Part shown: in pieces, positions 1 through 64,000 of the stretch
Layout: every line of letters starts with the position of its first letter
Position numbering within the stretch: position 1 is the stretch's first letter
Assembly: GCF_988243305.1 (NCBI RefSeq)
Contig: NZ_OZ547136.1
DNA length: 64,000 nucleotides
Direction: 5' to 3' (one strand)
Notes under the pieces: model-generated
What the model was told of the DNA's origin: nothing
Seen by the model: only the letters and a program-made list of their open reading frames with translations
The model's database searches: none
Translations under genes and position numbers: made by a program

Positions 1-109
1 CCTGAAGAAGAAAACCAACCCAGGTTACTCCGCAATTGGTCGTCTGAAAGGCCTGGCCGAAGTTCGCGGTGTCGAACTGGCGATCCAGCGCGCTTTCTTT
101 AGCCGTTAA
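1..109 (+). CDS. uxuA: 3' end of mannonate dehydratase (partial, N-terminus outside window)
   Basis: Frame-2 translation ...[35 protein letters not shown] ends at taa 107-109. Matches my recollection of the UxuA C-terminus and lies directly upstream of uxuB. Confidence 0.75.
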
Positions 110-189
110 TATCCACCGGCATGGCTGCGCGCCGTGCCGGTTCCTTCTTCCTTGCCGTCACTCTCTGAAGACGGATTCTGGAGTTTACG

Positions 190-1650
190 ATGACTACTAT
201 TGTTGACAGCAATCTGCCGGTTGCCCGCCCGTCATGGGATCATTCTCGTCTGGAATCACGCATTGTGCATCTCGGTTGCGGGGCGTTTCACCGCGCGCAC
301 CAGGCGCTGTATACCCATCATCTGCTGGAAAGCACCGACAGCGACTGGGGTATCTGCGAAGTTAACCTGATGCCAGGTAACGACCGCGTGCTGATCGAAA
401 ACCTGAAAAAACAGCAACTGCTGTACACCGTGGCGGAAAAAGGCGCAGAAAGCACCGAGCTGAAAATTATCGGTTCGATGAAAGAAGCGCTGCATCCGGA
501 AATCGACGGCTGCGAAGGTATTCTCAACGCGATGGCGCGTCCGCAGACGGCGATTGTCTCCCTGACGGTCACAGAGAAAGGTTATTGTGCCGATGCGGCA
601 AGCGGTCAGTTGGATCTCAATAACCCGCTGATCAAGCACGATCTGGAAAACCCGACTGCGCCGAAGTCCGCGATTGGTTACATCGTCGAAGCCTTGCGTC
701 TGCGTCGTGAAAAAGGGCTGAAAGCGTTTACGGTGATGTCCTGCGACAACGTGCGTGAAAACGGTCATGTGGCGAAGGTCGCGGTTCTGGGGCTGGCTCA
801 GGCGCGTGATCCACAGCTGGCGGCATGGATTGAAGAGAACGTCACCTTCCCGTGCACCATGGTTGACCGCATCGTTCCGGCGGCGACGGCAGAAACCTTA
901 CAGGAAATTGCTGACCAGCTGGGTGTTTACGACCCATGCGCCATTGCCTGCGAACCGTTCCGTCAGTGGGTGATTGAAGATAACTTCGTTAATGGTCGTC
1001 CGGACTGGGATAAAGTGGGCGCACAGTTCGTTGCAGACGTTGTGCCGTTCGAAATGATGAAACTGCGTATGCTGAACGGCAGCCACTCTTTCCTGGCGTA
1101 CCTCGGTTACCTCGGCGGCTATGAAACCATTGCCGACACCATGACTAACCCGGATTATCGCAAAGCGGCCTTCGCCCTGATGATGCAGGAACAAGCGCCA
1201 ACGCTGTCGATGCCGGAAGGTACAGACCTGAACGCCTATGCGACGCTGCTGATCGAGCGTTTCAGTAACCCGTCTCTGCGTCACCGTACCTGGCAGATTG
1301 CGATGGACGGCAGCCAGAAGTTACCGCAGCGTCTGCTGGATCCGGTGCGTCTGCACCTGCAAAACGGCGGTAGCTGGCGTCACCTGGCGCTGGGCGTGGC
1401 TGGCTGGATGCGTTACACCCAGGGCGTGGATGAGCAGGGTAAAGCTATTGACGTGGTCGACCCGATGCTGGCGGAGTTCCAGAAGATCAACGCGCAGTAT
1501 CAGGGCGCAGACCGCGTGAAAGCGCTGCTGGGCCTGAGCGGTATCTTTGCCGATGATCTGCCGCAGAATGCCGACTTTGTTGGCGCGGTGACGGCGGCAT
1601 ATCAGCAGCTGTGCGAACGCGGTGCGCGCGAGTGTGTGGCTGCGCTGTAA
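190..1650 (+). CDS. uxuB: D-mannonate oxidoreductase (fructuronate reductase), 486 aa
   Basis: A 486-aa ORF of the mannitol-dehydrogenase family. Its length and position between uxuA and uxuR match K-12 UxuB. Confidence 0.9.
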   Translation: MTTIVDSNLPVARPSWDHSRLESRIVHLGCGAFHRAHQALYTHHLLESTDSDWGICEVNLMPGNDRVLIENLKKQQLLYTVAEKGAESTELKIIGSMKEALHPEIDGCEGILNAMARPQTAIVSLTVTEKGYCADAASGQLDLNNPLIKHDLENPTAPKSAIGYIVEALRLRREKGLKAFTVMSCDNVRENGHVAKVAVLGLAQARDPQLAAWIEENVTFPCTMVDRIVPAATAETLQEIADQLGVYDPCAIACEPFRQWVIEDNFVNGRPDWDKVGAQFVADVVPFEMMKLRMLNGSHSFLAYLGYLGGYETIADTMTNPDYRKAAFALMMQEQAPTLSMPEGTDLNAYATLLIERFSNPSLRHRTWQIAMDGSQKLPQRLLDPVRLHLQNGGSWRHLALGVAGWMRYTQGVDEQGKAIDVVDPMLAEFQKINAQYQGADRVKALLGLSGIFADDLPQNADFVGAVTAAYQQLCERGARECVAAL

Positions 1651-1667
1651 CTAACTGATTACCCTAC

Positions 1668-1728
1668 AGACTTACTGGTCAATCAAACGCATATTTGGTT
1701 GACCAGTTTTCGTTTTTTTGCCCACCTG
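1668..1728 (+). terminator. Rho-independent terminator after uxuB
   Basis: Inverted repeat ctggtcaa...ttgaccag followed by ttttcgttttttt. Confidence 0.55.
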
Positions 1729-1784
1729 TACGTGCCAACTTCCAGTGCTAATGGTATAGTTTGAGATTAACGGGTGCCGTAAAA

Positions 1785-1840
1785 TTGCCCGTTGTAGGCC
1801 GGATAAGGCATTCACGCCGCATCCGGCAAAATTTGATTAA
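1785..1840. repeat. REP/BIME palindromic element
   Basis: gtaggccggataaggcattcacgccgcatccggca is a classic REP consensus, located in the uxuB-uxuR intergenic region. Confidence 0.7.
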
Positions 1841-1863
1841 CCGCACCTAACGGACACAACACC

Positions 1864-2637
1864 ATGAAATCTGCCACCTCTGCGCAAAGACCTTACCAGG
1901 AAGTCGGGGCGATGATCCGCGATCTGATCATAAAGACGCCGTACAATCCTGGCGAACGGCTGCCGCCGGAGCGTGAAATTGCAGAAATGCTTGATGTCAC
2001 GCGGACGGTGGTACGTGAAGCGCTGATCATGCTGGAGATCAAAGGGCTGGTGGAAGTGCGCCGGGGTGCCGGTATTTATGTTCTTGATAGCTCAGACAGC
2101 CAGAACACAGACAGTCCGGATGCCAACGTCTGCAATGATGCCGGTCCTTTTGAGCTGTTACAGGCGCGTCAGTTACTGGAAAGTAACATCGCGGAATTTG
2201 CCGCCCTGCAGGCTACCCGCGAAGATATCGTCAAAATGCGTCAGGCATTGCAACTGGAAGAGCGTGAGCTTGCTTCCAGCGCGCCGGGCAGCAGCGAAAG
2301 TGGTGACATGCAGTTCCATCTCGCCATTGCCGAAGCGACGCATAACAGCATGCTGGTGGAGCTATTCCGTCAGTCCTGGCAGTGGCGGGAAAACAATCCG
2401 ATGTGGATCCAGTTGCACAGCCATCTGGATGACAGCCTGTATCGCAAAGAGTGGTTGGGCGATCACAAACAGATCCTCGCCGCGTTAATCAAAAAAGATG
2501 CCCGTGCGGCGAAGCTGGCAATGTGGCAGCATCTGGAAAACGTTAAGCAACGTCTGCTGGAATTCTCGAACGTTGACGATATTTATTTTGACGGCTATCT
2601 GTTTGATTCATGGCCGTTGGATAAAGTCGACGCCTGA
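1864..2637 (+). CDS. uxuR: GntR-family repressor of the uxu regulon, 257 aa
   Basis: A 257-aa ORF with an N-terminal GntR HTH (…LPPEREIAEMLDVTRTVVREAL…) and an FCD C-terminal domain. It lies downstream of uxuAB. Confidence 0.9.
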   Translation: MKSATSAQRPYQEVGAMIRDLIIKTPYNPGERLPPEREIAEMLDVTRTVVREALIMLEIKGLVEVRRGAGIYVLDSSDSQNTDSPDANVCNDAGPFELLQARQLLESNIAEFAALQATREDIVKMRQALQLEERELASSAPGSSESGDMQFHLAIAEATHNSMLVELFRQSWQWRENNPMWIQLHSHLDDSLYRKEWLGDHKQILAALIKKDARAAKLAMWQHLENVKQRLLEFSNVDDIYFDGYLFDSWPLDKVDA

Positions 2638-2649
2638 CTGATTATGATA

Positions 2650-2692
2650 AGCGCAAGGGTAAACGTTCCTTGCGCTTTCTTAAATTAAGAAG
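2650..2692 (+). terminator. Hairpin terminator after uxuR
   Basis: aagcgcaagg-gtaaacgtt-ccttgcgctt followed by tcttaaatt. Confidence 0.45.
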
Positions 2693-2777
2693 TCGCAATG
2701 AGTATTACTTTGTAAATTGCAGGGTATTGTTTAAATATCTGTATAACCTGAATGTTAGTACTCATTCTTCTCAGTAG

Positions 2778-3608
2778 TCATTTACCAATATAATTCCATT
2801 CACCATTTTTTAATTCAAACAGTTCTGGAAGAGATGACGGTTGCAGAGTCATGCGTTTGAGTGGCGCATCTTCATCACCGGGGATAACTTTATATCCCAT
2901 TTTTGCATGGATCTCCGCGGTACCTGGATAGGCTTCTATACCAATTATTGGGTCATTTCCCATTCCAATATTAGCATTAAGTAATGCGGCAAGGGCGAAT
3001 CCGGAAGAATTTGCTACCCCGGTTACCGTCATTATCTGATCAATATAGATATCAATTCTTGGCTGCTCATTGGTCCATCTTTTTGCCTGAGAAGCTGGAA
3101 GGGTTGAAATATATCCTATCGTGGTTCCGGCATAACCAGGAACATTGCAACCAGGGCCTAATGTTATTTCATGAACTGTATAGTCCTCAACAGGATCGAA
3201 AGGGCTCTTCATAAATAAATTTAGCCGTAAACCTTCTGCTAACTCTGTGGCAGCATGCGCCTTTTTACATATACCACCATATATTTCGTCTAAAGCTGAG
3301 GTGATTTTCAAGTTTCGATAGAGCATACGCCCTGTTGTTGTAATACCATTGAATTCGCTGCATGTTTCTGTTACATAATTAAATGGCCAGGACTGTTTGC
3401 CAATATTAAGTTTTCTAATTTCGACAACGCTTTTTCCATCGTAATTATGGTTATTGCCACGAGTAAGAGGCAGAAGATAGATATTTTCCGTATCCATGCG
3501 TGCATATTCATATCGACGTGTTAACTCATTGTCGACTTTTGGGTGATGAAGGAAGTGATTATTTGTATTGAATTGGTTATTAGCGGCATTGCTTAATGGC
3601 ATAGACAT
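2778..3608 (-). CDS. yjiC: Uncharacterized protein YjiC, 276 aa
   Basis: A 276-aa ORF in an AT-rich context. Its position between uxuR and iraD and its length match K-12 yjiC. Confidence 0.75.
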   Translation of the reverse strand: MSMPLSNAANNQFNTNNHFLHHPKVDNELTRRYEYARMDTENIYLLPLTRGNNHNYDGKSVVEIRKLNIGKQSWPFNYVTETCSEFNGITTTGRMLYRNLKITSALDEIYGGICKKAHAATELAEGLRLNLFMKSPFDPVEDYTVHEITLGPGCNVPGYAGTTIGYISTLPASQAKRWTNEQPRIDIYIDQIMTVTGVANSSGFALAALLNANIGMGNDPIIGIEAYPGTAEIHAKMGYKVIPGDEDAPLKRMTLQPSSLPELFELKNGEWNYIGK

Positions 3609-4280
3609 AATAGTTACCTTTTATGAGTATTTCAATGATGTTTAGAAAAATAGATAAATTTTTCTGTAGTAAAAAGAGAAGTAAACAAATGACATGCATG
3701 TTTCTGTTGTAGTGATATCAACTCTACACGGTGATATTAAAGGGTGGGAAACACTATAAAGTATCAAAAAACGCTCATTTAAAATTATTTGCATGCAATT
3801 TAAAAGCATATCTTATTACTAATTGGAATTTGATGTTGCTATATTGATGTCTATATTAATAATGCCTGTGAATGGTATTTTTGATGTATTTGATATGTTA
3901 TCAATTTATATTATTTACAAACTAATTGTTTCAAATAATACATGGCTGATTATGCGAAGATAAATAATTGCTTTCCGGGATTATGTAGCGACGGTGACAA
4001 GTATTTTCATCTACGTAACTATTCGGAATATTCAGAATATACTAGCAGTTTTTTTTTGAGTTTGATGATTTTTATCAAATCATGACTTTTTTCCTGAAAA
4101 GTCAGTAGATATTCATAGGCAAGTAAGGTTTTATACTTTGCTGACAGGATTCAGGCCTGTCTCAGACTGACATGGATGTAATGAACAAAAGGGAATGGCT
4201 ATGGAAAATGAGCATCAATACAGTGGTGCCCGGTGTTCAGGGCAAGCCGCATATGTTGCTAAACGTCAGGAGTGCGCAAA
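3609..4280. promoter_or_regulatory. ~670-bp AT-rich intergenic region containing the iraD promoter(s) and leader
   Basis: A very AT-rich tract with curved-DNA character typical of H-NS-bound regulatory regions. It contains a 17-bp palindrome tgatttttatcaaatca near 4065-4085. Confidence 0.4.
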
Positions 4281-4673
4281 ATGATGCGCCAATCACTTCA
4301 GGCTGTTTTACCTGAAATTTCAGGCAATAAAACGTCATCGCTGCGTAAATCGGTATGCAGCGATCTCCTCACTCTTTTTAATTCTCCTCATTCGGCATTA
4401 CCGTCATTACTTGTTTCAGGCATGCCCGAGTGGCAAGTGCATAACCAGAGCGACAAACATCTTCAGAGCTGGTATTGCCGTCAGCTGCGTTCTGCACTGT
4501 TATTTCATGAGCCACGGATTGCGGCGTTGCAGGTCAATTTGAAAGAAGCGTACAGCCACACGCTGGCGATCAGCCTTGAGATAATGCTGTACCACGACGA
4601 TGAACCGCTAACGTTTGATCTGGTCTGGGATAATGGCGGTTGGCGTAGTGCGACGCTGGAGAATGTCAGCTAA
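4281..4673 (+). CDS. iraD: Anti-adaptor protein IraD (inhibits RssB-mediated RpoS degradation), 130 aa
   Basis: [17 protein letters not shown]…LENVS. The start is refined to the fourth codon of the ORF 4272-4673 so the length matches the K-12 IraD length of 130 aa. Confidence 0.85.
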
Positions 4674-5577
4674 GCACAATCTCCAGCTCGCGCAGTTCAC
4701 GCCAGAAGCGTTCGGCAACGGGATTCATACGGGTGTTCATCCGGTATGCGTAGGCCTGAATCGGGATCACCAGTTCGTCCCGATTAAGCACAACGAGCTG
4801 CCCGCTGCGAATTTCTTGTTGGATGGCGTACTCCGGCAGCCAGGCAATCCCACAGCCGTCGAGGGCAACCTGCTTTAATAGCTCGCTCATCGAAGAGACA
4901 AAAAAGGTGCTGAAACTTAACTCGCTGTGGCGCGTCAGGGTGCGATTAATCAATCGCCCCATGTAGGAGTTGCGGCTGTAATTCAGTAACGGAAAGTGTG
5001 GCTGCGCGAGGTTAAACAGTGCTTCTCCGTGTTCGTCACTGGCGCAGACGGGGAATAATTGAGATTCAAATAAGCGAATGTGGTCAAACGGCGCTTCCAG
5101 CAAATCTTCGTCGTGAAAGGAAAAAATACAGTCACTTTGCCCTTCACGCAGTTTATCGACCGCTTCATCGACATCAATGGCTTCAATCGCCCAGGTAAAG
5201 AACGGCGGCATCTGGCTGATAATGGACGGTAACAGGCCGAGGGAAAGAGAGTGTGCAGCGGCTATCTTGATTTTACGTTGCGCGTAATCGCTGCCGCCAC
5301 GCAGCTCTGCCAGGTTGCTTTCTAACTGTTGCAACAGATGGCGGATCTGCGAATGGAAGATTTTCCCTTGTTCCGAGAGTTGCAGCGGCGTCACCTGGCG
5401 GTTAAACAATTCAACGCCAATCGCCTGTTCCAGTGCACGGATGCGGCGGCTGAATGCCGGTTGTGAGACGTTGCGACTGACTGCTGCCTGGGAAAAGTTG
5501 CGGCATTTTTCCAGGGTCAGAAAATCATAAAGCCATTTTGTTTCAATATTATGCAAAACCGCACCACAGTCATCCAT
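4666..5577 (-). CDS. hypT: LysR-type hypochlorite-responsive regulator HypT (YjiE), 303 aa
   Basis: A 303-aa ORF with an N-terminal LysR HTH (…[23 protein letters not shown]…). It is convergent with iraD and the two 3' ends overlap by 8 bp. Confidence 0.85.
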
Positions 5578-5641
5578 TACGTTTTACTCTGTCAGCCGCC
5601 CTTGCGGGCATTCTACGTCCATTCGGGCGGCTGACAACCGT

Positions 5642-6814
5642 TTAAGCCATTTCAAACGTTCCTTTCACGCAGGCTTTGCCGTCTTTGACCATCAGTTTGC
5701 CGCGAGCGTATACCTGCTCAATGCGCAATTCTGGCGTCATGACCAGTAAGTCTGCGTCATTGCCTGGCAGAATTTCGCCTTTCCCGCTCAGGTTAAGGAA
5801 ACCGGCTACGCTACTGGTGAGCGGGCGCAGGGCATCGCTGATACTGAAATCATAGTCTTTGACCAGCACCTGCACGGTTTCCAGCAACGTTTCAAAACCT
5901 GCAACACCGATATGGGTTAAATTCCCTTCGTCATCGAAGAACGGCTGGCTACCGTTGCCGTCGGAGCTGAGGGTGACGCGTGCCAGCGGAATACCGGCCT
6001 GAACGGCGCGGGCAATACCTTCGGCAGGGGCAACCGGTTCGTCAATGCTGCTGGTGATGTCGATAGTGCCGCCTTTGCGCGCGAACTCCAGCGCCTGCTC
6101 AAACAACGGTACGTTGCGGTTAACGTGGGTCGGCAGCAGCTTGCTGATCGGCACATCGCAGTTTTCCAGCAGGTCATAGACAGGCTGTAACGCCTTTTTA
6201 CTGTCGCCCATGTGGAACACGGTGACGCCAGGTTTACCGCCGAGCAAACCGCCAACGCGGGATTCTGCCGCCATATTAGCCAGGTGATAAACGTCCGGTG
6301 CGGCAGAACGGTGATCAGAGATGGCGCATTTCACGCCAATCACACGATCGATAATCGCCACGTCTTTTTCCACGGAACCCGTAATAGTGCGGGAAGGGAC
6401 ATGATAAGCGCCGGTCAGCATCCAGGCGCTGATGCCTTCTTCATTGAGCGCACGGGTCTTGGCGAGCAGGGATTCCGGGTGACGAGAGATAGAGTCAGTG
6501 CCGAGCAGACCAACCACTGACGTGACGCCCGCTTCCGTCAGACGACTTAACGCCACTTCCGGCGTGCGCGTCGTGGGACCTGCTTCACCGCCACCGCCAA
6601 TTAAATGAACGTGTTGATCAATAAAACCTGGGCAGAGGATCTGCCCGCTGAGATCGACAACCGTGCAGTCCGGTACAATATCAGAAGGGATATTACTGGC
6701 AACGGCGATAATTTTGCCGTTAGCGACGAGGACATCGCAAACTCCCCGATCTTCCGGCGCATACAAATGCGCTCCCTGCAGCAGGGTAAAACCGGCTGCG
6801 GTATAATCAATCAT
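5642..6814 (-). CDS. iadA: Isoaspartyl dipeptidase, 390 aa
   Basis: A 390-aa amidohydrolase with the metal-binding HVHLIGGGGE motif. Length and position match K-12 iadA. Confidence 0.9.
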   Translation of the reverse strand: MIDYTAAGFTLLQGAHLYAPEDRGVCDVLVANGKIIAVASNIPSDIVPDCTVVDLSGQILCPGFIDQHVHLIGGGGEAGPTTRTPEVALSRLTEAGVTSVVGLLGTDSISRHPESLLAKTRALNEEGISAWMLTGAYHVPSRTITGSVEKDVAIIDRVIGVKCAISDHRSAAPDVYHLANMAAESRVGGLLGGKPGVTVFHMGDSKKALQPVYDLLENCDVPISKLLPTHVNRNVPLFEQALEFARKGGTIDITSSIDEPVAPAEGIARAVQAGIPLARVTLSSDGNGSQPFFDDEGNLTHIGVAGFETLLETVQVLVKDYDFSISDALRPLTSSVAGFLNLSGKGEILPGNDADLLVMTPELRIEQVYARGKLMVKDGKACVKGTFEMA

Positions 6815-6826
6815 GGTAACTCCTTG

Positions 6827-7288
6827 TTAAACAATAAGCTGCATAACCCAGATCGACAGCAATGCGTTAATCACGCAGACCGTAATGATATGCGGGTAAT
6901 ATTTGGCATTCACTTCGGCTGTCCCCAGGCAGCGACCGACATTTTGCACCGGGTTGCCCATTAAATACATCGCGGGCAGTAAAACGGTGACATCGTGACC
7001 GGTTAATGCGCCAGCGGTTGCCAGACTGGCGGCAACACCGACTGCGCCACCCATACTCATTAATGCGGCTAAAAGGACGGTTGCCGCTTCACCTGGCAAT
7101 CCCCACAGCGCCATTACCGGTTCACAGATATGCCCCACCCAGTCGAGCAGGCCGGTAATTTTCAGCGCCTGAATGATGACAAACGCCATCACCACGTTTG
7201 GTAGCAGGTTGGTGGTGGCGATAGTAAAGCCACGGCGCGCGCCATCGATAAACATATCCATGACGTTTTTGCGGACCTGAGTTGTCAT
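6827..7288 (-). CDS. yjiG: Inner-membrane protein YjiG (SpmB-like nucleoside-transporter-domain protein), 153 aa
   Basis: A 153-aa hydrophobic ORF. Its start overlaps the yjiH stop as ATGA. Confidence 0.85.
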   Translation of the reverse strand: MTTQVRKNVMDMFIDGARRGFTIATTNLLPNVVMAFVIIQALKITGLLDWVGHICEPVMALWGLPGEAATVLLAALMSMGGAVGVAASLATAGALTGHDVTVLLPAMYLMGNPVQNVGRCLGTAEVNAKYYPHIITVCVINALLSIWVMQLIV

Positions 7289-7968
7289 GCTTGCGCTCCT
7301 TGCGTTGGGTTGCGACGTTCTTCGAAGTTAAGCCAGACGCGCAAAATGTTGGCTCCGACAAATTTAAACACCAGGATGACTGCTAAAGGTACGATTACGG
7401 ACGTGCCCAGAAAGGCAAACACCGCGACGCCGGAAGAGAAGTAGTTGGTGATGATGGCGCTACCACTGGTTTGATATGCGGCGAAAATCACTTTATCGCG
7501 TTCGGTAATTTCACCTTCCTGCGCCAGCTCTTTGGTCATACCGGCGGCGGCATCAGTGTTTTGCAGGTTAGCGATCAGCGCCAGCGAGCAGATCCCTGGA
7601 ATACCCAACAACGGTTTTAGCACAGGTGTCATTAACTGCTGCGCGGCGCGTAATCCACCAAGACCATCGGTAATTGAAATAATCCCCAGAGAGAGAATGA
7701 CTGACGGTGCCAGCTCCAGCGCAAAGAGAAAGCCATCTTTAGCCCCCGCGCCACCCGCGCCGCGAAACGAGGTGGTGGCTCCGTTCGCACCAGGCAGTTG
7801 CCCAAACGATCCGTTCAGCACGGAAAAATCAAAAACGCGCCACCAACTGTCTGTCCCGGAAAAAACACCGGAAAAAAAGATTATGGTGAGAAAAAAAGCC
7901 AGATACCCTTTAATGCCCACTTTTTCTGTCGCCAGCTCCCCGGCTACAGCATCCCCTTGTTGTGTCAT
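7285..7968 (-). CDS. yjiH: Inner-membrane protein YjiH, about 227 aa
   Basis: Hydrophobic ORF. The start is refined to MTQQGDAV… to match the K-12 length. Confidence 0.8.
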   Translation of the reverse strand: MTQQGDAVAGELATEKVGIKGYLAFFLTIIFFSGVFSGTDSWWRVFDFSVLNGSFGQLPGANGATTSFRGAGGAGAKDGFLFALELAPSVILSLGIISITDGLGGLRAAQQLMTPVLKPLLGIPGICSLALIANLQNTDAAAGMTKELAQEGEITERDKVIFAAYQTSGSAIITNYFSSGVAVFAFLGTSVIVPLAVILVFKFVGANILRVWLNFEERRNPTQGAQA

Positions 7969-8217
7969 AACAATCCCCATTGTTTTTTTGTGTTTGTGTG
8001 TTGCTTGAGCCAGGAAAATTCCTGGAGCTGAAAAACCTTATCAGCCATGTGGGTATGGGGAAAATGCAAGTATGTTTCTGGCTATGCGTTTTTTGCATAG
8101 CGGAAAAATTACGCTGTGGGGAAAAGGTTCTGCGCAGGATTGAGTTGCAGTAAATTCATAAACCCAGTGACAATGACATCAGTAAATTAAAGCAGAAAAT
8201 CCAGGGACGAAAACGAG

Positions 8218-8802
8218 ATGGCAAAGTACAACGAAAAAGAGCTGGCGGATACGAGCAAGTTTTTAAGTTTTGTCCTCCGACACAAACCGGAGGCGATTGG
8301 TATCGTACTGGACCGTGAAGGATGGGCGGATATCGATAAGCTCATACTTTGTGCCCAAAAATCGGGCAAGCGGTTAACCCGTGCATTGCTGGATACCGTT
8401 GTCGCCACCAGCGATAAAAAGCGTTTTAGTTATTCCAGTGATGGTAGGTGCATTCGCGCGGTTCAGGGGCATTCGACTTCGCAGGTCGCCATTTCCTTTG
8501 CCGAAAAAACACCGCCACAGTTTCTTTACCACGGTACGGCAAGCCGTTTCCTTGACGAGATAAAAAAACAGGGGCTGATTGCAGGGGTGCGTCACTACGT
8601 ACATCTCTCTGCTGATGAAGCAACGGCACGCAAAGTGGGAGCAAGACACGGATCGCCGGTTATTTTAACCGTCAAAGCACAGGAAATGGCGAAACGAGGC
8701 CTCCCTTTCTGGCAAGCGGAAAACGGGGTCTGGCTGACATCAACGGTTGCTGTTGAGTTTCTTGAGTGGCCGTTCATGCCGGCTGGGGTACAAAAACAAT
8801 AA
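8218..8802 (+). CDS. kptA: RNA 2'-phosphotransferase (Tpt1/KptA family)
   Basis: [25 protein letters not shown]…[16 protein letters not shown]… is a Tpt1 signature. It is divergent from yjiH. Confidence 0.85.
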
Positions 8803-8819
8803 ATTCAATATATTGCAGG

Positions 8820-8880
8820 GGTTATATAGGCCTGATAAGCGCAGCGCATCAGGTAATGTAGCGTTTGTTATCAGTCGGAA
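8820..8880. repeat. REP-type palindromic element
   Basis: gcctgataagcgcagcgcatcaggtaatgtagcg matches the REP Y-type consensus. Confidence 0.6.
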
Positions 8881-8922
8881 AGGATACCCTCGCACAAGGG
8901 TATCCTTAATAACCTACTAAAA

Positions 8923-21501: not shown

Positions 21502-22782
21502 CTAAAAATTGCCGAGGGGGAACAAGGCCGGGAGCTGCGAAAGCAAATACAAAATTAGCCCAATACAACCGCCAACCAGCGTACCGTTGACACGGATAAA
21601 CTGCAGATCTTTGCCGATATTTAACTCGATTTGCCGCGACATATCCTGCGCATCCCAGCTTTTTACCGTATCGCTGATATGTCGCGTCAGGAATGCGGAA
21701 AACTCAGGCGCGACGCGGTGCGCGGCTTGTTCCAGATGACCATTTAACGACGCCCGCAAGGCATCATCGGCAATTAACGTTTCGCCAAACCATTGACCCG
21801 CCCGCGCGATACGTTCTTTCACACGAGAATCTTCACTGTTGATATCCGCTTTCAGCCATTCCCGTAAATCTCCCCACAATTCACTGAGATAGCGGTTAAA
21901 AGCTTCGTCTTCTTTCAGATAGCTTTTTACGGCATCGGCTCGCGCTGCCATTTCAGGATCGTTTTTCAACTTGTCGATCAGGGCAAAGGTGGCGCGATCA
22001 AACGCATGGCGGATCTGATGCGCACGATCGCTGCTGATATCATCAAGCAAAGAATTCACCGCGTCAGAAACCAACTCCGCGCTATGTTCGCCCAGCCATT
22101 CAGTGGGCAAAATTTTGGCTTTCAGTGGATGCTCGCTCTCCAGCCAGCGAACAATTTGCTGGGCGATAAACTTGCGCGATTTATCGCGCTGGAGAAGGGC
22201 GATCAACTGTGCGATCAGCGTATCCAGCAGCACCTGATGACGATCGTTTTTGGTCATACTCTCCAGCATCAACGCACTGGTGCCAGAAAGATCAACCTTA
22301 TCAATCGCCCGGTGGACCGCGCGCTTAAGCAGGCGCTGAATACGCGCATCATCGGTCAGTTCAAGAAAACCGCTCATGATCTGCAACAGATGCTGACCAA
22401 CGCGGCGGGCGTTTTCTGGCTGACTAAACCAGTTGCCAATCAACAACGCCGGTTCGTGACGTCGAATCAATGCCACCAGCGATTGGGTATCGAGAAATTT
22501 TTCCTGCACGAACTGACCGAGATTTTCGCCAATCCGGTCTTTATTACGCGGGATAATCGCCGTATGACGAGAAATGATCGGAATCGGCACGCGGCGAAAC
22601 AGCGCCACCACCGCAAACCAGTCCGCCAGCGCGCCGACCATCGCCGCTTCAGCAATCGCCTTCACGCCGCTCACCCAAAAATTGGGCGGCAAAAACAGCG
22701 TAACGACAAAGGTAGCAGCGGCGATAAGCAGTAAAGAGAGCGCCAACATTTTGGCGCGTCTGAGTTCAATGAGTTTATTCAT
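21502..22782 (-). CDS. yjiN: DUF445 inner-membrane protein YjiN, about 426 aa
   Basis: The 470-aa ORF is trimmed to start at [11 protein letters not shown]…, which matches the K-12 YjiN length. It has N-terminal transmembrane helices. Confidence 0.75.
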
Positions 22783-22822
22783 AACGTTAAGAATAGAGCC
22801 TGACGGCAGGATCGCGCAAAAA

Positions 22823-24055
22823 TCACCGCTCCTCCGCCAGCTCGGCAGCCTGATGTTGGCGCACGCGATTAAGCAATCCGGCCAGGGTGAAAACGACGAT
22901 AACGCCTGCCACAACGGCTAACAGATGAAACTGCAAGCGACCGCCGTTAAACCACAGCCAGCGGCCGATTTCGACCGAGACAGACATCACCATCAGGATC
23001 ACCATATTCAGCGATGCGGAGACGGTCCCTTTCGGTAAGTTATTGGAAAACAGCGTAAAGCGGAATAAGGTCGGGAAAATCAAACCAATCCCGAAAGCAT
23101 ACAGACTGGTGCCCAGCACCGACCACAGCCAGACGTGCGGCGACAGCAGATTGCCGATAATCAACAGCGCGAGGCCGACCAGTTGAAGGGGTACGGCACG
23201 CCACATAAACCGCGGTTCGGTCGGATCTTTAACGAAACGCGCCACGATGGCATTCGCGACAATCACCGCGCCGAACACCGGAACCTGTGTCCAGGCGAAC
23301 TGCGAAGTTGTTAAGCCGCCCGCGTCGATCAGGATCACCGGCGAGACAGCCACCCAACTCATCATGGGGATATAGCTTAAAGAGATGGTTGCTGCGCCAA
23401 AGAGGAACAGCCGATTGCAAAAGACATTACGAAAATCGCGCAAGACGCTTTTGGCGCTAAATGGAACCGCGCCGCGCTTCACCGTCTCTGGCATCGCCAG
23501 CAGTAAGCCAACAAATGAGATAAAACCCATAACCGCAATGATGGCAAAAAGGACTTTCCAGTGCACAAAGTGCATCAGAGCTGCGCCGGAAAGCGGGCCG
23601 ATAATCGGCGCAATCAGTACGATGGAGGTGATAATCGCCATCAACTTGATCCCTTTTGTCTGTCCGAACGCCTCCTGCACCGTGACATAACCAACGGTGG
23701 CAATAAAACAGATACTGGTGCCCTGAATTGCACGCGCGATAAGAAATTGTGTCATTGACGTGGTGAACATTGTCGCGGCGCAGGCAAGGGTAAAAATTAA
23801 CGCCCCGGTAATCAGCACCGGCCTGCGGCCAATCCTGTCGGAAAGCGGCCCCAGCAGCCACTGCAATGCCATGCCTCCAGCGAGATAGAGACTGACGGCA
23901 GCCGGAGCCAGACTGACATCGGCATTAAAATCACGGACCACATTAATGATCCCAGGCTGGATCAGATCCGTCGACAGGTACGCAGCAAAATCATACAAAA
24001 TCAACGCCATCGGGAAAAACAGCGTGGCGGCATGGCGGGCAAAAAAACGTGGCAT
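22823..24055 (-). CDS. mdtM: MFS multidrug/proton antiporter MdtM, about 410 aa
   Basis: [28 protein letters not shown]… is a 12-transmembrane MFS protein. Its position matches yjiO/mdtM. Confidence 0.85.
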
Positions 24056-24521
24056 AACAAACAACTCCTTGTCCGGAGAACCCCAATGGGGAAAACGAAA
24101 TTCAATACCGTCGGTAATGACGAAAGGCAGGCGAGAAGGACAAATGTACTGAATTTCATGTAATCAACCACACTGCCTGTGAACACACAGACAGAGAAAT
24201 ACCTTCTGACTCCAGGTCAGAATGTATAACGATTACAAATAGTCATCAGCACATTACACCTCTTGAATTGATGGGTTGCATAGAAAATATACACCTTAAG
24301 TGTAATTAAAATTTGCAGTTAATCAAAAGAGTGCGGTGGAAAGGGGAATATCTGCCGGGTACAGGAAATGTAAAACGCGAGCCTGTTTCCGGAAAAATGT
24401 ATCGTTTGCAGAGGAACAAAAATAGCCTGGAAAGCGCCTCGGGGAACGAGAAATTGCCGGGTGAGAATGGTTTTGTTAGTCGCTACAGTCGGGCCATCTT
24501 ATCTACAGGTGACGGATCGCC

Positions 24522-25479
24522 ATGACAAACTTCACAACCAGCACGCCGCATGACGCATTATTTAAATCCTTTCTCACGCACCCTGACACCGCGCGGGATT
24601 TTATGGAGATCCACTTACCCAAAGATTTACGTGAACTGTGCGATCTCGACAGCTTAAAACTGGAATCCGCAAGCTTCGTCGATGAAAAATTGCGGGCGCT
24701 ACACTCCGATATTCTGTGGTCGGTAAAGACCCGTGAAGGTGATGGTTATATTTACGTAGTGATTGAACATCAGAGCCGCGAGGATATCCATATGGCCTTT
24801 CGCCTGATGCGATATTCCATGGCGGTGATGCAGCGCCATATCGAGCATGATAAACGCCGGCCGCTACCGCTGGTCATCCCGATGCTGTTTTATCACGGTA
24901 GCCGTAGTCCTTATCCCTGGTCTTTGTGCTGGCTGGACGAATTTGCCGACCCGACTACTGCACGGAAGCTTTATACTGCAGCGTTCCCGCTGGTGGATGT
25001 CACTGTCGTGCCGGACGACGAGATTGTGCAGCACCGCAAAGTCGCCCTGTTGGAGTTGATCCAAAAGCATATTCGCCAGCGCGATCTAATGGGACTTACT
25101 TGATCAACTGGCAGTATTACTGGTTACAGGGTGCGCTAATGACAGCCAGATAACCGCGCTGTTAAATTACATTTTACTGACTGGCGATGAAGCGCGTTTT
25201 AAAGAGTTTATCAGCGAACTAACCAGTCGAATGCCACAACAAAGGGAGCGAATAATGACGATTGCAGAGCGAATTCATAATGATGGATGGCTGTTGGGAA
25301 GGGAGAGGGGGAGGAAAGAAGGGAAAGTAGAAGGGGAACGGAGCCTCCTCCGATTGTTGTTGCAGAATGGGGCCGATCCTGAATGGATACAACGATATAC
25401 CGGACTTTCGGCAGAGCAAATGCAGGCATTAGATCAGCCCTTGCCTGAAAGCAAGCGTGATCCATGGATCGAGTACTAA
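24522..25479 (+). pseudogene. rpnD: Recombination-promoting nuclease RpnD (YhgA-like/transposase_31 family), frameshifted into two ORFs (24522-25103 and 25231-25479)
   Basis: A PD-(D/E)xK N-terminal region (…[13 protein letters not shown]…[12 protein letters not shown]…) continues in another frame (…[18 protein letters not shown]…[24 protein letters not shown]…). The same split (yjiP/yjiQ) occurs in K-12. Confidence 0.75.
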
Positions 25480-25564
25480 TCAGAGACGGATGACAAACGC
25501 AAAGCAGCCTGGTGCGCTACGCTTATCAAGTCTACATAACCCATTAAATATATTGAACTTTAAA

Positions 25565-25625
25565 GATTTTGTAGACCTGGTAAGGCGTTCACGCCGCATC
25601 CGGCATGAACGAAGCGCATTTTGCC
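25565..25625. repeat. REP element
   Basis: ggtaaggcgttcacgccgcatccggcatgaac. Confidence 0.65.
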
Positions 25626-25721
25626 TAAGCCATGCCGGAACGTGGCGATGTCGCTATAAAGATAAAACGAGTTACAGGCGATTCGTGAGAGTAAATCAGG
25701 GGGCTCGGCACTAATTCGAAT

Positions 25722-27134
25722 TTATTCCATTGCCCGATACACGGCCTCGCCAATTTGCTTCAGTGCTTCGCGATAGGTTTCGCTGAGCGGCAAAGCGCAG
25801 TTGATGCGCAGACAATTACGGTATTTGCCGGAAGCTGAGAAAATCGAGCCTGCCGCCACCTGGATTTTCATGCGGTACAGCTGCCGCGCGACGCAGACCA
25901 TATCGACCTGTTCAGGCAATTCTATCCACAGTAAAAATCCGCCTTTCGGGCGCGTAATACAGATTTCGCAGGGAAAATATTCCCGTATCCAGCAGGTATA
26001 AAGCGCCAAATTGCGCTGATAGATCTGCCGCATCCGCCGGATATGGCGATGATAGTGACCTTCCAGCACAAACGTTGCCGCCGCCATTTGCGTGGACGGT
26101 ACATTAAAGCTGCTGATGGCGTATTTCATATGCATCAGTTTATCGTGATAACGCCCCGGTGCGACCCAACCCACGCGCAGGCCAGGTGCAATACTTTTAC
26201 TGAATGAGCTGCACAACAGCACTCGCCCGTCGATATCCCAGGAATGAATGGTCCGCGGGCGCGGATACTCCGTTGCCAGTTCGCCGTAGACATCATCTTC
26301 AAAAATCACAATATCATGACGCTGAGCGAGAGAGAGAACGGCCCGTTTGCGCGCGTCCGGCATAATAAATCCCAGCGGATTATTACAGTTTGGCACCAGA
26401 ATGATGCCTTTAATCGGCCACTGTTCCAGCGCCAGTTCCAGCGCTTCAACGCTGATGCCTGTTTCTGGATCGGTTGGGATTTCAATCACTTTCACGCCCA
26501 TGCCACGCAGCATCTGCATCGAACCGTAATAACAGGGGGATTCGACCGCGACAATATCGCCCGGTTTACACACCGCCATTAACGCCAGCGACATCGAGTT
26601 ATGGCAGCCGCTGGTGATGATGATGTCATCGGCAGTGACCACCGAGCCGCTGTCGAGCATCAGGCGGGCAATCTGCTCTCGCAACACTCGCTGACCGGCT
26701 AACAAGTCATAACCGAGAACGGTTTGCAGATTATGCTGCACCACCCGGCTTAGCTCCCGCCACAGCGGTTTCAGGCTGGGCGTTTCGACATCCGGCGTGC
26801 TTTTACTTAACGGAACAATGGAACTGTCGCTATGCGCCTCCAGCATATCCAGCACCTGATCCCACTGGGTAATTTCCACCGGGCGCTGCACCGGACGCGT
26901 CATCGGCGGCACTGGCGGCTGGGCTTTACGTTGTGCGACAAAATAACCCGAACGCGGCTGTGGGGTGATGAGCTTCATCGTCTCCAGCGTCTGATACGCC
27001 TGCTGCACGGTGCTGATGCTGACGCCGTGCTCCTGACTTAAGCTGCGCACCGACGGCAATTTCTCCCCGTGACGATACAGCCCCTGCTCAATCCGCTCGG
27101 CAAGCAGAGTCGCCAGATGTTGATAACGCGTCAT
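25722..27134 (-). CDS. yjiR: MocR-family GntR/aminotransferase-domain transcriptional regulator YjiR, 470 aa
   Basis: N-terminal GntR HTH (…LPSVRSLSQEHGVSISTVQQAY…) plus a fold-type-I PLP domain. Confidence 0.85.
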   Translation of the reverse strand: MTRYQHLATLLAERIEQGLYRHGEKLPSVRSLSQEHGVSISTVQQAYQTLETMKLITPQPRSGYFVAQRKAQPPVPPMTRPVQRPVEITQWDQVLDMLEAHSDSSIVPLSKSTPDVETPSLKPLWRELSRVVQHNLQTVLGYDLLAGQRVLREQIARLMLDSGSVVTADDIIITSGCHNSMSLALMAVCKPGDIVAVESPCYYGSMQMLRGMGVKVIEIPTDPETGISVEALELALEQWPIKGIILVPNCNNPLGFIMPDARKRAVLSLAQRHDIVIFEDDVYGELATEYPRPRTIHSWDIDGRVLLCSSFSKSIAPGLRVGWVAPGRYHDKLMHMKYAISSFNVPSTQMAAATFVLEGHYHRHIRRMRQIYQRNLALYTCWIREYFPCEICITRPKGGFLLWIELPEQVDMVCVARQLYRMKIQVAAGSIFSASGKYRNCLRINCALPLSETYREALKQIGEAVYRAME

Positions 27135-27310
27135 GCTGTATTCCTTATGTGGACCATACAGAGAGAAAAACCGGTACAGATGAGGCTAAAAAACCGGATG
27201 CAGATGCTGTTTTAACCTGTCTGTATGTTAAATAAAACTAATATTTGCATCTGTATTGTGAACTGCCAGAAGACGGATGATGAAGCCTCTGAAAGATGAG
27301 GAGGCAGCAG

Positions 27311-27475
27311 ATGGAATTTCACGAAAACAAAGCCAAAACGCCGTTTATCAGACTTGTGCAACTCTGGCAGGCGGTGAGGCGTTGGCGGCGGCAAATGCAG
27401 GCCCGGCGGGTGTTACAGCAGATGAGTGATGAGCGGTTGAGGGATATTGGGTTACGCAGGGAGGATGTGGAGTGA
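27311..27475 (+). CDS. yjiS: DUF1127 small protein YjiS, 54 aa
   Basis: MEFHENKAKTPFIRLVQLWQAVRRWRRQMQARRVLQQMSDERLRDIGLRREDVE*. The ORF is too short for the supplied track. DUF1127 signature …RLRDIG…. Confidence 0.75.
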   Translation: MEFHENKAKTPFIRLVQLWQAVRRWRRQMQARRVLQQMSDERLRDIGLRREDVE

Positions 27476-27550
27476 TAGAGGATGTTGAGAATAAATCAGG
27501 ATATTAACTTTTTATATGTACCCAGGAAGAAACCAGGGTACATATAGATA

Positions 27551-28264
27551 TTAGTTGAATTTAATATCAGCAATCAATTTTTTGATATAATCTTCTGGTT
27601 TCATCTTTGTTTTTTCTTTTATTTGCTGATAAGTTTCTTTCTTAATGTTGATTTCAATTGTTTTATTTTTATTGATAATGCACGCAATTGGTAATAGTAG
27701 CAATAATGTAATAATTATAATTATAAGAATTATTTTTGAATTTCCATGTGAGTCCGATTCCTTCATTTTTTGGAATATTCTTCTCATGACTGGATTAACT
27801 GCTGAAGAAAACATAATCATAATGATAAAAACAGCCAAAAAATCTAATGTATATTTTGCGTAGTAACTTTCAGTATTCATCTCAAAAAACAGCAACCACG
27901 CCAGAGCACAAAACAATGTCATGCCAAAACATATAAATGAAATAATAAAGCCAATTTGTTGCGTTCTTTTATCTAGTTCAGAGAGAAATTTCTCACCAAC
28001 TCTTTGACCTTTATAAGGTGAAATAAGTGTGTGGGCGGCATTGAAAAATACATTTGTGCAAATCAAAACAAAGAATATATTGATTGGCATAAATCCTATA
28101 AGTGTATAAAAGAAGAAGTCTTGTTGAAGATAGTACGGTAATTGATTATCAACTTCCATTAACAATGTAAATATAAAACCGAAAGAAACATAAAAAAACA
28201 AACCTTCTTCACGTAATTTTTTAATGTATTTTTTGAATTTAAAATCTTTAATCATCTTCAGCAT
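27551..28264 (-). CDS. Very AT-rich 5-transmembrane membrane protein of unknown function, 237 aa, immediately downstream of hsdR
   Basis: A 237-aa ORF with five hydrophobic segments and a Lys/Glu-rich C-terminal tail. RBS aggaatag. GC is far below backbone. It is 64 bp downstream of the hsdR stop and a hairpin lies between them. Confidence 0.6.
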   Translation of the reverse strand: MLKMIKDFKFKKYIKKLREEGLFFYVSFGFIFTLLMEVDNQLPYYLQQDFFFYTLIGFMPINIFFVLICTNVFFNAAHTLISPYKGQRVGEKFLSELDKRTQQIGFIISFICFGMTLFCALAWLLFFEMNTESYYAKYTLDFLAVFIIMIMFSSAVNPVMRRIFQKMKESDSHGNSKIILIIIIITLLLLLPIACIINKNKTIEINIKKETYQQIKEKTKMKPEDYIKKLIADIKFN

Positions 28265-28290
28265 AGCTATTCCTAATTGTAAACAATATG

Positions 28291-28316
28291 GCCGGGGTAG
28301 AAAGTGCGACCCCGGC
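28291..28316 (-). terminator. Hairpin (possible attenuator/terminator) between hsdR and the membrane-protein gene
   Basis: gccggggtagaaagtgcgaccccggc is a 7-bp GC stem. On the minus strand it is followed by ttgttt. Confidence 0.35.
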
Positions 28317-28328
28317 TATCAACGTGTT

Positions 28329-31300
28329 TTATGTTGGCAAAGCAATTTTCCCCGTGAGCATATCAAACATCAGATAAGCAAAGCCCTTTGCCCGAACTGG
28401 ATCGGATAAATATTGCAACATAAATTCTTGCCGAGCGTCATTACTGTCCATTACAGCATTATCAACTGCCTGGAGGAAATCACCAAGAATCGCTTGTTCT
28501 GGCGGATTGTTTTTAATTTGTGTCATAACATTTTCATTTTCAGTTATTTTGTTATACACCGAAAAAGCATTGCTGATCATATCTTTCTCGGTCAAATGGT
28601 CGCTAATGAATAATTCATTCATCCGAGAAAGCACCTGCGATAAAAATTCCTCTTTTTTATCTTTCGCTTTTGCCGTACCAATATCATTACTTGCATCCAG
28701 CGTATAGTCAGGCGTTTCTTCCTGTAAACGTAAATCTTGCTCATGGATTTTCGATAAACGATAGTGACTCATCTCTACATTACTGAGATCAATTTCATCC
28801 TCTTCCAGACGTTGCTCATGCAGCAGCGGACGCAGATGACGGGCAAACAGGCTTAGCTTTTCCAGATCTTTGTCATCGTATTCGACGATCTGCGACATAA
28901 ATTCGTAAAAGCGAACAAAGCTGCCGAGATCTTTTTTGAATATTTCCAGACGATCTTTTTCCTGCTTACAGGCTTTAAAACTGTTTTCCGCATTAGTGAT
29001 TAACACCGTATCGCCCGTTTTTTTGGTGCGCTCGAACATCTCTTTGGCGGTCAGATAAGCGTCTATCGCCATCAGATAACGCTTTTTCCAGCGTTCTACC
29101 GCCGGTTTGCATATATTACTGATCGCTGCATTCGATTTATTTTTGATGAAGAATGCCTCGCAGAACTGCTCGACTTCATGCCACTGAAAGATCTGCGTGG
29201 CGCGCAGTTTTTCAAACAGATCGAAAACCTGCTGCGGATCGCTGACATCGGTCAGTTCCGCCGTCTGGAAATAGGGCTGGAACGCGCCGAGGATCTCGTC
29301 CGGATCGTTATAAAAATCGAGAACAAAAGTGCCTGATTCCGCTTTGCCCGGATAGGTGCGATTCAGGCGGGAGAGCGTCTGCACGCACTCGACGCCGCCG
29401 AGGGCTTTATCCACGTACATCGCGCACAGTTTCGGCTGGTCAAAACCGGTCTGGAATTTATTGGCGACCAACATGACCTGATAATCATCGCTGTCGAAGG
29501 CTTTGCGCATATCCCGCCCTTTCAGGCCGGGGTTCATGTTTATTTCAGTAAATTTCTGGTTTAACAATGCCAGGCTGTTATGGTCGCCTTCCTGGAATTC
29601 AACTTCCCCGGAAAACGCCACCATCGCGCTGATTTTCTGGTAATTGTTCTCGCTAATGTATTTATCAAACGCCAGCTTGTAGCGTACAGCGGCTTTGCGT
29701 GAACTGGTGACCACCATCGCTTTAGCCTGGCCGCCAAGCAGGTGCATCACATGTTTGCGGAAGTGCTCCACAATCACCTTCACCTTCTGCGAGATATTGT
29801 GGTCGTGCAGTGTCACCCACTGGTTGAGCTTAATCTTCGCCCGTTTGCTATCGACTTCGCGGTCTTTGTCTTCCAGCTTTTGCAGCAACTGATACGCCAC
29901 TTTGTAGTTGGTGTAGTTTTTCAGCACGTCGAGGATAAAGCCTTCTTCGATTGCCTGGCGCATGGAGTAGACGTGGAAGGCCTCAGGTTTATTGGTTTTT
30001 GACGCCGGTTCATCGGGACGTGGACGGCGACCAAAAAGTTCGAGGGTTTTGGATTTTGGCGTGGCGGTAAAGGCGTAGTAGTTCAGGTTACTGCTGCCTT
30101 TCCGGGCGGCAATGGTCGCATCCAGAATATCTTCTGACGACAGCACCACGTCATTATCCATTTCTTCGCTCATCAGCACTTCTTTAAGCTGACGGGCGGT
30201 GGAACCGCTCTGCGAGGAGTGCGCTTCGTCGGCAATCACCGCATATTTACGCTGCTTCAGGCTGACGCTGTTTTCGATTGCTTTCAGTACGAATGGGAAC
30301 GTCTGGATGGTGACAATAATGATCGGCTGCGAGTTTTCCAGCGCGCTGGCCAGCTTTTCCGATTTGGAGCCGTCGCCCTCTTTGTTATTGATGCGCCCGA
30401 CCACGCCGTCGGCGTGTTCGAACTGCCAGATGGTGTCCTGAAGCTGGTCGTCCAGCACCGTGCGGTCCGTCACCACGATAATGGAGTGGAACTGTTTTTC
30501 CCCGTTCACGTCGTACAGACGAGAAAGCTGGTGGGCGGTCCAGGCAATGGAGTTCGATTTACCGGAACCGGCGCTGTGCTGGATCAGGTATTTATGGCCG
30601 GTTCCTTCAATCGTCGCGGCCTCCAGCAGTTTGTTGACCACATCCCACTGATGATAACGCGGGAAAATCAGGCTCTCTTTCTTCGCTTTCAGCCCGTTCC
30701 ACTCCTCTTTTTCTTCAATATGCAAATGGACAAAACTGGCGAGGATTTTTAATAAGTTGTCCGGCAGCAGCACTTCATTCCACAGATAATCTGTGGCGTA
30801 GCGGTGGGTATCTTCGGGGATCTCGTTGCCTGCGCCGCCGTCTTTGGTGCCTTTGTTAAACGGCAGGAAGAAGGTGCTGTCACCCGCGAGTTTGGTGGTC
30901 ATAAAGACGTCATACTGGCTGACGGCAAAATGCACCAGCGCGCCGCGCTTAAAGGTCAGCAGCGGTTCCGGTTTATTGGTGGCGGGATCTTTCGGCAGGC
31001 GGGTCTTTTTGTACTGCGCAATGGCGTTCTGCACCGCCTGTTTGAATTCGGATTTCAGCTCCAGCGTGGCAATTGGCAGGCCGTTGATAAACAGCACCAG
31101 GTCGATGCGCCATTTTTTGGCTTTCACGCCCGTTTCTGCAAAGACGCTATTTGAGGCATACGGGCTGTAGACCAGTTCCGGCACGATACGGCAGATATTC
31201 TGCTGATAGCGCGCCAGCGTTTCCGGGTTGAGATTATGTTCCGGTTTAAACTGACACAGCGAAAAACGGGCATTGCGGATTTTCAGTCCGTGGCGAAGTA

Positions 31301-31592
31301 CGCCGAGCGTACCCCAGGTGCGCGACTGGATGTCGGTGGCGTTGCTGTCGGCTTTTTTTAACTGCGCAACCAGCGCGTCGAGGAAATGGCGCTCGGTGTC
31401 GTTGGGGTAAACGCGGGCGAATTTCTCCCACTCCTGTGGTTGGGTGATTTGTACAAAGAGCAGGGCGTCTTGTGCGTATAGCGCACGTTCACGATCGTAG
31501 CCGTCGCCTTTGCCGACAATCCAGCCTTTTGCTGCCATCTGCGCGATGATGTCGTTTTGTAGGTTGACCTCTTTTGCAATGTCGTTGCTCAT
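28329..31592 (-). CDS. hsdR: Type I restriction enzyme R subunit, 1087 aa
   Basis: N-terminal PD-(D/E)xK (…RIDLVLFINGLPIATLELK…). SF2 helicase motifs: Walker A HSAGSGKSNS and DEAH VIADEAHSS. Its start overlaps the hsdS stop as ATGA. Confidence 0.9.
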   Translation of the reverse strand: MSNDIAKEVNLQNDIIAQMAAKGWIVGKGDGYDRERALYAQDALLFVQITQPQEWEKFARVYPNDTERHFLDALVAQLKKADSNATDIQSRTWGTLGVLRHGLKIRNARFSLCQFKPEHNLNPETLARYQQNICRIVPELVYSPYASNSVFAETGVKAKKWRIDLVLFINGLPIATLELKSEFKQAVQNAIAQYKKTRLPKDPATNKPEPLLTFKRGALVHFAVSQYDVFMTTKLAGDSTFFLPFNKGTKDGGAGNEIPEDTHRYATDYLWNEVLLPDNLLKILASFVHLHIEEKEEWNGLKAKKESLIFPRYHQWDVVNKLLEAATIEGTGHKYLIQHSAGSGKSNSIAWTAHQLSRLYDVNGEKQFHSIIVVTDRTVLDDQLQDTIWQFEHADGVVGRINNKEGDGSKSEKLASALENSQPIIIVTIQTFPFVLKAIENSVSLKQRKYAVIADEAHSSQSGSTARQLKEVLMSEEMDNDVVLSSEDILDATIAARKGSSNLNYYAFTATPKSKTLELFGRRPRPDEPASKTNKPEAFHVYSMRQAIEEGFILDVLKNYTNYKVAYQLLQKLEDKDREVDSKRAKIKLNQWVTLHDHNISQKVKVIVEHFRKHVMHLLGGQAKAMVVTSSRKAAVRYKLAFDKYISENNYQKISAMVAFSGEVEFQEGDHNSLALLNQKFTEINMNPGLKGRDMRKAFDSDDYQVMLVANKFQTGFDQPKLCAMYVDKALGGVECVQTLSRLNRTYPGKAESGTFVLDFYNDPDEILGAFQPYFQTAELTDVSDPQQVFDLFEKLRATQIFQWHEVEQFCEAFFIKNKSNAAISNICKPAVERWKKRYLMAIDAYLTAKEMFERTKKTGDTVLITNAENSFKACKQEKDRLEIFKKDLGSFVRFYEFMSQIVEYDDKDLEKLSLFARHLRPLLHEQRLEEDEIDLSNVEMSHYRLSKIHEQDLRLQEETPDYTLDASNDIGTAKAKDKKEEFLSQVLSRMNELFISDHLTEKDMISNAFSVYNKITENENVMTQIKNNPPEQAILGDFLQAVDNAVMDSNDARQEFMLQYLSDPVRAKGFAYLMFDMLTGKIALPT

Positions 31593-32992
31593 GCGCTGGC
31601 CTCCGTGGGTGTTTCTGCTTTGGGGATGGGGGCGGTCCAGTTGCGTAGGTCGATTTTTCCGGTGACGGCAGCGGAGATAAGGGCGGTGCGGCGTTCCTGG
31701 ATTAGCATTATTGCTTGATTGGTTTTAAATATTATGAGATCAATTTGTGCGCATTTTTCATTCAAGGCGTTGACGATTGATTGTGCTTCACCCAATGGGG
31801 GAAATATAAACTTGGTTGTTTTAAAGTCACCTAATGAAACTCTTTTTCTTGTTCCCTCAATACTAATGTTATTAATGGTTTGTCGCCCAAAATTTGAGTT
31901 CAATAGATATGCTATGAAATGTGCATTGAAGGTTTTTTTATTAACTCTTACTCTCATAACATCTTGCGTTATGACAGCATCTGGTTCATTTTTAGGATAA
32001 ACGCACGCTTCTCCTGGGGGATCTCCGACTTTTGAAAAAATCACATCATTTGAGGATAATTTACATATTTCAAGCTGTTGGGCTTTTTGATGAGTAACAT
32101 ATACAGTACTTTTTCTGTTATAACCTGTCGCTTTTATATCTCGAATGTATACGACAGGTACCCCTTCTTCTTTCAATTCACTTGCTAGTAAATCACTTCC
32201 AAATGGCCCATTTACGAAGCATCCTTTAGTTTCATCACCAGTATTGGCTAATTTACTCTTAAACCAGTGGGAGGGTGCTTCGCCTAATCCTGTTAAACCA
32301 GAATCTTTCATCGGCACATCAGGATTTAGCCCTTTGGTCACCGCATGGCTAATCACTGCCTGACGTTTTTCTTTAAGTAGTTCAATGAGTTGTTGTTGTT
32401 TCTCGATCAGGTCATCGATTTTTGCTGTTTCATGATCAAGGAAAAGTGCAATCTTAGAAGATTCATCATTACGAGGTTTTGGGCATTGTATATCGCCTAA
32501 AAGTTCAAGGTTTAAACCGTCTCGTAAATCACCGCCAGCCATGTTACGTATATTCTGATAATTAGAAATGAGCCACCAAAATATATAGCGAGATTGATTC
32601 TTTTTATACAATACAATGGCCGCCATGGATTGGTTACAAGTGGTATTAATACCAAGTTGTGCAACCATACCTTTGGTTTTTCCCTGCCCAGCTAAAGCGA
32701 CAACAAGTGCCCCTTTTGGTATCCACTTGGCACTACTATTTTCAAGTGCAGCGTTAGATATATATGTGGATGGCTCGACTATATAACCTTGATTTACTGC
32801 TCCAGAACTAATCCAGGGAACTGTACCATTCTCCCAATAATCAATAACATTTTTGGAGGGAGTTCCTCCTGCAAAAATATTGGATAGCCACCTCAGCTTA
32901 GTTTTTTTCCAGTTTAGTGGTAATTCATTACACCACTCCATCCCAGAATCCCTATACTCCGGATACGCCTGATATTTATTTAACCCCGCCAT
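31589..32992 (-). CDS. hsdS: Type I restriction-modification specificity subunit, 467 aa, two target-recognition domains
   Basis: A 467-aa low-GC ORF with duplicated architecture, coupled to hsdM upstream and hsdR downstream. Confidence 0.8.
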   Translation of the reverse strand: MAGLNKYQAYPEYRDSGMEWCNELPLNWKKTKLRWLSNIFAGGTPSKNVIDYWENGTVPWISSGAVNQGYIVEPSTYISNAALENSSAKWIPKGALVVALAGQGKTKGMVAQLGINTTCNQSMAAIVLYKKNQSRYIFWWLISNYQNIRNMAGGDLRDGLNLELLGDIQCPKPRNDESSKIALFLDHETAKIDDLIEKQQQLIELLKEKRQAVISHAVTKGLNPDVPMKDSGLTGLGEAPSHWFKSKLANTGDETKGCFVNGPFGSDLLASELKEEGVPVVYIRDIKATGYNRKSTVYVTHQKAQQLEICKLSSNDVIFSKVGDPPGEACVYPKNEPDAVITQDVMRVRVNKKTFNAHFIAYLLNSNFGRQTINNISIEGTRKRVSLGDFKTTKFIFPPLGEAQSIVNALNEKCAQIDLIIFKTNQAIMLIQERRTALISAAVTGKIDLRNWTAPIPKAETPTEASA

Positions 32993-35346
32993 CAGGAATG
33001 TACCTCCTGCAACAGTTTCATAATCTCAGCGCTTACCGCATCCAAATCAGCATCAATCTCCTCCAACGGTCGCGGCGGTGTATAAACATAAAAATGACGA
33101 TTAAACGGAATTTCATACCCCACAATCCCGATATCCCCATCTTTCGCATCGCGTTTATCGGCATTGATCCACGCATCCGCAACATGCGGCAATACTTCCG
33201 CTTTGAAGTAATCCTCGATCAACTCGTTGGTAGATACCGCCGGATTTAACGGCACATTCTCGTTATCACGCAGGTCGCCATCCGATTCAAACTCCACAAC
33301 CTTTCCGTGGTACTCAAACGCGCCGTACAGCGGTTGGGGCGCTTCTTTCAGAACCTTGCTGATTACCGGCTCGGCGTCCGGGTTTTTGCGGGTGATAGCA
33401 TCGATAAACTGCTTGTTCTCTTTCGCATCCAGCTTCACGCCTGCGGTTCTGAGCGCCTCTTTCAGCGTCAACTGGAACTGATTAAAGTCATTGCTAACAG
33501 TCTCTTTGCCACCCGCCAGCATCCTCATCGCTGCCTGAATACGCCGCGCTTTTTCCATTAACCCGCGCTGGGCCAGCCATAATTTGCTGTCGAGCAGATC
33601 TTTAATTTGCTTCTCTTTCAGCTCGCTAAAATCGGCTTTAAGAATGGCGCGGGCTTCACTTTCTACCGCTGTTAAGTCGCCGTAATTACCGTCCTGCCAC
33701 TGGAAAGCAAAGGCGTCATACAGTTGCGCCATCGGCGCGTTAAACGGCTTCGGCGCAAAGCGCAATGTGGCAATGGCGTCATCACTTATCTGAGCCGACA
33801 GGCGTAACGGGCGCTCAACGGTGATGCGACGATAGCCAAACTCGGTGCTGTGAAAGACTTTGCTGGCAAAGGTTTTTGCCGCCTCGGTTTTGGTTGTTGC
33901 GGGCTGGCGTCCCCGGCTGGATTTTTGTTCGGGTGCTTTCTCCAGGCCTAACGCCGCAAGCGTAGTGGTGGCAACGGGTTCGAAATCGCCAAACGTGCGG
34001 GTGATTAAACCAATATCCTCCTCCCCGAGAATATTACGTTTTGATCCCAGCGATTTACGCATCTTTCCGCACAGGTTGCTGCCGTCGATTAGCTGGACTT
34101 TACCTTTGCGTTCTGGCGCTTTTTTGTTAGACAGCACCCAAACATAGGTAGCGATACCGGTGTTGTAAAACATATCGGTGGGCAGGGCGATAATGCCTTC
34201 CAGCAAATCCGCTTCCAGAATGTAGCGGCGGATCTCGCTTTCACCGCTGCCTGCGCCGCCGGTGAATAACGGCGAACCATTAAGAATGATGCCGATCCGT
34301 CCGCCACCGCTTTTGGCATCGCGCATTTTGCTGATCAGATGCAGCAGAAACAGCAACGAACCGTCGGAGACTCGGGGCAGGCCGGGGCCAAAGCGACCAT
34401 CAGCACCTTTGAGTTTGTGCTCGTTGTTGATGTCGGTTTCTATCTTTTTCCAGTCCACGCCGAAAGGTGGATTAGAGAGCATGTAATCGAATTTTTCTGC
34501 GGGGAGCTGATCGTTGGAAAGGGTGTTGCCGAGTTTGATAAGGCTGACATCCTGGCCCTTAATCAGCATGTCGGCTTTGCAGATGGCGTAGGATTCCGGG
34601 TTTAACTCCTGACCAAACGCGCGCATCACGGCATTGGGGTTTTGTTTGTGGACGTACTCCATGCCGGAGGAGAGAAAGCCGCCGGTTCCCGCCGTTGGGT
34701 CGTAAATGGTGCGAATGATACCGTCTTTATTGAGTGCATCATCATCATCGAAAAACACCAGCGAGGTGGTCAGATTGACGATATCACGCGGGGTAAAGTG
34801 CTCCCCGGCGGTTTCGTTAGAACTCTCGGCAAAACGTCGGATCAGCTCCTCAAATACCAGCCCCATATCGTGGTTGGTGACGTGCTCCGGGTATAAATCT
34901 GCTTTAGCGAATATTTGCACCACTTTGAACAGTAAGTTTGCATCCGCCAGCTGTCCGACAAACTCGCTGAACTTGAAGTGTTCGAAAATTTCGCGGGCAT
35001 CCGAAGAGAACGACTGGATGTAGTTTTCCAGGTTGTCCTGTATGCCATTTTGCCCCATTTTGCTGAGATCCATCGCTGAGGCATTGAAGAACGTGAGGCC
35101 ATTAGTCGCCCGCAGGATCATTTTCTCCTGGGCTTCCTCCGGCAGTTTCATGGCTTTTACTTTTTGCGCCTCGGTAATGACCGCGTCTTTCGTTGTTTCG
35201 AGTACGCATTCCAGACGACGCAAAAGGGTAAAAGGAAGAATAATTCGTCCATATTGTGATTGTTTAAAATCGCCGCGTAACAGGTCGGCGACAGACCACA
35301 GGAAGGCTGCAATCTGGCTGAAATTAGTTGATGACATAAAAAGCAT
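32992..35346 (-). CDS. hsdM: Type I restriction-modification N6-adenine DNA methyltransferase subunit, unusually long (784 aa)
   Basis: HsdM_N-like N-terminus (…[22 protein letters not shown]…). AdoMet motif [11 protein letters not shown]. Catalytic motif IV NPPFG. There are about 250 aa after the methyltransferase core. Confidence 0.85.
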
Positions 35347-35621
35347 TCCTTGCCCTGAAAAAGAGGGGGATATTCAATGTGAAGTGAATGCTTTGTTATA
35401 TCAAACTATTGCTGTGATGATCAAAAACACGATCATTTTCAATACGTTATAAATATGAATTGGAAATATTAATTGTTCTAATGAATGCGTGTTGAGGTGT
35501 TTCTTAATATATTTTGATTTATCCTGGAATGGTATTTTTGCAGAAACAAAGACGCTAACTTTTATTTTTTATTCGCAGCATAATGACGCCGTTTGCCAGT
35601 GCAATTTGACAGGAGTCATTC

Positions 35622-37721
35622 ATGAAAGCCACCGAAGCCCGATTACTCGATTTTCTAAAACGCTCTCAGCAATTCGTTATTCCCATTTATCAGCGTACTT
35701 ATTCATGGTCAGAGGAACAGTGCCGCCAGCTCTGGGACGATGTAATACGTGCCGGGCAGCGTGATGATATCCCGGCGCATTTTATCGGCTCGGTGGTGTA
35801 TATCGAACAGGGCCTATATCAGGTTTCGGGGATCTCTCCCTTACTGGTGATTGACGGTCAGCAACGCCTGACAACGGCGATGTTATTGCTGGAAGCGTTG
35901 TCCAGACACCTTGGCGATGACGAGGTGATGGATGGTTTCTCCGCCATGAAATTACGAAACTATTATCTGCTCAATCCGTATGAATCGGGCGAGCGTGGAT
36001 TTAAGTTACTGCTTACGCAAACGGACAGAGAGAGCCTGCTGGCATTGATTAGACAAAAACCGCTGGCAGAAAATTGCTCTCTACGCGTGAAAGAGAATTT
36101 TGAGTTTTTCCATGAGCAAATAGGCAAACTCCACGGCAATTTCACCGCGTTATGTCAGGGCCTTTCCAAACTGCTGATTGTGGATGTCGCCTTGAATCGC
36201 GGTCAGGATAATCCGCAACTAATCTTTGAAAGCATGAACTCAACAGGAAAAGCGCTGAGTCAGGCGGATCTAGTACGCAACTATGTTCTGATGGGGCTGG
36301 AGCCAGAACATCAAAGCCAACTGTACGACGATTACTGGCGGCCCATGGAGCTGGCGTTTGGTCAGAAGGGATACACTGACTATTTCGACAGTTTTATGCG
36401 TAATTACCTGACGGTAAAAACAGGTGAGATTCCGCGAATTGGTGATGTCTATGAAGCCTTTAAACGCTATGCGCGAAAACCTGGCGTAATAGATAGCGGG
36501 ATGGAGGCGCTGGTTGCGGATATTCGTACCTATGCGGATTATTTTTGTGCGATGGCGCTGGATAGCGAAAAAGACAAAATATTAAAGATGGCGTTTCAGG
36601 ATCTACGTGAGCTGAAAGTCGATGCCGCCTGGCCGTTCCTGTTGGTGCTTTATCACGACTATAAACAGGGAATTCTTTCTGCCGCGGATTTTTTAAGTGC
36701 CACGCGTTTAATTGAGTCGTATATCTTCCGGCGCGCAGTCTGTGCCATTCCCACTAACTCATTTACTAAAACCTTCGCCACGTTTTACAAAGTGCTGGAT
36801 AAAGAGCGTTATCTGGAGAGCATTGCGGCACATTTGCTGGAACTGCCTTCCTACCGTCGTTTCCCGGATGATGATGAATTTCAACGTGAACTGAAAACTC
36901 GCGACCTCTACAACTTCCGTAATCGCAGCTATTGGCTACGTAGATTTGAAAACCACGATCGTAAAGAACGGGCCTATGTTGACACTTATACGATTGAACA
37001 TATCATGCCGCAGAACCCTAATTTATCGGCGAAGTGGCGCGATGACCTTGGTCCGGAATGGAAGCGAATCCATAAAAAGTGGCTCCATACGTTGGGTAAT
37101 TTAACGTTAACTGGCTATAACTCAAGCTACAGCGACCGTCCATTTGCGAAGAAGCGAGATATAAAAGGTGGCTTTAAGGAAAGTCCATTACGCCTGAACA
37201 CGGGGTTAGGGCAATGTGAAATATGGGATCGTGCAGCGATACAAAAGAGAGCGGAACGTCTGTCCGAGCTGGCAATAGACGTCTGGGCGATCCCCAAACT
37301 TTCGGAAGACGTGTTGGCTCGTTATCGCACCGTCGTTGAACGAGGAACGGGATATGTCCTTGCTGATTTCCCGCAACTTGAAGAAGGTACGCACATCCGC
37401 GTACTTTTTGACAGCCTTTCTGATGCCGTTATGACGCTGGACGCTGGGGTTACGCGAGAAATATTGAAGCTCTATGTTGCCTTCAAAGCGGAGACGAATT
37501 TTGTTGATGTGGTGCCGCAAAAAAGTCGCTTACGTTTATCACTAAATATGCCATTCCATGAACTGGTTGACCCAAAATGTATGGCTAAAGATGTCACAGA
37601 TATAGGCCGTTGGGGCAATGGCGATGTTGAAATAGGTTTCAGCGATCTTTCTGAGCTTCCTTATGTGATGGGATTAATTCGTCAGGCATTTGAAAAGCAG
37701 ATGGATAACGCGATGGTTTAA
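35622..37721 (+). CDS. GmrSD-family (DUF262 ParB-like NTPase plus DUF1524 His-Me finger) putative type IV modification-dependent restriction endonuclease, 699 aa
   Basis: N-terminal DUF262 signatures (FVIPIYQRTYSWSEEQ… and IDGQQRLTT). C-terminal DUF1524 signature (…YTIEHIMPQNP…). Confidence 0.8.
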   Translation: MKATEARLLDFLKRSQQFVIPIYQRTYSWSEEQCRQLWDDVIRAGQRDDIPAHFIGSVVYIEQGLYQVSGISPLLVIDGQQRLTTAMLLLEALSRHLGDDEVMDGFSAMKLRNYYLLNPYESGERGFKLLLTQTDRESLLALIRQKPLAENCSLRVKENFEFFHEQIGKLHGNFTALCQGLSKLLIVDVALNRGQDNPQLIFESMNSTGKALSQADLVRNYVLMGLEPEHQSQLYDDYWRPMELAFGQKGYTDYFDSFMRNYLTVKTGEIPRIGDVYEAFKRYARKPGVIDSGMEALVADIRTYADYFCAMALDSEKDKILKMAFQDLRELKVDAAWPFLLVLYHDYKQGILSAADFLSATRLIESYIFRRAVCAIPTNSFTKTFATFYKVLDKERYLESIAAHLLELPSYRRFPDDDEFQRELKTRDLYNFRNRSYWLRRFENHDRKERAYVDTYTIEHIMPQNPNLSAKWRDDLGPEWKRIHKKWLHTLGNLTLTGYNSSYSDRPFAKKRDIKGGFKESPLRLNTGLGQCEIWDRAAIQKRAERLSELAIDVWAIPKLSEDVLARYRTVVERGTGYVLADFPQLEEGTHIRVLFDSLSDAVMTLDAGVTREILKLYVAFKAETNFVDVVPQKSRLRLSLNMPFHELVDPKCMAKDVTDIGRWGNGDVEIGFSDLSELPYVMGLIRQAFEKQMDNAMV

Positions 37722-37764
37722 TATGGAATAATATCCTCTTTACCATGCAATCAAGGATCCTCTA

Positions 37765-38499
37765 ATGACAACCAAACTACTGGACCTGAGCTGGAATGCA
37801 AATGCCATCCCGGCGATGCAAATTGTCGGTACGCGCGCGGCCTTGTTTACCTTCAAAACGCATATGGCAGGGTTTGTCTGGGATGCCGCGCAACTGGAAA
37901 ATAACCCCTATACCTTTGTTGAAGTTAAAACGCTGCTCGATGGCGTCACCGTTGGCGGGCATAAGGTCAGTGATACTGAGCAGGTGTTGAACCTGGCAGA
38001 TAGCGCAAAAAAACTGATTGAACTTGTGCAATCCGGGCGTTTCGATCTTGATAAGAAAACGTTCACGTTGCTTAACGGCATTATTGCGCGTAATGAGGCG
38101 CTGGAGTGGGGCGTTTTTCGCGGCGAAGGTGATGAGTTACATTACAATGCGCGCGTTCACCTCGGCGAGTTGGGCACCCATTTCCCACCAGCCACAGAAG
38201 CAGGTGCACCTGAACTGAATCGAATATTCGCCGCAGGTGTGGCACAAATAAAAGAGATGCCACCGTTCGAAGGGGCGCTGGCAATGTTTTTATTTGGTGC
38301 TTATTTTCAGTTTTTCTTTGATGGCAACAAGCGTACCAGTCGCCATATGATGAACGGCTGGTTAATGCGCCACGGTTACAATCCCATTAGTGTACCCGCA
38401 GCTCGTGCGCTGGAGTTCAACAGCAAAATGGTGCGCTTTTATCACAGCAAAGATGCCAGTGAAATGATGGCATTTTTGGTGGATTGCTATCAGGTTTGA
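37765..38499 (+). CDS. Fic/Doc (Fido)-fold protein with non-canonical active-site motif QxFxDGNKRxxR, 244 aa
   Basis: …AYFQFFFDGNKRTSRHMMNGWL… aligns to the Fic motif HxFx(D/E)GNGRxxR and the Doc motif HxFxDGNKR, but Gln sits at the catalytic His position. It lies 43 bp downstream of the GmrSD-like gene and has a good RBS (aaggatcc). Confidence 0.6.
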   Translation: MTTKLLDLSWNANAIPAMQIVGTRAALFTFKTHMAGFVWDAAQLENNPYTFVEVKTLLDGVTVGGHKVSDTEQVLNLADSAKKLIELVQSGRFDLDKKTFTLLNGIIARNEALEWGVFRGEGDELHYNARVHLGELGTHFPPATEAGAPELNRIFAAGVAQIKEMPPFEGALAMFLFGAYFQFFFDGNKRTSRHMMNGWLMRHGYNPISVPAARALEFNSKMVRFYHSKDASEMMAFLVDCYQV

Positions 38500-38637
38500 A
38501 TAAGTGCTGGATGGTGTCCCAATGCTGCCATCCAGCCCCTTCATATCAACTTCCCTATCTTTTCCTAAAACGTGATGCTATTTCCAACATTCGAATCATC
38601 AGTGCACGAAAAGCAGATCGTAAAGAGAGGAATCGCT

Positions 38638-38940
38638 ATGAGCATGGTTAAACATAAACGAGGGACCTCCTCTACACTCGATGTGCAGCATGAGGCCGAA
38701 TTGAAGGCGCTGGCGAATAAATTCGACGAAGAGATTGATTACAGCGATATCCCACCTTCCAGCGATGAGCAATGGTCTAACGCAGAACGCGGTAAGTTTT
38801 ATCGGCCATTGAAAACCCAGGCTTCGGTGCGTATTGATGCTGATGTGATGGAATGGCTGAAGCGACCTGGTAAAGGCTATCAAACTCGCCTGAACGCAAT
38901 TTTACGTGAAGCGATGCTGCGCGATCAGAACAAAAAATAA
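38638..38940 (+). CDS. BrnA-like (COG3514/DUF4415) antitoxin-type small DNA-binding protein, about 100 aa
   Basis: …IDYSDIPPSSDEQWSNAERGKFYRPLKTQASVRIDADVMEWLKRPGKGYQTRLNAILREAM… has the characteristic C-terminal GKGYQTR(I/L)NAILR signature of BrnA antitoxins. RBS aagagagg. I see no BrnT (DUF497) ORF adjacent. Confidence 0.65.
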   Translation: MSMVKHKRGTSSTLDVQHEAELKALANKFDEEIDYSDIPPSSDEQWSNAERGKFYRPLKTQASVRIDADVMEWLKRPGKGYQTRLNAILREAMLRDQNKK

Positions 38941-38944
38941 TTCA

Positions 38945-38962
38945 GGCCGCCACATGGCGGCC
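38945..38962. terminator. Bidirectional hairpin terminator between the brnA-like gene and yjiA
   Basis: ggccgccacatggcggcc. Confidence 0.4.
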
Positions 38963-38973
38963 ATCATCCAAAA

Positions 38974-39930
38974 TTACTTCCTCAACCCCGCAAACGCCGC
39001 CCGAATCTCATCCTCCGGCAGCTGAATCCCGATAAACACCATCGTGCTATGCGGTTTTTCATCGCCCCACGGCCTGTCCCAGTCGGCGCTGTAGAGGCGC
39101 TGGACGCCCTGGAACAGCAGGCGGTTAGGTTCGCCGTCAATCCACAGCATCCCTTTGTAACGCAGCAGTTTATCTGCCGATTCCAGCAGCAGGTTTTCCA
39201 TCACGCGGGAAACTTCGCTGATATCTACCGGGTAATCCAGTTCCACCACAATCGACGAAATATCGTTTTGTTTATCCGCGATAAAGTGGAAACGCGGTTT
39301 GGTGCTGACGACGTTTTCTTCCAGCATAAAACCGTTGGTGTTGAACAACAGGCCCAGGTCGATGTCGCCGTGGGTGACGGTGTAGACCGGCGCGCGGGCG
39401 TTGATGCGTGCCAGACGTTCACGCAGTTTCTCTGCTTCGCCTGCGACGTCGGTTTTAGTCAGCAGAATACGGTCGGCGTAGCCAACCTGGGACTGGGCGA
39501 TGGTGAACTGGTTCATCTGCTCATCGGCATGTACCGCATCCACCAGCGCAATCACGCCGTCCAGCAGGTAGCGCTGGCATAAAATCTCATGGGAGAAAAA
39601 GGTCTGAATAATCGGGCCAGGATCGGCCATGCCGGTGCATTCAATGACCAGACGGTCGAACTGAATATTGCCCTTGTCGAGATTGTCCAGCAGGTCGAGT
39701 AGCGCGTCCTCCAGCTCGTTGGAGCGCGAACAGCAGATGCAGCCGTTGGTCAGCGTTTTGATCTGCGTGGCGCGGTCGCCAATCAGTTGATCATCAACGG
39801 AGACTTCGCCGAATTCGTTTTCAATCACGGCAATCTTGTAGCCGTGTTGTTCGTTAAGAATATGGCGCAGCAGGGTAGTTTTGCCCGCGCCTAAAAAACC
39901 GGTGAGTAGGGTCACTGCAATCGGGTTCAT
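38974..39930 (-). CDS. yjiA: CobW/P47K-family GTPase YjiA, 318 aa
   Basis: The start is refined to MNPIAVTLLTGFLGAGKTT…, which carries the Walker A motif. The C-terminal CxCC metal motif GCICCS is present. Confidence 0.85.
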   Translation of the reverse strand: MNPIAVTLLTGFLGAGKTTLLRHILNEQHGYKIAVIENEFGEVSVDDQLIGDRATQIKTLTNGCICCSRSNELEDALLDLLDNLDKGNIQFDRLVIECTGMADPGPIIQTFFSHEILCQRYLLDGVIALVDAVHADEQMNQFTIAQSQVGYADRILLTKTDVAGEAEKLRERLARINARAPVYTVTHGDIDLGLLFNTNGFMLEENVVSTKPRFHFIADKQNDISSIVVELDYPVDISEVSRVMENLLLESADKLLRYKGMLWIDGEPNRLLFQGVQRLYSADWDRPWGDEKPHSTMVFIGIQLPEDEIRAAFAGLRK

Positions 39931-39940
39931 GCTCTCTCCA

Positions 39941-40144
39941 TTAACAACAGCGCATACCGCCTTTACCATCGCCGCCGTAGCGCGCGTTCTGGCGTTCGCG
40001 GAAGAATTCTTCATAGCTCATGTACGGCTTGTCGGGATGGTTGGTCTTCATATGCTCGACGTAGTTGTCGTAGTCTGGAATGCCAATCAACATCTTCGCC
40101 GCCTGGCCGAGATATTTTTTTGCCTGTCCTAAGTTACCAAACAT
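39941..40144 (-). CDS. yjiX: DUF466 small protein YjiX (YbdD-like partner of CstA-type transporter), 67 aa
   Basis: A 67-aa ORF …[18 protein letters not shown]…, located 10 bp upstream of yjiA. Confidence 0.85.
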
Positions 40145-40193
40145 AGTTCACTCTGATAAGAACAAAGCCCCGCCGAAGCGGGGCTAAACACGG

Positions 40194-42359
40194 TTAGTGG
40201 TGCGAAGAGATCTTCACGCCGCCTTCCGGGATTGGAACGTACGGTGTTTCTTTGTCAGTACGTTTGTCGCTGTTACGCACCGCAAGCCAGGTTTTGAAAC
40301 CATAGAAGATGATGCTGTACACCACGATCAGGAACAGAATACTCAGACCTGCGTTGGTGTAGTTATTCACAACGATGTGGTTCATGTTGGCAATCTGCTG
40401 CGCCGTCAGGTCAGTACCGTTAGCAATCTTCTCTTTGTACTGGCTTGCCATGTAGAAGAAGCCTTCCATCTGCGGGTTGGTACTGAACAGTTTCAGGCCC
40501 AGCGCCCAGGTGGTGCAGATAAGCAGCCATACAGCCGGAACAACAGTTACCCAGATGTATTGGGTGCGCTTCATCTTAATCAGCACAACGGTACCCAGTA
40601 CCAGCGCCACGGCGGCCAGCATCTGGTTGGAGATACCGAACAGCGGCCACAGGCTCTTAACGCCGCCCAGCGGATCGACCACGCCCTGATACAGCAGGTA
40701 GCCCCACAGACCCACACAGCCCGCAGTACCGATGATACCAGCAACCAGAGAGTCGGTTTTTTTCAGGAACGGGATGAAGTTACCCAGCAGGTCTTGCAGC
40801 ATAAAGCGGCCAGAACGGGTACCCGCATCCAGCGCGGTCAGGATGAACAGGGCTTCGAACAGAATACCGAAGTGATACCAGAAGCCCATGTCAGCCATCG
40901 GCAGTACTTTGTGGAACACGTGAGCGATACCTACCGCCAGCGTTGGCGCACCACCTGCACGGTTCAGGACAGAAGGCTCACCAATGTCTTTCGCGGTTTG
41001 CAGGATCTGCTCTGGCGAAATCACGAAGCCCCAGGAGCTGACGGTCGCTGCCGCGTGTGCGGTAACGTCTTTCAGCTGCGCCATGATGATCGGCGCGTTC
41101 TCGCCACCCATTTCATGCAGGTTAGGCATGGTGATGCCAAGGCCAGCAGGCGGGGTATTCATCGCGAAGTAAAGACCCGGTTCGATGATGGACGCAGCAA
41201 CCAGCGCCATAATCGCCACGAAGGACTCCATCAGCATTGCGCCGTAGCCAATGAAACGCGCGTCGGTTTCATTAGCCAGCAGTTTCGGTGTCGTACCGGA
41301 AGAGATCAGTGCGTGGAAGCCAGATACCGCACCACAGGCGATGGTGATGAACAGGAACGGGAACAGAGCGCCTTTCCACAGCGGGCCAGTACCGTCAATG
41401 TACTGGGTCATCGCAGGCATTTTCAGTTCCGGGTTCAGCACCACGATACCCAGCGCCAGGCCGACGATAACGCCGATTTTCAGGAAGGTTGCCAGATAGT
41501 CGCGCGGTGCGAGGATCAGCCACACTGGCAGCAGTGCGGAAACAAACGCATAGCCAATCAGCGCGAAGGTAATGGTGGTGTCTTTAAAGGTCAGTGCCGG
41601 ACCCCAGTACGGATCGTGAGCAATCACGCCACCGAAGTAGATAGAGGCAACCAGCAGCACGATACCAATGACAGAGACTTCACCCACACGCCCCGGACGG
41701 ATAAAGCGCATGTAGATACCCATAAACAGCGCAATCGGTACGGTTGAGCAAACGGTGAAGACACCCCACGGACTTTCGGCCAGGGCTTTAACCACAATCA
41801 GCGCCAGGACGGCGAGGATGATGATCATGATTAAGAAACAGCCAAACAGCGCGATAGTCCCCGGTACTGGTCCCATCTCTTCTTTGATCATCTCACCGAG
41901 AGATGCGCCGTTACGGCGAGAGGAGATAAACAGCACCATAAAGTCCTGTACCGCACCGGCCAGCACGACCCCCGCCAGCAGCCACAGCGTGCCAGGCAGG
42001 TAGCCCATCTGCGCGGCGAGAACCGGACCCACCAGCGGACCAGCACCGGCGATAGCGGCGAAGTGGTGACCAAACAACACGTAACGGTTGGTCGGAACAT
42101 AGTTCAGACCGTCGTTGTTAATAACCGCAGGCGTCGCTCGCGTGGGGTCGAGTTTCATTACCTTCTGGGCGATGTACAGACTGTAGTAGCGATAAGCCAC
42201 CAGATACACCGACACAGAGGCGACCACGATCCACAGGGCACTGACGTGCTCCCCCCGACGTAATGCAACTACCGCGAGGCAGAATGCACCGATGATTCCG
42301 AGAATCACCCAGGGTATGTGCTTGAATAGTTTTTTCGTATCCATAGTAAAACCTGGCAT
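40194..42359 (-). CDS. btsT: CstA-family pyruvate/proton symporter BtsT (YjiY), 721 aa
   Basis: A 721-aa polytopic membrane protein of the CstA family. Its position matches yjiY. Confidence 0.9.
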   Translation of the reverse strand: MPGFTMDTKKLFKHIPWVILGIIGAFCLAVVALRRGEHVSALWIVVASVSVYLVAYRYYSLYIAQKVMKLDPTRATPAVINNDGLNYVPTNRYVLFGHHFAAIAGAGPLVGPVLAAQMGYLPGTLWLLAGVVLAGAVQDFMVLFISSRRNGASLGEMIKEEMGPVPGTIALFGCFLIMIIILAVLALIVVKALAESPWGVFTVCSTVPIALFMGIYMRFIRPGRVGEVSVIGIVLLVASIYFGGVIAHDPYWGPALTFKDTTITFALIGYAFVSALLPVWLILAPRDYLATFLKIGVIVGLALGIVVLNPELKMPAMTQYIDGTGPLWKGALFPFLFITIACGAVSGFHALISSGTTPKLLANETDARFIGYGAMLMESFVAIMALVAASIIEPGLYFAMNTPPAGLGITMPNLHEMGGENAPIIMAQLKDVTAHAAATVSSWGFVISPEQILQTAKDIGEPSVLNRAGGAPTLAVGIAHVFHKVLPMADMGFWYHFGILFEALFILTALDAGTRSGRFMLQDLLGNFIPFLKKTDSLVAGIIGTAGCVGLWGYLLYQGVVDPLGGVKSLWPLFGISNQMLAAVALVLGTVVLIKMKRTQYIWVTVVPAVWLLICTTWALGLKLFSTNPQMEGFFYMASQYKEKIANGTDLTAQQIANMNHIVVNNYTNAGLSILFLIVVYSIIFYGFKTWLAVRNSDKRTDKETPYVPIPEGGVKISSHH

Positions 42360-42601
42360 TTTACTCGTCGTCTTTTGGCTTACAGGTGCGGCAGCTGCGT
42401 TCGTTCACCCCTGTCACTTACTGTTGTAAGCTCCCGGGGATTCACTCACTTGCTGCCTTCCTGCAAACCAAAATCCATAGAGTAATTTGTTAATCATAGG
42501 CCGAAGCCGTTCTAGGTTTGCGTTGCGTTTGAGGAGGTAAATTGACCGCTATCCTGCAGTGATGTTGCCAGAGATACGCGCGCGTAAAGTAAGGTAAATA
42601 A

Positions 42602-42651
42602 CTGAGTGGTTATTTTAGGGATGTAAGCGGTCAGGAATGGCGGTGAGCGGT
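42602..42651 (-). promoter_or_regulatory. BtsR (YehT) LytTR-type response-regulator binding repeats in the btsT promoter
   Basis: On the minus strand ACCGCTCA, ACCGCTTA and ACCACTCA appear in direct orientation with spacing of about 12-13 bp. This matches the published ACC(G/A)CT(C/T)A direct-repeat motif. Confidence 0.5.
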
Positions 42652-42736
42652 TGGGCAAGAATTATTCATCGGGTGGATATGTGATTGAGATCACAATAAA
42701 AATGCCCCTTCGACGAATGCGTGAAGGGGCTGGAGC

Positions 42737-43249
42737 TTAAATCGCAGCTTCCATTTCCAGCATCACCGGATGGAAACGGCGTTTAAAGTAGATAAGTCCG
42801 TGACCTTCTGCACTGAGGATGATGTTTTTAATCTCCACCAGATACACCAGATGTGTGCCAATTGCCTGCACATCGCGGATCTCACCTTCAAGACTGGCCA
42901 GCGAACCTTTTAGCACCGGCTGCGCCAGCGGACCTTTTTGCCAGCATGAGAGGCTAAAACGCTCTTCCATCGCCATGCCTGTCATGCCCGCGAAGTGGCG
43001 TGCCATCAGTTCCTGCTCATGGTTGAGGACGTTGACGCACAACTTGCCGTTGCCCTGAAAAACCGGGTTCATCGCACTGTTGGCGTTAATGCACACCATC
43101 AGCGACGGTGGTGTATCCGTGACCGAGCAGACAGCCGTTGCCGTAATCCCGCATTGTCCGGCGTCGCCCTCGGTGGTGATAATATTTACCGCTGCCGACA
43201 GGCTGGCCATTGCGTCACGAAAGCGCAGGCGTTGTTCATCTAATTGCAT
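42737..43249 (-). CDS. hpaC: 4-hydroxyphenylacetate 3-monooxygenase reductase (flavin:NADH oxidoreductase) component, 170 aa
   Basis: A 170-aa flavin-reductase-like ORF downstream of hpaB. Confidence 0.85.
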   Translation of the reverse strand: MQLDEQRLRFRDAMASLSAAVNIITTEGDAGQCGITATAVCSVTDTPPSLMVCINANSAMNPVFQGNGKLCVNVLNHEQELMARHFAGMTGMAMEERFSLSCWQKGPLAQPVLKGSLASLEGEIRDVQAIGTHLVYLVEIKNIILSAEGHGLIYFKRRFHPVMLEMEAAI

Positions 43250-43266
43250 CTTAACCTCCTGCTGCG

Positions 43267-44829
43267 TTATTTCAGCAGCTTATCCAGCATGTTGATATCG
43301 TCGTTGTTGTGCAGGTGCGGCACAGTCCAGCCGTTCTGGTCGTATTCCGACAGGCAGCGATCAACCATCGCCATCATCTTGTCCATATTGCCGGAGCTTT
43401 GTGCCTGGCGCAGACACTGCAGGCGAATCTCATCCTGGCTACCGGAGTAGTTGATTTCATACAGTTCGTGACGACCACCAAATTCGCTGCCAATAGCATC
43501 CCACATCAGTTTGAGGATCTTGATGCGCTGGACGTGATCCATACCGTTCGAACCGCGCACATACTTCGCCAGATACTGGTCGATCTGCGGATTGTTCAGG
43601 TCACGGGCACTGGAAGGGAGATAGATCAGGCCACTGGTAACGTTGCGTTCGATAATGTTTTTGATCTTCGCGTAGGCCATTGGTGCCAGTACGCGATAGG
43701 TTTGCAGTGCGGCATGATCCGGTAAATAAGCCCCGTTGACCCACGGCGTCGCTTCTGAACACATCGAGTCACTCAATGCCCAGAAGGTGTTGCGCCACGC
43801 CACCACTTCACCGAGATCGGCCTGCACACCACGGAACTCCAGGGTGCCGGTACATTCGAGTGATTTTTTCAGCAGTGCCGTAATGAAGTCGAGTTTCACT
43901 GCCAGGCGCACACAGGCTTGCAGCGGATACATACGGGCGAAACCGCCTTCCATCGTCCAGCGACGGCAGCGATCAAAATCGCGGTAGATCAGCACGTTTT
44001 CCCATGGGATCAGCACGTTATCCATCACCAGAATCGCATCGTTCTCATCGAAGCGGCTGGAGAGCGGGTAGTCGTACGGCGAGCCGGTAGCACCCGCGAC
44101 CATCTCATAAGAGGCGCGGGAGATTAATTTCACGCCATCGGCATCCATTGGCGCAACGAACATCAGTGCGAAGTCCGGGTTTTCGCCCATCACTTGTGCC
44201 GAGCCGAAGCCAATCATGTTGTAGTGAGTCAGCGCCGAGTTGGTGGCAACCACTTTCGCACCGCTGACGATAATCCCGGCGTCAATCTCTTTTTCCAGCT
44301 TGATGTAAACGTCTTTCACTTTATCGGTCGGCAAATGACGATCAATCGGTGGGTTAACAATCGCGTGGTTAAAGTAGAGGCCAGTTTCCTGAATACGGGT
44401 GTACCAGTTACGGGCGTTCTGCTCGAACTGACCGTAAAAGCCCGGATTCGCGCCCAGTGCGCAACCGAAAGCAGCCTTGTAGTCTGGGGTACGGCCCATC
44501 CAGCCATAGCTCAGGCGTGACCACTCAGCGATGGCGTCGCGTTGCTGGCGCAGGTCGTCGGCACTTTTCGCCACGCGGAAGAATTTATGGGTATAGCCGC
44601 CGCTGCCGGTGTCGGTGTTCCAACACAGAGAGTCCTGCATCTCCGGTTTGTGCAGCGCGTCGTACAGTTGGGCAACAGACGCTGCCGCATTACGAAATGC
44701 CGGATGAGTGGTGACGTCTTTCACTCGCTCGCCATAGATATAGATCTCGCGACCATCCTGCAGGCTTTTCAGATACTCTTCCCCGGTGAACGGACGTTGG
44801 GTACTGGCGCGGAAATCTTCTGGTTTCAT
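43267..44829 (-). CDS. hpaB: 4-hydroxyphenylacetate 3-monooxygenase oxygenase component, 520 aa
   Basis: A 520-aa ORF of the TC-FDM family. Length matches HpaB. Confidence 0.9.
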   Translation of the reverse strand: MKPEDFRASTQRPFTGEEYLKSLQDGREIYIYGERVKDVTTHPAFRNAAASVAQLYDALHKPEMQDSLCWNTDTGSGGYTHKFFRVAKSADDLRQQRDAIAEWSRLSYGWMGRTPDYKAAFGCALGANPGFYGQFEQNARNWYTRIQETGLYFNHAIVNPPIDRHLPTDKVKDVYIKLEKEIDAGIIVSGAKVVATNSALTHYNMIGFGSAQVMGENPDFALMFVAPMDADGVKLISRASYEMVAGATGSPYDYPLSSRFDENDAILVMDNVLIPWENVLIYRDFDRCRRWTMEGGFARMYPLQACVRLAVKLDFITALLKKSLECTGTLEFRGVQADLGEVVAWRNTFWALSDSMCSEATPWVNGAYLPDHAALQTYRVLAPMAYAKIKNIIERNVTSGLIYLPSSARDLNNPQIDQYLAKYVRGSNGMDHVQRIKILKLMWDAIGSEFGGRHELYEINYSGSQDEIRLQCLRQAQSSGNMDKMMAMVDRCLSEYDQNGWTVPHLHNNDDINMLDKLLK

Positions 44830-45055
44830 GTCGACCTCTACAGTATTAATCGGAATACGATTGTTAATTTTGTGTGTTGTTTTTGTTATTCAATTGAATC
44901 GTTGAACGCGGTTGTCGGGAAGAGACGTTTCAGGCGAACGTTGGTACTTTTCGCCAGCAAGGTGGAGTTAAATAGTAAACTGCGATCGTGATCAACTTAC
45001 AGTAAGGCAAATCATAATATTCCCCGCTAACAAGGGCTAACGGGGACGGAATTGT

Positions 45056-45994
45056 TTATGGGGCGAATGGAATGGTAATCGTCATATTTTCATGACCAAC
45101 GACGATAGGGCCTGAATAGTTTTTCTGTGCTTCTTGCTTCCATGTTTCATCCGGAACGGTGATTGGTACCAGGTGGCTAAGGATGAGTTTTTTCACTTTT
45201 GCTTCATTGGCAATTTTGCCTACATCCTCAATAGTCGTATGGTGAGAAGCAATGGCTTTTGCCAGTGTTTTACCATTGCCAATACTGTCTGCCAGCTTAG
45301 CGACGGAGGGCTCATGTACGGCCTCATGCACAAGTATATCAGCGCCTTCTGAGAAAGTTGCCAGTGGGGGAAAGTACGAGGTATCTCCTGAGAAGACAAT
45401 TCGCTTGCCTTGTGTGTCGAAGCGATAAGCAAAAGCCTCACCGTCAGGGAAAGGAGAATGAGGAACCTTTAATGCAGTCACGGTCACGGTATCATCTTTA
45501 TAAACTACGCCTTCACCAACATCTTGAGCTGTAACGAGCTTGCGAGGATCGGGTTTTCCTTCTTCTTCCATACGCAGTGTGATGTCCCGATCGAAGACCT
45601 GCCAACTGGCAGCGGTCATGGCTCGGGTACCTGGCGGACCGAACACATGAATATTTTTGTCCTGCAGACCGCTAGCCCATGCATTCATTAAGACTGAGGG
45701 ATAGTCCAGAATATGATCACTGTGTAAATGGGTGAGTAAAATATTATCAATCTGGCGCAGTGGAATATTATTTTTTACCAGTTGTAAGCTGGCCCCGTAA
45801 CCAGCATCAATTAACCATGTTTTATTGCCAATAATAAGTGCCGTTGCCATCGGCAAACGGTCAGCTTTTAATAAAGAAGGGCCACCTTTCGTTCCAAGTA
45901 GTACAATTTTCATTTCTTGCAGTTCGGAGGCGTAGGTGAATGCCACTGGCGCAATCAGGCACGCCACAAATAGTGAGCGTAAAGATATTTTCAT
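45056..45994 (-). CDS. Secreted metallo-beta-lactamase-fold hydrolase (signal peptide plus HxHxDH), about 312 aa, between hpaA and hpaB
   Basis: The start is refined to MKISLRSLFVACLIAPVAFTYA (signal peptide). It carries the MBL zinc motif LTHLHSDHI. GC is lower than in the flanking hpa genes. Confidence 0.7.
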   Translation of the reverse strand: MKISLRSLFVACLIAPVAFTYASELQEMKIVLLGTKGGPSLLKADRLPMATALIIGNKTWLIDAGYGASLQLVKNNIPLRQIDNILLTHLHSDHILDYPSVLMNAWASGLQDKNIHVFGPPGTRAMTAASWQVFDRDITLRMEEEGKPDPRKLVTAQDVGEGVVYKDDTVTVTALKVPHSPFPDGEAFAYRFDTQGKRIVFSGDTSYFPPLATFSEGADILVHEAVHEPSVAKLADSIGNGKTLAKAIASHHTTIEDVGKIANEAKVKKLILSHLVPITVPDETWKQEAQKNYSGPIVVGHENMTITIPFAP

Positions 45995-46020
45995 GTCGAG
46001 TCTCTCAGGTTGATAAATGG

Positions 46021-46914
46021 TCAGCGACCACGGAATTGTGTTGGTGAGCAACCCATCATTCGGTTGAAAAAACGGGCGAAATAGGCGGGATCTTTGTAGC
46101 CAAGATCAAGGGCAATCTGGTTGATGCTTTGCTCGCTATAGAGCAGAAGCCGTCTGGCTTCCCGGCTCATTCGTTCGAAAATCAATCTCTTCGGCGATTG
46201 ATTGGCAAAACGTCGGCATAGCTCGGTAAGCCGTGATTCACTCATACCGAGCATTGCTGCATATTCAGGGACCATTAAATGTTGGCGATAATTTTCGTCA
46301 ATCAGCCGATTAAACTTCTGGAATAAACACATCTCGCCGCGCACGCTGCATGTTGAAATATCATTTGGTGGTGCTTCACGCAGTAGGATTGTAAAAATAC
46401 TTTGCGCCAGTGATTGCAATAGAATTTCCCGTCCTGGCTTATTTTGTTGAAACTCCAGGGATATTATCGGCCAATAATGATTTAATGCCGCCAGTGTATG
46501 TTCCATTCCCTCCAGCGACAGACAGATACCTTGTAGCATTGCGGCATCTCCACTACCAGGCCAGAGCTTTTCTACCAGGGGCCAAATTAACTCCTGACGT
46601 ACGGTCAGAACATGCCCGTCGCTATCAGGCTCAGTAAAGAAAGTATGTGGCACCGATGGTGGTGTTAGTACAAAAAGCGGTGCGCGCACAGAATAGAAGT
46701 GCTCATCCAGCTGTAAAGTAATGCGTCCAGTGACCAGATAATGGAGTTGAAAATATCTATCGTGCCAGTGAGGGCGCATATCGCGTCCAAAGAAATTCGC
46801 TAACCTGGCAAATGTTTCATAATGCACATCTTCACCAGCGTAGCGGGCATCATATTCCCGGACCAAATCAATATTTTCATAACCATGTTCAAAGATAGCT
46901 TCACTGGACATCAT
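46021..46914 (-). CDS. hpaA: AraC/XylS-family activator of hpaBC, 297 aa
   Basis: Cupin-like N-terminus plus a C-terminal AraC HTH (…SINQIALDLGYKDPAYFARFFNRMMGCSPTQFR…). Confidence 0.85.
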   Translation of the reverse strand: MMSSEAIFEHGYENIDLVREYDARYAGEDVHYETFARLANFFGRDMRPHWHDRYFQLHYLVTGRITLQLDEHFYSVRAPLFVLTPPSVPHTFFTEPDSDGHVLTVRQELIWPLVEKLWPGSGDAAMLQGICLSLEGMEHTLAALNHYWPIISLEFQQNKPGREILLQSLAQSIFTILLREAPPNDISTCSVRGEMCLFQKFNRLIDENYRQHLMVPEYAAMLGMSESRLTELCRRFANQSPKRLIFERMSREARRLLLYSEQSINQIALDLGYKDPAYFARFFNRMMGCSPTQFRGR

Positions 46915-46920
46915 GACTCC

Positions 46921-48288
46921 TTATTGCGGTTTTGGTGCGATAAGTTCAGATGAAAGAGAGTGTTCCCGACTCCCCATAGGAATTCGGGTCATGACTAACG
47001 CGCCCAGTACCAGTAATCCTGCTACAAACCACAAACCTGAGCTAAAACTGCCGGTTGCATCTTTCAAAATACCGATAAGTAATGGACTGACTGCTGAACC
47101 TACATTACCGACAGCATTGATGACAGCCATCGCAACGGCACGCGATTGCAAGCTTATTACTTGATCCGGTGTCGTCCAAAAGATAGCCATTGCGGTAAAT
47201 GATCCCATTGAGGCCATAATGATGCCGCTCAGTTGAATGAGGCTGTGATCAGTCGCAGAAGCGAGTAACCATCCGGCAGCGGCAAACAGGTAGGGAAGAA
47301 TCGTATGCTTTTTGCGTTCTTTAAGACGGTCGGAACGACGACTCCACCAGATCATGCCAAAAATTGTGCAGAATTGGGGGATGGCCGCCAGCAAACCAAT
47401 CATGATGTTGCTACTGCCAGTATTGAAACTCTGTAGGATTTGCGGCGTCCAGATATTAATCGCACTCAGAGTATTGGTCAGGCAAAAATAAGCAAGTGTA
47501 TATAGCATGATGGCTGGGGTCAGGACTTCACGTAAGGTTGAGCGTGGAACAGATGCATGGGCAAATGCACTCTCTTGTTCACGGAGAATCATCGTTTTTA
47601 AAGCCTGTTTTTCGTTTTCATCAAGCCAGGTCGCCTGGTCTGGTGTATCGTTGAGATAAAACCAGGTGACGACACCAAGAATGACCGATGGCAGACCTTC
47701 CAGCAAAAAGAGCCATTGCCAGCCTTTTAGATTCCACAGTCCATCCAAGGCCAGAATGTAGCCTGAAAGGATCGATCCCAGCATCATAGTGACTGGCATC
47801 GCTATCATAAATAAGGCATTGGCTCTGGCCCGATGATATGCCGGGAACCACCAGGTCAGATAAACCAAAATACCAGGTAAAAAACCCGCCTCAGCAATAC
47901 CAACCAGCATACGCAGTAGATAGAGTGTTTCGGGGCTTGTTGCAAACATTGTGCAGGTGGAAGCAACTCCCCAGACCACCATGATCCCAGCGATCCATCG
48001 ACGAGCGCCAATTTTCGCTAACATCATATTACTGGGGATCCCGCACATGACGTACGTGACATAAAAGAGTGTCGCGGCGAGGCCAAACATTGTGGACGTC
48101 AGGCCAAGATCCTTGCCCATTGTCAGTCCGGCAAATCCTATATTGATGCGATCAAGAAACGAAAAAACAAACAGAATAAAAAGAAAAATGATTAGGCGAC
48201 GAAATAATTTATTAATGACACGATGTTCAATTTCAACAGTTTTATTATCTTTATATTGCAGGGTAGAGGTCGTCATGATGCGCTCCAC
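46921..48288 (-). CDS. hpaX: 4-hydroxyphenylacetate permease (MFS), 455 aa
   Basis: A 12-transmembrane MFS transporter immediately upstream of hpaA, as in the E. coli W hpa cluster. Confidence 0.85.
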   Translation of the reverse strand: MERIMTTSTLQYKDNKTVEIEHRVINKLFRRLIIFLFILFVFSFLDRINIGFAGLTMGKDLGLTSTMFGLAATLFYVTYVMCGIPSNMMLAKIGARRWIAGIMVVWGVASTCTMFATSPETLYLLRMLVGIAEAGFLPGILVYLTWWFPAYHRARANALFMIAMPVTMMLGSILSGYILALDGLWNLKGWQWLFLLEGLPSVILGVVTWFYLNDTPDQATWLDENEKQALKTMILREQESAFAHASVPRSTLREVLTPAIMLYTLAYFCLTNTLSAINIWTPQILQSFNTGSSNIMIGLLAAIPQFCTIFGMIWWSRRSDRLKERKKHTILPYLFAAAGWLLASATDHSLIQLSGIIMASMGSFTAMAIFWTTPDQVISLQSRAVAMAVINAVGNVGSAVSPLLIGILKDATGSFSSGLWFVAGLLVLGALVMTRIPMGSREHSLSSELIAPKPQ

Positions 48289-48297
48289 ATCGTACGT

Positions 48298-49101
48298 TTA
48301 GTAGACAGAGTTGTTGTTTTGCTTCGCCATCGAAATAGAAGAACTATTACCAAACCGTGCTGCCAGCGCTTCGGCGGCGCGGGCGAGCAGGGTGGTGTCA
48401 ACGCCGACGGCGACAAATAGCGCGCCCAGTTCCAGGTAGTGTTTTGCCAGTTGCTCATTGGCGATCAGGATACCCGGCGCCTTACCCGCTTCGCGGATCT
48501 GCACGATCGCCTGCTCAATCGCGGCCTGCACTTCCGGGTGTTGCGGATTACCGGCATAACCCATATCGGCGCTCAGATCCGCCGGGCCGATAAACACGCC
48601 GTCGACGCCTTCCACGTCCAGAATCTGCGGTAAGTTCTTCATTGCCTCACGCGTTTCGATCTGCACCAGTACGCACATTTGATCGTTGGCTTTTTGCAGG
48701 TAATCCGGAATACGGTTCCAGCGCGAGGCGCGTGCCAGCGCACTGCCCACACCGCGAATACCGGCGGGGGGATAACGGGTGGCGCGTACCGCTTCACGGG
48801 CTTCGTCGGCGTTTTGTACCATCGGCACCAGTAAGGTTTGTGTGCCGACGTCCAGCAGTTGTTTGATTTGCACCGGATCGTTCCACGATGGGCGTATCAC
48901 CGGCTGGCTGGGGTAGGGCGCAATCGCCTGTAGCTGGGTGAGCACGGTTTGCACGTTATTCGGCGCGTGCTCACCGTCGATCAATAACCAGTCGAATCCT
49001 GCTCCGGCCAGTAACTCTGCGCTGTAGCTGCTACTCAGCCCCAGCCATAATCCGATCTGCGGGCGGCCTGCTTTCAGCGCCGCTTTAAAACTGTTTTCCA
49101 T
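48298..49101 (-). CDS. hpaI: 2,4-dihydroxyhept-2-ene-1,7-dioate aldolase, about 267 aa
   Basis: The start is refined to [21 protein letters not shown]… (HpcH/HpaI aldolase family). The longer ORF would overlap hpaH. Confidence 0.8.
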
Positions 49102-49111
49102 CGTTCTCTCC

Positions 49112-49915
49112 TTAAACAAAGCGGCAGCTAATGGAGCCCATGTTGCCGTAATCGACGTGGAAGGTGTCGCCCTTACGCGCCGGAACCGGGCGGGTGAACG
49201 AACCGCCGAGAATGATTTGCCCGGCTTCCAGTTGTACGTCATACGGTGCGAGTTTGTTCGCCAGCCAGGCTACGCCGTTTGCCGGATGATTCAGCACACC
49301 AGCGGCGACGCCGGTTTCTTCAATCACGCCATTGCGATACATCAGGGCGGAGATCCAGCGCAGATCCAACTCATCGGGCTTAATGGGACGACCGCCGAGG
49401 ATCACCCCGGCGTTGGCGGCGTTATCGGAAATGGTGTCGAACACTTTGCGCGGGCGCTGGGTTTCCGGATCGATGTTGTGGCAGCGAGCGTCGATCAGCT
49501 CCAGCGCCGGGATCACATAATCCGTGGCGTTGTAGACGTCGAACAGCGTGCAGTTTGGTCCACGCAGCGGTTTTGCCAGCACGAAAGCCAGCTCCACTTC
49601 AATGCGCGGCACGATAAAGCGATCGGTCGGGATATCGCTGCCATCGTGGAAGAACATGTCATCCAGCAGGGCACCGTAATCCGGTTCGCTGATTTGCGAG
49701 CTGGCCTGCATCGCTTTCGAGGTCAGGCCGATTTTGTGGCCTTTCAGCGTACGGCCTTCGGCAATTTTCAGGCGGACCCATTCGCGCTGCACCGCGTAAG
49801 CGTCTTCGATGGTGATCTCCGGGTAATCCAGCGAGATCGCGCGGATCTGTTCGCGCTGTTTTTCTGCCTGATCCAGACGCTGGGCGATCAGGGTGTGGGT
49901 GTGTTTATCGAACAT
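49112..49915 (-). CDS. hpaH: 2-oxo-hept-4-ene-1,7-dioate hydratase, about 267 aa
   Basis: The start is refined to [20 protein letters not shown]…. Hydratase/decarboxylase (MhpD-like) family. Confidence 0.8.
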
Positions 49916-49982
49916 GGCGATATCCTGTGGCATTGCCGGATGCGGCTGCGCCTTATCATCCGGCCTGGAAGCTGGTACAAAT

Positions 49983-50363
49983 TTATTTAAACAACGCGTG
50001 TACGTTGTTCTGTTTGAAATTCAACGTCGGGTGCAGCTCTGCAATCTCAAATGAAAGCGCCAGGTAACGGCTCTCCATCAGTGAGGCGAAGTGCGTTTTA
50101 ATCAGATCAAACAGCATTTCGCCTACTTCCTGACGGCTTTCCAGACTGCGCCCGCTGCCGATTTTTAGCGTCATATGCACAAAGGCGTAATCGTGCTTGC
50201 CATCAGCCATTTGCCAGGTATCGATCCAGTGCGCCCGGCTACGTATTCCCCCAAGCGGAAAAATCCCCGTCGCCGCCAGTGCAGTGTTAACACTGGCAAA
50301 CAGCTCAGGTAAGCGGGCTTCTTGACGAATATTTTCAGTACATTCCACGATAAAGTGCGGCAT
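49983..50363 (-). CDS. hpaF: 5-carboxymethyl-2-hydroxymuconate isomerase, 126 aa
   Basis: A 126-aa ORF. Length and position match HpaF. Confidence 0.85.
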
Positions 50364-50372
50364 GGTGGTTCC

Positions 50373-51224
50373 TTACGCGGGAAGCGGGAAAACAGCGTTA
50401 ACCTGACCGGTGCCAGAGCTTGGGAACAGCTCGGTGATAAACTCTACCTTGCCGTCGTATTTATCCCAGCCGAGCATCCCCAGCAGCATCACCGTGTCGT
50501 GCATATTGCCTTCGCCGTAGCAGTAGTCAGCGTACTCCGGCAGCATATTGCAGAACTCTTTGAACTGGCCTTCGCGCCACAACTTCACCACGCGCTCGTC
50601 CATCTGGCGGTCGAACTCGCGGGTGTAGCTGTTCATCCCTTCTTCCGCACGCTGATCGTCAATAAAGCGGTGCGATAATGAACCGCTGGCAAGGACCGCC
50701 ACGGTGCCGTCGTACTGTTCGATCGCTTTCAGAATCGCTTCGCCCAGCTTGCGGCTGTCGGCAAAATCATGAACGGTACAGAATGCGGAGATGGAGACCA
50801 CTTTGAAGTGCTTGTCTTCATTCATGTAGCGCATTGGCACCAGCGTGCCGTATTCCAGTTTCAGGCTGGGAATGTTGTGCGCTTTTGCCCGCACGCCGAG
50901 CTTTAAGGCTTCATCGGCAATTAGCTGCCCCAACTCCGGGTTGCCCTCGTAGTTGTAGGTCATGTCACGAATAAAATGCGGCAGCTCGTTACTGGTGTAG
51001 ACGCCTTCAAAATGGTCTGCACAGTTGATGTGATAAGCACTGTTGACCAGCCAGTGAGTATCGAAAACGATAATGGTATCGACGCCCATTTCCCGGCAAC
51101 GCTTGCTGATCTCTTTATGCCCGTCGATCGCGCCCTGGCGGCAACCGTGGTTTTTCCCTGGCAGTTCAGAGAGATACATCGACGGTACGTGCGTGATCTT
51201 GGCGGCTAACGCTAACTTACCCAT
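50373..51224 (-). CDS. hpaD: 3,4-dihydroxyphenylacetate 2,3-dioxygenase, 283 aa
   Basis: A 283-aa extradiol dioxygenase. Length and position match HpaD. Confidence 0.85.
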   Translation of the reverse strand: MGKLALAAKITHVPSMYLSELPGKNHGCRQGAIDGHKEISKRCREMGVDTIIVFDTHWLVNSAYHINCADHFEGVYTSNELPHFIRDMTYNYEGNPELGQLIADEALKLGVRAKAHNIPSLKLEYGTLVPMRYMNEDKHFKVVSISAFCTVHDFADSRKLGEAILKAIEQYDGTVAVLASGSLSHRFIDDQRAEEGMNSYTREFDRQMDERVVKLWREGQFKEFCNMLPEYADYCYGEGNMHDTVMLLGMLGWDKYDGKVEFITELFPSSGTGQVNAVFPLPA

Positions 51225-51225
51225 A

Positions 51226-52692
51226 TCAGACTCCCCATTTCGGAATTGGATGGTCGCCCATGGAAATGCAGACGTTCTTCATTTCCGCGAACACTTCGAA
51301 GCTGTACTCACCGCCTTCACGCCCGGTGCCGGAGGCTTTTACGCCGCCAAATGGCTGGCGCAGGTCACGCACGTTCTGGGTGTTGACGAACACCATGCCA
51401 GCTTCAATGCCACGCGCCAGGCGTAACACTTTGCTGACATCCTGTGTCCAGATGTACGACGCGAGGCCGTACTCCACGTCGTTTGCCAGACGTAAGCCTT
51501 CGGCTTCGTCTTTAAACGGCAGCAGGCAGGCGACCGGCCCGAAAATCTCTTCCTGGGCGACTCGCATACGGTTATCAACGTCTGCCAGCACGGTTGGGCG
51601 CAGGAAGTTGCCGCCTTTCAGGTGCGCAGGCAGGTCGGACGGTTTATCCGGACCGCCCGCCAGCAGGGTTGCGCCTTCTTCAATGCCGAGACGAATATAG
51701 CCGGAGACTTTTTCCCAGTGTTGCTGGCTGATAAGCGCCCCAACCTGGGTATTCGGATCGTTCGGATCGCCCACGCGCAGACGGTTGGCGCGTTCGGCAA
51801 AGCGTTTAACGAATTCCGGGTAGATGCTTTGCTGAATAAAGATGCGCGAACCGGCGGTGCAGCGCTCGCCGTTGATCGAGAAGATGGTGAACAGGGCAGC
51901 GTCCAGCGCGCGTTCAATATCGGCATCTTCAAAAATCAGCACCGGCGATTTACCGCCCAGTTCCATGGAGTATTTTTTCAGCCCGGCGTTTTTCATGATG
52001 TTGCGCCCGGTGGCCGTACCGCCGGTGAACGACACGGCACGTACGTCATGATGACGAACCAGCGCATCGCCTGCGGTTGCGCCGTAGCCCTGTACCACGT
52101 TCAGCACGCCCGCCGGAATACCGGCTTCCAGCGCCAGCTCACCCAGGCGGTCAGCGGTCAGCGGGGAGAGTTCCGACATTTTCAACACCGCGGTATTGCC
52201 CAGCGCCAGACACGGCGCGACCTTCCATGTGGCGGTCATAAACGGCACGTTCCACGGCGATACCAGCGCACAAACGCCTACCGGTTGCACCAGCGTGTAG
52301 TTGAGCATCTTGTCGTCAACCGGATAGGTCTTGCCGTTCATCTGCTGGCAGACTTCCGCGAAAAATTCAAAGTTGTGAGAAGCGCGTGGGATCAATACAT
52401 TTTTGGTCTGATGGATCGGCAGGCCCGTGTCCGCGGTTTCCATCGCGGCGATCTCAGGCACGTTCTGGTCGATCAGATCGCCCAGACGGCGCATCAGGCG
52501 CGCACGCTCTTTCATCGGCAGATTGGCCCATTTCGGGAACGCCTCTTTCGCTGCCGCTACCGCCTGATTGATCTCCGCTTCACCGCCGGAGGCCACATCT
52601 GCCAGCACTTCACCCGTTGCCGGATTGGTGGTCTGGAAGTAGTCGTTACCTGCAACATTTTTGCCGTTGATCCAATGATTTACTTTTTTCAT
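51226..52692 (-). CDS. hpaE: 5-carboxymethyl-2-hydroxymuconate semialdehyde dehydrogenase, 488 aa
   Basis: Aldehyde dehydrogenase with the catalytic Cys context GERCTAGSR. Its 4-bp start overlaps the end of hpaG. Confidence 0.9.
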   Translation of the reverse strand: MKKVNHWINGKNVAGNDYFQTTNPATGEVLADVASGGEAEINQAVAAAKEAFPKWANLPMKERARLMRRLGDLIDQNVPEIAAMETADTGLPIHQTKNVLIPRASHNFEFFAEVCQQMNGKTYPVDDKMLNYTLVQPVGVCALVSPWNVPFMTATWKVAPCLALGNTAVLKMSELSPLTADRLGELALEAGIPAGVLNVVQGYGATAGDALVRHHDVRAVSFTGGTATGRNIMKNAGLKKYSMELGGKSPVLIFEDADIERALDAALFTIFSINGERCTAGSRIFIQQSIYPEFVKRFAERANRLRVGDPNDPNTQVGALISQQHWEKVSGYIRLGIEEGATLLAGGPDKPSDLPAHLKGGNFLRPTVLADVDNRMRVAQEEIFGPVACLLPFKDEAEGLRLANDVEYGLASYIWTQDVSKVLRLARGIEAGMVFVNTQNVRDLRQPFGGVKASGTGREGGEYSFEVFAEMKNVCISMGDHPIPKWGV

Positions 52693-53984
52693 TTCGCTGT
52701 TTCCTCACTCACAATTCGGTTCACCAGGCGGCCCACGCCTTCTACTTCCACCACTACTTCATCGCCAGGCACCACGTCAGATAAGCCTTTTGGTGTGCCG
52801 GTGGCGATCATGTCGCCCGGATTCAGGGTCATAAATTCGCTTAAGTAGGCGATCAGGAAGGGCACGCTGAAGATCAGATCGGCGGTGGTGCCTTGCTGGC
52901 GTAACTCGCCGTTGACGAAGGTGCGAAGGGTCAGATTATGCGGGGCCGGGATCGCCTCTTTCGGCACGATGGTTGAAAGCATCGGCGTCAGTCCGTCGCG
53001 GCTTTTTACCCGCAGGTTAGGGCGGTAGTAGTTTTCCAGATAGTCGCGAATGGCGTAGTCGTTACACACGGTGTAGCCCGCGACATAATCCATGGCATCG
53101 GCTTCGCTGACGTTACGCGCCTGCTTGCCAATAACTACCACCAGCTCCGCTTCGTAGTGCATGTATTCAATATTGTTCGGGCGCACGGAGGTCTGGTTAT
53201 CGCCAGTGAGGGTATTCGGCGCTTTCAGGAACACCAGCGGTTCTTCCGGTGGCTTAAATTCCAGTTCGCTGGCGTGGTCGGCGTAGTTCAGGCCGAGGGC
53301 AAACAGCGTGCCGTGCGGGTGTGGCTGCGTTGGGAAGCTCTTGCGCGTGGTCACTTCACGTTCGTCCACTACCGGATTTTCCAGTGGCGGGAAACCTTCT
53401 GCGAGAACACGCACGCGATCGCCTGGCTGTATTTCCACGCGCGCCTGTGGCGTGCCGAGCAGAATGGCATCGCCTGGATTCAGCGTGGCAAATTCGCTCA
53501 GGGCGCTCAGCAACTGTGCGGCGTTACGTTGTAAATCGGCGGTATTCCAGTGATCGGCAGGACGCCCGTTGATCTCGGTATAGATAGTCAGATTATCGAC
53601 ATTGCTGAGAGCCACGGTTTCGCCAATGGGGCAGAATCCATCACGACATTTTGCTTTGATTGCCGGGCGGTAAAAGCTCTCTTCCGGCAGGCTGACGTCG
53701 TTAGCCAGCGCATATCCGGCGATGTACTCTGCCGCATCTTCTTCACGTACTTTCGTCGCCGTTTTCCCCACCATCAACGCAACAGTCGCACCGCTCAGTA
53801 CCTTTTCACCCTGTGGAAAGGGAATCCGTTCACCGCAACCAATCACCGTATTGCGCGGTTTAATAAACCAGACCGCAGTTTTAGGCGGGGTTTTGTAGGG
53901 GGATTGCTGGAACGCTTCCTGCCATGCATCAAGCTGGCTGCGATGGTTCAACGCTACGGCGAAGATAGTGCCTTTCATTACCAC
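52689..53984 (-). CDS. hpaG: Bifunctional 5-oxopent-3-ene-1,2,5-tricarboxylate decarboxylase / 2-hydroxyhepta-2,4-diene-1,7-dioate isomerase, 431 aa
   Basis: A 431-aa ORF with duplicated FAH-family domains. Confidence 0.85.
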   Translation of the reverse strand: MVMKGTIFAVALNHRSQLDAWQEAFQQSPYKTPPKTAVWFIKPRNTVIGCGERIPFPQGEKVLSGATVALMVGKTATKVREEDAAEYIAGYALANDVSLPEESFYRPAIKAKCRDGFCPIGETVALSNVDNLTIYTEINGRPADHWNTADLQRNAAQLLSALSEFATLNPGDAILLGTPQARVEIQPGDRVRVLAEGFPPLENPVVDEREVTTRKSFPTQPHPHGTLFALGLNYADHASELEFKPPEEPLVFLKAPNTLTGDNQTSVRPNNIEYMHYEAELVVVIGKQARNVSEADAMDYVAGYTVCNDYAIRDYLENYYRPNLRVKSRDGLTPMLSTIVPKEAIPAPHNLTLRTFVNGELRQQGTTADLIFSVPFLIAYLSEFMTLNPGDMIATGTPKGLSDVVPGDEVVVEVEGVGRLVNRIVSEETAK

Positions 53985-54249
53985 TCCTCGGATTCGATCA
54001 TCTTAATCATTAATATGTTAATGATTACTTTTATTCCCGATTGCGTAGTTTGGCAAAAGTAAGTGATGTAAATGTGATCTAATTAACAAACTATTTACAT
54101 TTGCAGGTAATAAAATACTAAATATCAGTAAGTTAATAAAGTATGCTCAATTTTGATAAAATGAGGAATTGCGGGGATAGCTCAGTCCCGGTAACGTGAT
54201 GATTAACTGTTTCTATATTAATGATTTTGAATTTTTCAGGGGAAAGATA

Positions 54250-54696
54250 ATGCACGACTCACTAACCATTGCGTTGCTCCAGGCGCGAGAAGCGGCGATG
54301 AGTTATTTTCGCCCAATCGTTAAACGGCATAATTTGACTGAGCAACAGTGGCGCATCGTGCGTATTCTGGCGGAAAGCCCATCAATGGATTTTCACGATC
54401 TGGCGTATCGCGCCTGCATTTTGCGCCCAAGCCTGACCGGGATCCTCACGCGGATGGAACGCGACGGTTTAGTGTTGCGATTAAAGCCGATCAATGATCA
54501 GCGGAAGCTCTATATCTCGCTGACCAAAGAGGGGCAGGCGCTGTATAACCGCGCTCAGACACAGATTGAAGAGGCCTATCGGCAGATTGAAGCTCAGTTT
54601 ACTGCCGAGAAAATGCAACAGTTAACCCATCTGTTAGAGGAATTTATTGCTCTGGGTAATTCCCGACAAGAAGACATCCCGGGCGATAATGAATAA
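54250..54696 (+). CDS. hpaR: MarR-family repressor of the hpa meta operon, about 148 aa
   Basis: The start is refined to MHDSLTIALLQAREAAMSYF…. MarR wHTH (…QQWRIVRILAESPSMDFHDLAYRACILRPSLTGIL…). It is divergent from hpaG. Confidence 0.8.
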   Translation: MHDSLTIALLQAREAAMSYFRPIVKRHNLTEQQWRIVRILAESPSMDFHDLAYRACILRPSLTGILTRMERDGLVLRLKPINDQRKLYISLTKEGQALYNRAQTQIEEAYRQIEAQFTAEKMQQLTHLLEEFIALGNSRQEDIPGDNE

Positions 54697-54757
54697 CTTT
54701 TTAATATCTGATAACCAGCGCCTGGTTTTTCCATGGATGGCGGGTTACACCTTTTCA

Positions 54758-54784
54758 TAAAGTTTTTCCTTTCCAGGCCGAAAA
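54758..54784 (+). promoter_or_regulatory. Sigma-28 (FliA) class-III flagellar promoter of tsr
   Basis: TAAAGTTT, an 11-nt spacer, then GCCGAAAA. The consensus is TAAAGTTT-N11-GCCGATAA. It lies about 30 bp upstream of the tsr ATG. Confidence 0.7.
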
Positions 54785-54814
54785 TCTTGCATCGGTCCAC
54801 AGGAAAGAGAAACC

Positions 54815-56479
54815 ATGTTAAAACGTATCAAAATTGTGACCAGCTTACTGCTGGTTTTGGCCGTTTTTGGCCTTTTACAACTGACATCAGGCGGTCTGTT
54901 CTTTAATGCCTTAAAGAATGACAAAGAAAATTTCACTGTTTTACAAACCATTCGCCAGCAGCAATCCACGCTGAATGGCAGCTGGGTCGCGTTGTTGCAG
55001 ACGCGTAACACCCTCAACCGCGCGGGTATCCGCTACATGATGGATCAGAATAATATTGGTAGCGGTTCAACCGTTGCTGAGCTGATGCAGAGTGCCAGTA
55101 TTTCGCTGAAACAGGCGGAAAAAAACTGGGCGGATTACGAAGCGTTGCCGCGTGACCCGCATCAGAGCACCGCCGCAGCGGCAGAGATCAAACGTAATTA
55201 CGATATTTATCACAATGCGCTGGCGGAGCTGATCCAACTGTTAGGTGCAGGCAAAATCAACGAGTTCTTTGATCAGCCAACCCAGGGATATCAGGACGGT
55301 TTCGAGAAGCAGTATGTGGCTTACATGGAGCAAAACGATCGGCTCTATGATATCGCCGTCAGCGATAATAATGCCTCCTACAGCCAGGCGATGTGGATCC
55401 TGGTGGGCGTGATGATCGTCGTACTGGCAGTCATCTTCGCCGTCTGGTTCGGTATTAAAGCCTCGTTGGTAGCGCCAATGAATCGCCTGATTGACAGCAT
55501 TCGTCATATTGCAGGCGGCGATCTGGTGAAACCGATTGAGGTGGATGGCTCTAATGAGATGGGGCAACTGGCAGAGAGTTTGCGCCATATGCAGGGAGAG
55601 CTGATGCGAACCGTCGGTGATGTGCGCAACGGGGCCAATGCCATCTATAGCGGTGCCAGCGAAATCGCCACCGGCAATAACGATCTCTCTTCGCGCACCG
55701 AGCAACAGGCCGCTTCGCTGGAAGAGACGGCAGCCAGCATGGAGCAACTGACCGCAACGGTGAAACAGAACGCCGAGAATGCGCGTCAGGCCAGCCATCT
55801 GGCGTTAAGTGCTTCTGAAACGGCGCAACGCGGCGGCAAAGTGGTGGATAACGTAGTACAGACCATGCGCGATATCTCCACCAGTTCGCAGAAAATCGCC
55901 GATATTATCAGCGTAATTGACGGCATTGCCTTCCAGACCAATATTCTGGCTTTGAACGCGGCGGTTGAGGCTGCGCGTGCGGGTGAGCAAGGGCGCGGTT
56001 TTGCGGTGGTCGCGGGAGAAGTGCGTAATCTGGCCCAGCGCAGCGCCCAGGCGGCTCGTGAAATTAAAAGCCTGATTGAAGACTCGGTGGGGAAAGTGGA
56101 TGTTGGCTCTACGCTGGTCGAAAGCGCCGGGGAAACAATGGCGGAGATTGTCAGTGCCGTGACCCGCGTGACGGACATTATGGGCGAAATTGCTTCTGCT
56201 TCTGATGAGCAGAGCCGTGGTATCGATCAGGTTGGATTAGCGGTTGCTGAGATGGACCGGGTAACTCAACAGAACGCCGCGCTGGTGGAAGAATCTGCCG
56301 CCGCCGCTGCCGCGCTGGAAGAGCAGGCCAGTCGCCTGACCGAAGCTGTGGCAGTGTTCCGGATTCAGCAACAGCAGCAACAGCAGCGTGAAACATCGGC
56401 TGTAGTAAAAACCGTGACGCCAGCTACGCCGCGTAAAATGGCCGTGGCAGATAGCGGCGAGAACTGGGAAACGTTTTAA
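54815..56479 (+). CDS. tsr: Methyl-accepting chemotaxis protein I (serine chemoreceptor), 554 aa
   Basis: Periplasmic 4HB sensor, HAMP, a highly conserved MCP signalling domain (…[28 protein letters not shown]…) and the C-terminal NWETF CheR-tether pentapeptide. Confidence 0.9.
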
Positions 56480-56487
56480 TCGCCATA

Positions 56488-56520
56488 AAAATGCCCGATA
56501 AGCAAAATGTTATCGGGCAT
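56488..56520. terminator. Bidirectional hairpin terminator between tsr and lgoT
   Basis: gcccgataagcaaaatgttatcgggc. A T-run follows on the minus strand. Confidence 0.5.
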
Positions 56521-56527
56521 AGGGAGT

Positions 56528-57889
56528 TTAATCTTTACGCGGGTCGTTGATCGGCTGACGAACCAGGAAGATGTACGCCAGTGCCCCCGCTGCGGTGACG
56601 CAACCGCAGATGATTAGTGCCAGACGGAATGAGTGGGTGGTATCAACAATAAAACCAGTAATGATCGGCGCGAAAGAGGCGCAGATGAAGCTGGCAAAGT
56701 TCTGGATACTGCCCACCGACGCCGTCATGCGAGAAGCAACTGCGACGTGGATCAAGCCCCAGCAGGATGTTCCGGCAAAGTGAATACAAAACAGTGCCAT
56801 GCCAATCAGCAGAACCGCTGTCATGGATGTTGTCGCTTGCGGTACGACCAGCGTAAAGGCGGCAGAACAGAACATCCCGGCAATAATGCAGATCTTACGG
56901 CTTTTAATCGGAGCCATTCCCCCTTTGACCAGCCAGTCGGTAACGTAACCGTTGACCAGCATCCCGGCAGCCCCAAACAGGAAAGGGATAGCCGCCATCA
57001 ATCCTGTGCTTTTTAAATCCAGGTTATAGGCTGTTTGCAGGTAACCAGGAAGCCAGGCCAGATACAGCCACGCAGTGTAGTTGATGCCACTGAATCCGAG
57101 CATCATTCCCCACATTGTGCGGTTACGGAACAGGCTGCGCCATTCGGCAAAACTGAGCGGATCTCGGCGGGCATTGACGCTACCTGCATTGAGATAAGCT
57201 TGTTCAACGGCAGTCAGTTCTACGTGCTCGCGGTTGCGATAGAGCATATACCAGCCGATGGCGAGAAAAATCCCCAGTACACCAATGGTAATAAACATCC
57301 CGCGCCAGCCCATCACCAGCATCATCGCCGCCAGAATCGGTGGGCTTACGGCAACGCCAATGGTAGAAGCTGCGTTGAAGAAGCCCATCGGGCGTCCGCG
57401 CTCTTTGATGTTGAACCAGTCGTTAATGACTTTTACACCGCATGGGTTCATCGGCGCTTCACCAATCCCCATACCGATACGCACCAACACGAACTGCGTA
57501 AAGCTGTGCACCATGCCAGACATGGCCTGGAACAGTGACCAGAAGAACATCCCCAGTCCCAGCATCAGGCGTGGGCCTTTACGATCCAATAGTGGGCCGC
57601 AAGGAAGTTGCGCAATCCCGTAAGCGAGTGAAAACACGGAGAGCAAAGCGCCGATTTCGGTGGCACTTAATCCCAATTCTTCACGAATCGTTAAATTTGC
57701 TACCGACAGCGAACTGCGGTCGAGATAATTGATTACCGCCGCAAAAAATAATAACAACATGGCGGTGGTTTGAATGCGTTTAATTCGGGTACTGCGTTGA
57801 ACTAATCCATCTGGTGGCACGGGAATATCTGCCGACGAAGATGGAGTAAATGAAGAACGCGGATCGAGGGTGATATTTTCTTTTTCCAC
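56528..57889 (-). CDS. lgoT: MFS L-galactonate transporter (YjjL), 453 aa
   Basis: A 453-aa 12-transmembrane MFS protein at the yjjL position. Confidence 0.85.
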   Translation of the reverse strand: MEKENITLDPRSSFTPSSSADIPVPPDGLVQRSTRIKRIQTTAMLLLFFAAVINYLDRSSLSVANLTIREELGLSATEIGALLSVFSLAYGIAQLPCGPLLDRKGPRLMLGLGMFFWSLFQAMSGMVHSFTQFVLVRIGMGIGEAPMNPCGVKVINDWFNIKERGRPMGFFNAASTIGVAVSPPILAAMMLVMGWRGMFITIGVLGIFLAIGWYMLYRNREHVELTAVEQAYLNAGSVNARRDPLSFAEWRSLFRNRTMWGMMLGFSGINYTAWLYLAWLPGYLQTAYNLDLKSTGLMAAIPFLFGAAGMLVNGYVTDWLVKGGMAPIKSRKICIIAGMFCSAAFTLVVPQATTSMTAVLLIGMALFCIHFAGTSCWGLIHVAVASRMTASVGSIQNFASFICASFAPIITGFIVDTTHSFRLALIICGCVTAAGALAYIFLVRQPINDPRKD

Positions 57890-58103
57890 GCCGGACTCCT
57901 GTATTTATAATTTTAATTGTTTACGTAATTGTGCATTACGCAAGGTTGACATTAACGGCAGGTTAAAGTTTTAGGACTTTACTACCGCTCACAAAAACAT
58001 TTTTAGTCGACTGATTGTGAGCATAGGTAAGCGGGAATTTCCCGGTATTTATCTTTTGATAAAACCGTGCACCCGCTAATAGTTTGCTGTTTTTAATCCG
58101 TAC

Positions 58104-59018
58104 TTAATGAGCATAACGCGTGTTCTCATTAATGGATCGAATCATTGATTGTTTAGCTGAATTCAAATGGTTACGGAGCGCAAGGGTGGCATCAAGGTCA
58201 CTGCGGCAAATCAGAGCGCTGAGAATGGTCATATGCTCATCGACGGCAATGATATTGCGCTGTTTAAGATCGCTTTCGTCCCATTGATAGTGAAAATGAA
58301 AGATGACTGAGATGATCTCAAGCGATTGATCAAAAAAGATATTGTCGGCAGCTGAAAGCAGTAAGGAGTGAAAATCTCTGTCAAGTTGCGAGAACATGCG
58401 AAAGCTATTGCCGATGTTGTCACGCAGTAGCCGATGACGTTCGAGCATGGTTTTCGCCTGCAGCCAGCGGGGATCATGATCAGGCAGGTTGAGAAAGTGC
58501 TGAAGTGAATGAGTTTCGAGCATTTCGCGTAGCTCAAACAGCTGCTCAGCGTAGGATTGATCGAATTGCTTCATGCTCCACTGGCCGCGCTTTTCGCTTT
58601 GAATAAGATTATAACGGCCGAATTTTAAAAGATATTCTCTTACTACAACCGGGCTGACACCCGCGGCCCGAGCCAGTTGCAGTTCAGAAAAAGTTTCCCC
58701 AGGGCGTAACTGACGCTGGTTTATCATCGTGAAAAAAGCCTGCTCAAACACTTTGTTTTGTTCACTCATTGAAGCGGTAGTACAGGCGAAACCGTCATCA
58801 TGGTCAGGTTTACGCGCAATAACATAGTCGTTTCCAACCTGCGTTAAGACGCCGCATTCGCGTAAGTGGCTGAGAATATGACGCACTGTAGTGCGGCTGA
58901 TGTTGTACATTTCCGCCAACGCACTTTGCGATGGAAGTGGGGAAGGGATATGACCCCGCGCCATATCATCAATGACCTGGTTAATCACATTGTGGCGTAA
59001 ATTTTGTGAACGACTCAT
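58104..59018 (-). CDS. lgoR: GntR/FCD-type regulator of L-galactonate catabolism (YjjM), 304 aa
   Basis: N-terminal HTH (…ALAEMYNISRTTVRHILSHL…), a second wHTH and an FCD domain. Confidence 0.8.
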   Translation of the reverse strand: MSRSQNLRHNVINQVIDDMARGHIPSPLPSQSALAEMYNISRTTVRHILSHLRECGVLTQVGNDYVIARKPDHDDGFACTTASMSEQNKVFEQAFFTMINQRQLRPGETFSELQLARAAGVSPVVVREYLLKFGRYNLIQSEKRGQWSMKQFDQSYAEQLFELREMLETHSLQHFLNLPDHDPRWLQAKTMLERHRLLRDNIGNSFRMFSQLDRDFHSLLLSAADNIFFDQSLEIISVIFHFHYQWDESDLKQRNIIAVDEHMTILSALICRSDLDATLALRNHLNSAKQSMIRSINENTRYAH

Positions 59019-59156
59019 ATTTTCCTCCTTGTGAGTCCATTAAAACCCGATTTAAAACATTTTTATGCGTGTGTTTTCACAAAACAGATTTTCCGTTCCG
59101 CTGCCATTTTTCATTTTCATTGATATCTAAGGCAACAAAAAATGGAGAGCCGAATC

Positions 59157-60179
59157 ATGTCTACGATGAATGTTTTAATTTGCCAGCAGCCGAAAGAATT
59201 AGTCTGGAAACAACGCGAGATACCTATTCCGGGTGACAATGAAGCATTAATAAAAATTAAGTCTGTCGGGATTTGCGGTACCGATATTCATGCCTGGGGT
59301 GGAAATCAACCATTTTTTAGTTATCCACGGGTTTTAGGCCATGAAATATGTGGGGAGATTGTTGGGCTGGGTAAAAATATTGCAAATCTTAAAAATGGAC
59401 AGCAAGTAGCGGTGATCCCTTATGTTGCCTGTCAGCAATGCCCGGCGTGTAAAAGCGGGCGTACCAATTGCTGTGAAAAAATTTCAGTCATTGGCGTGCA
59501 TCAGGATGGCGGTTTTAGTGAGTATTTGAGCGTGCCGGTGGCGAACATTTTGCCCGCAGACGGTATTGACCCGCAGGCGGCAGCATTGATTGAACCTTTC
59601 GCTATTAGCGCTCATGCGGTGCGTCGCGCAGCCATGGCTCCCGGCGAGCAGGTGCTGGTGGTCGGGGCGGGGCCAATCGGTCTGGGCGCGGCGGCAATCG
59701 CTAAAGCCGATGGCGCACAGGTAGTGGTGGCGGATACCAGTCCGGCGCGCCGTGAACATGTGGCAACGCGTCTGGAGTTGCCCGTGCTGGACCCGTCAGC
59801 CGAAGATTTTGACGCGCAGCTGCGGGCGCAGTTTGGTGGTTCGCTGGCGCAGAAAGTGATCGACGCGACAGGTAATCAACATGCGATGAATAACACCGTG
59901 AATCTGATTCGTCACGGCGGCACGGTGGTATTTGTCGGTCTGTTTAAAGGTGAGTTGCAGTTCTCCGATCCAGAATTCCATAAAAAAGAAACGACGATGA
60001 TGGGTAGCCGCAACGCCACGCCGGAAGATTTCGCTAAAGTCGGTCGACTGATGGCGGAAGGGAAAATCACTGCCGACATGATGTTAACCCATCGCTACCC
60101 GTTCGCCACGCTGGCAGAAACCTACGAGCGTGATGTGATTAACAATCGTGAGTTGATTAAGGGTGTAATTACTTTCTGA
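59157..60179 (+). CDS. lgoD: L-galactonate 5-dehydrogenase (Zn-dependent MDR alcohol dehydrogenase, YjjN), about 340 aa
   Basis: Zn-ADH motifs GHEICGEIV and CQQCPACKSGRTNCC. The start is refined to MSTMNVLI…. Confidence 0.8.
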   Translation: MSTMNVLICQQPKELVWKQREIPIPGDNEALIKIKSVGICGTDIHAWGGNQPFFSYPRVLGHEICGEIVGLGKNIANLKNGQQVAVIPYVACQQCPACKSGRTNCCEKISVIGVHQDGGFSEYLSVPVANILPADGIDPQAAALIEPFAISAHAVRRAAMAPGEQVLVVGAGPIGLGAAAIAKADGAQVVVADTSPARREHVATRLELPVLDPSAEDFDAQLRAQFGGSLAQKVIDATGNQHAMNNTVNLIRHGGTVVFVGLFKGELQFSDPEFHKKETTMMGSRNATPEDFAKVGRLMAEGKITADMMLTHRYPFATLAETYERDVINNRELIKGVITF

Positions 60180-60261
60180 TAAGGCGAGATTATTAAAGTT
60201 GCCATGCAGCGTCCGGGGAAGTGTTGGGCGCTGTTTTTTTTGTTTCTTAATAGTGTGTTGT

Positions 60262-60310
60262 AAGCCGGAGAAGGCGTGTAGGTCGCACCTTATGCGACCT
60301 ACACATCAGT
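60262..60310. repeat. REP-like palindromic element after lgoD
   Basis: gcgtgtaggtcgcaccttatgcgacctacacat is a perfect 12-bp inverted repeat. Confidence 0.5.
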
Positions 60311-60316
60311 CAGGAA

Positions 60317-64000: not shown

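What the first reader, a model, noticed from the sequence alone, without database searches (positions are those of the whole stretch)
27551..28316. Orphan, extremely AT-rich 5-TM membrane protein gene appended to the 3' end of the hsd operon
The 237-aa ORF is roughly 27% GC against about 50% for the backbone. It has five predicted transmembrane helices and a K/E-rich cytoplasmic tail (…KKETYQQIKEKTKMKPEDYIKKLIADIKFN). It recalls no family I know. It sits 64 bp downstream of the hsdR stop, behind a GC hairpin (28291-28316) that could act as an attenuator.
Small, AT-rich, multi-TM proteins in defence islands are frequently abortive-infection or superinfection-exclusion effectors. It could also be a phage-derived moron.
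Basis: seen in the sequence. Interest (0 to 1): 0.6.

Follow-up and report, generated by a model that had tools for sequence, protein, structure and literature searches.

The report
Membrane protein with ribbon-helix-helix tail
The AT-rich gene behind the restriction operon is real and conserved: it encodes an uncharacterised inner-membrane protein ending in a small ribbon-helix-helix module, and its relatives in Salmonella and other enterobacteria hold the same slot at the edge of the restriction island, so it is a candidate (untested) new player in defence against incoming DNA.

Summary
A 237-codon ORF lies at 27551-28264 (-). It has 27.2% GC against 49.7% for the window. It starts 64 nt after the hsdR stop and follows an 8-bp GC hairpin at 28291-28316.

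The ORF is a real gene. An ORF this long has about a 7e-10 chance of arising at random in this composition. Between Escherichia alleles dN/dS is 0.1-0.6, and about 0.05 in the C-terminal tail.

It is not an orphan. It belongs to a very small gammaproteobacterial family that includes a Salmonella protein whose record maps it to LT2 STM4522. The family matches nothing in Pfam, NCBIfam, PADLOC or PHROGs.

The architecture is new to me: five predicted TM helices plus a roughly 35-aa tail that profile searches place in the ribbon-helix-helix (Arc/MetJ/CopG) superfamily.

In Escherichia, Salmonella, Pseudocitrobacter and an unnamed enterobacterium, the gene is the last co-directional gene at the yjiS/aldehyde-dehydrogenase edge of the immigration control region. 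It sits there after three unrelated Type I cassettes, or after symE, or beside an mrr remnant only. Vibrio and Alishewanella homologues lie in defence islands. Other homologues do not.

No relative was found in the phage or plasmid collections searched.

The function is unknown. My best guess is a membrane-resident exclusion or abortive-type accessory factor. The side of the membrane that carries the tail is unresolved.

The parts
27551..28264 (-). Gene X: 237-aa inner-membrane protein with a ribbon-helix-helix-like tail. The Salmonella homologue's record maps it to LT2 STM4522. The stop codon is at 27551-27553.
   Evidence: ORF. P(chance) about 7e-10. dN/dS 0.1-0.6. Homologues.
28202..28264 (-). 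Residues 1-21: K/R-rich N-terminal stretch (8 K/R) ending in the conserved LREEG motif. Predicted to be cytoplasmic.
   Evidence: Alignment. Charge counts. Low pLDDT.
27674..28201 (-). Residues 22-197: five-TM helical bundle, plus a short helix at residues 50-58 on the side of loops 1 and 3. This is the fastest-evolving part of the protein.
   Evidence: AF2 helices 9-41, 61-80, 87-125, 134-169, 174-196. Hydropathy. pN 0.047 against 0.006 in the tail. No specific fold match.
27554..27673 (-). Residues 198-237: ribbon-helix-helix-like tail. Extended stretch TIEINIK, then helix 209-219, an MKP turn, and helix 223-233.
   Evidence: AF2. Tail profile against PDB 1x93 HP0222, E 3.4e-7 and 1.2e-7. 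Pfam RHH families in family members. hhalign link between the enterobacterial and distant tails, 84% probability. omega about 0.05.
28271..28274 (-). AGGA Shine-Dalgarno-like motif, 6 nt before the ATG. Invariant in nine Escherichia alleles.
28291..28316 (-). GC hairpin (8-bp stem, 10-nt loop) between hsdR and gene X, followed by the T-rich sequence CATATTGTTT. It may be a weak terminator of hsdR.
   Evidence: Analogous hairpins precede the homologues in Salmonella and Pseudocitrobacter.
27513..27546 (.). Strong hairpin (11-bp stem with an inner 2-bp extension) between the convergent genes X and yjiS. Probably a bidirectional terminator.
   Evidence: z = -5.25; 0 of 200 shuffles fold as well
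28329..31592 (-). hsdR (1087 aa), immediately upstream and co-directional with gene X.
   Evidence: Pfam HSDR_N, ResIII, SWI2_SNF2, T1R_D3-like
31589..35346 (-). hsdS (467 aa) and hsdM (784 aa), which complete the M-S-R operon.
   Evidence: Pfam Methylase_S, HsdM_N, N6_Mtase
27296..27475 (+). yjiS (DUF1127), the conserved framework gene that bounds the immigration control region. It is convergent with gene X.

Best explanation
Shown.
- Gene X is a functional, horizontally acquired accessory gene.
- It encodes a polytopic inner-membrane protein with five predicted TM helices.
- Its strongly conserved 35-40-aa C-terminus is homologous to ribbon-helix-helix (RHH) domains.
- It is the Escherichia member of a tiny gammaproteobacterial family, which includes the Salmonella gene mapped to STM4522.
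- The enterobacterial members hold a fixed slot at the yjiS/aldehyde-dehydrogenase edge of the immigration control region. Each is the last co-directional gene after whatever Type I hsd or hsd-symE cassette lies there.

Inferred.
- The protein dimerises through the RHH beta-ribbon.
- It works on its own, not as a subunit of the Type I enzyme.
- It is a membrane-resident accessory barrier to incoming phage or foreign DNA, of the superinfection-exclusion or abortive type.
- In the window it is expressed mainly by read-through past the weak hairpin after hsdR.
- The fast-evolving TM bundle would be the part that meets the invader or forms the effector.
- The conserved RHH tail would be the assembly or nucleic-acid/protein-binding module.

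Unresolved: which side of the membrane the tail faces.
For: Real gene under purifying selection. Chance P is about 7e-10. dN/dS is 0.1-0.6 overall and about 0.05 in the tail. The gene is intact in E. fergusonii at 86% aa identity, and there are homologues at 29-42% identity.

RHH tail. The secondary structure is strand, helix, turn, helix. The tail profile hits HP0222 (1x93) at E 3.4e-7 and 1.2e-7, and HP0564 (2k1o) at 0.009 and 0.0035. Both are RHH folds (PMC6269979). Family members hit Pfam NikA-like (5 members, best E 7e-5), TacA1, RHH_7, CopG_antitoxin, RHH_1, ParD and FitA-like. The enterobacterial tails link to the distant tails by hhalign at 84% probability, E 8e-6.

Fixed slot in the ICR beside unrelated cassettes.
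- E. coli and E. fergusonii: hsdMSR-X-yjiS.
- L024: mrr-hsdMSR-X-Aldedh, with an HsdR only 25% identical to the window's.
- Pseudocitrobacter: hsdRMS-symE-X.
- Salmonella: hsdRMS-symE-X-yjiS.
- L002: mrr remnant-X-Aldedh.

Independent defence-island contexts.
- V. parahaemolyticus: X lies between a Bub-type ubiquitin-like system and a dGTPase (PADLOC E 1.6e-53).
- Alishewanella: X lies in an integrase-bearing island next to an Mrr-type nuclease and an HNH gene.

Autonomy. There is no conserved partner gene, and some homologues stand alone behind a divergent gene.

Patchiness typical of accessory defence genes. It is in 114 of 5426 E. coli genomes. Only one of 185,579 species representatives was hit in the genome scan.

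Precedent. [quoted passage not shown]
Against: - There is no experimental evidence of any kind, and no literature on STM4522 or on the RefSeq accessions.
- There are no hits to 5027 PADLOC models or to PHROGs.
- The enterobacterial contexts are one syntenic locus, so they count as a single association with defence.
- The Pseudomonas, Enterobacter (downstream of a GFA-family gene) and hut-linked homologues have no defence neighbours.
- The RHH assignment rests mainly on distant family members. The enterobacterial tail profile alone finds no RHH structure, and the window's own tail has no Pfam RHH hit.
- Topology conflict. The positive-inside rule over 16 members puts the N-terminus and loops 2 and 4 inside (4.6, 4.2 and 3.2 K/R against 0.8 and 1.2). 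That places the tail in the periplasm, where a DNA-binding fold has no usual substrate.
- Frameshifted alleles and many truncated database entries suggest the gene is often lost.
- No minus-strand promoter was found near the gene.
- DNA at 27% GC is likely to be silenced by H-NS in E. coli (general knowledge).
Confidence: 0.4

Rival explanations
1. Membrane-tethered one-component regulator. The TM bundle senses an envelope or membrane signal. The RHH tail, in the cytoplasm, binds DNA and regulates its own or neighbouring genes, or tethers DNA to the membrane.
For: - RHH domains are classically DNA-binding repressors (PMC6269979), and the tail is homologous to them.
- Inverted repeats lie 20-50 nt before the start codon in several loci (Fisher P 2e-4 against shuffles).
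- These include a 7-bp palindrome in two Pseudomonas species that is preserved through a two-sided change.
- The E. coli tail is net +5.
Against: - The positive-inside rule places the tail outside the cytoplasm.
- The upstream repeats differ completely between E. coli, Salmonella and Pseudocitrobacter although their tails are very similar.
- The Salmonella repeat looks like the symE terminator.
- Across the family the tail is charge-neutral (7.9+/7.7-), with acidic residues at the start of helix B.
- There is no conserved target gene in the contexts.
Confidence: 0.2
2. An ordinary accessory membrane protein (transport, envelope or stress function) that merely hitch-hikes in a recombination hotspot and has no role against foreign DNA.
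For: - The ICR also carries apparent non-defence genes such as an aldehyde dehydrogenase and mdtM (PMC12707154).
- Several homologues sit among metabolic genes.
- There are weak sub-threshold similarities to MscS_TM and DUF898.
Against: - All transporter and channel hits are below the curated cut-offs.
- The RHH tail is hard to fit to a transporter.
- There are independent defence-island contexts in Vibrio and Alishewanella.
Confidence: 0.2
3. A guard of Type I restriction. This would be a membrane effector that is triggered when the neighbouring restriction enzyme is inhibited, for example by DNA-mimic anti-restriction proteins, which the basic RHH tail could bind. It would work like PrrC does with EcoprrI.
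For: - X lies directly after hsdR in two unrelated Type I families, and after hsdS-symE in two more.
- In E. coli, X and this hsdR 3' end are each found in exactly 114 complete genomes.
Against: - X persists where hsd has been deleted (L002).
- Outside the Enterobacteriaceae it is never next to hsd.
- There is no similarity to PrrC, RloC or any PADLOC model.
- The tail is possibly periplasmic.
Confidence: 0.07
4. A toxin-antitoxin-like or addiction element. The membrane domain is a latent toxin, and the RHH part is derived from an antitoxin or autorepressor and stabilises the island.
For: - The Pfam hits of family tails are mostly to RHH antitoxins (TacA1, CopG_antitoxin, ParD, FitA-like).
- The ICR is rich in toxin-antitoxin genes such as symE and brnA.
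Against: - No adjacent partner gene is conserved.
- Frameshifted alleles that remove the tail exist in viable strains.
- A fused membrane toxin plus RHH has no described precedent that I know of.
Confidence: 0.08
5. A decaying or non-functional remnant that annotation pipelines keep calling.
For: - Two of the E. coli genomes sampled carry frameshifts.
- Many truncated clusters exist in Escherichia and Salmonella.
- The ORF has eight A/T homopolymer runs.
Against: - dN/dS is well below 1, with omega about 0.05 in the tail.
- The gene is intact across Escherichia, Salmonella and more distant genera, with in-frame indels only.
Confidence: 0.05

Closest known systems
Ribbon-helix-helix (Arc/MetJ/CopG) superfamily, e.g. 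H. pylori HP0222 (PDB 1x93), HP0564, NikA, ParD/ParG, TacA
   Same: The last 35-40 residues have the pattern strand, helix A, short turn, helix B, with alternating hydrophobic residues in the strand. Profile matches go to HP0222 (E about 1e-7) and to several Pfam RHH families.
   Different: Known members are small soluble cytoplasmic DNA-binding proteins, or N-terminal domains of soluble proteins. Here the module is the C-terminal tail of a five-TM protein and is predicted by charge bias to face the periplasm. The enterobacterial subgroup has a 3-residue shorter helix A/B junction. DNA binding is untested.
Phage superinfection-exclusion inner-membrane proteins (P22 SieA; also T4 Imm, HK97 gp15) and the surface lipoprotein Ltp of phage TP-J34
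   Same: - They are small, single-gene, partner-less, very fast-diverging membrane proteins that block DNA entry. For SieA see PMC10883804.
- From my own knowledge of Bebeacua et al. 2013 (cited in PMC3952083), Ltp exposes DNA-binding-type helical domains outside the cytoplasm and targets the tape measure protein. That is a precedent for an extracytoplasmic 'DNA-binding' fold.
   Different: There is no sequence or fold similarity (PHROGs, BFVD, phage tblastn). X is chromosomal, sits in a restriction island and is not prophage-borne. It has five TM helices rather than one to three. No exclusion phenotype has been shown.
Restriction-linked accessory genes (prrC in EcoprrI, rlo genes of Campylobacter, symE next to hsd)
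   Same: X is a non-R-M gene embedded co-directionally in or after a Type I hsd cluster. Like SymE, it carries a fold typical of antitoxins or DNA binders.
   Different: There is no homology to these genes. X keeps its slot when the hsd family changes or is deleted. It is a membrane protein.
Membrane-bound one-component transcription factors (ToxR/CadC, BcrR)
   Same: A DNA-binding-type domain is covalently tethered to a membrane domain.
   Different: Those proteins have N-terminal wHTH or HTH domains with an established cytoplasmic location. Here the domain is an RHH at the C-terminus and its predicted topology is opposite.

Membership tests
Ribbon-helix-helix superfamily (tail, residues 198-237) | Secondary-structure order: beta-strand, helix A, tight turn, helix B, within about 40-45 residues | tested here: met
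   AF2 gives an extended stretch at 197-208, helix 209-219 and helix 223-233, with pLDDT 77-84 in this part. A monomer model cannot form the strand pairing.
Ribbon-helix-helix superfamily (tail, residues 198-237) | Significant sequence-profile similarity to established RHH families | tested here: inconclusive
   - The family-wide tail profile hits 1x93 at E 3.4e-7, and the distant-member profile hits it at 1.2e-7.
- Members hit Pfam NikA-like (5 of 15), TacA1, RHH_7, RHH_1 and ParD.
- The window's own tail has no RHH hit.
- The enterobacterial-only profile has no RHH hit.
- The link for the window's tail is indirect, through hhalign at 84% probability.
Ribbon-helix-helix superfamily (tail, residues 198-237) | Intertwined dimer with an antiparallel beta-ribbon that inserts into the DNA major groove | not testable with these tools
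   This needs a multimer prediction or an experiment.
Known anti-phage defence proteins (PADLOC-DB 2.0) | Match to a model of a known or candidate defence protein | tested here: not met
   0 of 5027 models at E <= 10
Phage-encoded exclusion or moron proteins (PHROGs, phage genomes) | Homologue in phage genomes or phage protein families | tested here: not met
   - Best PHROG E is 0.012, to a family of unknown function.
- tblastn against 50,697 phage records finds only a Salmonella chromosomal contig.
- The IMG/VR scan, which used two peptide patterns, found none.
- The best BFVD fold match has E 0.4.
Type I R-M system component | Obligate co-occurrence with one hsd family | tested here: not met
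   In E. coli, X and this hsdR 3' end are each found in 114 genomes. However, homologues follow an HsdR of only 25% identity, or follow hsdRMS-symE, or have no hsd at all. Outside the enterobacteria none is next to hsd.
MFS transporter (the RefSeq name in two E. coli genomes) | Pfam MFS_1 above the gathering score; 12 TM helices | tested here: not met
   MFS_1 scores 10.8 bits against a cut-off of 33.4. Only five TM helices are predicted.
MscS_TM / DUF898 membrane families | Score above the Pfam gathering threshold | tested here: not met
   20.2 and 20.0 bits against a cut-off of 28. These are typical hydrophobic-segment matches.
Type II toxin-antitoxin pair with an RHH antitoxin | Adjacent co-transcribed toxin gene | tested here: not met
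   No small partner ORF is conserved next to X in any locus. In the window the neighbours are hsdR and the convergent yjiS.

The most novel reading that the evidence does not exclude
The RHH-like tail really is displayed on the periplasmic face of the inner membrane, as the charge bias predicts. There it intercepts incoming DNA or the phage/conjugative DNA-delivery conduit. This would make X the first chromosomal, restriction-island-resident entry-exclusion factor built from a DNA-binding fold, working as a pre-entry barrier paired by position with post-entry restriction.
Probability: 0.12. Interest if true: 0.8.

Novelty: new variant of a known kind. Interest (0 to 1): 0.5.

Why it matters
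The enterobacterial immigration control region is the oldest studied defence island, yet this gene has never been described, although its record-mapped counterpart is annotated in Salmonella LT2 (STM4522). A polytopic membrane protein fused to a ribbon-helix-helix module is an architecture with no described precedent that I could find. If it acts on incoming DNA, it would add a membrane-level layer to the island and give a new single-gene defence family to test. If the tail is periplasmic, it would extend where RHH folds are known to work. If it turns out to be only a hitch-hiking membrane protein, the value is limited to a corrected annotation: not an orphan, not an MFS transporter.

Tried and rejected
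- **Curated libraries.** Pfam, NCBIfam, PADLOC and PHROGs on the full protein gave only sub-threshold hydrophobic matches.
- **First structure model.** AF2 with 7 sequences was poor (pLDDT 55). The model with 16 sequences was usable (pLDDT 77).
- **Genome scans.** The first genome-contig scan found nothing because its two peptide patterns were too Escherichia-specific. The second found only S. enterica subsp. diarizonae.
- **Viral scan.** One attempt failed because the alignment was too divergent. The repeat, with two patterns, found nothing.
- **Plasmids.** No match.
- **Other E. coli copies.** Distant blastn for diverged copies, and for the Salmonella type, found none beyond the same 114 genomes.
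- **Enterobacterial tail profile alone against PDB.** Only spurious hits.
- **Neighbour genes in Alishewanella, Pseudomonas and Enterobacter.** No family assignments that would explain X.
- **Literature.** Nothing on STM4522, on the RefSeq accessions, or on membrane-anchored RHH proteins. The ICR papers and reviews do not mention the gene.
- **Spacer hairpin as an RHH operator.** Rejected as unsupported, because the corresponding repeats in Salmonella and Pseudocitrobacter are unrelated in sequence.
- **P0067 (492 aa) clustered with the 42-aa tail-like ORF.** It is an HsdM-like protein and was uninformative.
Full report
**1. Is it there?**

Yes. The window has a 237-codon ATG-started ORF at 27551..28264 on the minus strand.
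- hsdR (1087 aa; Pfam HSDR_N, ResIII, SWI2_SNF2, T1R_D3-like) ends at 28329. This leaves a 64-nt spacer.
- The spacer contains GCCGGGGT-N10-ACCCCGGC at exactly 28316-28291. An AGGA lies 6 nt before the ATG.
- GC is 0.272 for the ORF and 0.497 for the window. The hsdR 3' end (0.41) and hsdS (0.40) are also low.
- With this base composition a stop is expected every 12 codons or so. The chance of 237 open codons is about 7e-10, and the other five frames are open for at most 76 codons.
- A strong hairpin (z = -5.25) separates the ORF from the convergent yjiS.

**2. Is it a gene?**

Yes.
- The same DNA is present in 114 of 5426 complete E. coli genomes, always once and always chromosomal. It is annotated 'hypothetical protein' in nearly all, and 'MFS transporter' in two.
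- Eight Escherichia alleles, including E. fergusonii at 86% aa identity, give pairwise dN/dS of 0.10-0.59. The ratio is about 0.37 in the TM core and about 0.05 in the last 40 residues.
- Two sampled genomes carry frameshifts. The ORF has eight A/T runs of 6-7 nt. Truncated versions are common in the databases.
- The gene is therefore maintained, but it is evidently easy to lose or to mis-sequence.

**3. Where is it?**

The annotated E. coli relative shows the locus is the immigration control region (ICR). The order there is btsT-yjiX-yjiA, a BrnA/Fic pair, a GmrSD-type gene, hsdM-hsdS-hsdR, X, then yjiS-yjiR-rpn-mdtM-yjiN. Pfam on the window's own ORFs agrees. E. fergusonii has the same cassette. 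In E. coli the hsdR 3' end is also found in exactly 114 genomes, the same number as X.

**4. Is it an orphan?**

No, but the family is tiny.
- A word-indexed search of 5.8 billion proteins gave 8 clusters.
- An exhaustive profile search of 1.84 billion representatives gave 21 hits, 7 of them below 1e-10.
- Named sources are E. coli, E. fergusonii, Salmonella enterica, Pseudocitrobacter faecalis, Enterobacter wuhouensis and E. bugandensis, Vibrio parahaemolyticus, Alishewanella/Rheinheimera and Pseudomonas. All are called 'hypothetical' or 'inner membrane protein'.
- A tblastn hit in a Salmonella Infantis contig is an intact 233-aa homologue at 37% identity. Its record cross-references LT2 STM4522. 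Its 90% cluster holds 772 member sequences from several serovars.
- No paper mentions STM4522 or the RefSeq accessions.
- Nothing significant was found in Pfam, NCBIfam, PADLOC or PHROGs.

**5. What is the protein?**

*Membrane bundle.*
- With a 16-sequence alignment, AlphaFold2 gives pLDDT 77 and pTM 0.67. The helices are 9-41, 50-58, 61-80, 87-125, 134-169 and 174-196. An extended stretch at 197-208 follows, then helices 209-219 and 223-233.
- Hydropathy and the model agree on five membrane helices.

*Tail.* In the distant homologues the tail reads like a textbook ribbon-helix-helix, for example KSIEISVDVEQFDVIKELANRENVSVEEYARRVL.
- A profile of 15 tails hits H. pylori HP0222 (PDB 1x93) at E 3.4e-7 and HP0564 (2k1o) at 0.009. 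ParG and ParD follow at about 0.3.
- The nine non-enterobacterial tails alone give 1.2e-7 and 0.0035. Both top hits are RHH folds (PMC6269979).
- Scanned singly, family tails hit Pfam NikA-like (5 members, best E 7e-5), TacA1, RHH_7, CopG_antitoxin, DUF6290, RHH_1, ParD and FitA-like.
- The window's own tail does not hit RHH by itself, and neither does the enterobacterial-only profile.
- Its membership therefore rests on the full-length family alignment and on an hhalign match between the two tail subgroups. That match has 84% probability and E 8e-6 over 36 columns, with a 3-residue deletion at the helix A/B junction.

*Conclusion.* The tail is RHH-derived with good but not complete confidence.

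**6. Which side of the membrane?**

Over 16 members the mean K+R counts are:

| Segment | Mean K+R |
|---|---|
| N-terminus | 4.6 |
| Loop 1 | 0.8 |
| Loop 2 | 4.2 |
| Loop 3 | 1.2 |
| Loop 4 | 3.2 |

- With five TM helices this pattern gives N-in and C-out. The tail would then be periplasmic.
- The tail itself is charge-neutral across the family (7.9+/7.7-), though it is net +5 in E. coli.
- This conflicts with the usual cytoplasmic, DNA-binding life of RHH domains. I could not resolve the conflict with the tools available.

**7. Contexts**

Within the Enterobacteriaceae, X keeps one slot at the yjiS/aldehyde-dehydrogenase edge of the ICR. It is co-directional with the gene before it and lies 32-73 nt after it.

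| Locus | Arrangement |
|---|---|
| Window | hsdM(784)-S-R(1087)-X |
| L024 / L025 / L017 | mrr-hsdM(539)-S-R-X; HsdR only 25% identical to the window's, while X is 38% identical |
| Pseudocitrobacter (L018) | mrr-hsdR-M-S-symE-X |
| Salmonella (L026) | mrr-hsdR-M-S-symE-X-yjiS |
| L002 | X between an Mrr C-terminal remnant and the dehydrogenase; no hsd |

X is therefore a resident of the island's edge, and hsd cassettes are exchanged beside it. It is not a subunit tied to one Type I family.

Outside the enterobacteria the contexts are mixed:
- V. parahaemolyticus: X lies in an island with a Multi_ubiq/ThiF/BubE system, an M78-peptidase/HTH pair and a dGTPase (PADLOC E 1.6e-53).
- Alishewanella: X is the last gene of a tight four-gene cluster of unknowns. 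The cluster lies in an integrase-bearing island next to an Mrr-type nuclease and an HNH gene.
- Pseudomonas, a hut-linked metagenomic locus and Enterobacter (where X overlaps a GFA-family gene by 4 nt) show no defence neighbours.

No partner gene is conserved. There is no relative in plasmids, in phage genomes or in IMG/VR, which was scanned with two patterns only. Only one of 185,579 species representatives matched in the genome scan, which was also pattern-limited.

**8. The spacer hairpin**

- The hairpin is present and invariant in eight E. coli alleles. It loses two of eight pairs without compensation in E. fergusonii.
- The 86-nt spacer does not fold unusually well (z = -1.4).
- The hairpin is followed by a T-rich stretch. 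The terminator scan did not call it; its 10-nt loop exceeds the scan's 3-8 limit.
- Hairpins occupy the same position before the Salmonella homologue (10-11 bp stem plus a T-run, so terminator-like) and the Pseudocitrobacter homologue. Their sequences are unrelated.
- No sigma-70-like promoter was found on the minus strand nearby.
- The simplest reading is a leaky terminator of the upstream gene, with X expressed by read-through.
- Across 11 loci, inverted repeats before X are stronger than in shuffles (Fisher P 2e-4). Most of that signal comes from these terminator-like hairpins.

**9. Mechanism**

*Shown:* a conserved membrane protein with an RHH-type C-terminal module, autonomous, patchy, fast-evolving in the bundle and frozen in the tail, sitting in defence islands in at least three independent settings.

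*Inferred (confidence about 0.4):* a single-gene, membrane-resident barrier to incoming DNA of the exclusion or abortive type, dimerised through the RHH ribbon.
- A precedent for a DNA-binding-type fold used outside the cytoplasm is Ltp of phage TP-J34. This is from my own knowledge of Bebeacua et al. 2013, which is listed in PMC3952083.

*Rivals:*
- a membrane-tethered RHH regulator (0.2);
- an unrelated membrane function hitch-hiking in the hotspot (0.2);
- a toxin-antitoxin-like element (0.08);
- a guard of Type I restriction (0.07);
- a decaying ORF (0.05).

**10. Novelty and score**

- The gene is not described in the literature or in any curated family.
- I found no precedent for a five-TM protein with a C-terminal RHH module.
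- It has been sitting unnoticed in the best-known restriction island, including (per record mapping) in Salmonella LT2.
- Function is still inference from context, and the enterobacterial contexts count as only one association.
- I rate it a new variant of a known kind (an RHH-module protein; a defence-island accessory membrane protein). Interest is 0.5.

Noticed in passing
L004 9960-9978 and L005 9958-9976 (Pseudomonas homologues, -41..-23 and -43..-25 before the start codon): A 7-bp inverted repeat reads CATTCGA-aagaa-TCGAATG in one species and CAATCGA-aagaa-TCGATTG in the other. The palindrome is kept through a change on both arms, while the flanking sequence does not align. It could be an operator for the RHH tail or a 5'UTR hairpin.
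   Followed up: partly
L026 11903-11929 and L030 (Salmonella, between symE and the homologue): A GC-rich hairpin with a 10-11-bp stem, followed by a T-rich run, looks like an intrinsic terminator of symE directly before the homologue. It sits in the same position as the window's hairpin at 28291-28316.
   Followed up: partly
L027 7142-10696 (Alishewanella sp. BS5-314): The homologue is the last gene of a tightly packed cluster of four genes (395, 277, 277 and 231 aa). None of the first three has any Pfam, NCBIfam or PADLOC hit. The first protein contains a VVHSQGA motif that resembles a serine-hydrolase GxSxG site. An Mrr-type nuclease, an HNH gene and an integrase lie nearby.
   Followed up: partly
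window 27551-28264; L014 (E. coli A20), L015 (E. coli KE50): The ORF has eight A6 or T6-7 runs. Two complete genomes carry frameshifted copies, and the databases hold many truncated versions in both Escherichia and Salmonella. I could not tell sequencing error, phase variation and decay apart.
   Followed up: partly
window 32992-35346 (-): hsdM is 784 aa, but Pfam domains (HsdM_N, N6_Mtase) cover only residues 12-458. About 325 C-terminal residues are unassigned.
   Followed up: no
window 27950-28080 (-), residues about 62-105 of the protein: Amino-acid differences between Escherichia alleles cluster in the second TM helix and the start of loop 2, for example TNVFFNAAHTLI, TYIFFNAVHEFI and INAFFIFVHTLI. 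The tail is essentially invariant.
   Followed up: partly
E. coli M21816 and SK0189 (hits H38, H98): RefSeq names this ORF 'MFS transporter' in two genomes. Pfam MFS_1 scores 10.8 bits against a cut-off of 33.4, so the name is unsupported.
   Followed up: yes
P0028 (Citrobacter amalonaticus, WP_260677630.1): A 42-aa annotated protein corresponds to the RHH-like tail alone. It is either a remnant of a disrupted homologue or a free-standing small RHH gene.
   Followed up: no
window 24522-25479 (+): The Rpn-family (yjiP/yjiQ-type) recombination-promoting nuclease gene appears split into two ORFs (193 and 82 aa). The closest E. coli relative annotates two partial pseudogenes at this position.
   Followed up: no
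window 37765-38499 (+): The 244-aa ORF that RefSeq calls 'Fic family protein' in the closest relative gave no Pfam hit at E <= 1e-5.
   Followed up: no

Follow-up and report, generated by a model that had tools for sequence, protein, structure and literature searches.

BLASTN comparison of the window (the whole 64,000-nucleotide stretch of DNA analysed here) with E. coli C reveals that the hpaX-hpaA segment of the hpa cluster has been replaced as a block by a divergent version, and that this block carries an additional gene, encoding a metallo-beta-lactamase (MBL)-fold hydrolase with a predicted export signal, between hpaA and hpaBC. The two sequences are 98% identical up to position 44952 and 96% identical from 48349, with only 67–69% identity between, and across the hpa region compared it is only between 44953 and 48348 that the window differs from E. 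coli C. The E. coli C counterpart of the block is 2,614 bp long (L002 12254-14867) and contains hpaX and hpaA only. The block has a GC content of about 46%, against 54–58% in its flanks, and its left junction falls inside the 3′ end of hpaI. The MBL gene arrived with this foreign hpaX-hpaA-MBL block, by homologous replacement of hpaX-hpaA. The best explanation overall is that its product is a periplasmic MBL-fold hydrolase serving as an accessory to the hpa cluster and acquired through this replacement, a combined reading that we advance tentatively and at a little below an even chance. The positions of the features are listed in Table 1.

Table 1. Features of the hpaX-hpaA-MBL block and its surroundings in the window.
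Feature	Position	Strand	Basis or note
hpaC, 4-HPA 3-monooxygenase gene	42737-43249	-	NCBIfam HpaC, 386 bits
hpaB, 4-HPA 3-monooxygenase gene	43267-44829	-	NCBIfam HpaB-2, 1108 bits
Retained hpaB-proximal regulatory region, presumed PBC	44830..44952	-	identical or near-identical to E. coli C
Conserved block GAAAAGTACC..N11..GAAACGTCTCTTCCC within the presumed PBC region	44917-44952	-	E. coli C and Salmonella conservation
Divergent replacement block hpaX-hpaA-MBL, 3,396 bp	44953..48348	-	BLASTN against E. coli C
Terminator-like hairpin, 11-bp stem and 4-nt loop, AU-rich tail AAUAUUAUGAUUUG	45021..45046	-	RNA folding
CDS, exported MBL-fold (ElaC/AtsA-type) metallo-hydrolase (export predicted)	45056..45994	-	312 aa plus stop; ORF list
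HxHxDH metal-binding motif HLHSDH (H89 L H91 S D93 H94)	45713..45730	-	32-homologue alignment
Signal peptide, residues 1-22, predicted cleavage before SELQEM	45929..45994	-	read from sequence
hpaA, divergent AraC-type activator allele	46021..46914	-	NCBIfam TIGR02297 HpaA, 490 bits against a cut-off of 275
hpaX, divergent 4-HPA permease allele	46921..48276	-	annotation of identical genome

The MBL gene runs on the minus strand from an ATG at 45994 to a TAA stop at 45058-45056, in the orientation of hpaA, hpaB and hpaC; its start lies 26 nt past the hpaA stop (46021) and is preceded by a Shine-Dalgarno-like GAGAGA at 46001-46006. The product corresponds to RefSeq entry WP_001305623.1 ('MBL fold metallo-hydrolase') and falls within the metallo-beta-lactamase superfamily, both Pfam gathering scores being exceeded: Lactamase_B_2 (PF12706) matches with E=3e-20 and 73 bits (cut-off 27), and the match to Lactamase_B (PF00753) has E=6e-12 and 46.4 bits (cut-off 22.7). 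In addition to the HxHxDH motif, an alignment of 32 homologues points to H179, D204, H252 and H274 as further candidate metal ligands, all of them invariant or nearly so, and the same metal-ligand residues are conserved in the arylsulfatase 8gyg. An AF2 model of the protein has a pLDDT of 91, its fold begins at residue 28, and its top fold matches are all MBL-fold proteins.

The N-terminus (MKISLRSLFVACLIAPVAFTYA, followed by SE) shows, when read by eye, the n/h/c layout of a Sec signal; residues 1–20 have low pLDDT in the AlphaFold model, and the 32 aligned homologues have Sec or twin-arginine (Tat, RR) leaders throughout. We treat the leader as a probable Sec/SPase I signal, with cleavage likely to occur ahead of SELQEM, and the protein is predicted to be periplasmic. 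A lipoprotein reading was also considered, as Cys12 follows FVA, but the h-region that precedes Cys12 lacks the necessary length, and homologues do not conserve this Cys. The description given in an earlier note on this DNA, of a signal-peptide-bearing MBL-fold gene with the motif HLHSDH lying between hpaA and hpaBC, in their orientation and with lower GC, is borne out by the open reading frame, Pfam matches, motif and leader, by the placement of all these genes on the minus strand, and by a GC content of 45.9% compared to 54.8% in hpaB and 58.5% in hpaI. The note overlooked that hpaA and hpaX are equally low in GC (46.5% each) and divergent.

The divergence of the block is evident in the proteins. 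HpaA of the window is 57.7% identical in amino acid sequence to HpaA of E. coli C and HpaX is 69.5% identical, so that two deeply divergent hpaX-hpaA alleles are now documented in E. coli; HpaB (99.8%) and HpaC (100%), in contrast, are of the ordinary E. coli type. In its flanks, gene order and chromosomal site (tsr ... btsT) the cluster is like that of E. coli W and C (hpaR, hpaGEDFHI, hpaXA, hpaBC), with hpaBC 98% and hpaG to hpaI about 96% identical in nucleotide sequence, and it is distinguished by the divergent hpaX and hpaA and the extra gene for a putatively exported hydrolase. A simple insertion of the MBL gene is rejected: its neighbors hpaX and hpaA are themselves only 67–69% identical to E. 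coli C at the nucleotide level, and thus the whole block was replaced; no signs of an insertion sequence or target duplication are seen around the gene. The nearest relatives of the window HpaA are in Pluralibacter (80%), Entomohabitans and Mixta, which points to Enterobacterales of these or Pantoea-like genera as a candidate source of the block. None of the best 120 matches listed for the MBL protein comes from these genera, and the closest homologues among the matches listed are 84–85% identical and lie on short Logan contigs.

The replacement is rare in E. coli. Among 2071 hpa-positive complete genomes, 48 have the block and 2023 the canonical hpaA-hpaB junction, and about 1% of E. coli genomes have the MBL gene at this place between hpaA and hpaBC. 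It always co-occurs with the divergent hpaXA (48 of 48 carriers), and strains W, B and C are not among the carriers. As 2023 E. coli hpa clusters are without the gene and the classical 4-HPA degraders W and C are non-carriers, it is dispensable for growth on free 4-HPA. The earlier note had given a reference layout in which hpaA is followed directly by hpaB, and this is the arrangement found in E. coli C; its reservation, that reference clusters might already contain the gene, does not apply to E. coli C or to the 2023 canonical clusters but does to Salmonella enterica, in which the gene is standard after hpaA.

The 123 bp immediately 5′ of hpaB, which sit downstream of the MBL gene and its hairpin, match E. 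coli C exactly over about 72 nt and further on include the block GAAAAGTACC-N11-(A/G)AA(A/C)GTCTCTTC, which is conserved in E. coli C and upstream of Salmonella hpaB. This block may be an HpaA operator or promoter, and hpaBC would then keep its own HpaA-responsive promoter region, a proposal made on sequence conservation only. The hairpin begins 10 nt past the MBL stop and has a centroid energy of -17.7 kcal/mol, with z=-2.3 for the 111-nt region. A scan of positions 44700-46200 for consensus promoters and terminators finds no minus-strand promoter and no terminator in the 26-nt gap between hpaA and the MBL gene, and does not flag the hairpin because its T-run is weak. The short gap and the lack of a terminator within it are indirect pointers to a possible control of the MBL gene by HpaA or HpaR, with induction by 4-HPA or HPC. 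The gene is probably transcribed together with hpaX-hpaA, with the hairpin at its end, and its transcript possibly extends over the whole hpaG-to-hpaI operon, since the distance from the hpaI stop to the hpaX start is only 21 nt (174 nt in E. coli C).

Co-oriented adjacency of the MBL gene or its homologues to hpa catabolic, transport or regulator genes is seen in clusters of E. coli, Salmonella, Alcanivorax and Cobetia and in two layouts of Pseudomonas. In Salmonella arizonae, diarizonae and enterica the arrangement is hpaG..I-hpaX-hpaA-MBL, with MBL as the final gene of the hpa cluster, and the protein cluster has 1719 members. The window shares this hpaX-hpaA-MBL end with S. enterica, and the MBL proteins are 76–81% identical; unlike in the window, Salmonella hpaBC lies at the other end of the cluster, beside hpaR, and next after the Salmonella MBL gene come cbpM/cbpA and scsABCD. 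HpaA and HpaX of Salmonella are of the common E. coli type, being 87% identical to those of E. coli C and 59–70% identical to those of the window. (One proteomics table lists 'STM1109, putative periplasmic protein', which is a candidate only for the same Salmonella gene.) Alcanivorax has hpaG1G2EDFHI-MBL; P. putida shares this layout, with an MFS gene; Pseudomonas and one compost contig have an HpaA-like AraC gene, OprD, TRAP and MFS genes and then MBL, beside hpaG; and in Cobetia MBL follows hpaE, hpaF, an FAD monooxygenase gene and TRAP. Acinetobacter combines MBL with genes for a GMC oxidoreductase, an aldehyde dehydrogenase and a copper amine oxidase, and Achromobacter has an S1 sulfatase, FMN dehydrogenase, TctC, MBL and an HPPD-like gene. 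In all of these loci the MBL homologue is on the same strand as its neighbors, with gaps of 26–104 bp. The contexts are uninformative in 3 of 11 cases at a sequence identity of at least 47%.

These contexts support the view that the gene belongs, as a conserved accessory, to clusters for the uptake and catabolism of hydroxyphenylacetate; the synteny itself is conserved, and the physiological role is the one that the surroundings suggest. A scan of genome contigs with the single MBL protein returned three loci, and the corresponding metagenome scan returned mostly a clade of 40–47% identity, largely on soil contigs, in which a flavin amine oxidase gene adjoins in 27 loci and pheS/pheT lies upstream in about as many. 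No hpa genes are present within the flanks of these metagenome contigs, many of which extend only a few kb. A literature search found no paper linking hpa genes with an MBL protein, and no biochemical or expression report for any member of the family.

What the contexts have in common is the 4-hydroxyphenyl ring and not the side chain, which suggests chemistry at the phenolic oxygen. We propose that the protein may act in the periplasm on 4-hydroxyphenyl-C2 compounds, removing by hydrolysis a group carried on their phenolic oxygen; this group would most likely be a sulfate ester, as in 4-HPA-4-O-sulfate or the sulfates of 3-HPA and DOPAC. The free HPA or HPC released would be imported by HpaX (or by TRAP or MFS transporters in other genera) and would induce HpaA. 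Possible substrates of this kind are described: a marine alga contains 4-(sulfooxy)phenylacetic acid (PMC6278426), and the phase-II conjugates of phenolic acids include sulfates of 3-HPA, 4-HPA and DHPA (PMC9736156). That the enzyme is an aryl-sulfate, or more broadly a phenol-O-conjugate, hydrolase feeding HpaX is our best guess, though one that we consider somewhat more likely to be wrong than right.

Comparison with characterised enzymes places the protein as an uncharacterised two-metal MBL-fold hydrolase of the ElaC/AtsA branch, a known kind of enzyme. The closest solved relative by sequence is 8gyg, the P. atlantica homologue of AtsA of Pseudoalteromonas carrageenovora, the latter representing the MBL-type arylsulfatases (SulfAtlas S4). 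In a single-sequence search 8gyg scores E=1e-25 and 94 bits, compared to 75 for RNase Z; a family profile against the PDB matches 8gyg over its full length with E=1e-53 and 185 bits, compared to 102 bits for RNase Z and PNGM-1; and 8gyg is also closest by fold (TM 0.82–0.85). A literature search for PDB 8gyg found no paper. Like the S4 arylsulfatases, the protein is about 300 aa long, with an N-terminal export signal and a single-domain ElaC-like MBL fold, and it shares with 8gyg the HxHxDH motif and the downstream His, Asp and His ligands. The SulfAtlas S4 family of arylsulfohydrolases is defined by an HxHxDH pattern (PMC5066984), present here at residues 89–94, and by at least 30% identity with AtsA (P28607); identity to 8gyg, compared in place of P28607, is 28.7% over 268 aligned residues by HMMER and 24% in the structural alignment. 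The family differs from 8gyg in that the invariant K36, Y66, D137, R141 and E145, and a DIxxRxxDEGKPD segment, are absent from 8gyg; specificity may differ on account of the five residues. It is further set apart from the S4 arylsulfatases by its ties to hydroxyphenylacetate genes and by a sulfatase activity that is only predicted. It is possible, though on the doubtful side, that the protein, together with the relatives that are at least 47% identical to it, constitutes a new subfamily of periplasmic MBL-fold arylsulfatases that unmask sulfated hydroxyphenyl acids and amines.

Several other assignments were tried and rejected. RNase Z and ElaC/ZiPD share the superfamily branch, the metal ligands and an N-terminal GTxGGP-type motif and give significant matches, but the NCBIfam scores are under half of the cut-offs (TIGR02651, 125.7 vs 292.95; TIGR02649, 49.7 vs 563.7; NF000801, 127.3 vs 252); RNase Z/RNase BN enzymes are cytoplasmic, whereas this protein has a signal peptide and Sec or Tat leaders are found family-wide, and its genomic context is aromatic catabolism and not tRNA processing. 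Scores are likewise below cut-off for GntH of guanitoxin (128.9 vs 333), the cyclic-nucleotide phosphodiesterase model cyc_nuc_deg_phdiest (84.1 vs 400) and the anti-Pycsar protein Apyc1 (Pfam, 19.2 vs 50), and far under the curated cut-off for PhnP.

The chemistry could be other than sulfate hydrolysis. A periplasmic ElaC/ZiPD-like aryl-phosphoesterase or phosphodiesterase, hydrolysing phosphorylated phenolics or other phosphodiesters and tied to HPA genes through a phospho-conjugate and not a sulfo-conjugate, would suit metal ligands that are identical in kind, and the next-best matches in sequence and fold (RNase Z, ZiPD, YhfI, a PhnP-family diphosphatase and Apyc1) are all phosphodiesterases. 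Against this, 8gyg outscores all the phosphodiesterases by about 80 bits when the family profile is used and aligns over its full length, all NCBIfam RNase Z models score far under their cut-offs, and aryl phosphates occur in nature much less often than aryl sulfates; we consider this reading unlikely. Two observations also count against a sulfatase: the other characterised members of the ElaC/AtsA branch are mostly phosphodiesterases, and a second sulfatase could be redundant in Achromobacter because its cluster already has an S1 sulfatase. The earlier note had suggested a periplasmic accessory activity of the 4-HPA pathway acting on an aromatic ester or lactone, and of this the accessory role gains support from conserved context in several unrelated layouts while the chemistry is not favoured, because its nearest relatives among characterised enzymes cleave sulfate or phosphate esters. 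Such a hydrolase of carboxyl esters or lactones, with methyl or ethyl HPA esters, tyrosol esters or HPA lactones as substrates, would fit the adjacency to HPA transporters equally well, and MBL-fold lactonases and thioesterases exist; but no lactonase or esterase family is among the sequence or fold neighbors, and the tyramine oxidase of Acinetobacter and the HPPD-like gene of Achromobacter are in keeping with a shared phenol ring and not a shared carboxyl side chain, so that this alternative is improbable.

Nor do we think it probable that the gene is a passenger with no role in HPA metabolism, such as a periplasmic nuclease of general function or a weak beta-lactamase like PNGM-1, that sits at the end of hpa clusters and travels with them. 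In its favor, the protein matches PNGM-1, a B3-type MBL that has tRNase Z activity, at a significant level (102 bits), the gene is placed at the edges of clusters, the neighbors of some homologues are unrelated, and most E. coli strains are without it. Yet the hpa association recurs, always co-oriented and with short gaps, in at least five cluster layouts spanning Enterobacterales, Oceanospirillales, Pseudomonadales and Moraxellaceae. Moreover, dN relative to the Salmonella orthologue is 0.16, compared to 0.34 for hpaA and 0.24 for hpaX, values that indicate that the gene is under purifying selection and its protein more conserved than HpaA and HpaX. The remaining proposal, also from the earlier note, is that the gene is an insertion displacing hpaBC from its HpaA-dependent promoter, and the gene does sit between hpaA and hpaB. 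The evidence contradicts this, as the whole of hpaX-hpaA was replaced, signs of an insertion sequence or target duplication are lacking, and the 123 bp with the motif conserved in E. coli C and Salmonella are retained between the MBL gene and hpaB; furthermore, Salmonella hpaB is not adjacent to hpaA, and therefore adjacency is unnecessary for control in trans. Uncoupling of hpaBC from HpaA is accordingly very improbable.

If the sulfatase reading is correct, the substrates would be host phase-II conjugates in the gut and sulfated phenolic acids of algae or plants in the sea and soil, and in Salmonella, some E. coli and Shigella, Pseudomonas, Alcanivorax and Cobetia the hpa pathway would gain a step of deconjugation upstream. 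The enzyme would also provide a first physiological substrate and role for the orphan and poorly understood MBL-type S4 sulfatases, and would link the excretion of host sulfoconjugates, and algal sulfated phenolics, to carbon acquisition by bacteria. More generally, a putatively exported hydrolase that travels with hpa genes across genera suggests that the natural substrates arrive as conjugates and not as free 4-HPA. Metabolic engineering relies heavily on the hpa pathway, a textbook case of aromatic catabolism, through HpaBC and through HpaA/PBC biosensors. The allele junction coincides precisely with the margin of the hpaBC regulatory region, a position that matters for users of HpaA/PBC parts from strains other than W.

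An additional 312 aa open reading frame separates hpaA from hpaB, and btsT, yjiX, and yjiA come after hpaC (see table). It starts with an ATG at 45994, 26 nt past the hpaA stop codon and preceded by a ribosome-binding-like GAGAGA run, and ends with TAA (45058–45056). The product matches the Pfam families Lactamase_B_2 (E = 3e-20) and Lactamase_B (E = 6e-12), has HLHSDH at residues 89–94, and has a Sec-signal-like N-terminus, MKISLRSLFVACLIAPVAFTYA|SE, so that the signal-bearing metallo-beta-lactamase (MBL) fold ORF described in the earlier note is present in all its parts; the RefSeq label is already 'MBL fold metallo-hydrolase'. In the AlphaFold model (mean pLDDT 91, pTM 0.88) residues 1–20 are of low confidence and the fold begins at residue 28. 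Every full-length member of an alignment of 32 MBL homologues has a hydrophobic leader, twin-arginine leaders (e.g. MLDRRTLLAG) being common among alpha- and beta-proteobacterial ones, and export is thus a trait of the family. The 11-mer TCGACATGAAA covers the start codon of the MBL gene (45984–45998) and also that of hpaB (44819–44833), possibly by chance.

Genes of the hpaI to hpaC interval
Feature	Coordinates	Strand
hpaI	48298–49101	-
hpaX	46921–48276	-
hpaA	46021–46914	-
extra ORF (MBL gene), 312 aa	45056–45994	-
hpaB	43267–44829	-
hpaC	42737–43249	-

The gene did not arrive as a simple insertion, one of the two alternatives of the earlier note; the whole hpaX-hpaA segment is divergent, and the event is a block replacement (44953–48348). 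Identity to E. coli C is 98% in the window as far as 44952 and 96% from 48349 onward; between these positions only hpaX and hpaA align, at 67–69%. At the amino acid level HpaA is 57.7% and HpaX 69.5% identical to the E. coli C proteins, whereas HpaB, HpaC, and HpaH are 99.8–100% identical. The GC contents of the MBL gene (45.9%), hpaA, and hpaX (both 46.5%) compare with 54–58% in the flanking hpa genes and 53–54% in hpaA and hpaX of E. coli C. The left junction falls within the hpaI 3′ end. Between hpaI and hpaX, E. coli C has a 174 nt spacer that carries REP-like palindromes (L002, 14658–14831), but the window has only 21 nt (48277–48297), and over so short a gap transcription of the hpaG-to-hpaI operon may continue into hpaX-hpaA-MBL.

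hpaB occurs in 2071 of 5426 complete E. coli genomes, and all but 48 of these (2023) have the canonical hpaA-hpaB junction. The MBL gene is present in 48 genomes, several of them re-sequenced clones and none of them strains W, B, or C, and the divergent hpaX-hpaA pair is present in exactly 48; the three genes therefore travel together. The block is also found in Shigella flexneri, where hpaX-hpaA-MBL of CP182556.1 (L004) matches the window at 99% identity. By tblastn the flanking genes there (hpaG-to-hpaI, hpaBC, and btsT; 1–5700 and 9100–13000) yield no more than fragmented matches of 33–60%, suggesting decayed genes or an error-rich assembly, and in S. flexneri records the MBL protein is given as a 255 aa or partial product. 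The nearest relatives of the window HpaA are those of Pluralibacter gergoviae (80%), Entomohabitans (77%), Mixta (74%), and Pantoea (about 72%), with only 58–60% identity to the E. coli/Salmonella/Klebsiella type, within which the E. coli C and S. arizonae proteins are 87% identical; this points to another Enterobacterales lineage as the source of the block. However, among the best 120 matches listed the MBL protein is nearest to Salmonella (76–81%), and none is from Pluralibacter, Entomohabitans, Mixta, or Pantoea. Since the two kinships point to different genera, the block may be a mosaic or may derive from an unsampled donor.

The suggestion that hpaBC was displaced from its promoter does not hold, as the hpaB-proximal 123 bp are still in place. 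Over the first ~72 nt upstream of the hpaB ATG the window does not differ from E. coli C, and at 44917–44952 (out to -123) lies a block, GAAAAGTACC-N11-(A/G)AA(A/C)GTCTCTTC, common to the hpaB upstream regions of the window, E. coli C, and Salmonella. It contains two AAA(A/C)GT repeats about 21–22 bp apart, the layout expected of an AraC/XylS-type operator overlapping a -35 region, and we infer that these form a putative operator of the hpaBC promoter. Beyond -123 the window (TTGATCACGATCGCAGTTTACT) is closer to Salmonella than to E. coli C. An 11 bp terminator-like hairpin lies 10 nt past the MBL stop codon, followed by an AU-rich tail (45021–45046), although a consensus terminator scan made no call there. 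Adjacency to hpaA is in any case unnecessary for hpaBC control, because in Salmonella hpaBC does not adjoin hpaA, as it does in E. coli, but lies at the opposite end of the cluster beside hpaR. In one Salmonella locus (L094, 3689–8004) hpaC-hpaB-hpaR share a strand, and hpaG and its downstream genes diverge from them.

The companions of the gene in other bacteria support the proposal that it is an accessory gene of the hydroxyphenylacetate (HPA) pathway. In Salmonella enterica (arizonae, diarizonae, enterica), whose MBL protein belongs to a 90% cluster of 1719 members, the order is hpaGEDFHI-hpaX-hpaA-MBL, then cbpM/cbpA and scsABCD. Homologues follow hpaI in Alcanivorax and P. putida (53–57% identity); in a Pseudomonas genome and a compost contig they end a module of an HpaA-like AraC gene, OprD, TRAP DctPQM, and MFS genes that adjoins hpaG; and in Cobetia (47%) hpaE, hpaF, a FAD monooxygenase gene, and a TRAP transporter precede. 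The Acinetobacter homologue (47%; L009) leads a run of GMC oxidoreductase, aldehyde dehydrogenase, LuxR, and copper amine oxidase genes, a set of the tyramine or tyrosol to 4-HPA type, and that of Achromobacter (41%), downstream of S1 sulfatase and FMN dehydrogenase genes, is flanked by TctC and an HPPD-like gene. Three contexts are uninformative as to hydroxyphenyl metabolism, and the recurrence does not extend to a 40–47% clade on mostly soil metagenome contigs, beside which, with many flanks of only a few kb, no hpa genes were found. Between E. coli and S. arizonae dN is 0.16 in the MBL gene, as compared with 0.34 in hpaA and 0.24 in hpaX (with dS saturated), by which measure the MBL protein is more constrained than its neighbors. 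We conclude that this is probably a genuine hpa accessory gene; that it is an unrelated passenger is improbable given the recurring neighbors.

In 27 loci of the metagenome clade (homologues 43–46%; e.g. L055, 5191–8352, and L071, 9758–12300) the gene is convergent with one for a Tat-signal flavin amine oxidase (PF01593), a second, independent pairing with a periplasmic amine oxidase besides that in Acinetobacter; a similar number of loci have pheS/pheT upstream. One locus (L059, 1714–3570) has two tandem paralogues, and another (L076, 6642 and 15984) a second, distant copy (31% identity) about 9 kb off.

What the enzyme does is suggested by its relatives. The best solved one by sequence is the Pseudoalteromonas atlantica arylsulfatase 8gyg (E = 1e-25, single-sequence query), which the family profile matches at full length with E = 1e-53 and 185 bits, against about 102 bits for both RNase Z and PNGM-1, and which ranks top in Foldseek (TM 0.82–0.85). 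AtsA-type enzymes form SulfAtlas family S4, a small clade adjoining RNase Z in which aryl-sulfate hydrolysis is the only known activity (PMC5066984, PMC9825549). All metal ligands are common to the two proteins, but identity is only 24–29% and 8gyg is without K36, Y66, D137, R141, and E145, which are invariant in the MBL family, and S4 membership is thus borderline and unproven. The hydroxyphenyl contexts span an acid (HPA), an amine (tyramine), and keto or hydroxy acids (HPPD-like and FMN dehydrogenase genes); the 4-hydroxyphenyl ring is common to all of them, which argues for chemistry at the phenolic oxygen. Combined with the kinship to sulfatases and the adjoining transporter genes, this leads to a model in which a periplasmic aryl-sulfate (phenol-O-conjugate) hydrolase would free HPA or homoprotocatechuate, which would then be imported. 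Sulfatase chemistry is a tentative assignment, somewhat short of an even chance; a phosphoesterase seems unlikely, and a carboxyl-esterase or lactonase, close to the ester or lactone hydrolase of the earlier note, more doubtful still. For the aryl-sulfate hydrolase, plausible candidate substrates are sulfated hydroxyphenylacetic acids: 4-(sulfooxy)phenylacetic acid is found in a marine green alga (PMC6278426), and the sulfates of 3-HPA, 4-HPA, and DHPA occur as phase-II conjugates (PMC9736156). Models for RNase Z, GntH, and cyclic-nucleotide phosphodiesterase all score far below cut-offs, and tRNA processing is ruled out for an exported protein.

The cluster is a variant layout of the well-known hpa cluster rather than a new kind of system, and the protein an uncharacterised one of an already known enzyme kind. 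Thousands of Salmonella genomes carry the gene, and a literature search found no paper mentioning it in connection with hpa genes. An accessory hydrolase here would not greatly surprise a specialist; the hypothesis, if true, would add an upstream step to the classic pathway.

In two Salmonella Logan contigs (L094, 8001–9260; L095, 1412–2671) a deletion took out hpaE through hpaA and retained the MBL reading frame, giving a 419 aa in-frame fusion of the hpaE N-terminus (Aldedh) and the MBL protein. In a Salmonella-like contig (L092, 100–7700) a Mu-like prophage (MuA, MuB, Gam, and Kil genes) immediately 5′ of the MBL gene occupies the usual place of the hpa genes. Beside yjiA in the window, at about 32700–38933 (L001 annotation), are a BrnT/BrnA toxin-antitoxin pair, a restriction endonuclease gene, and a type I hsdR/S/M system, whereas E. 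coli C has a DUF262 gene and a truncated type I enzyme gene at this site.
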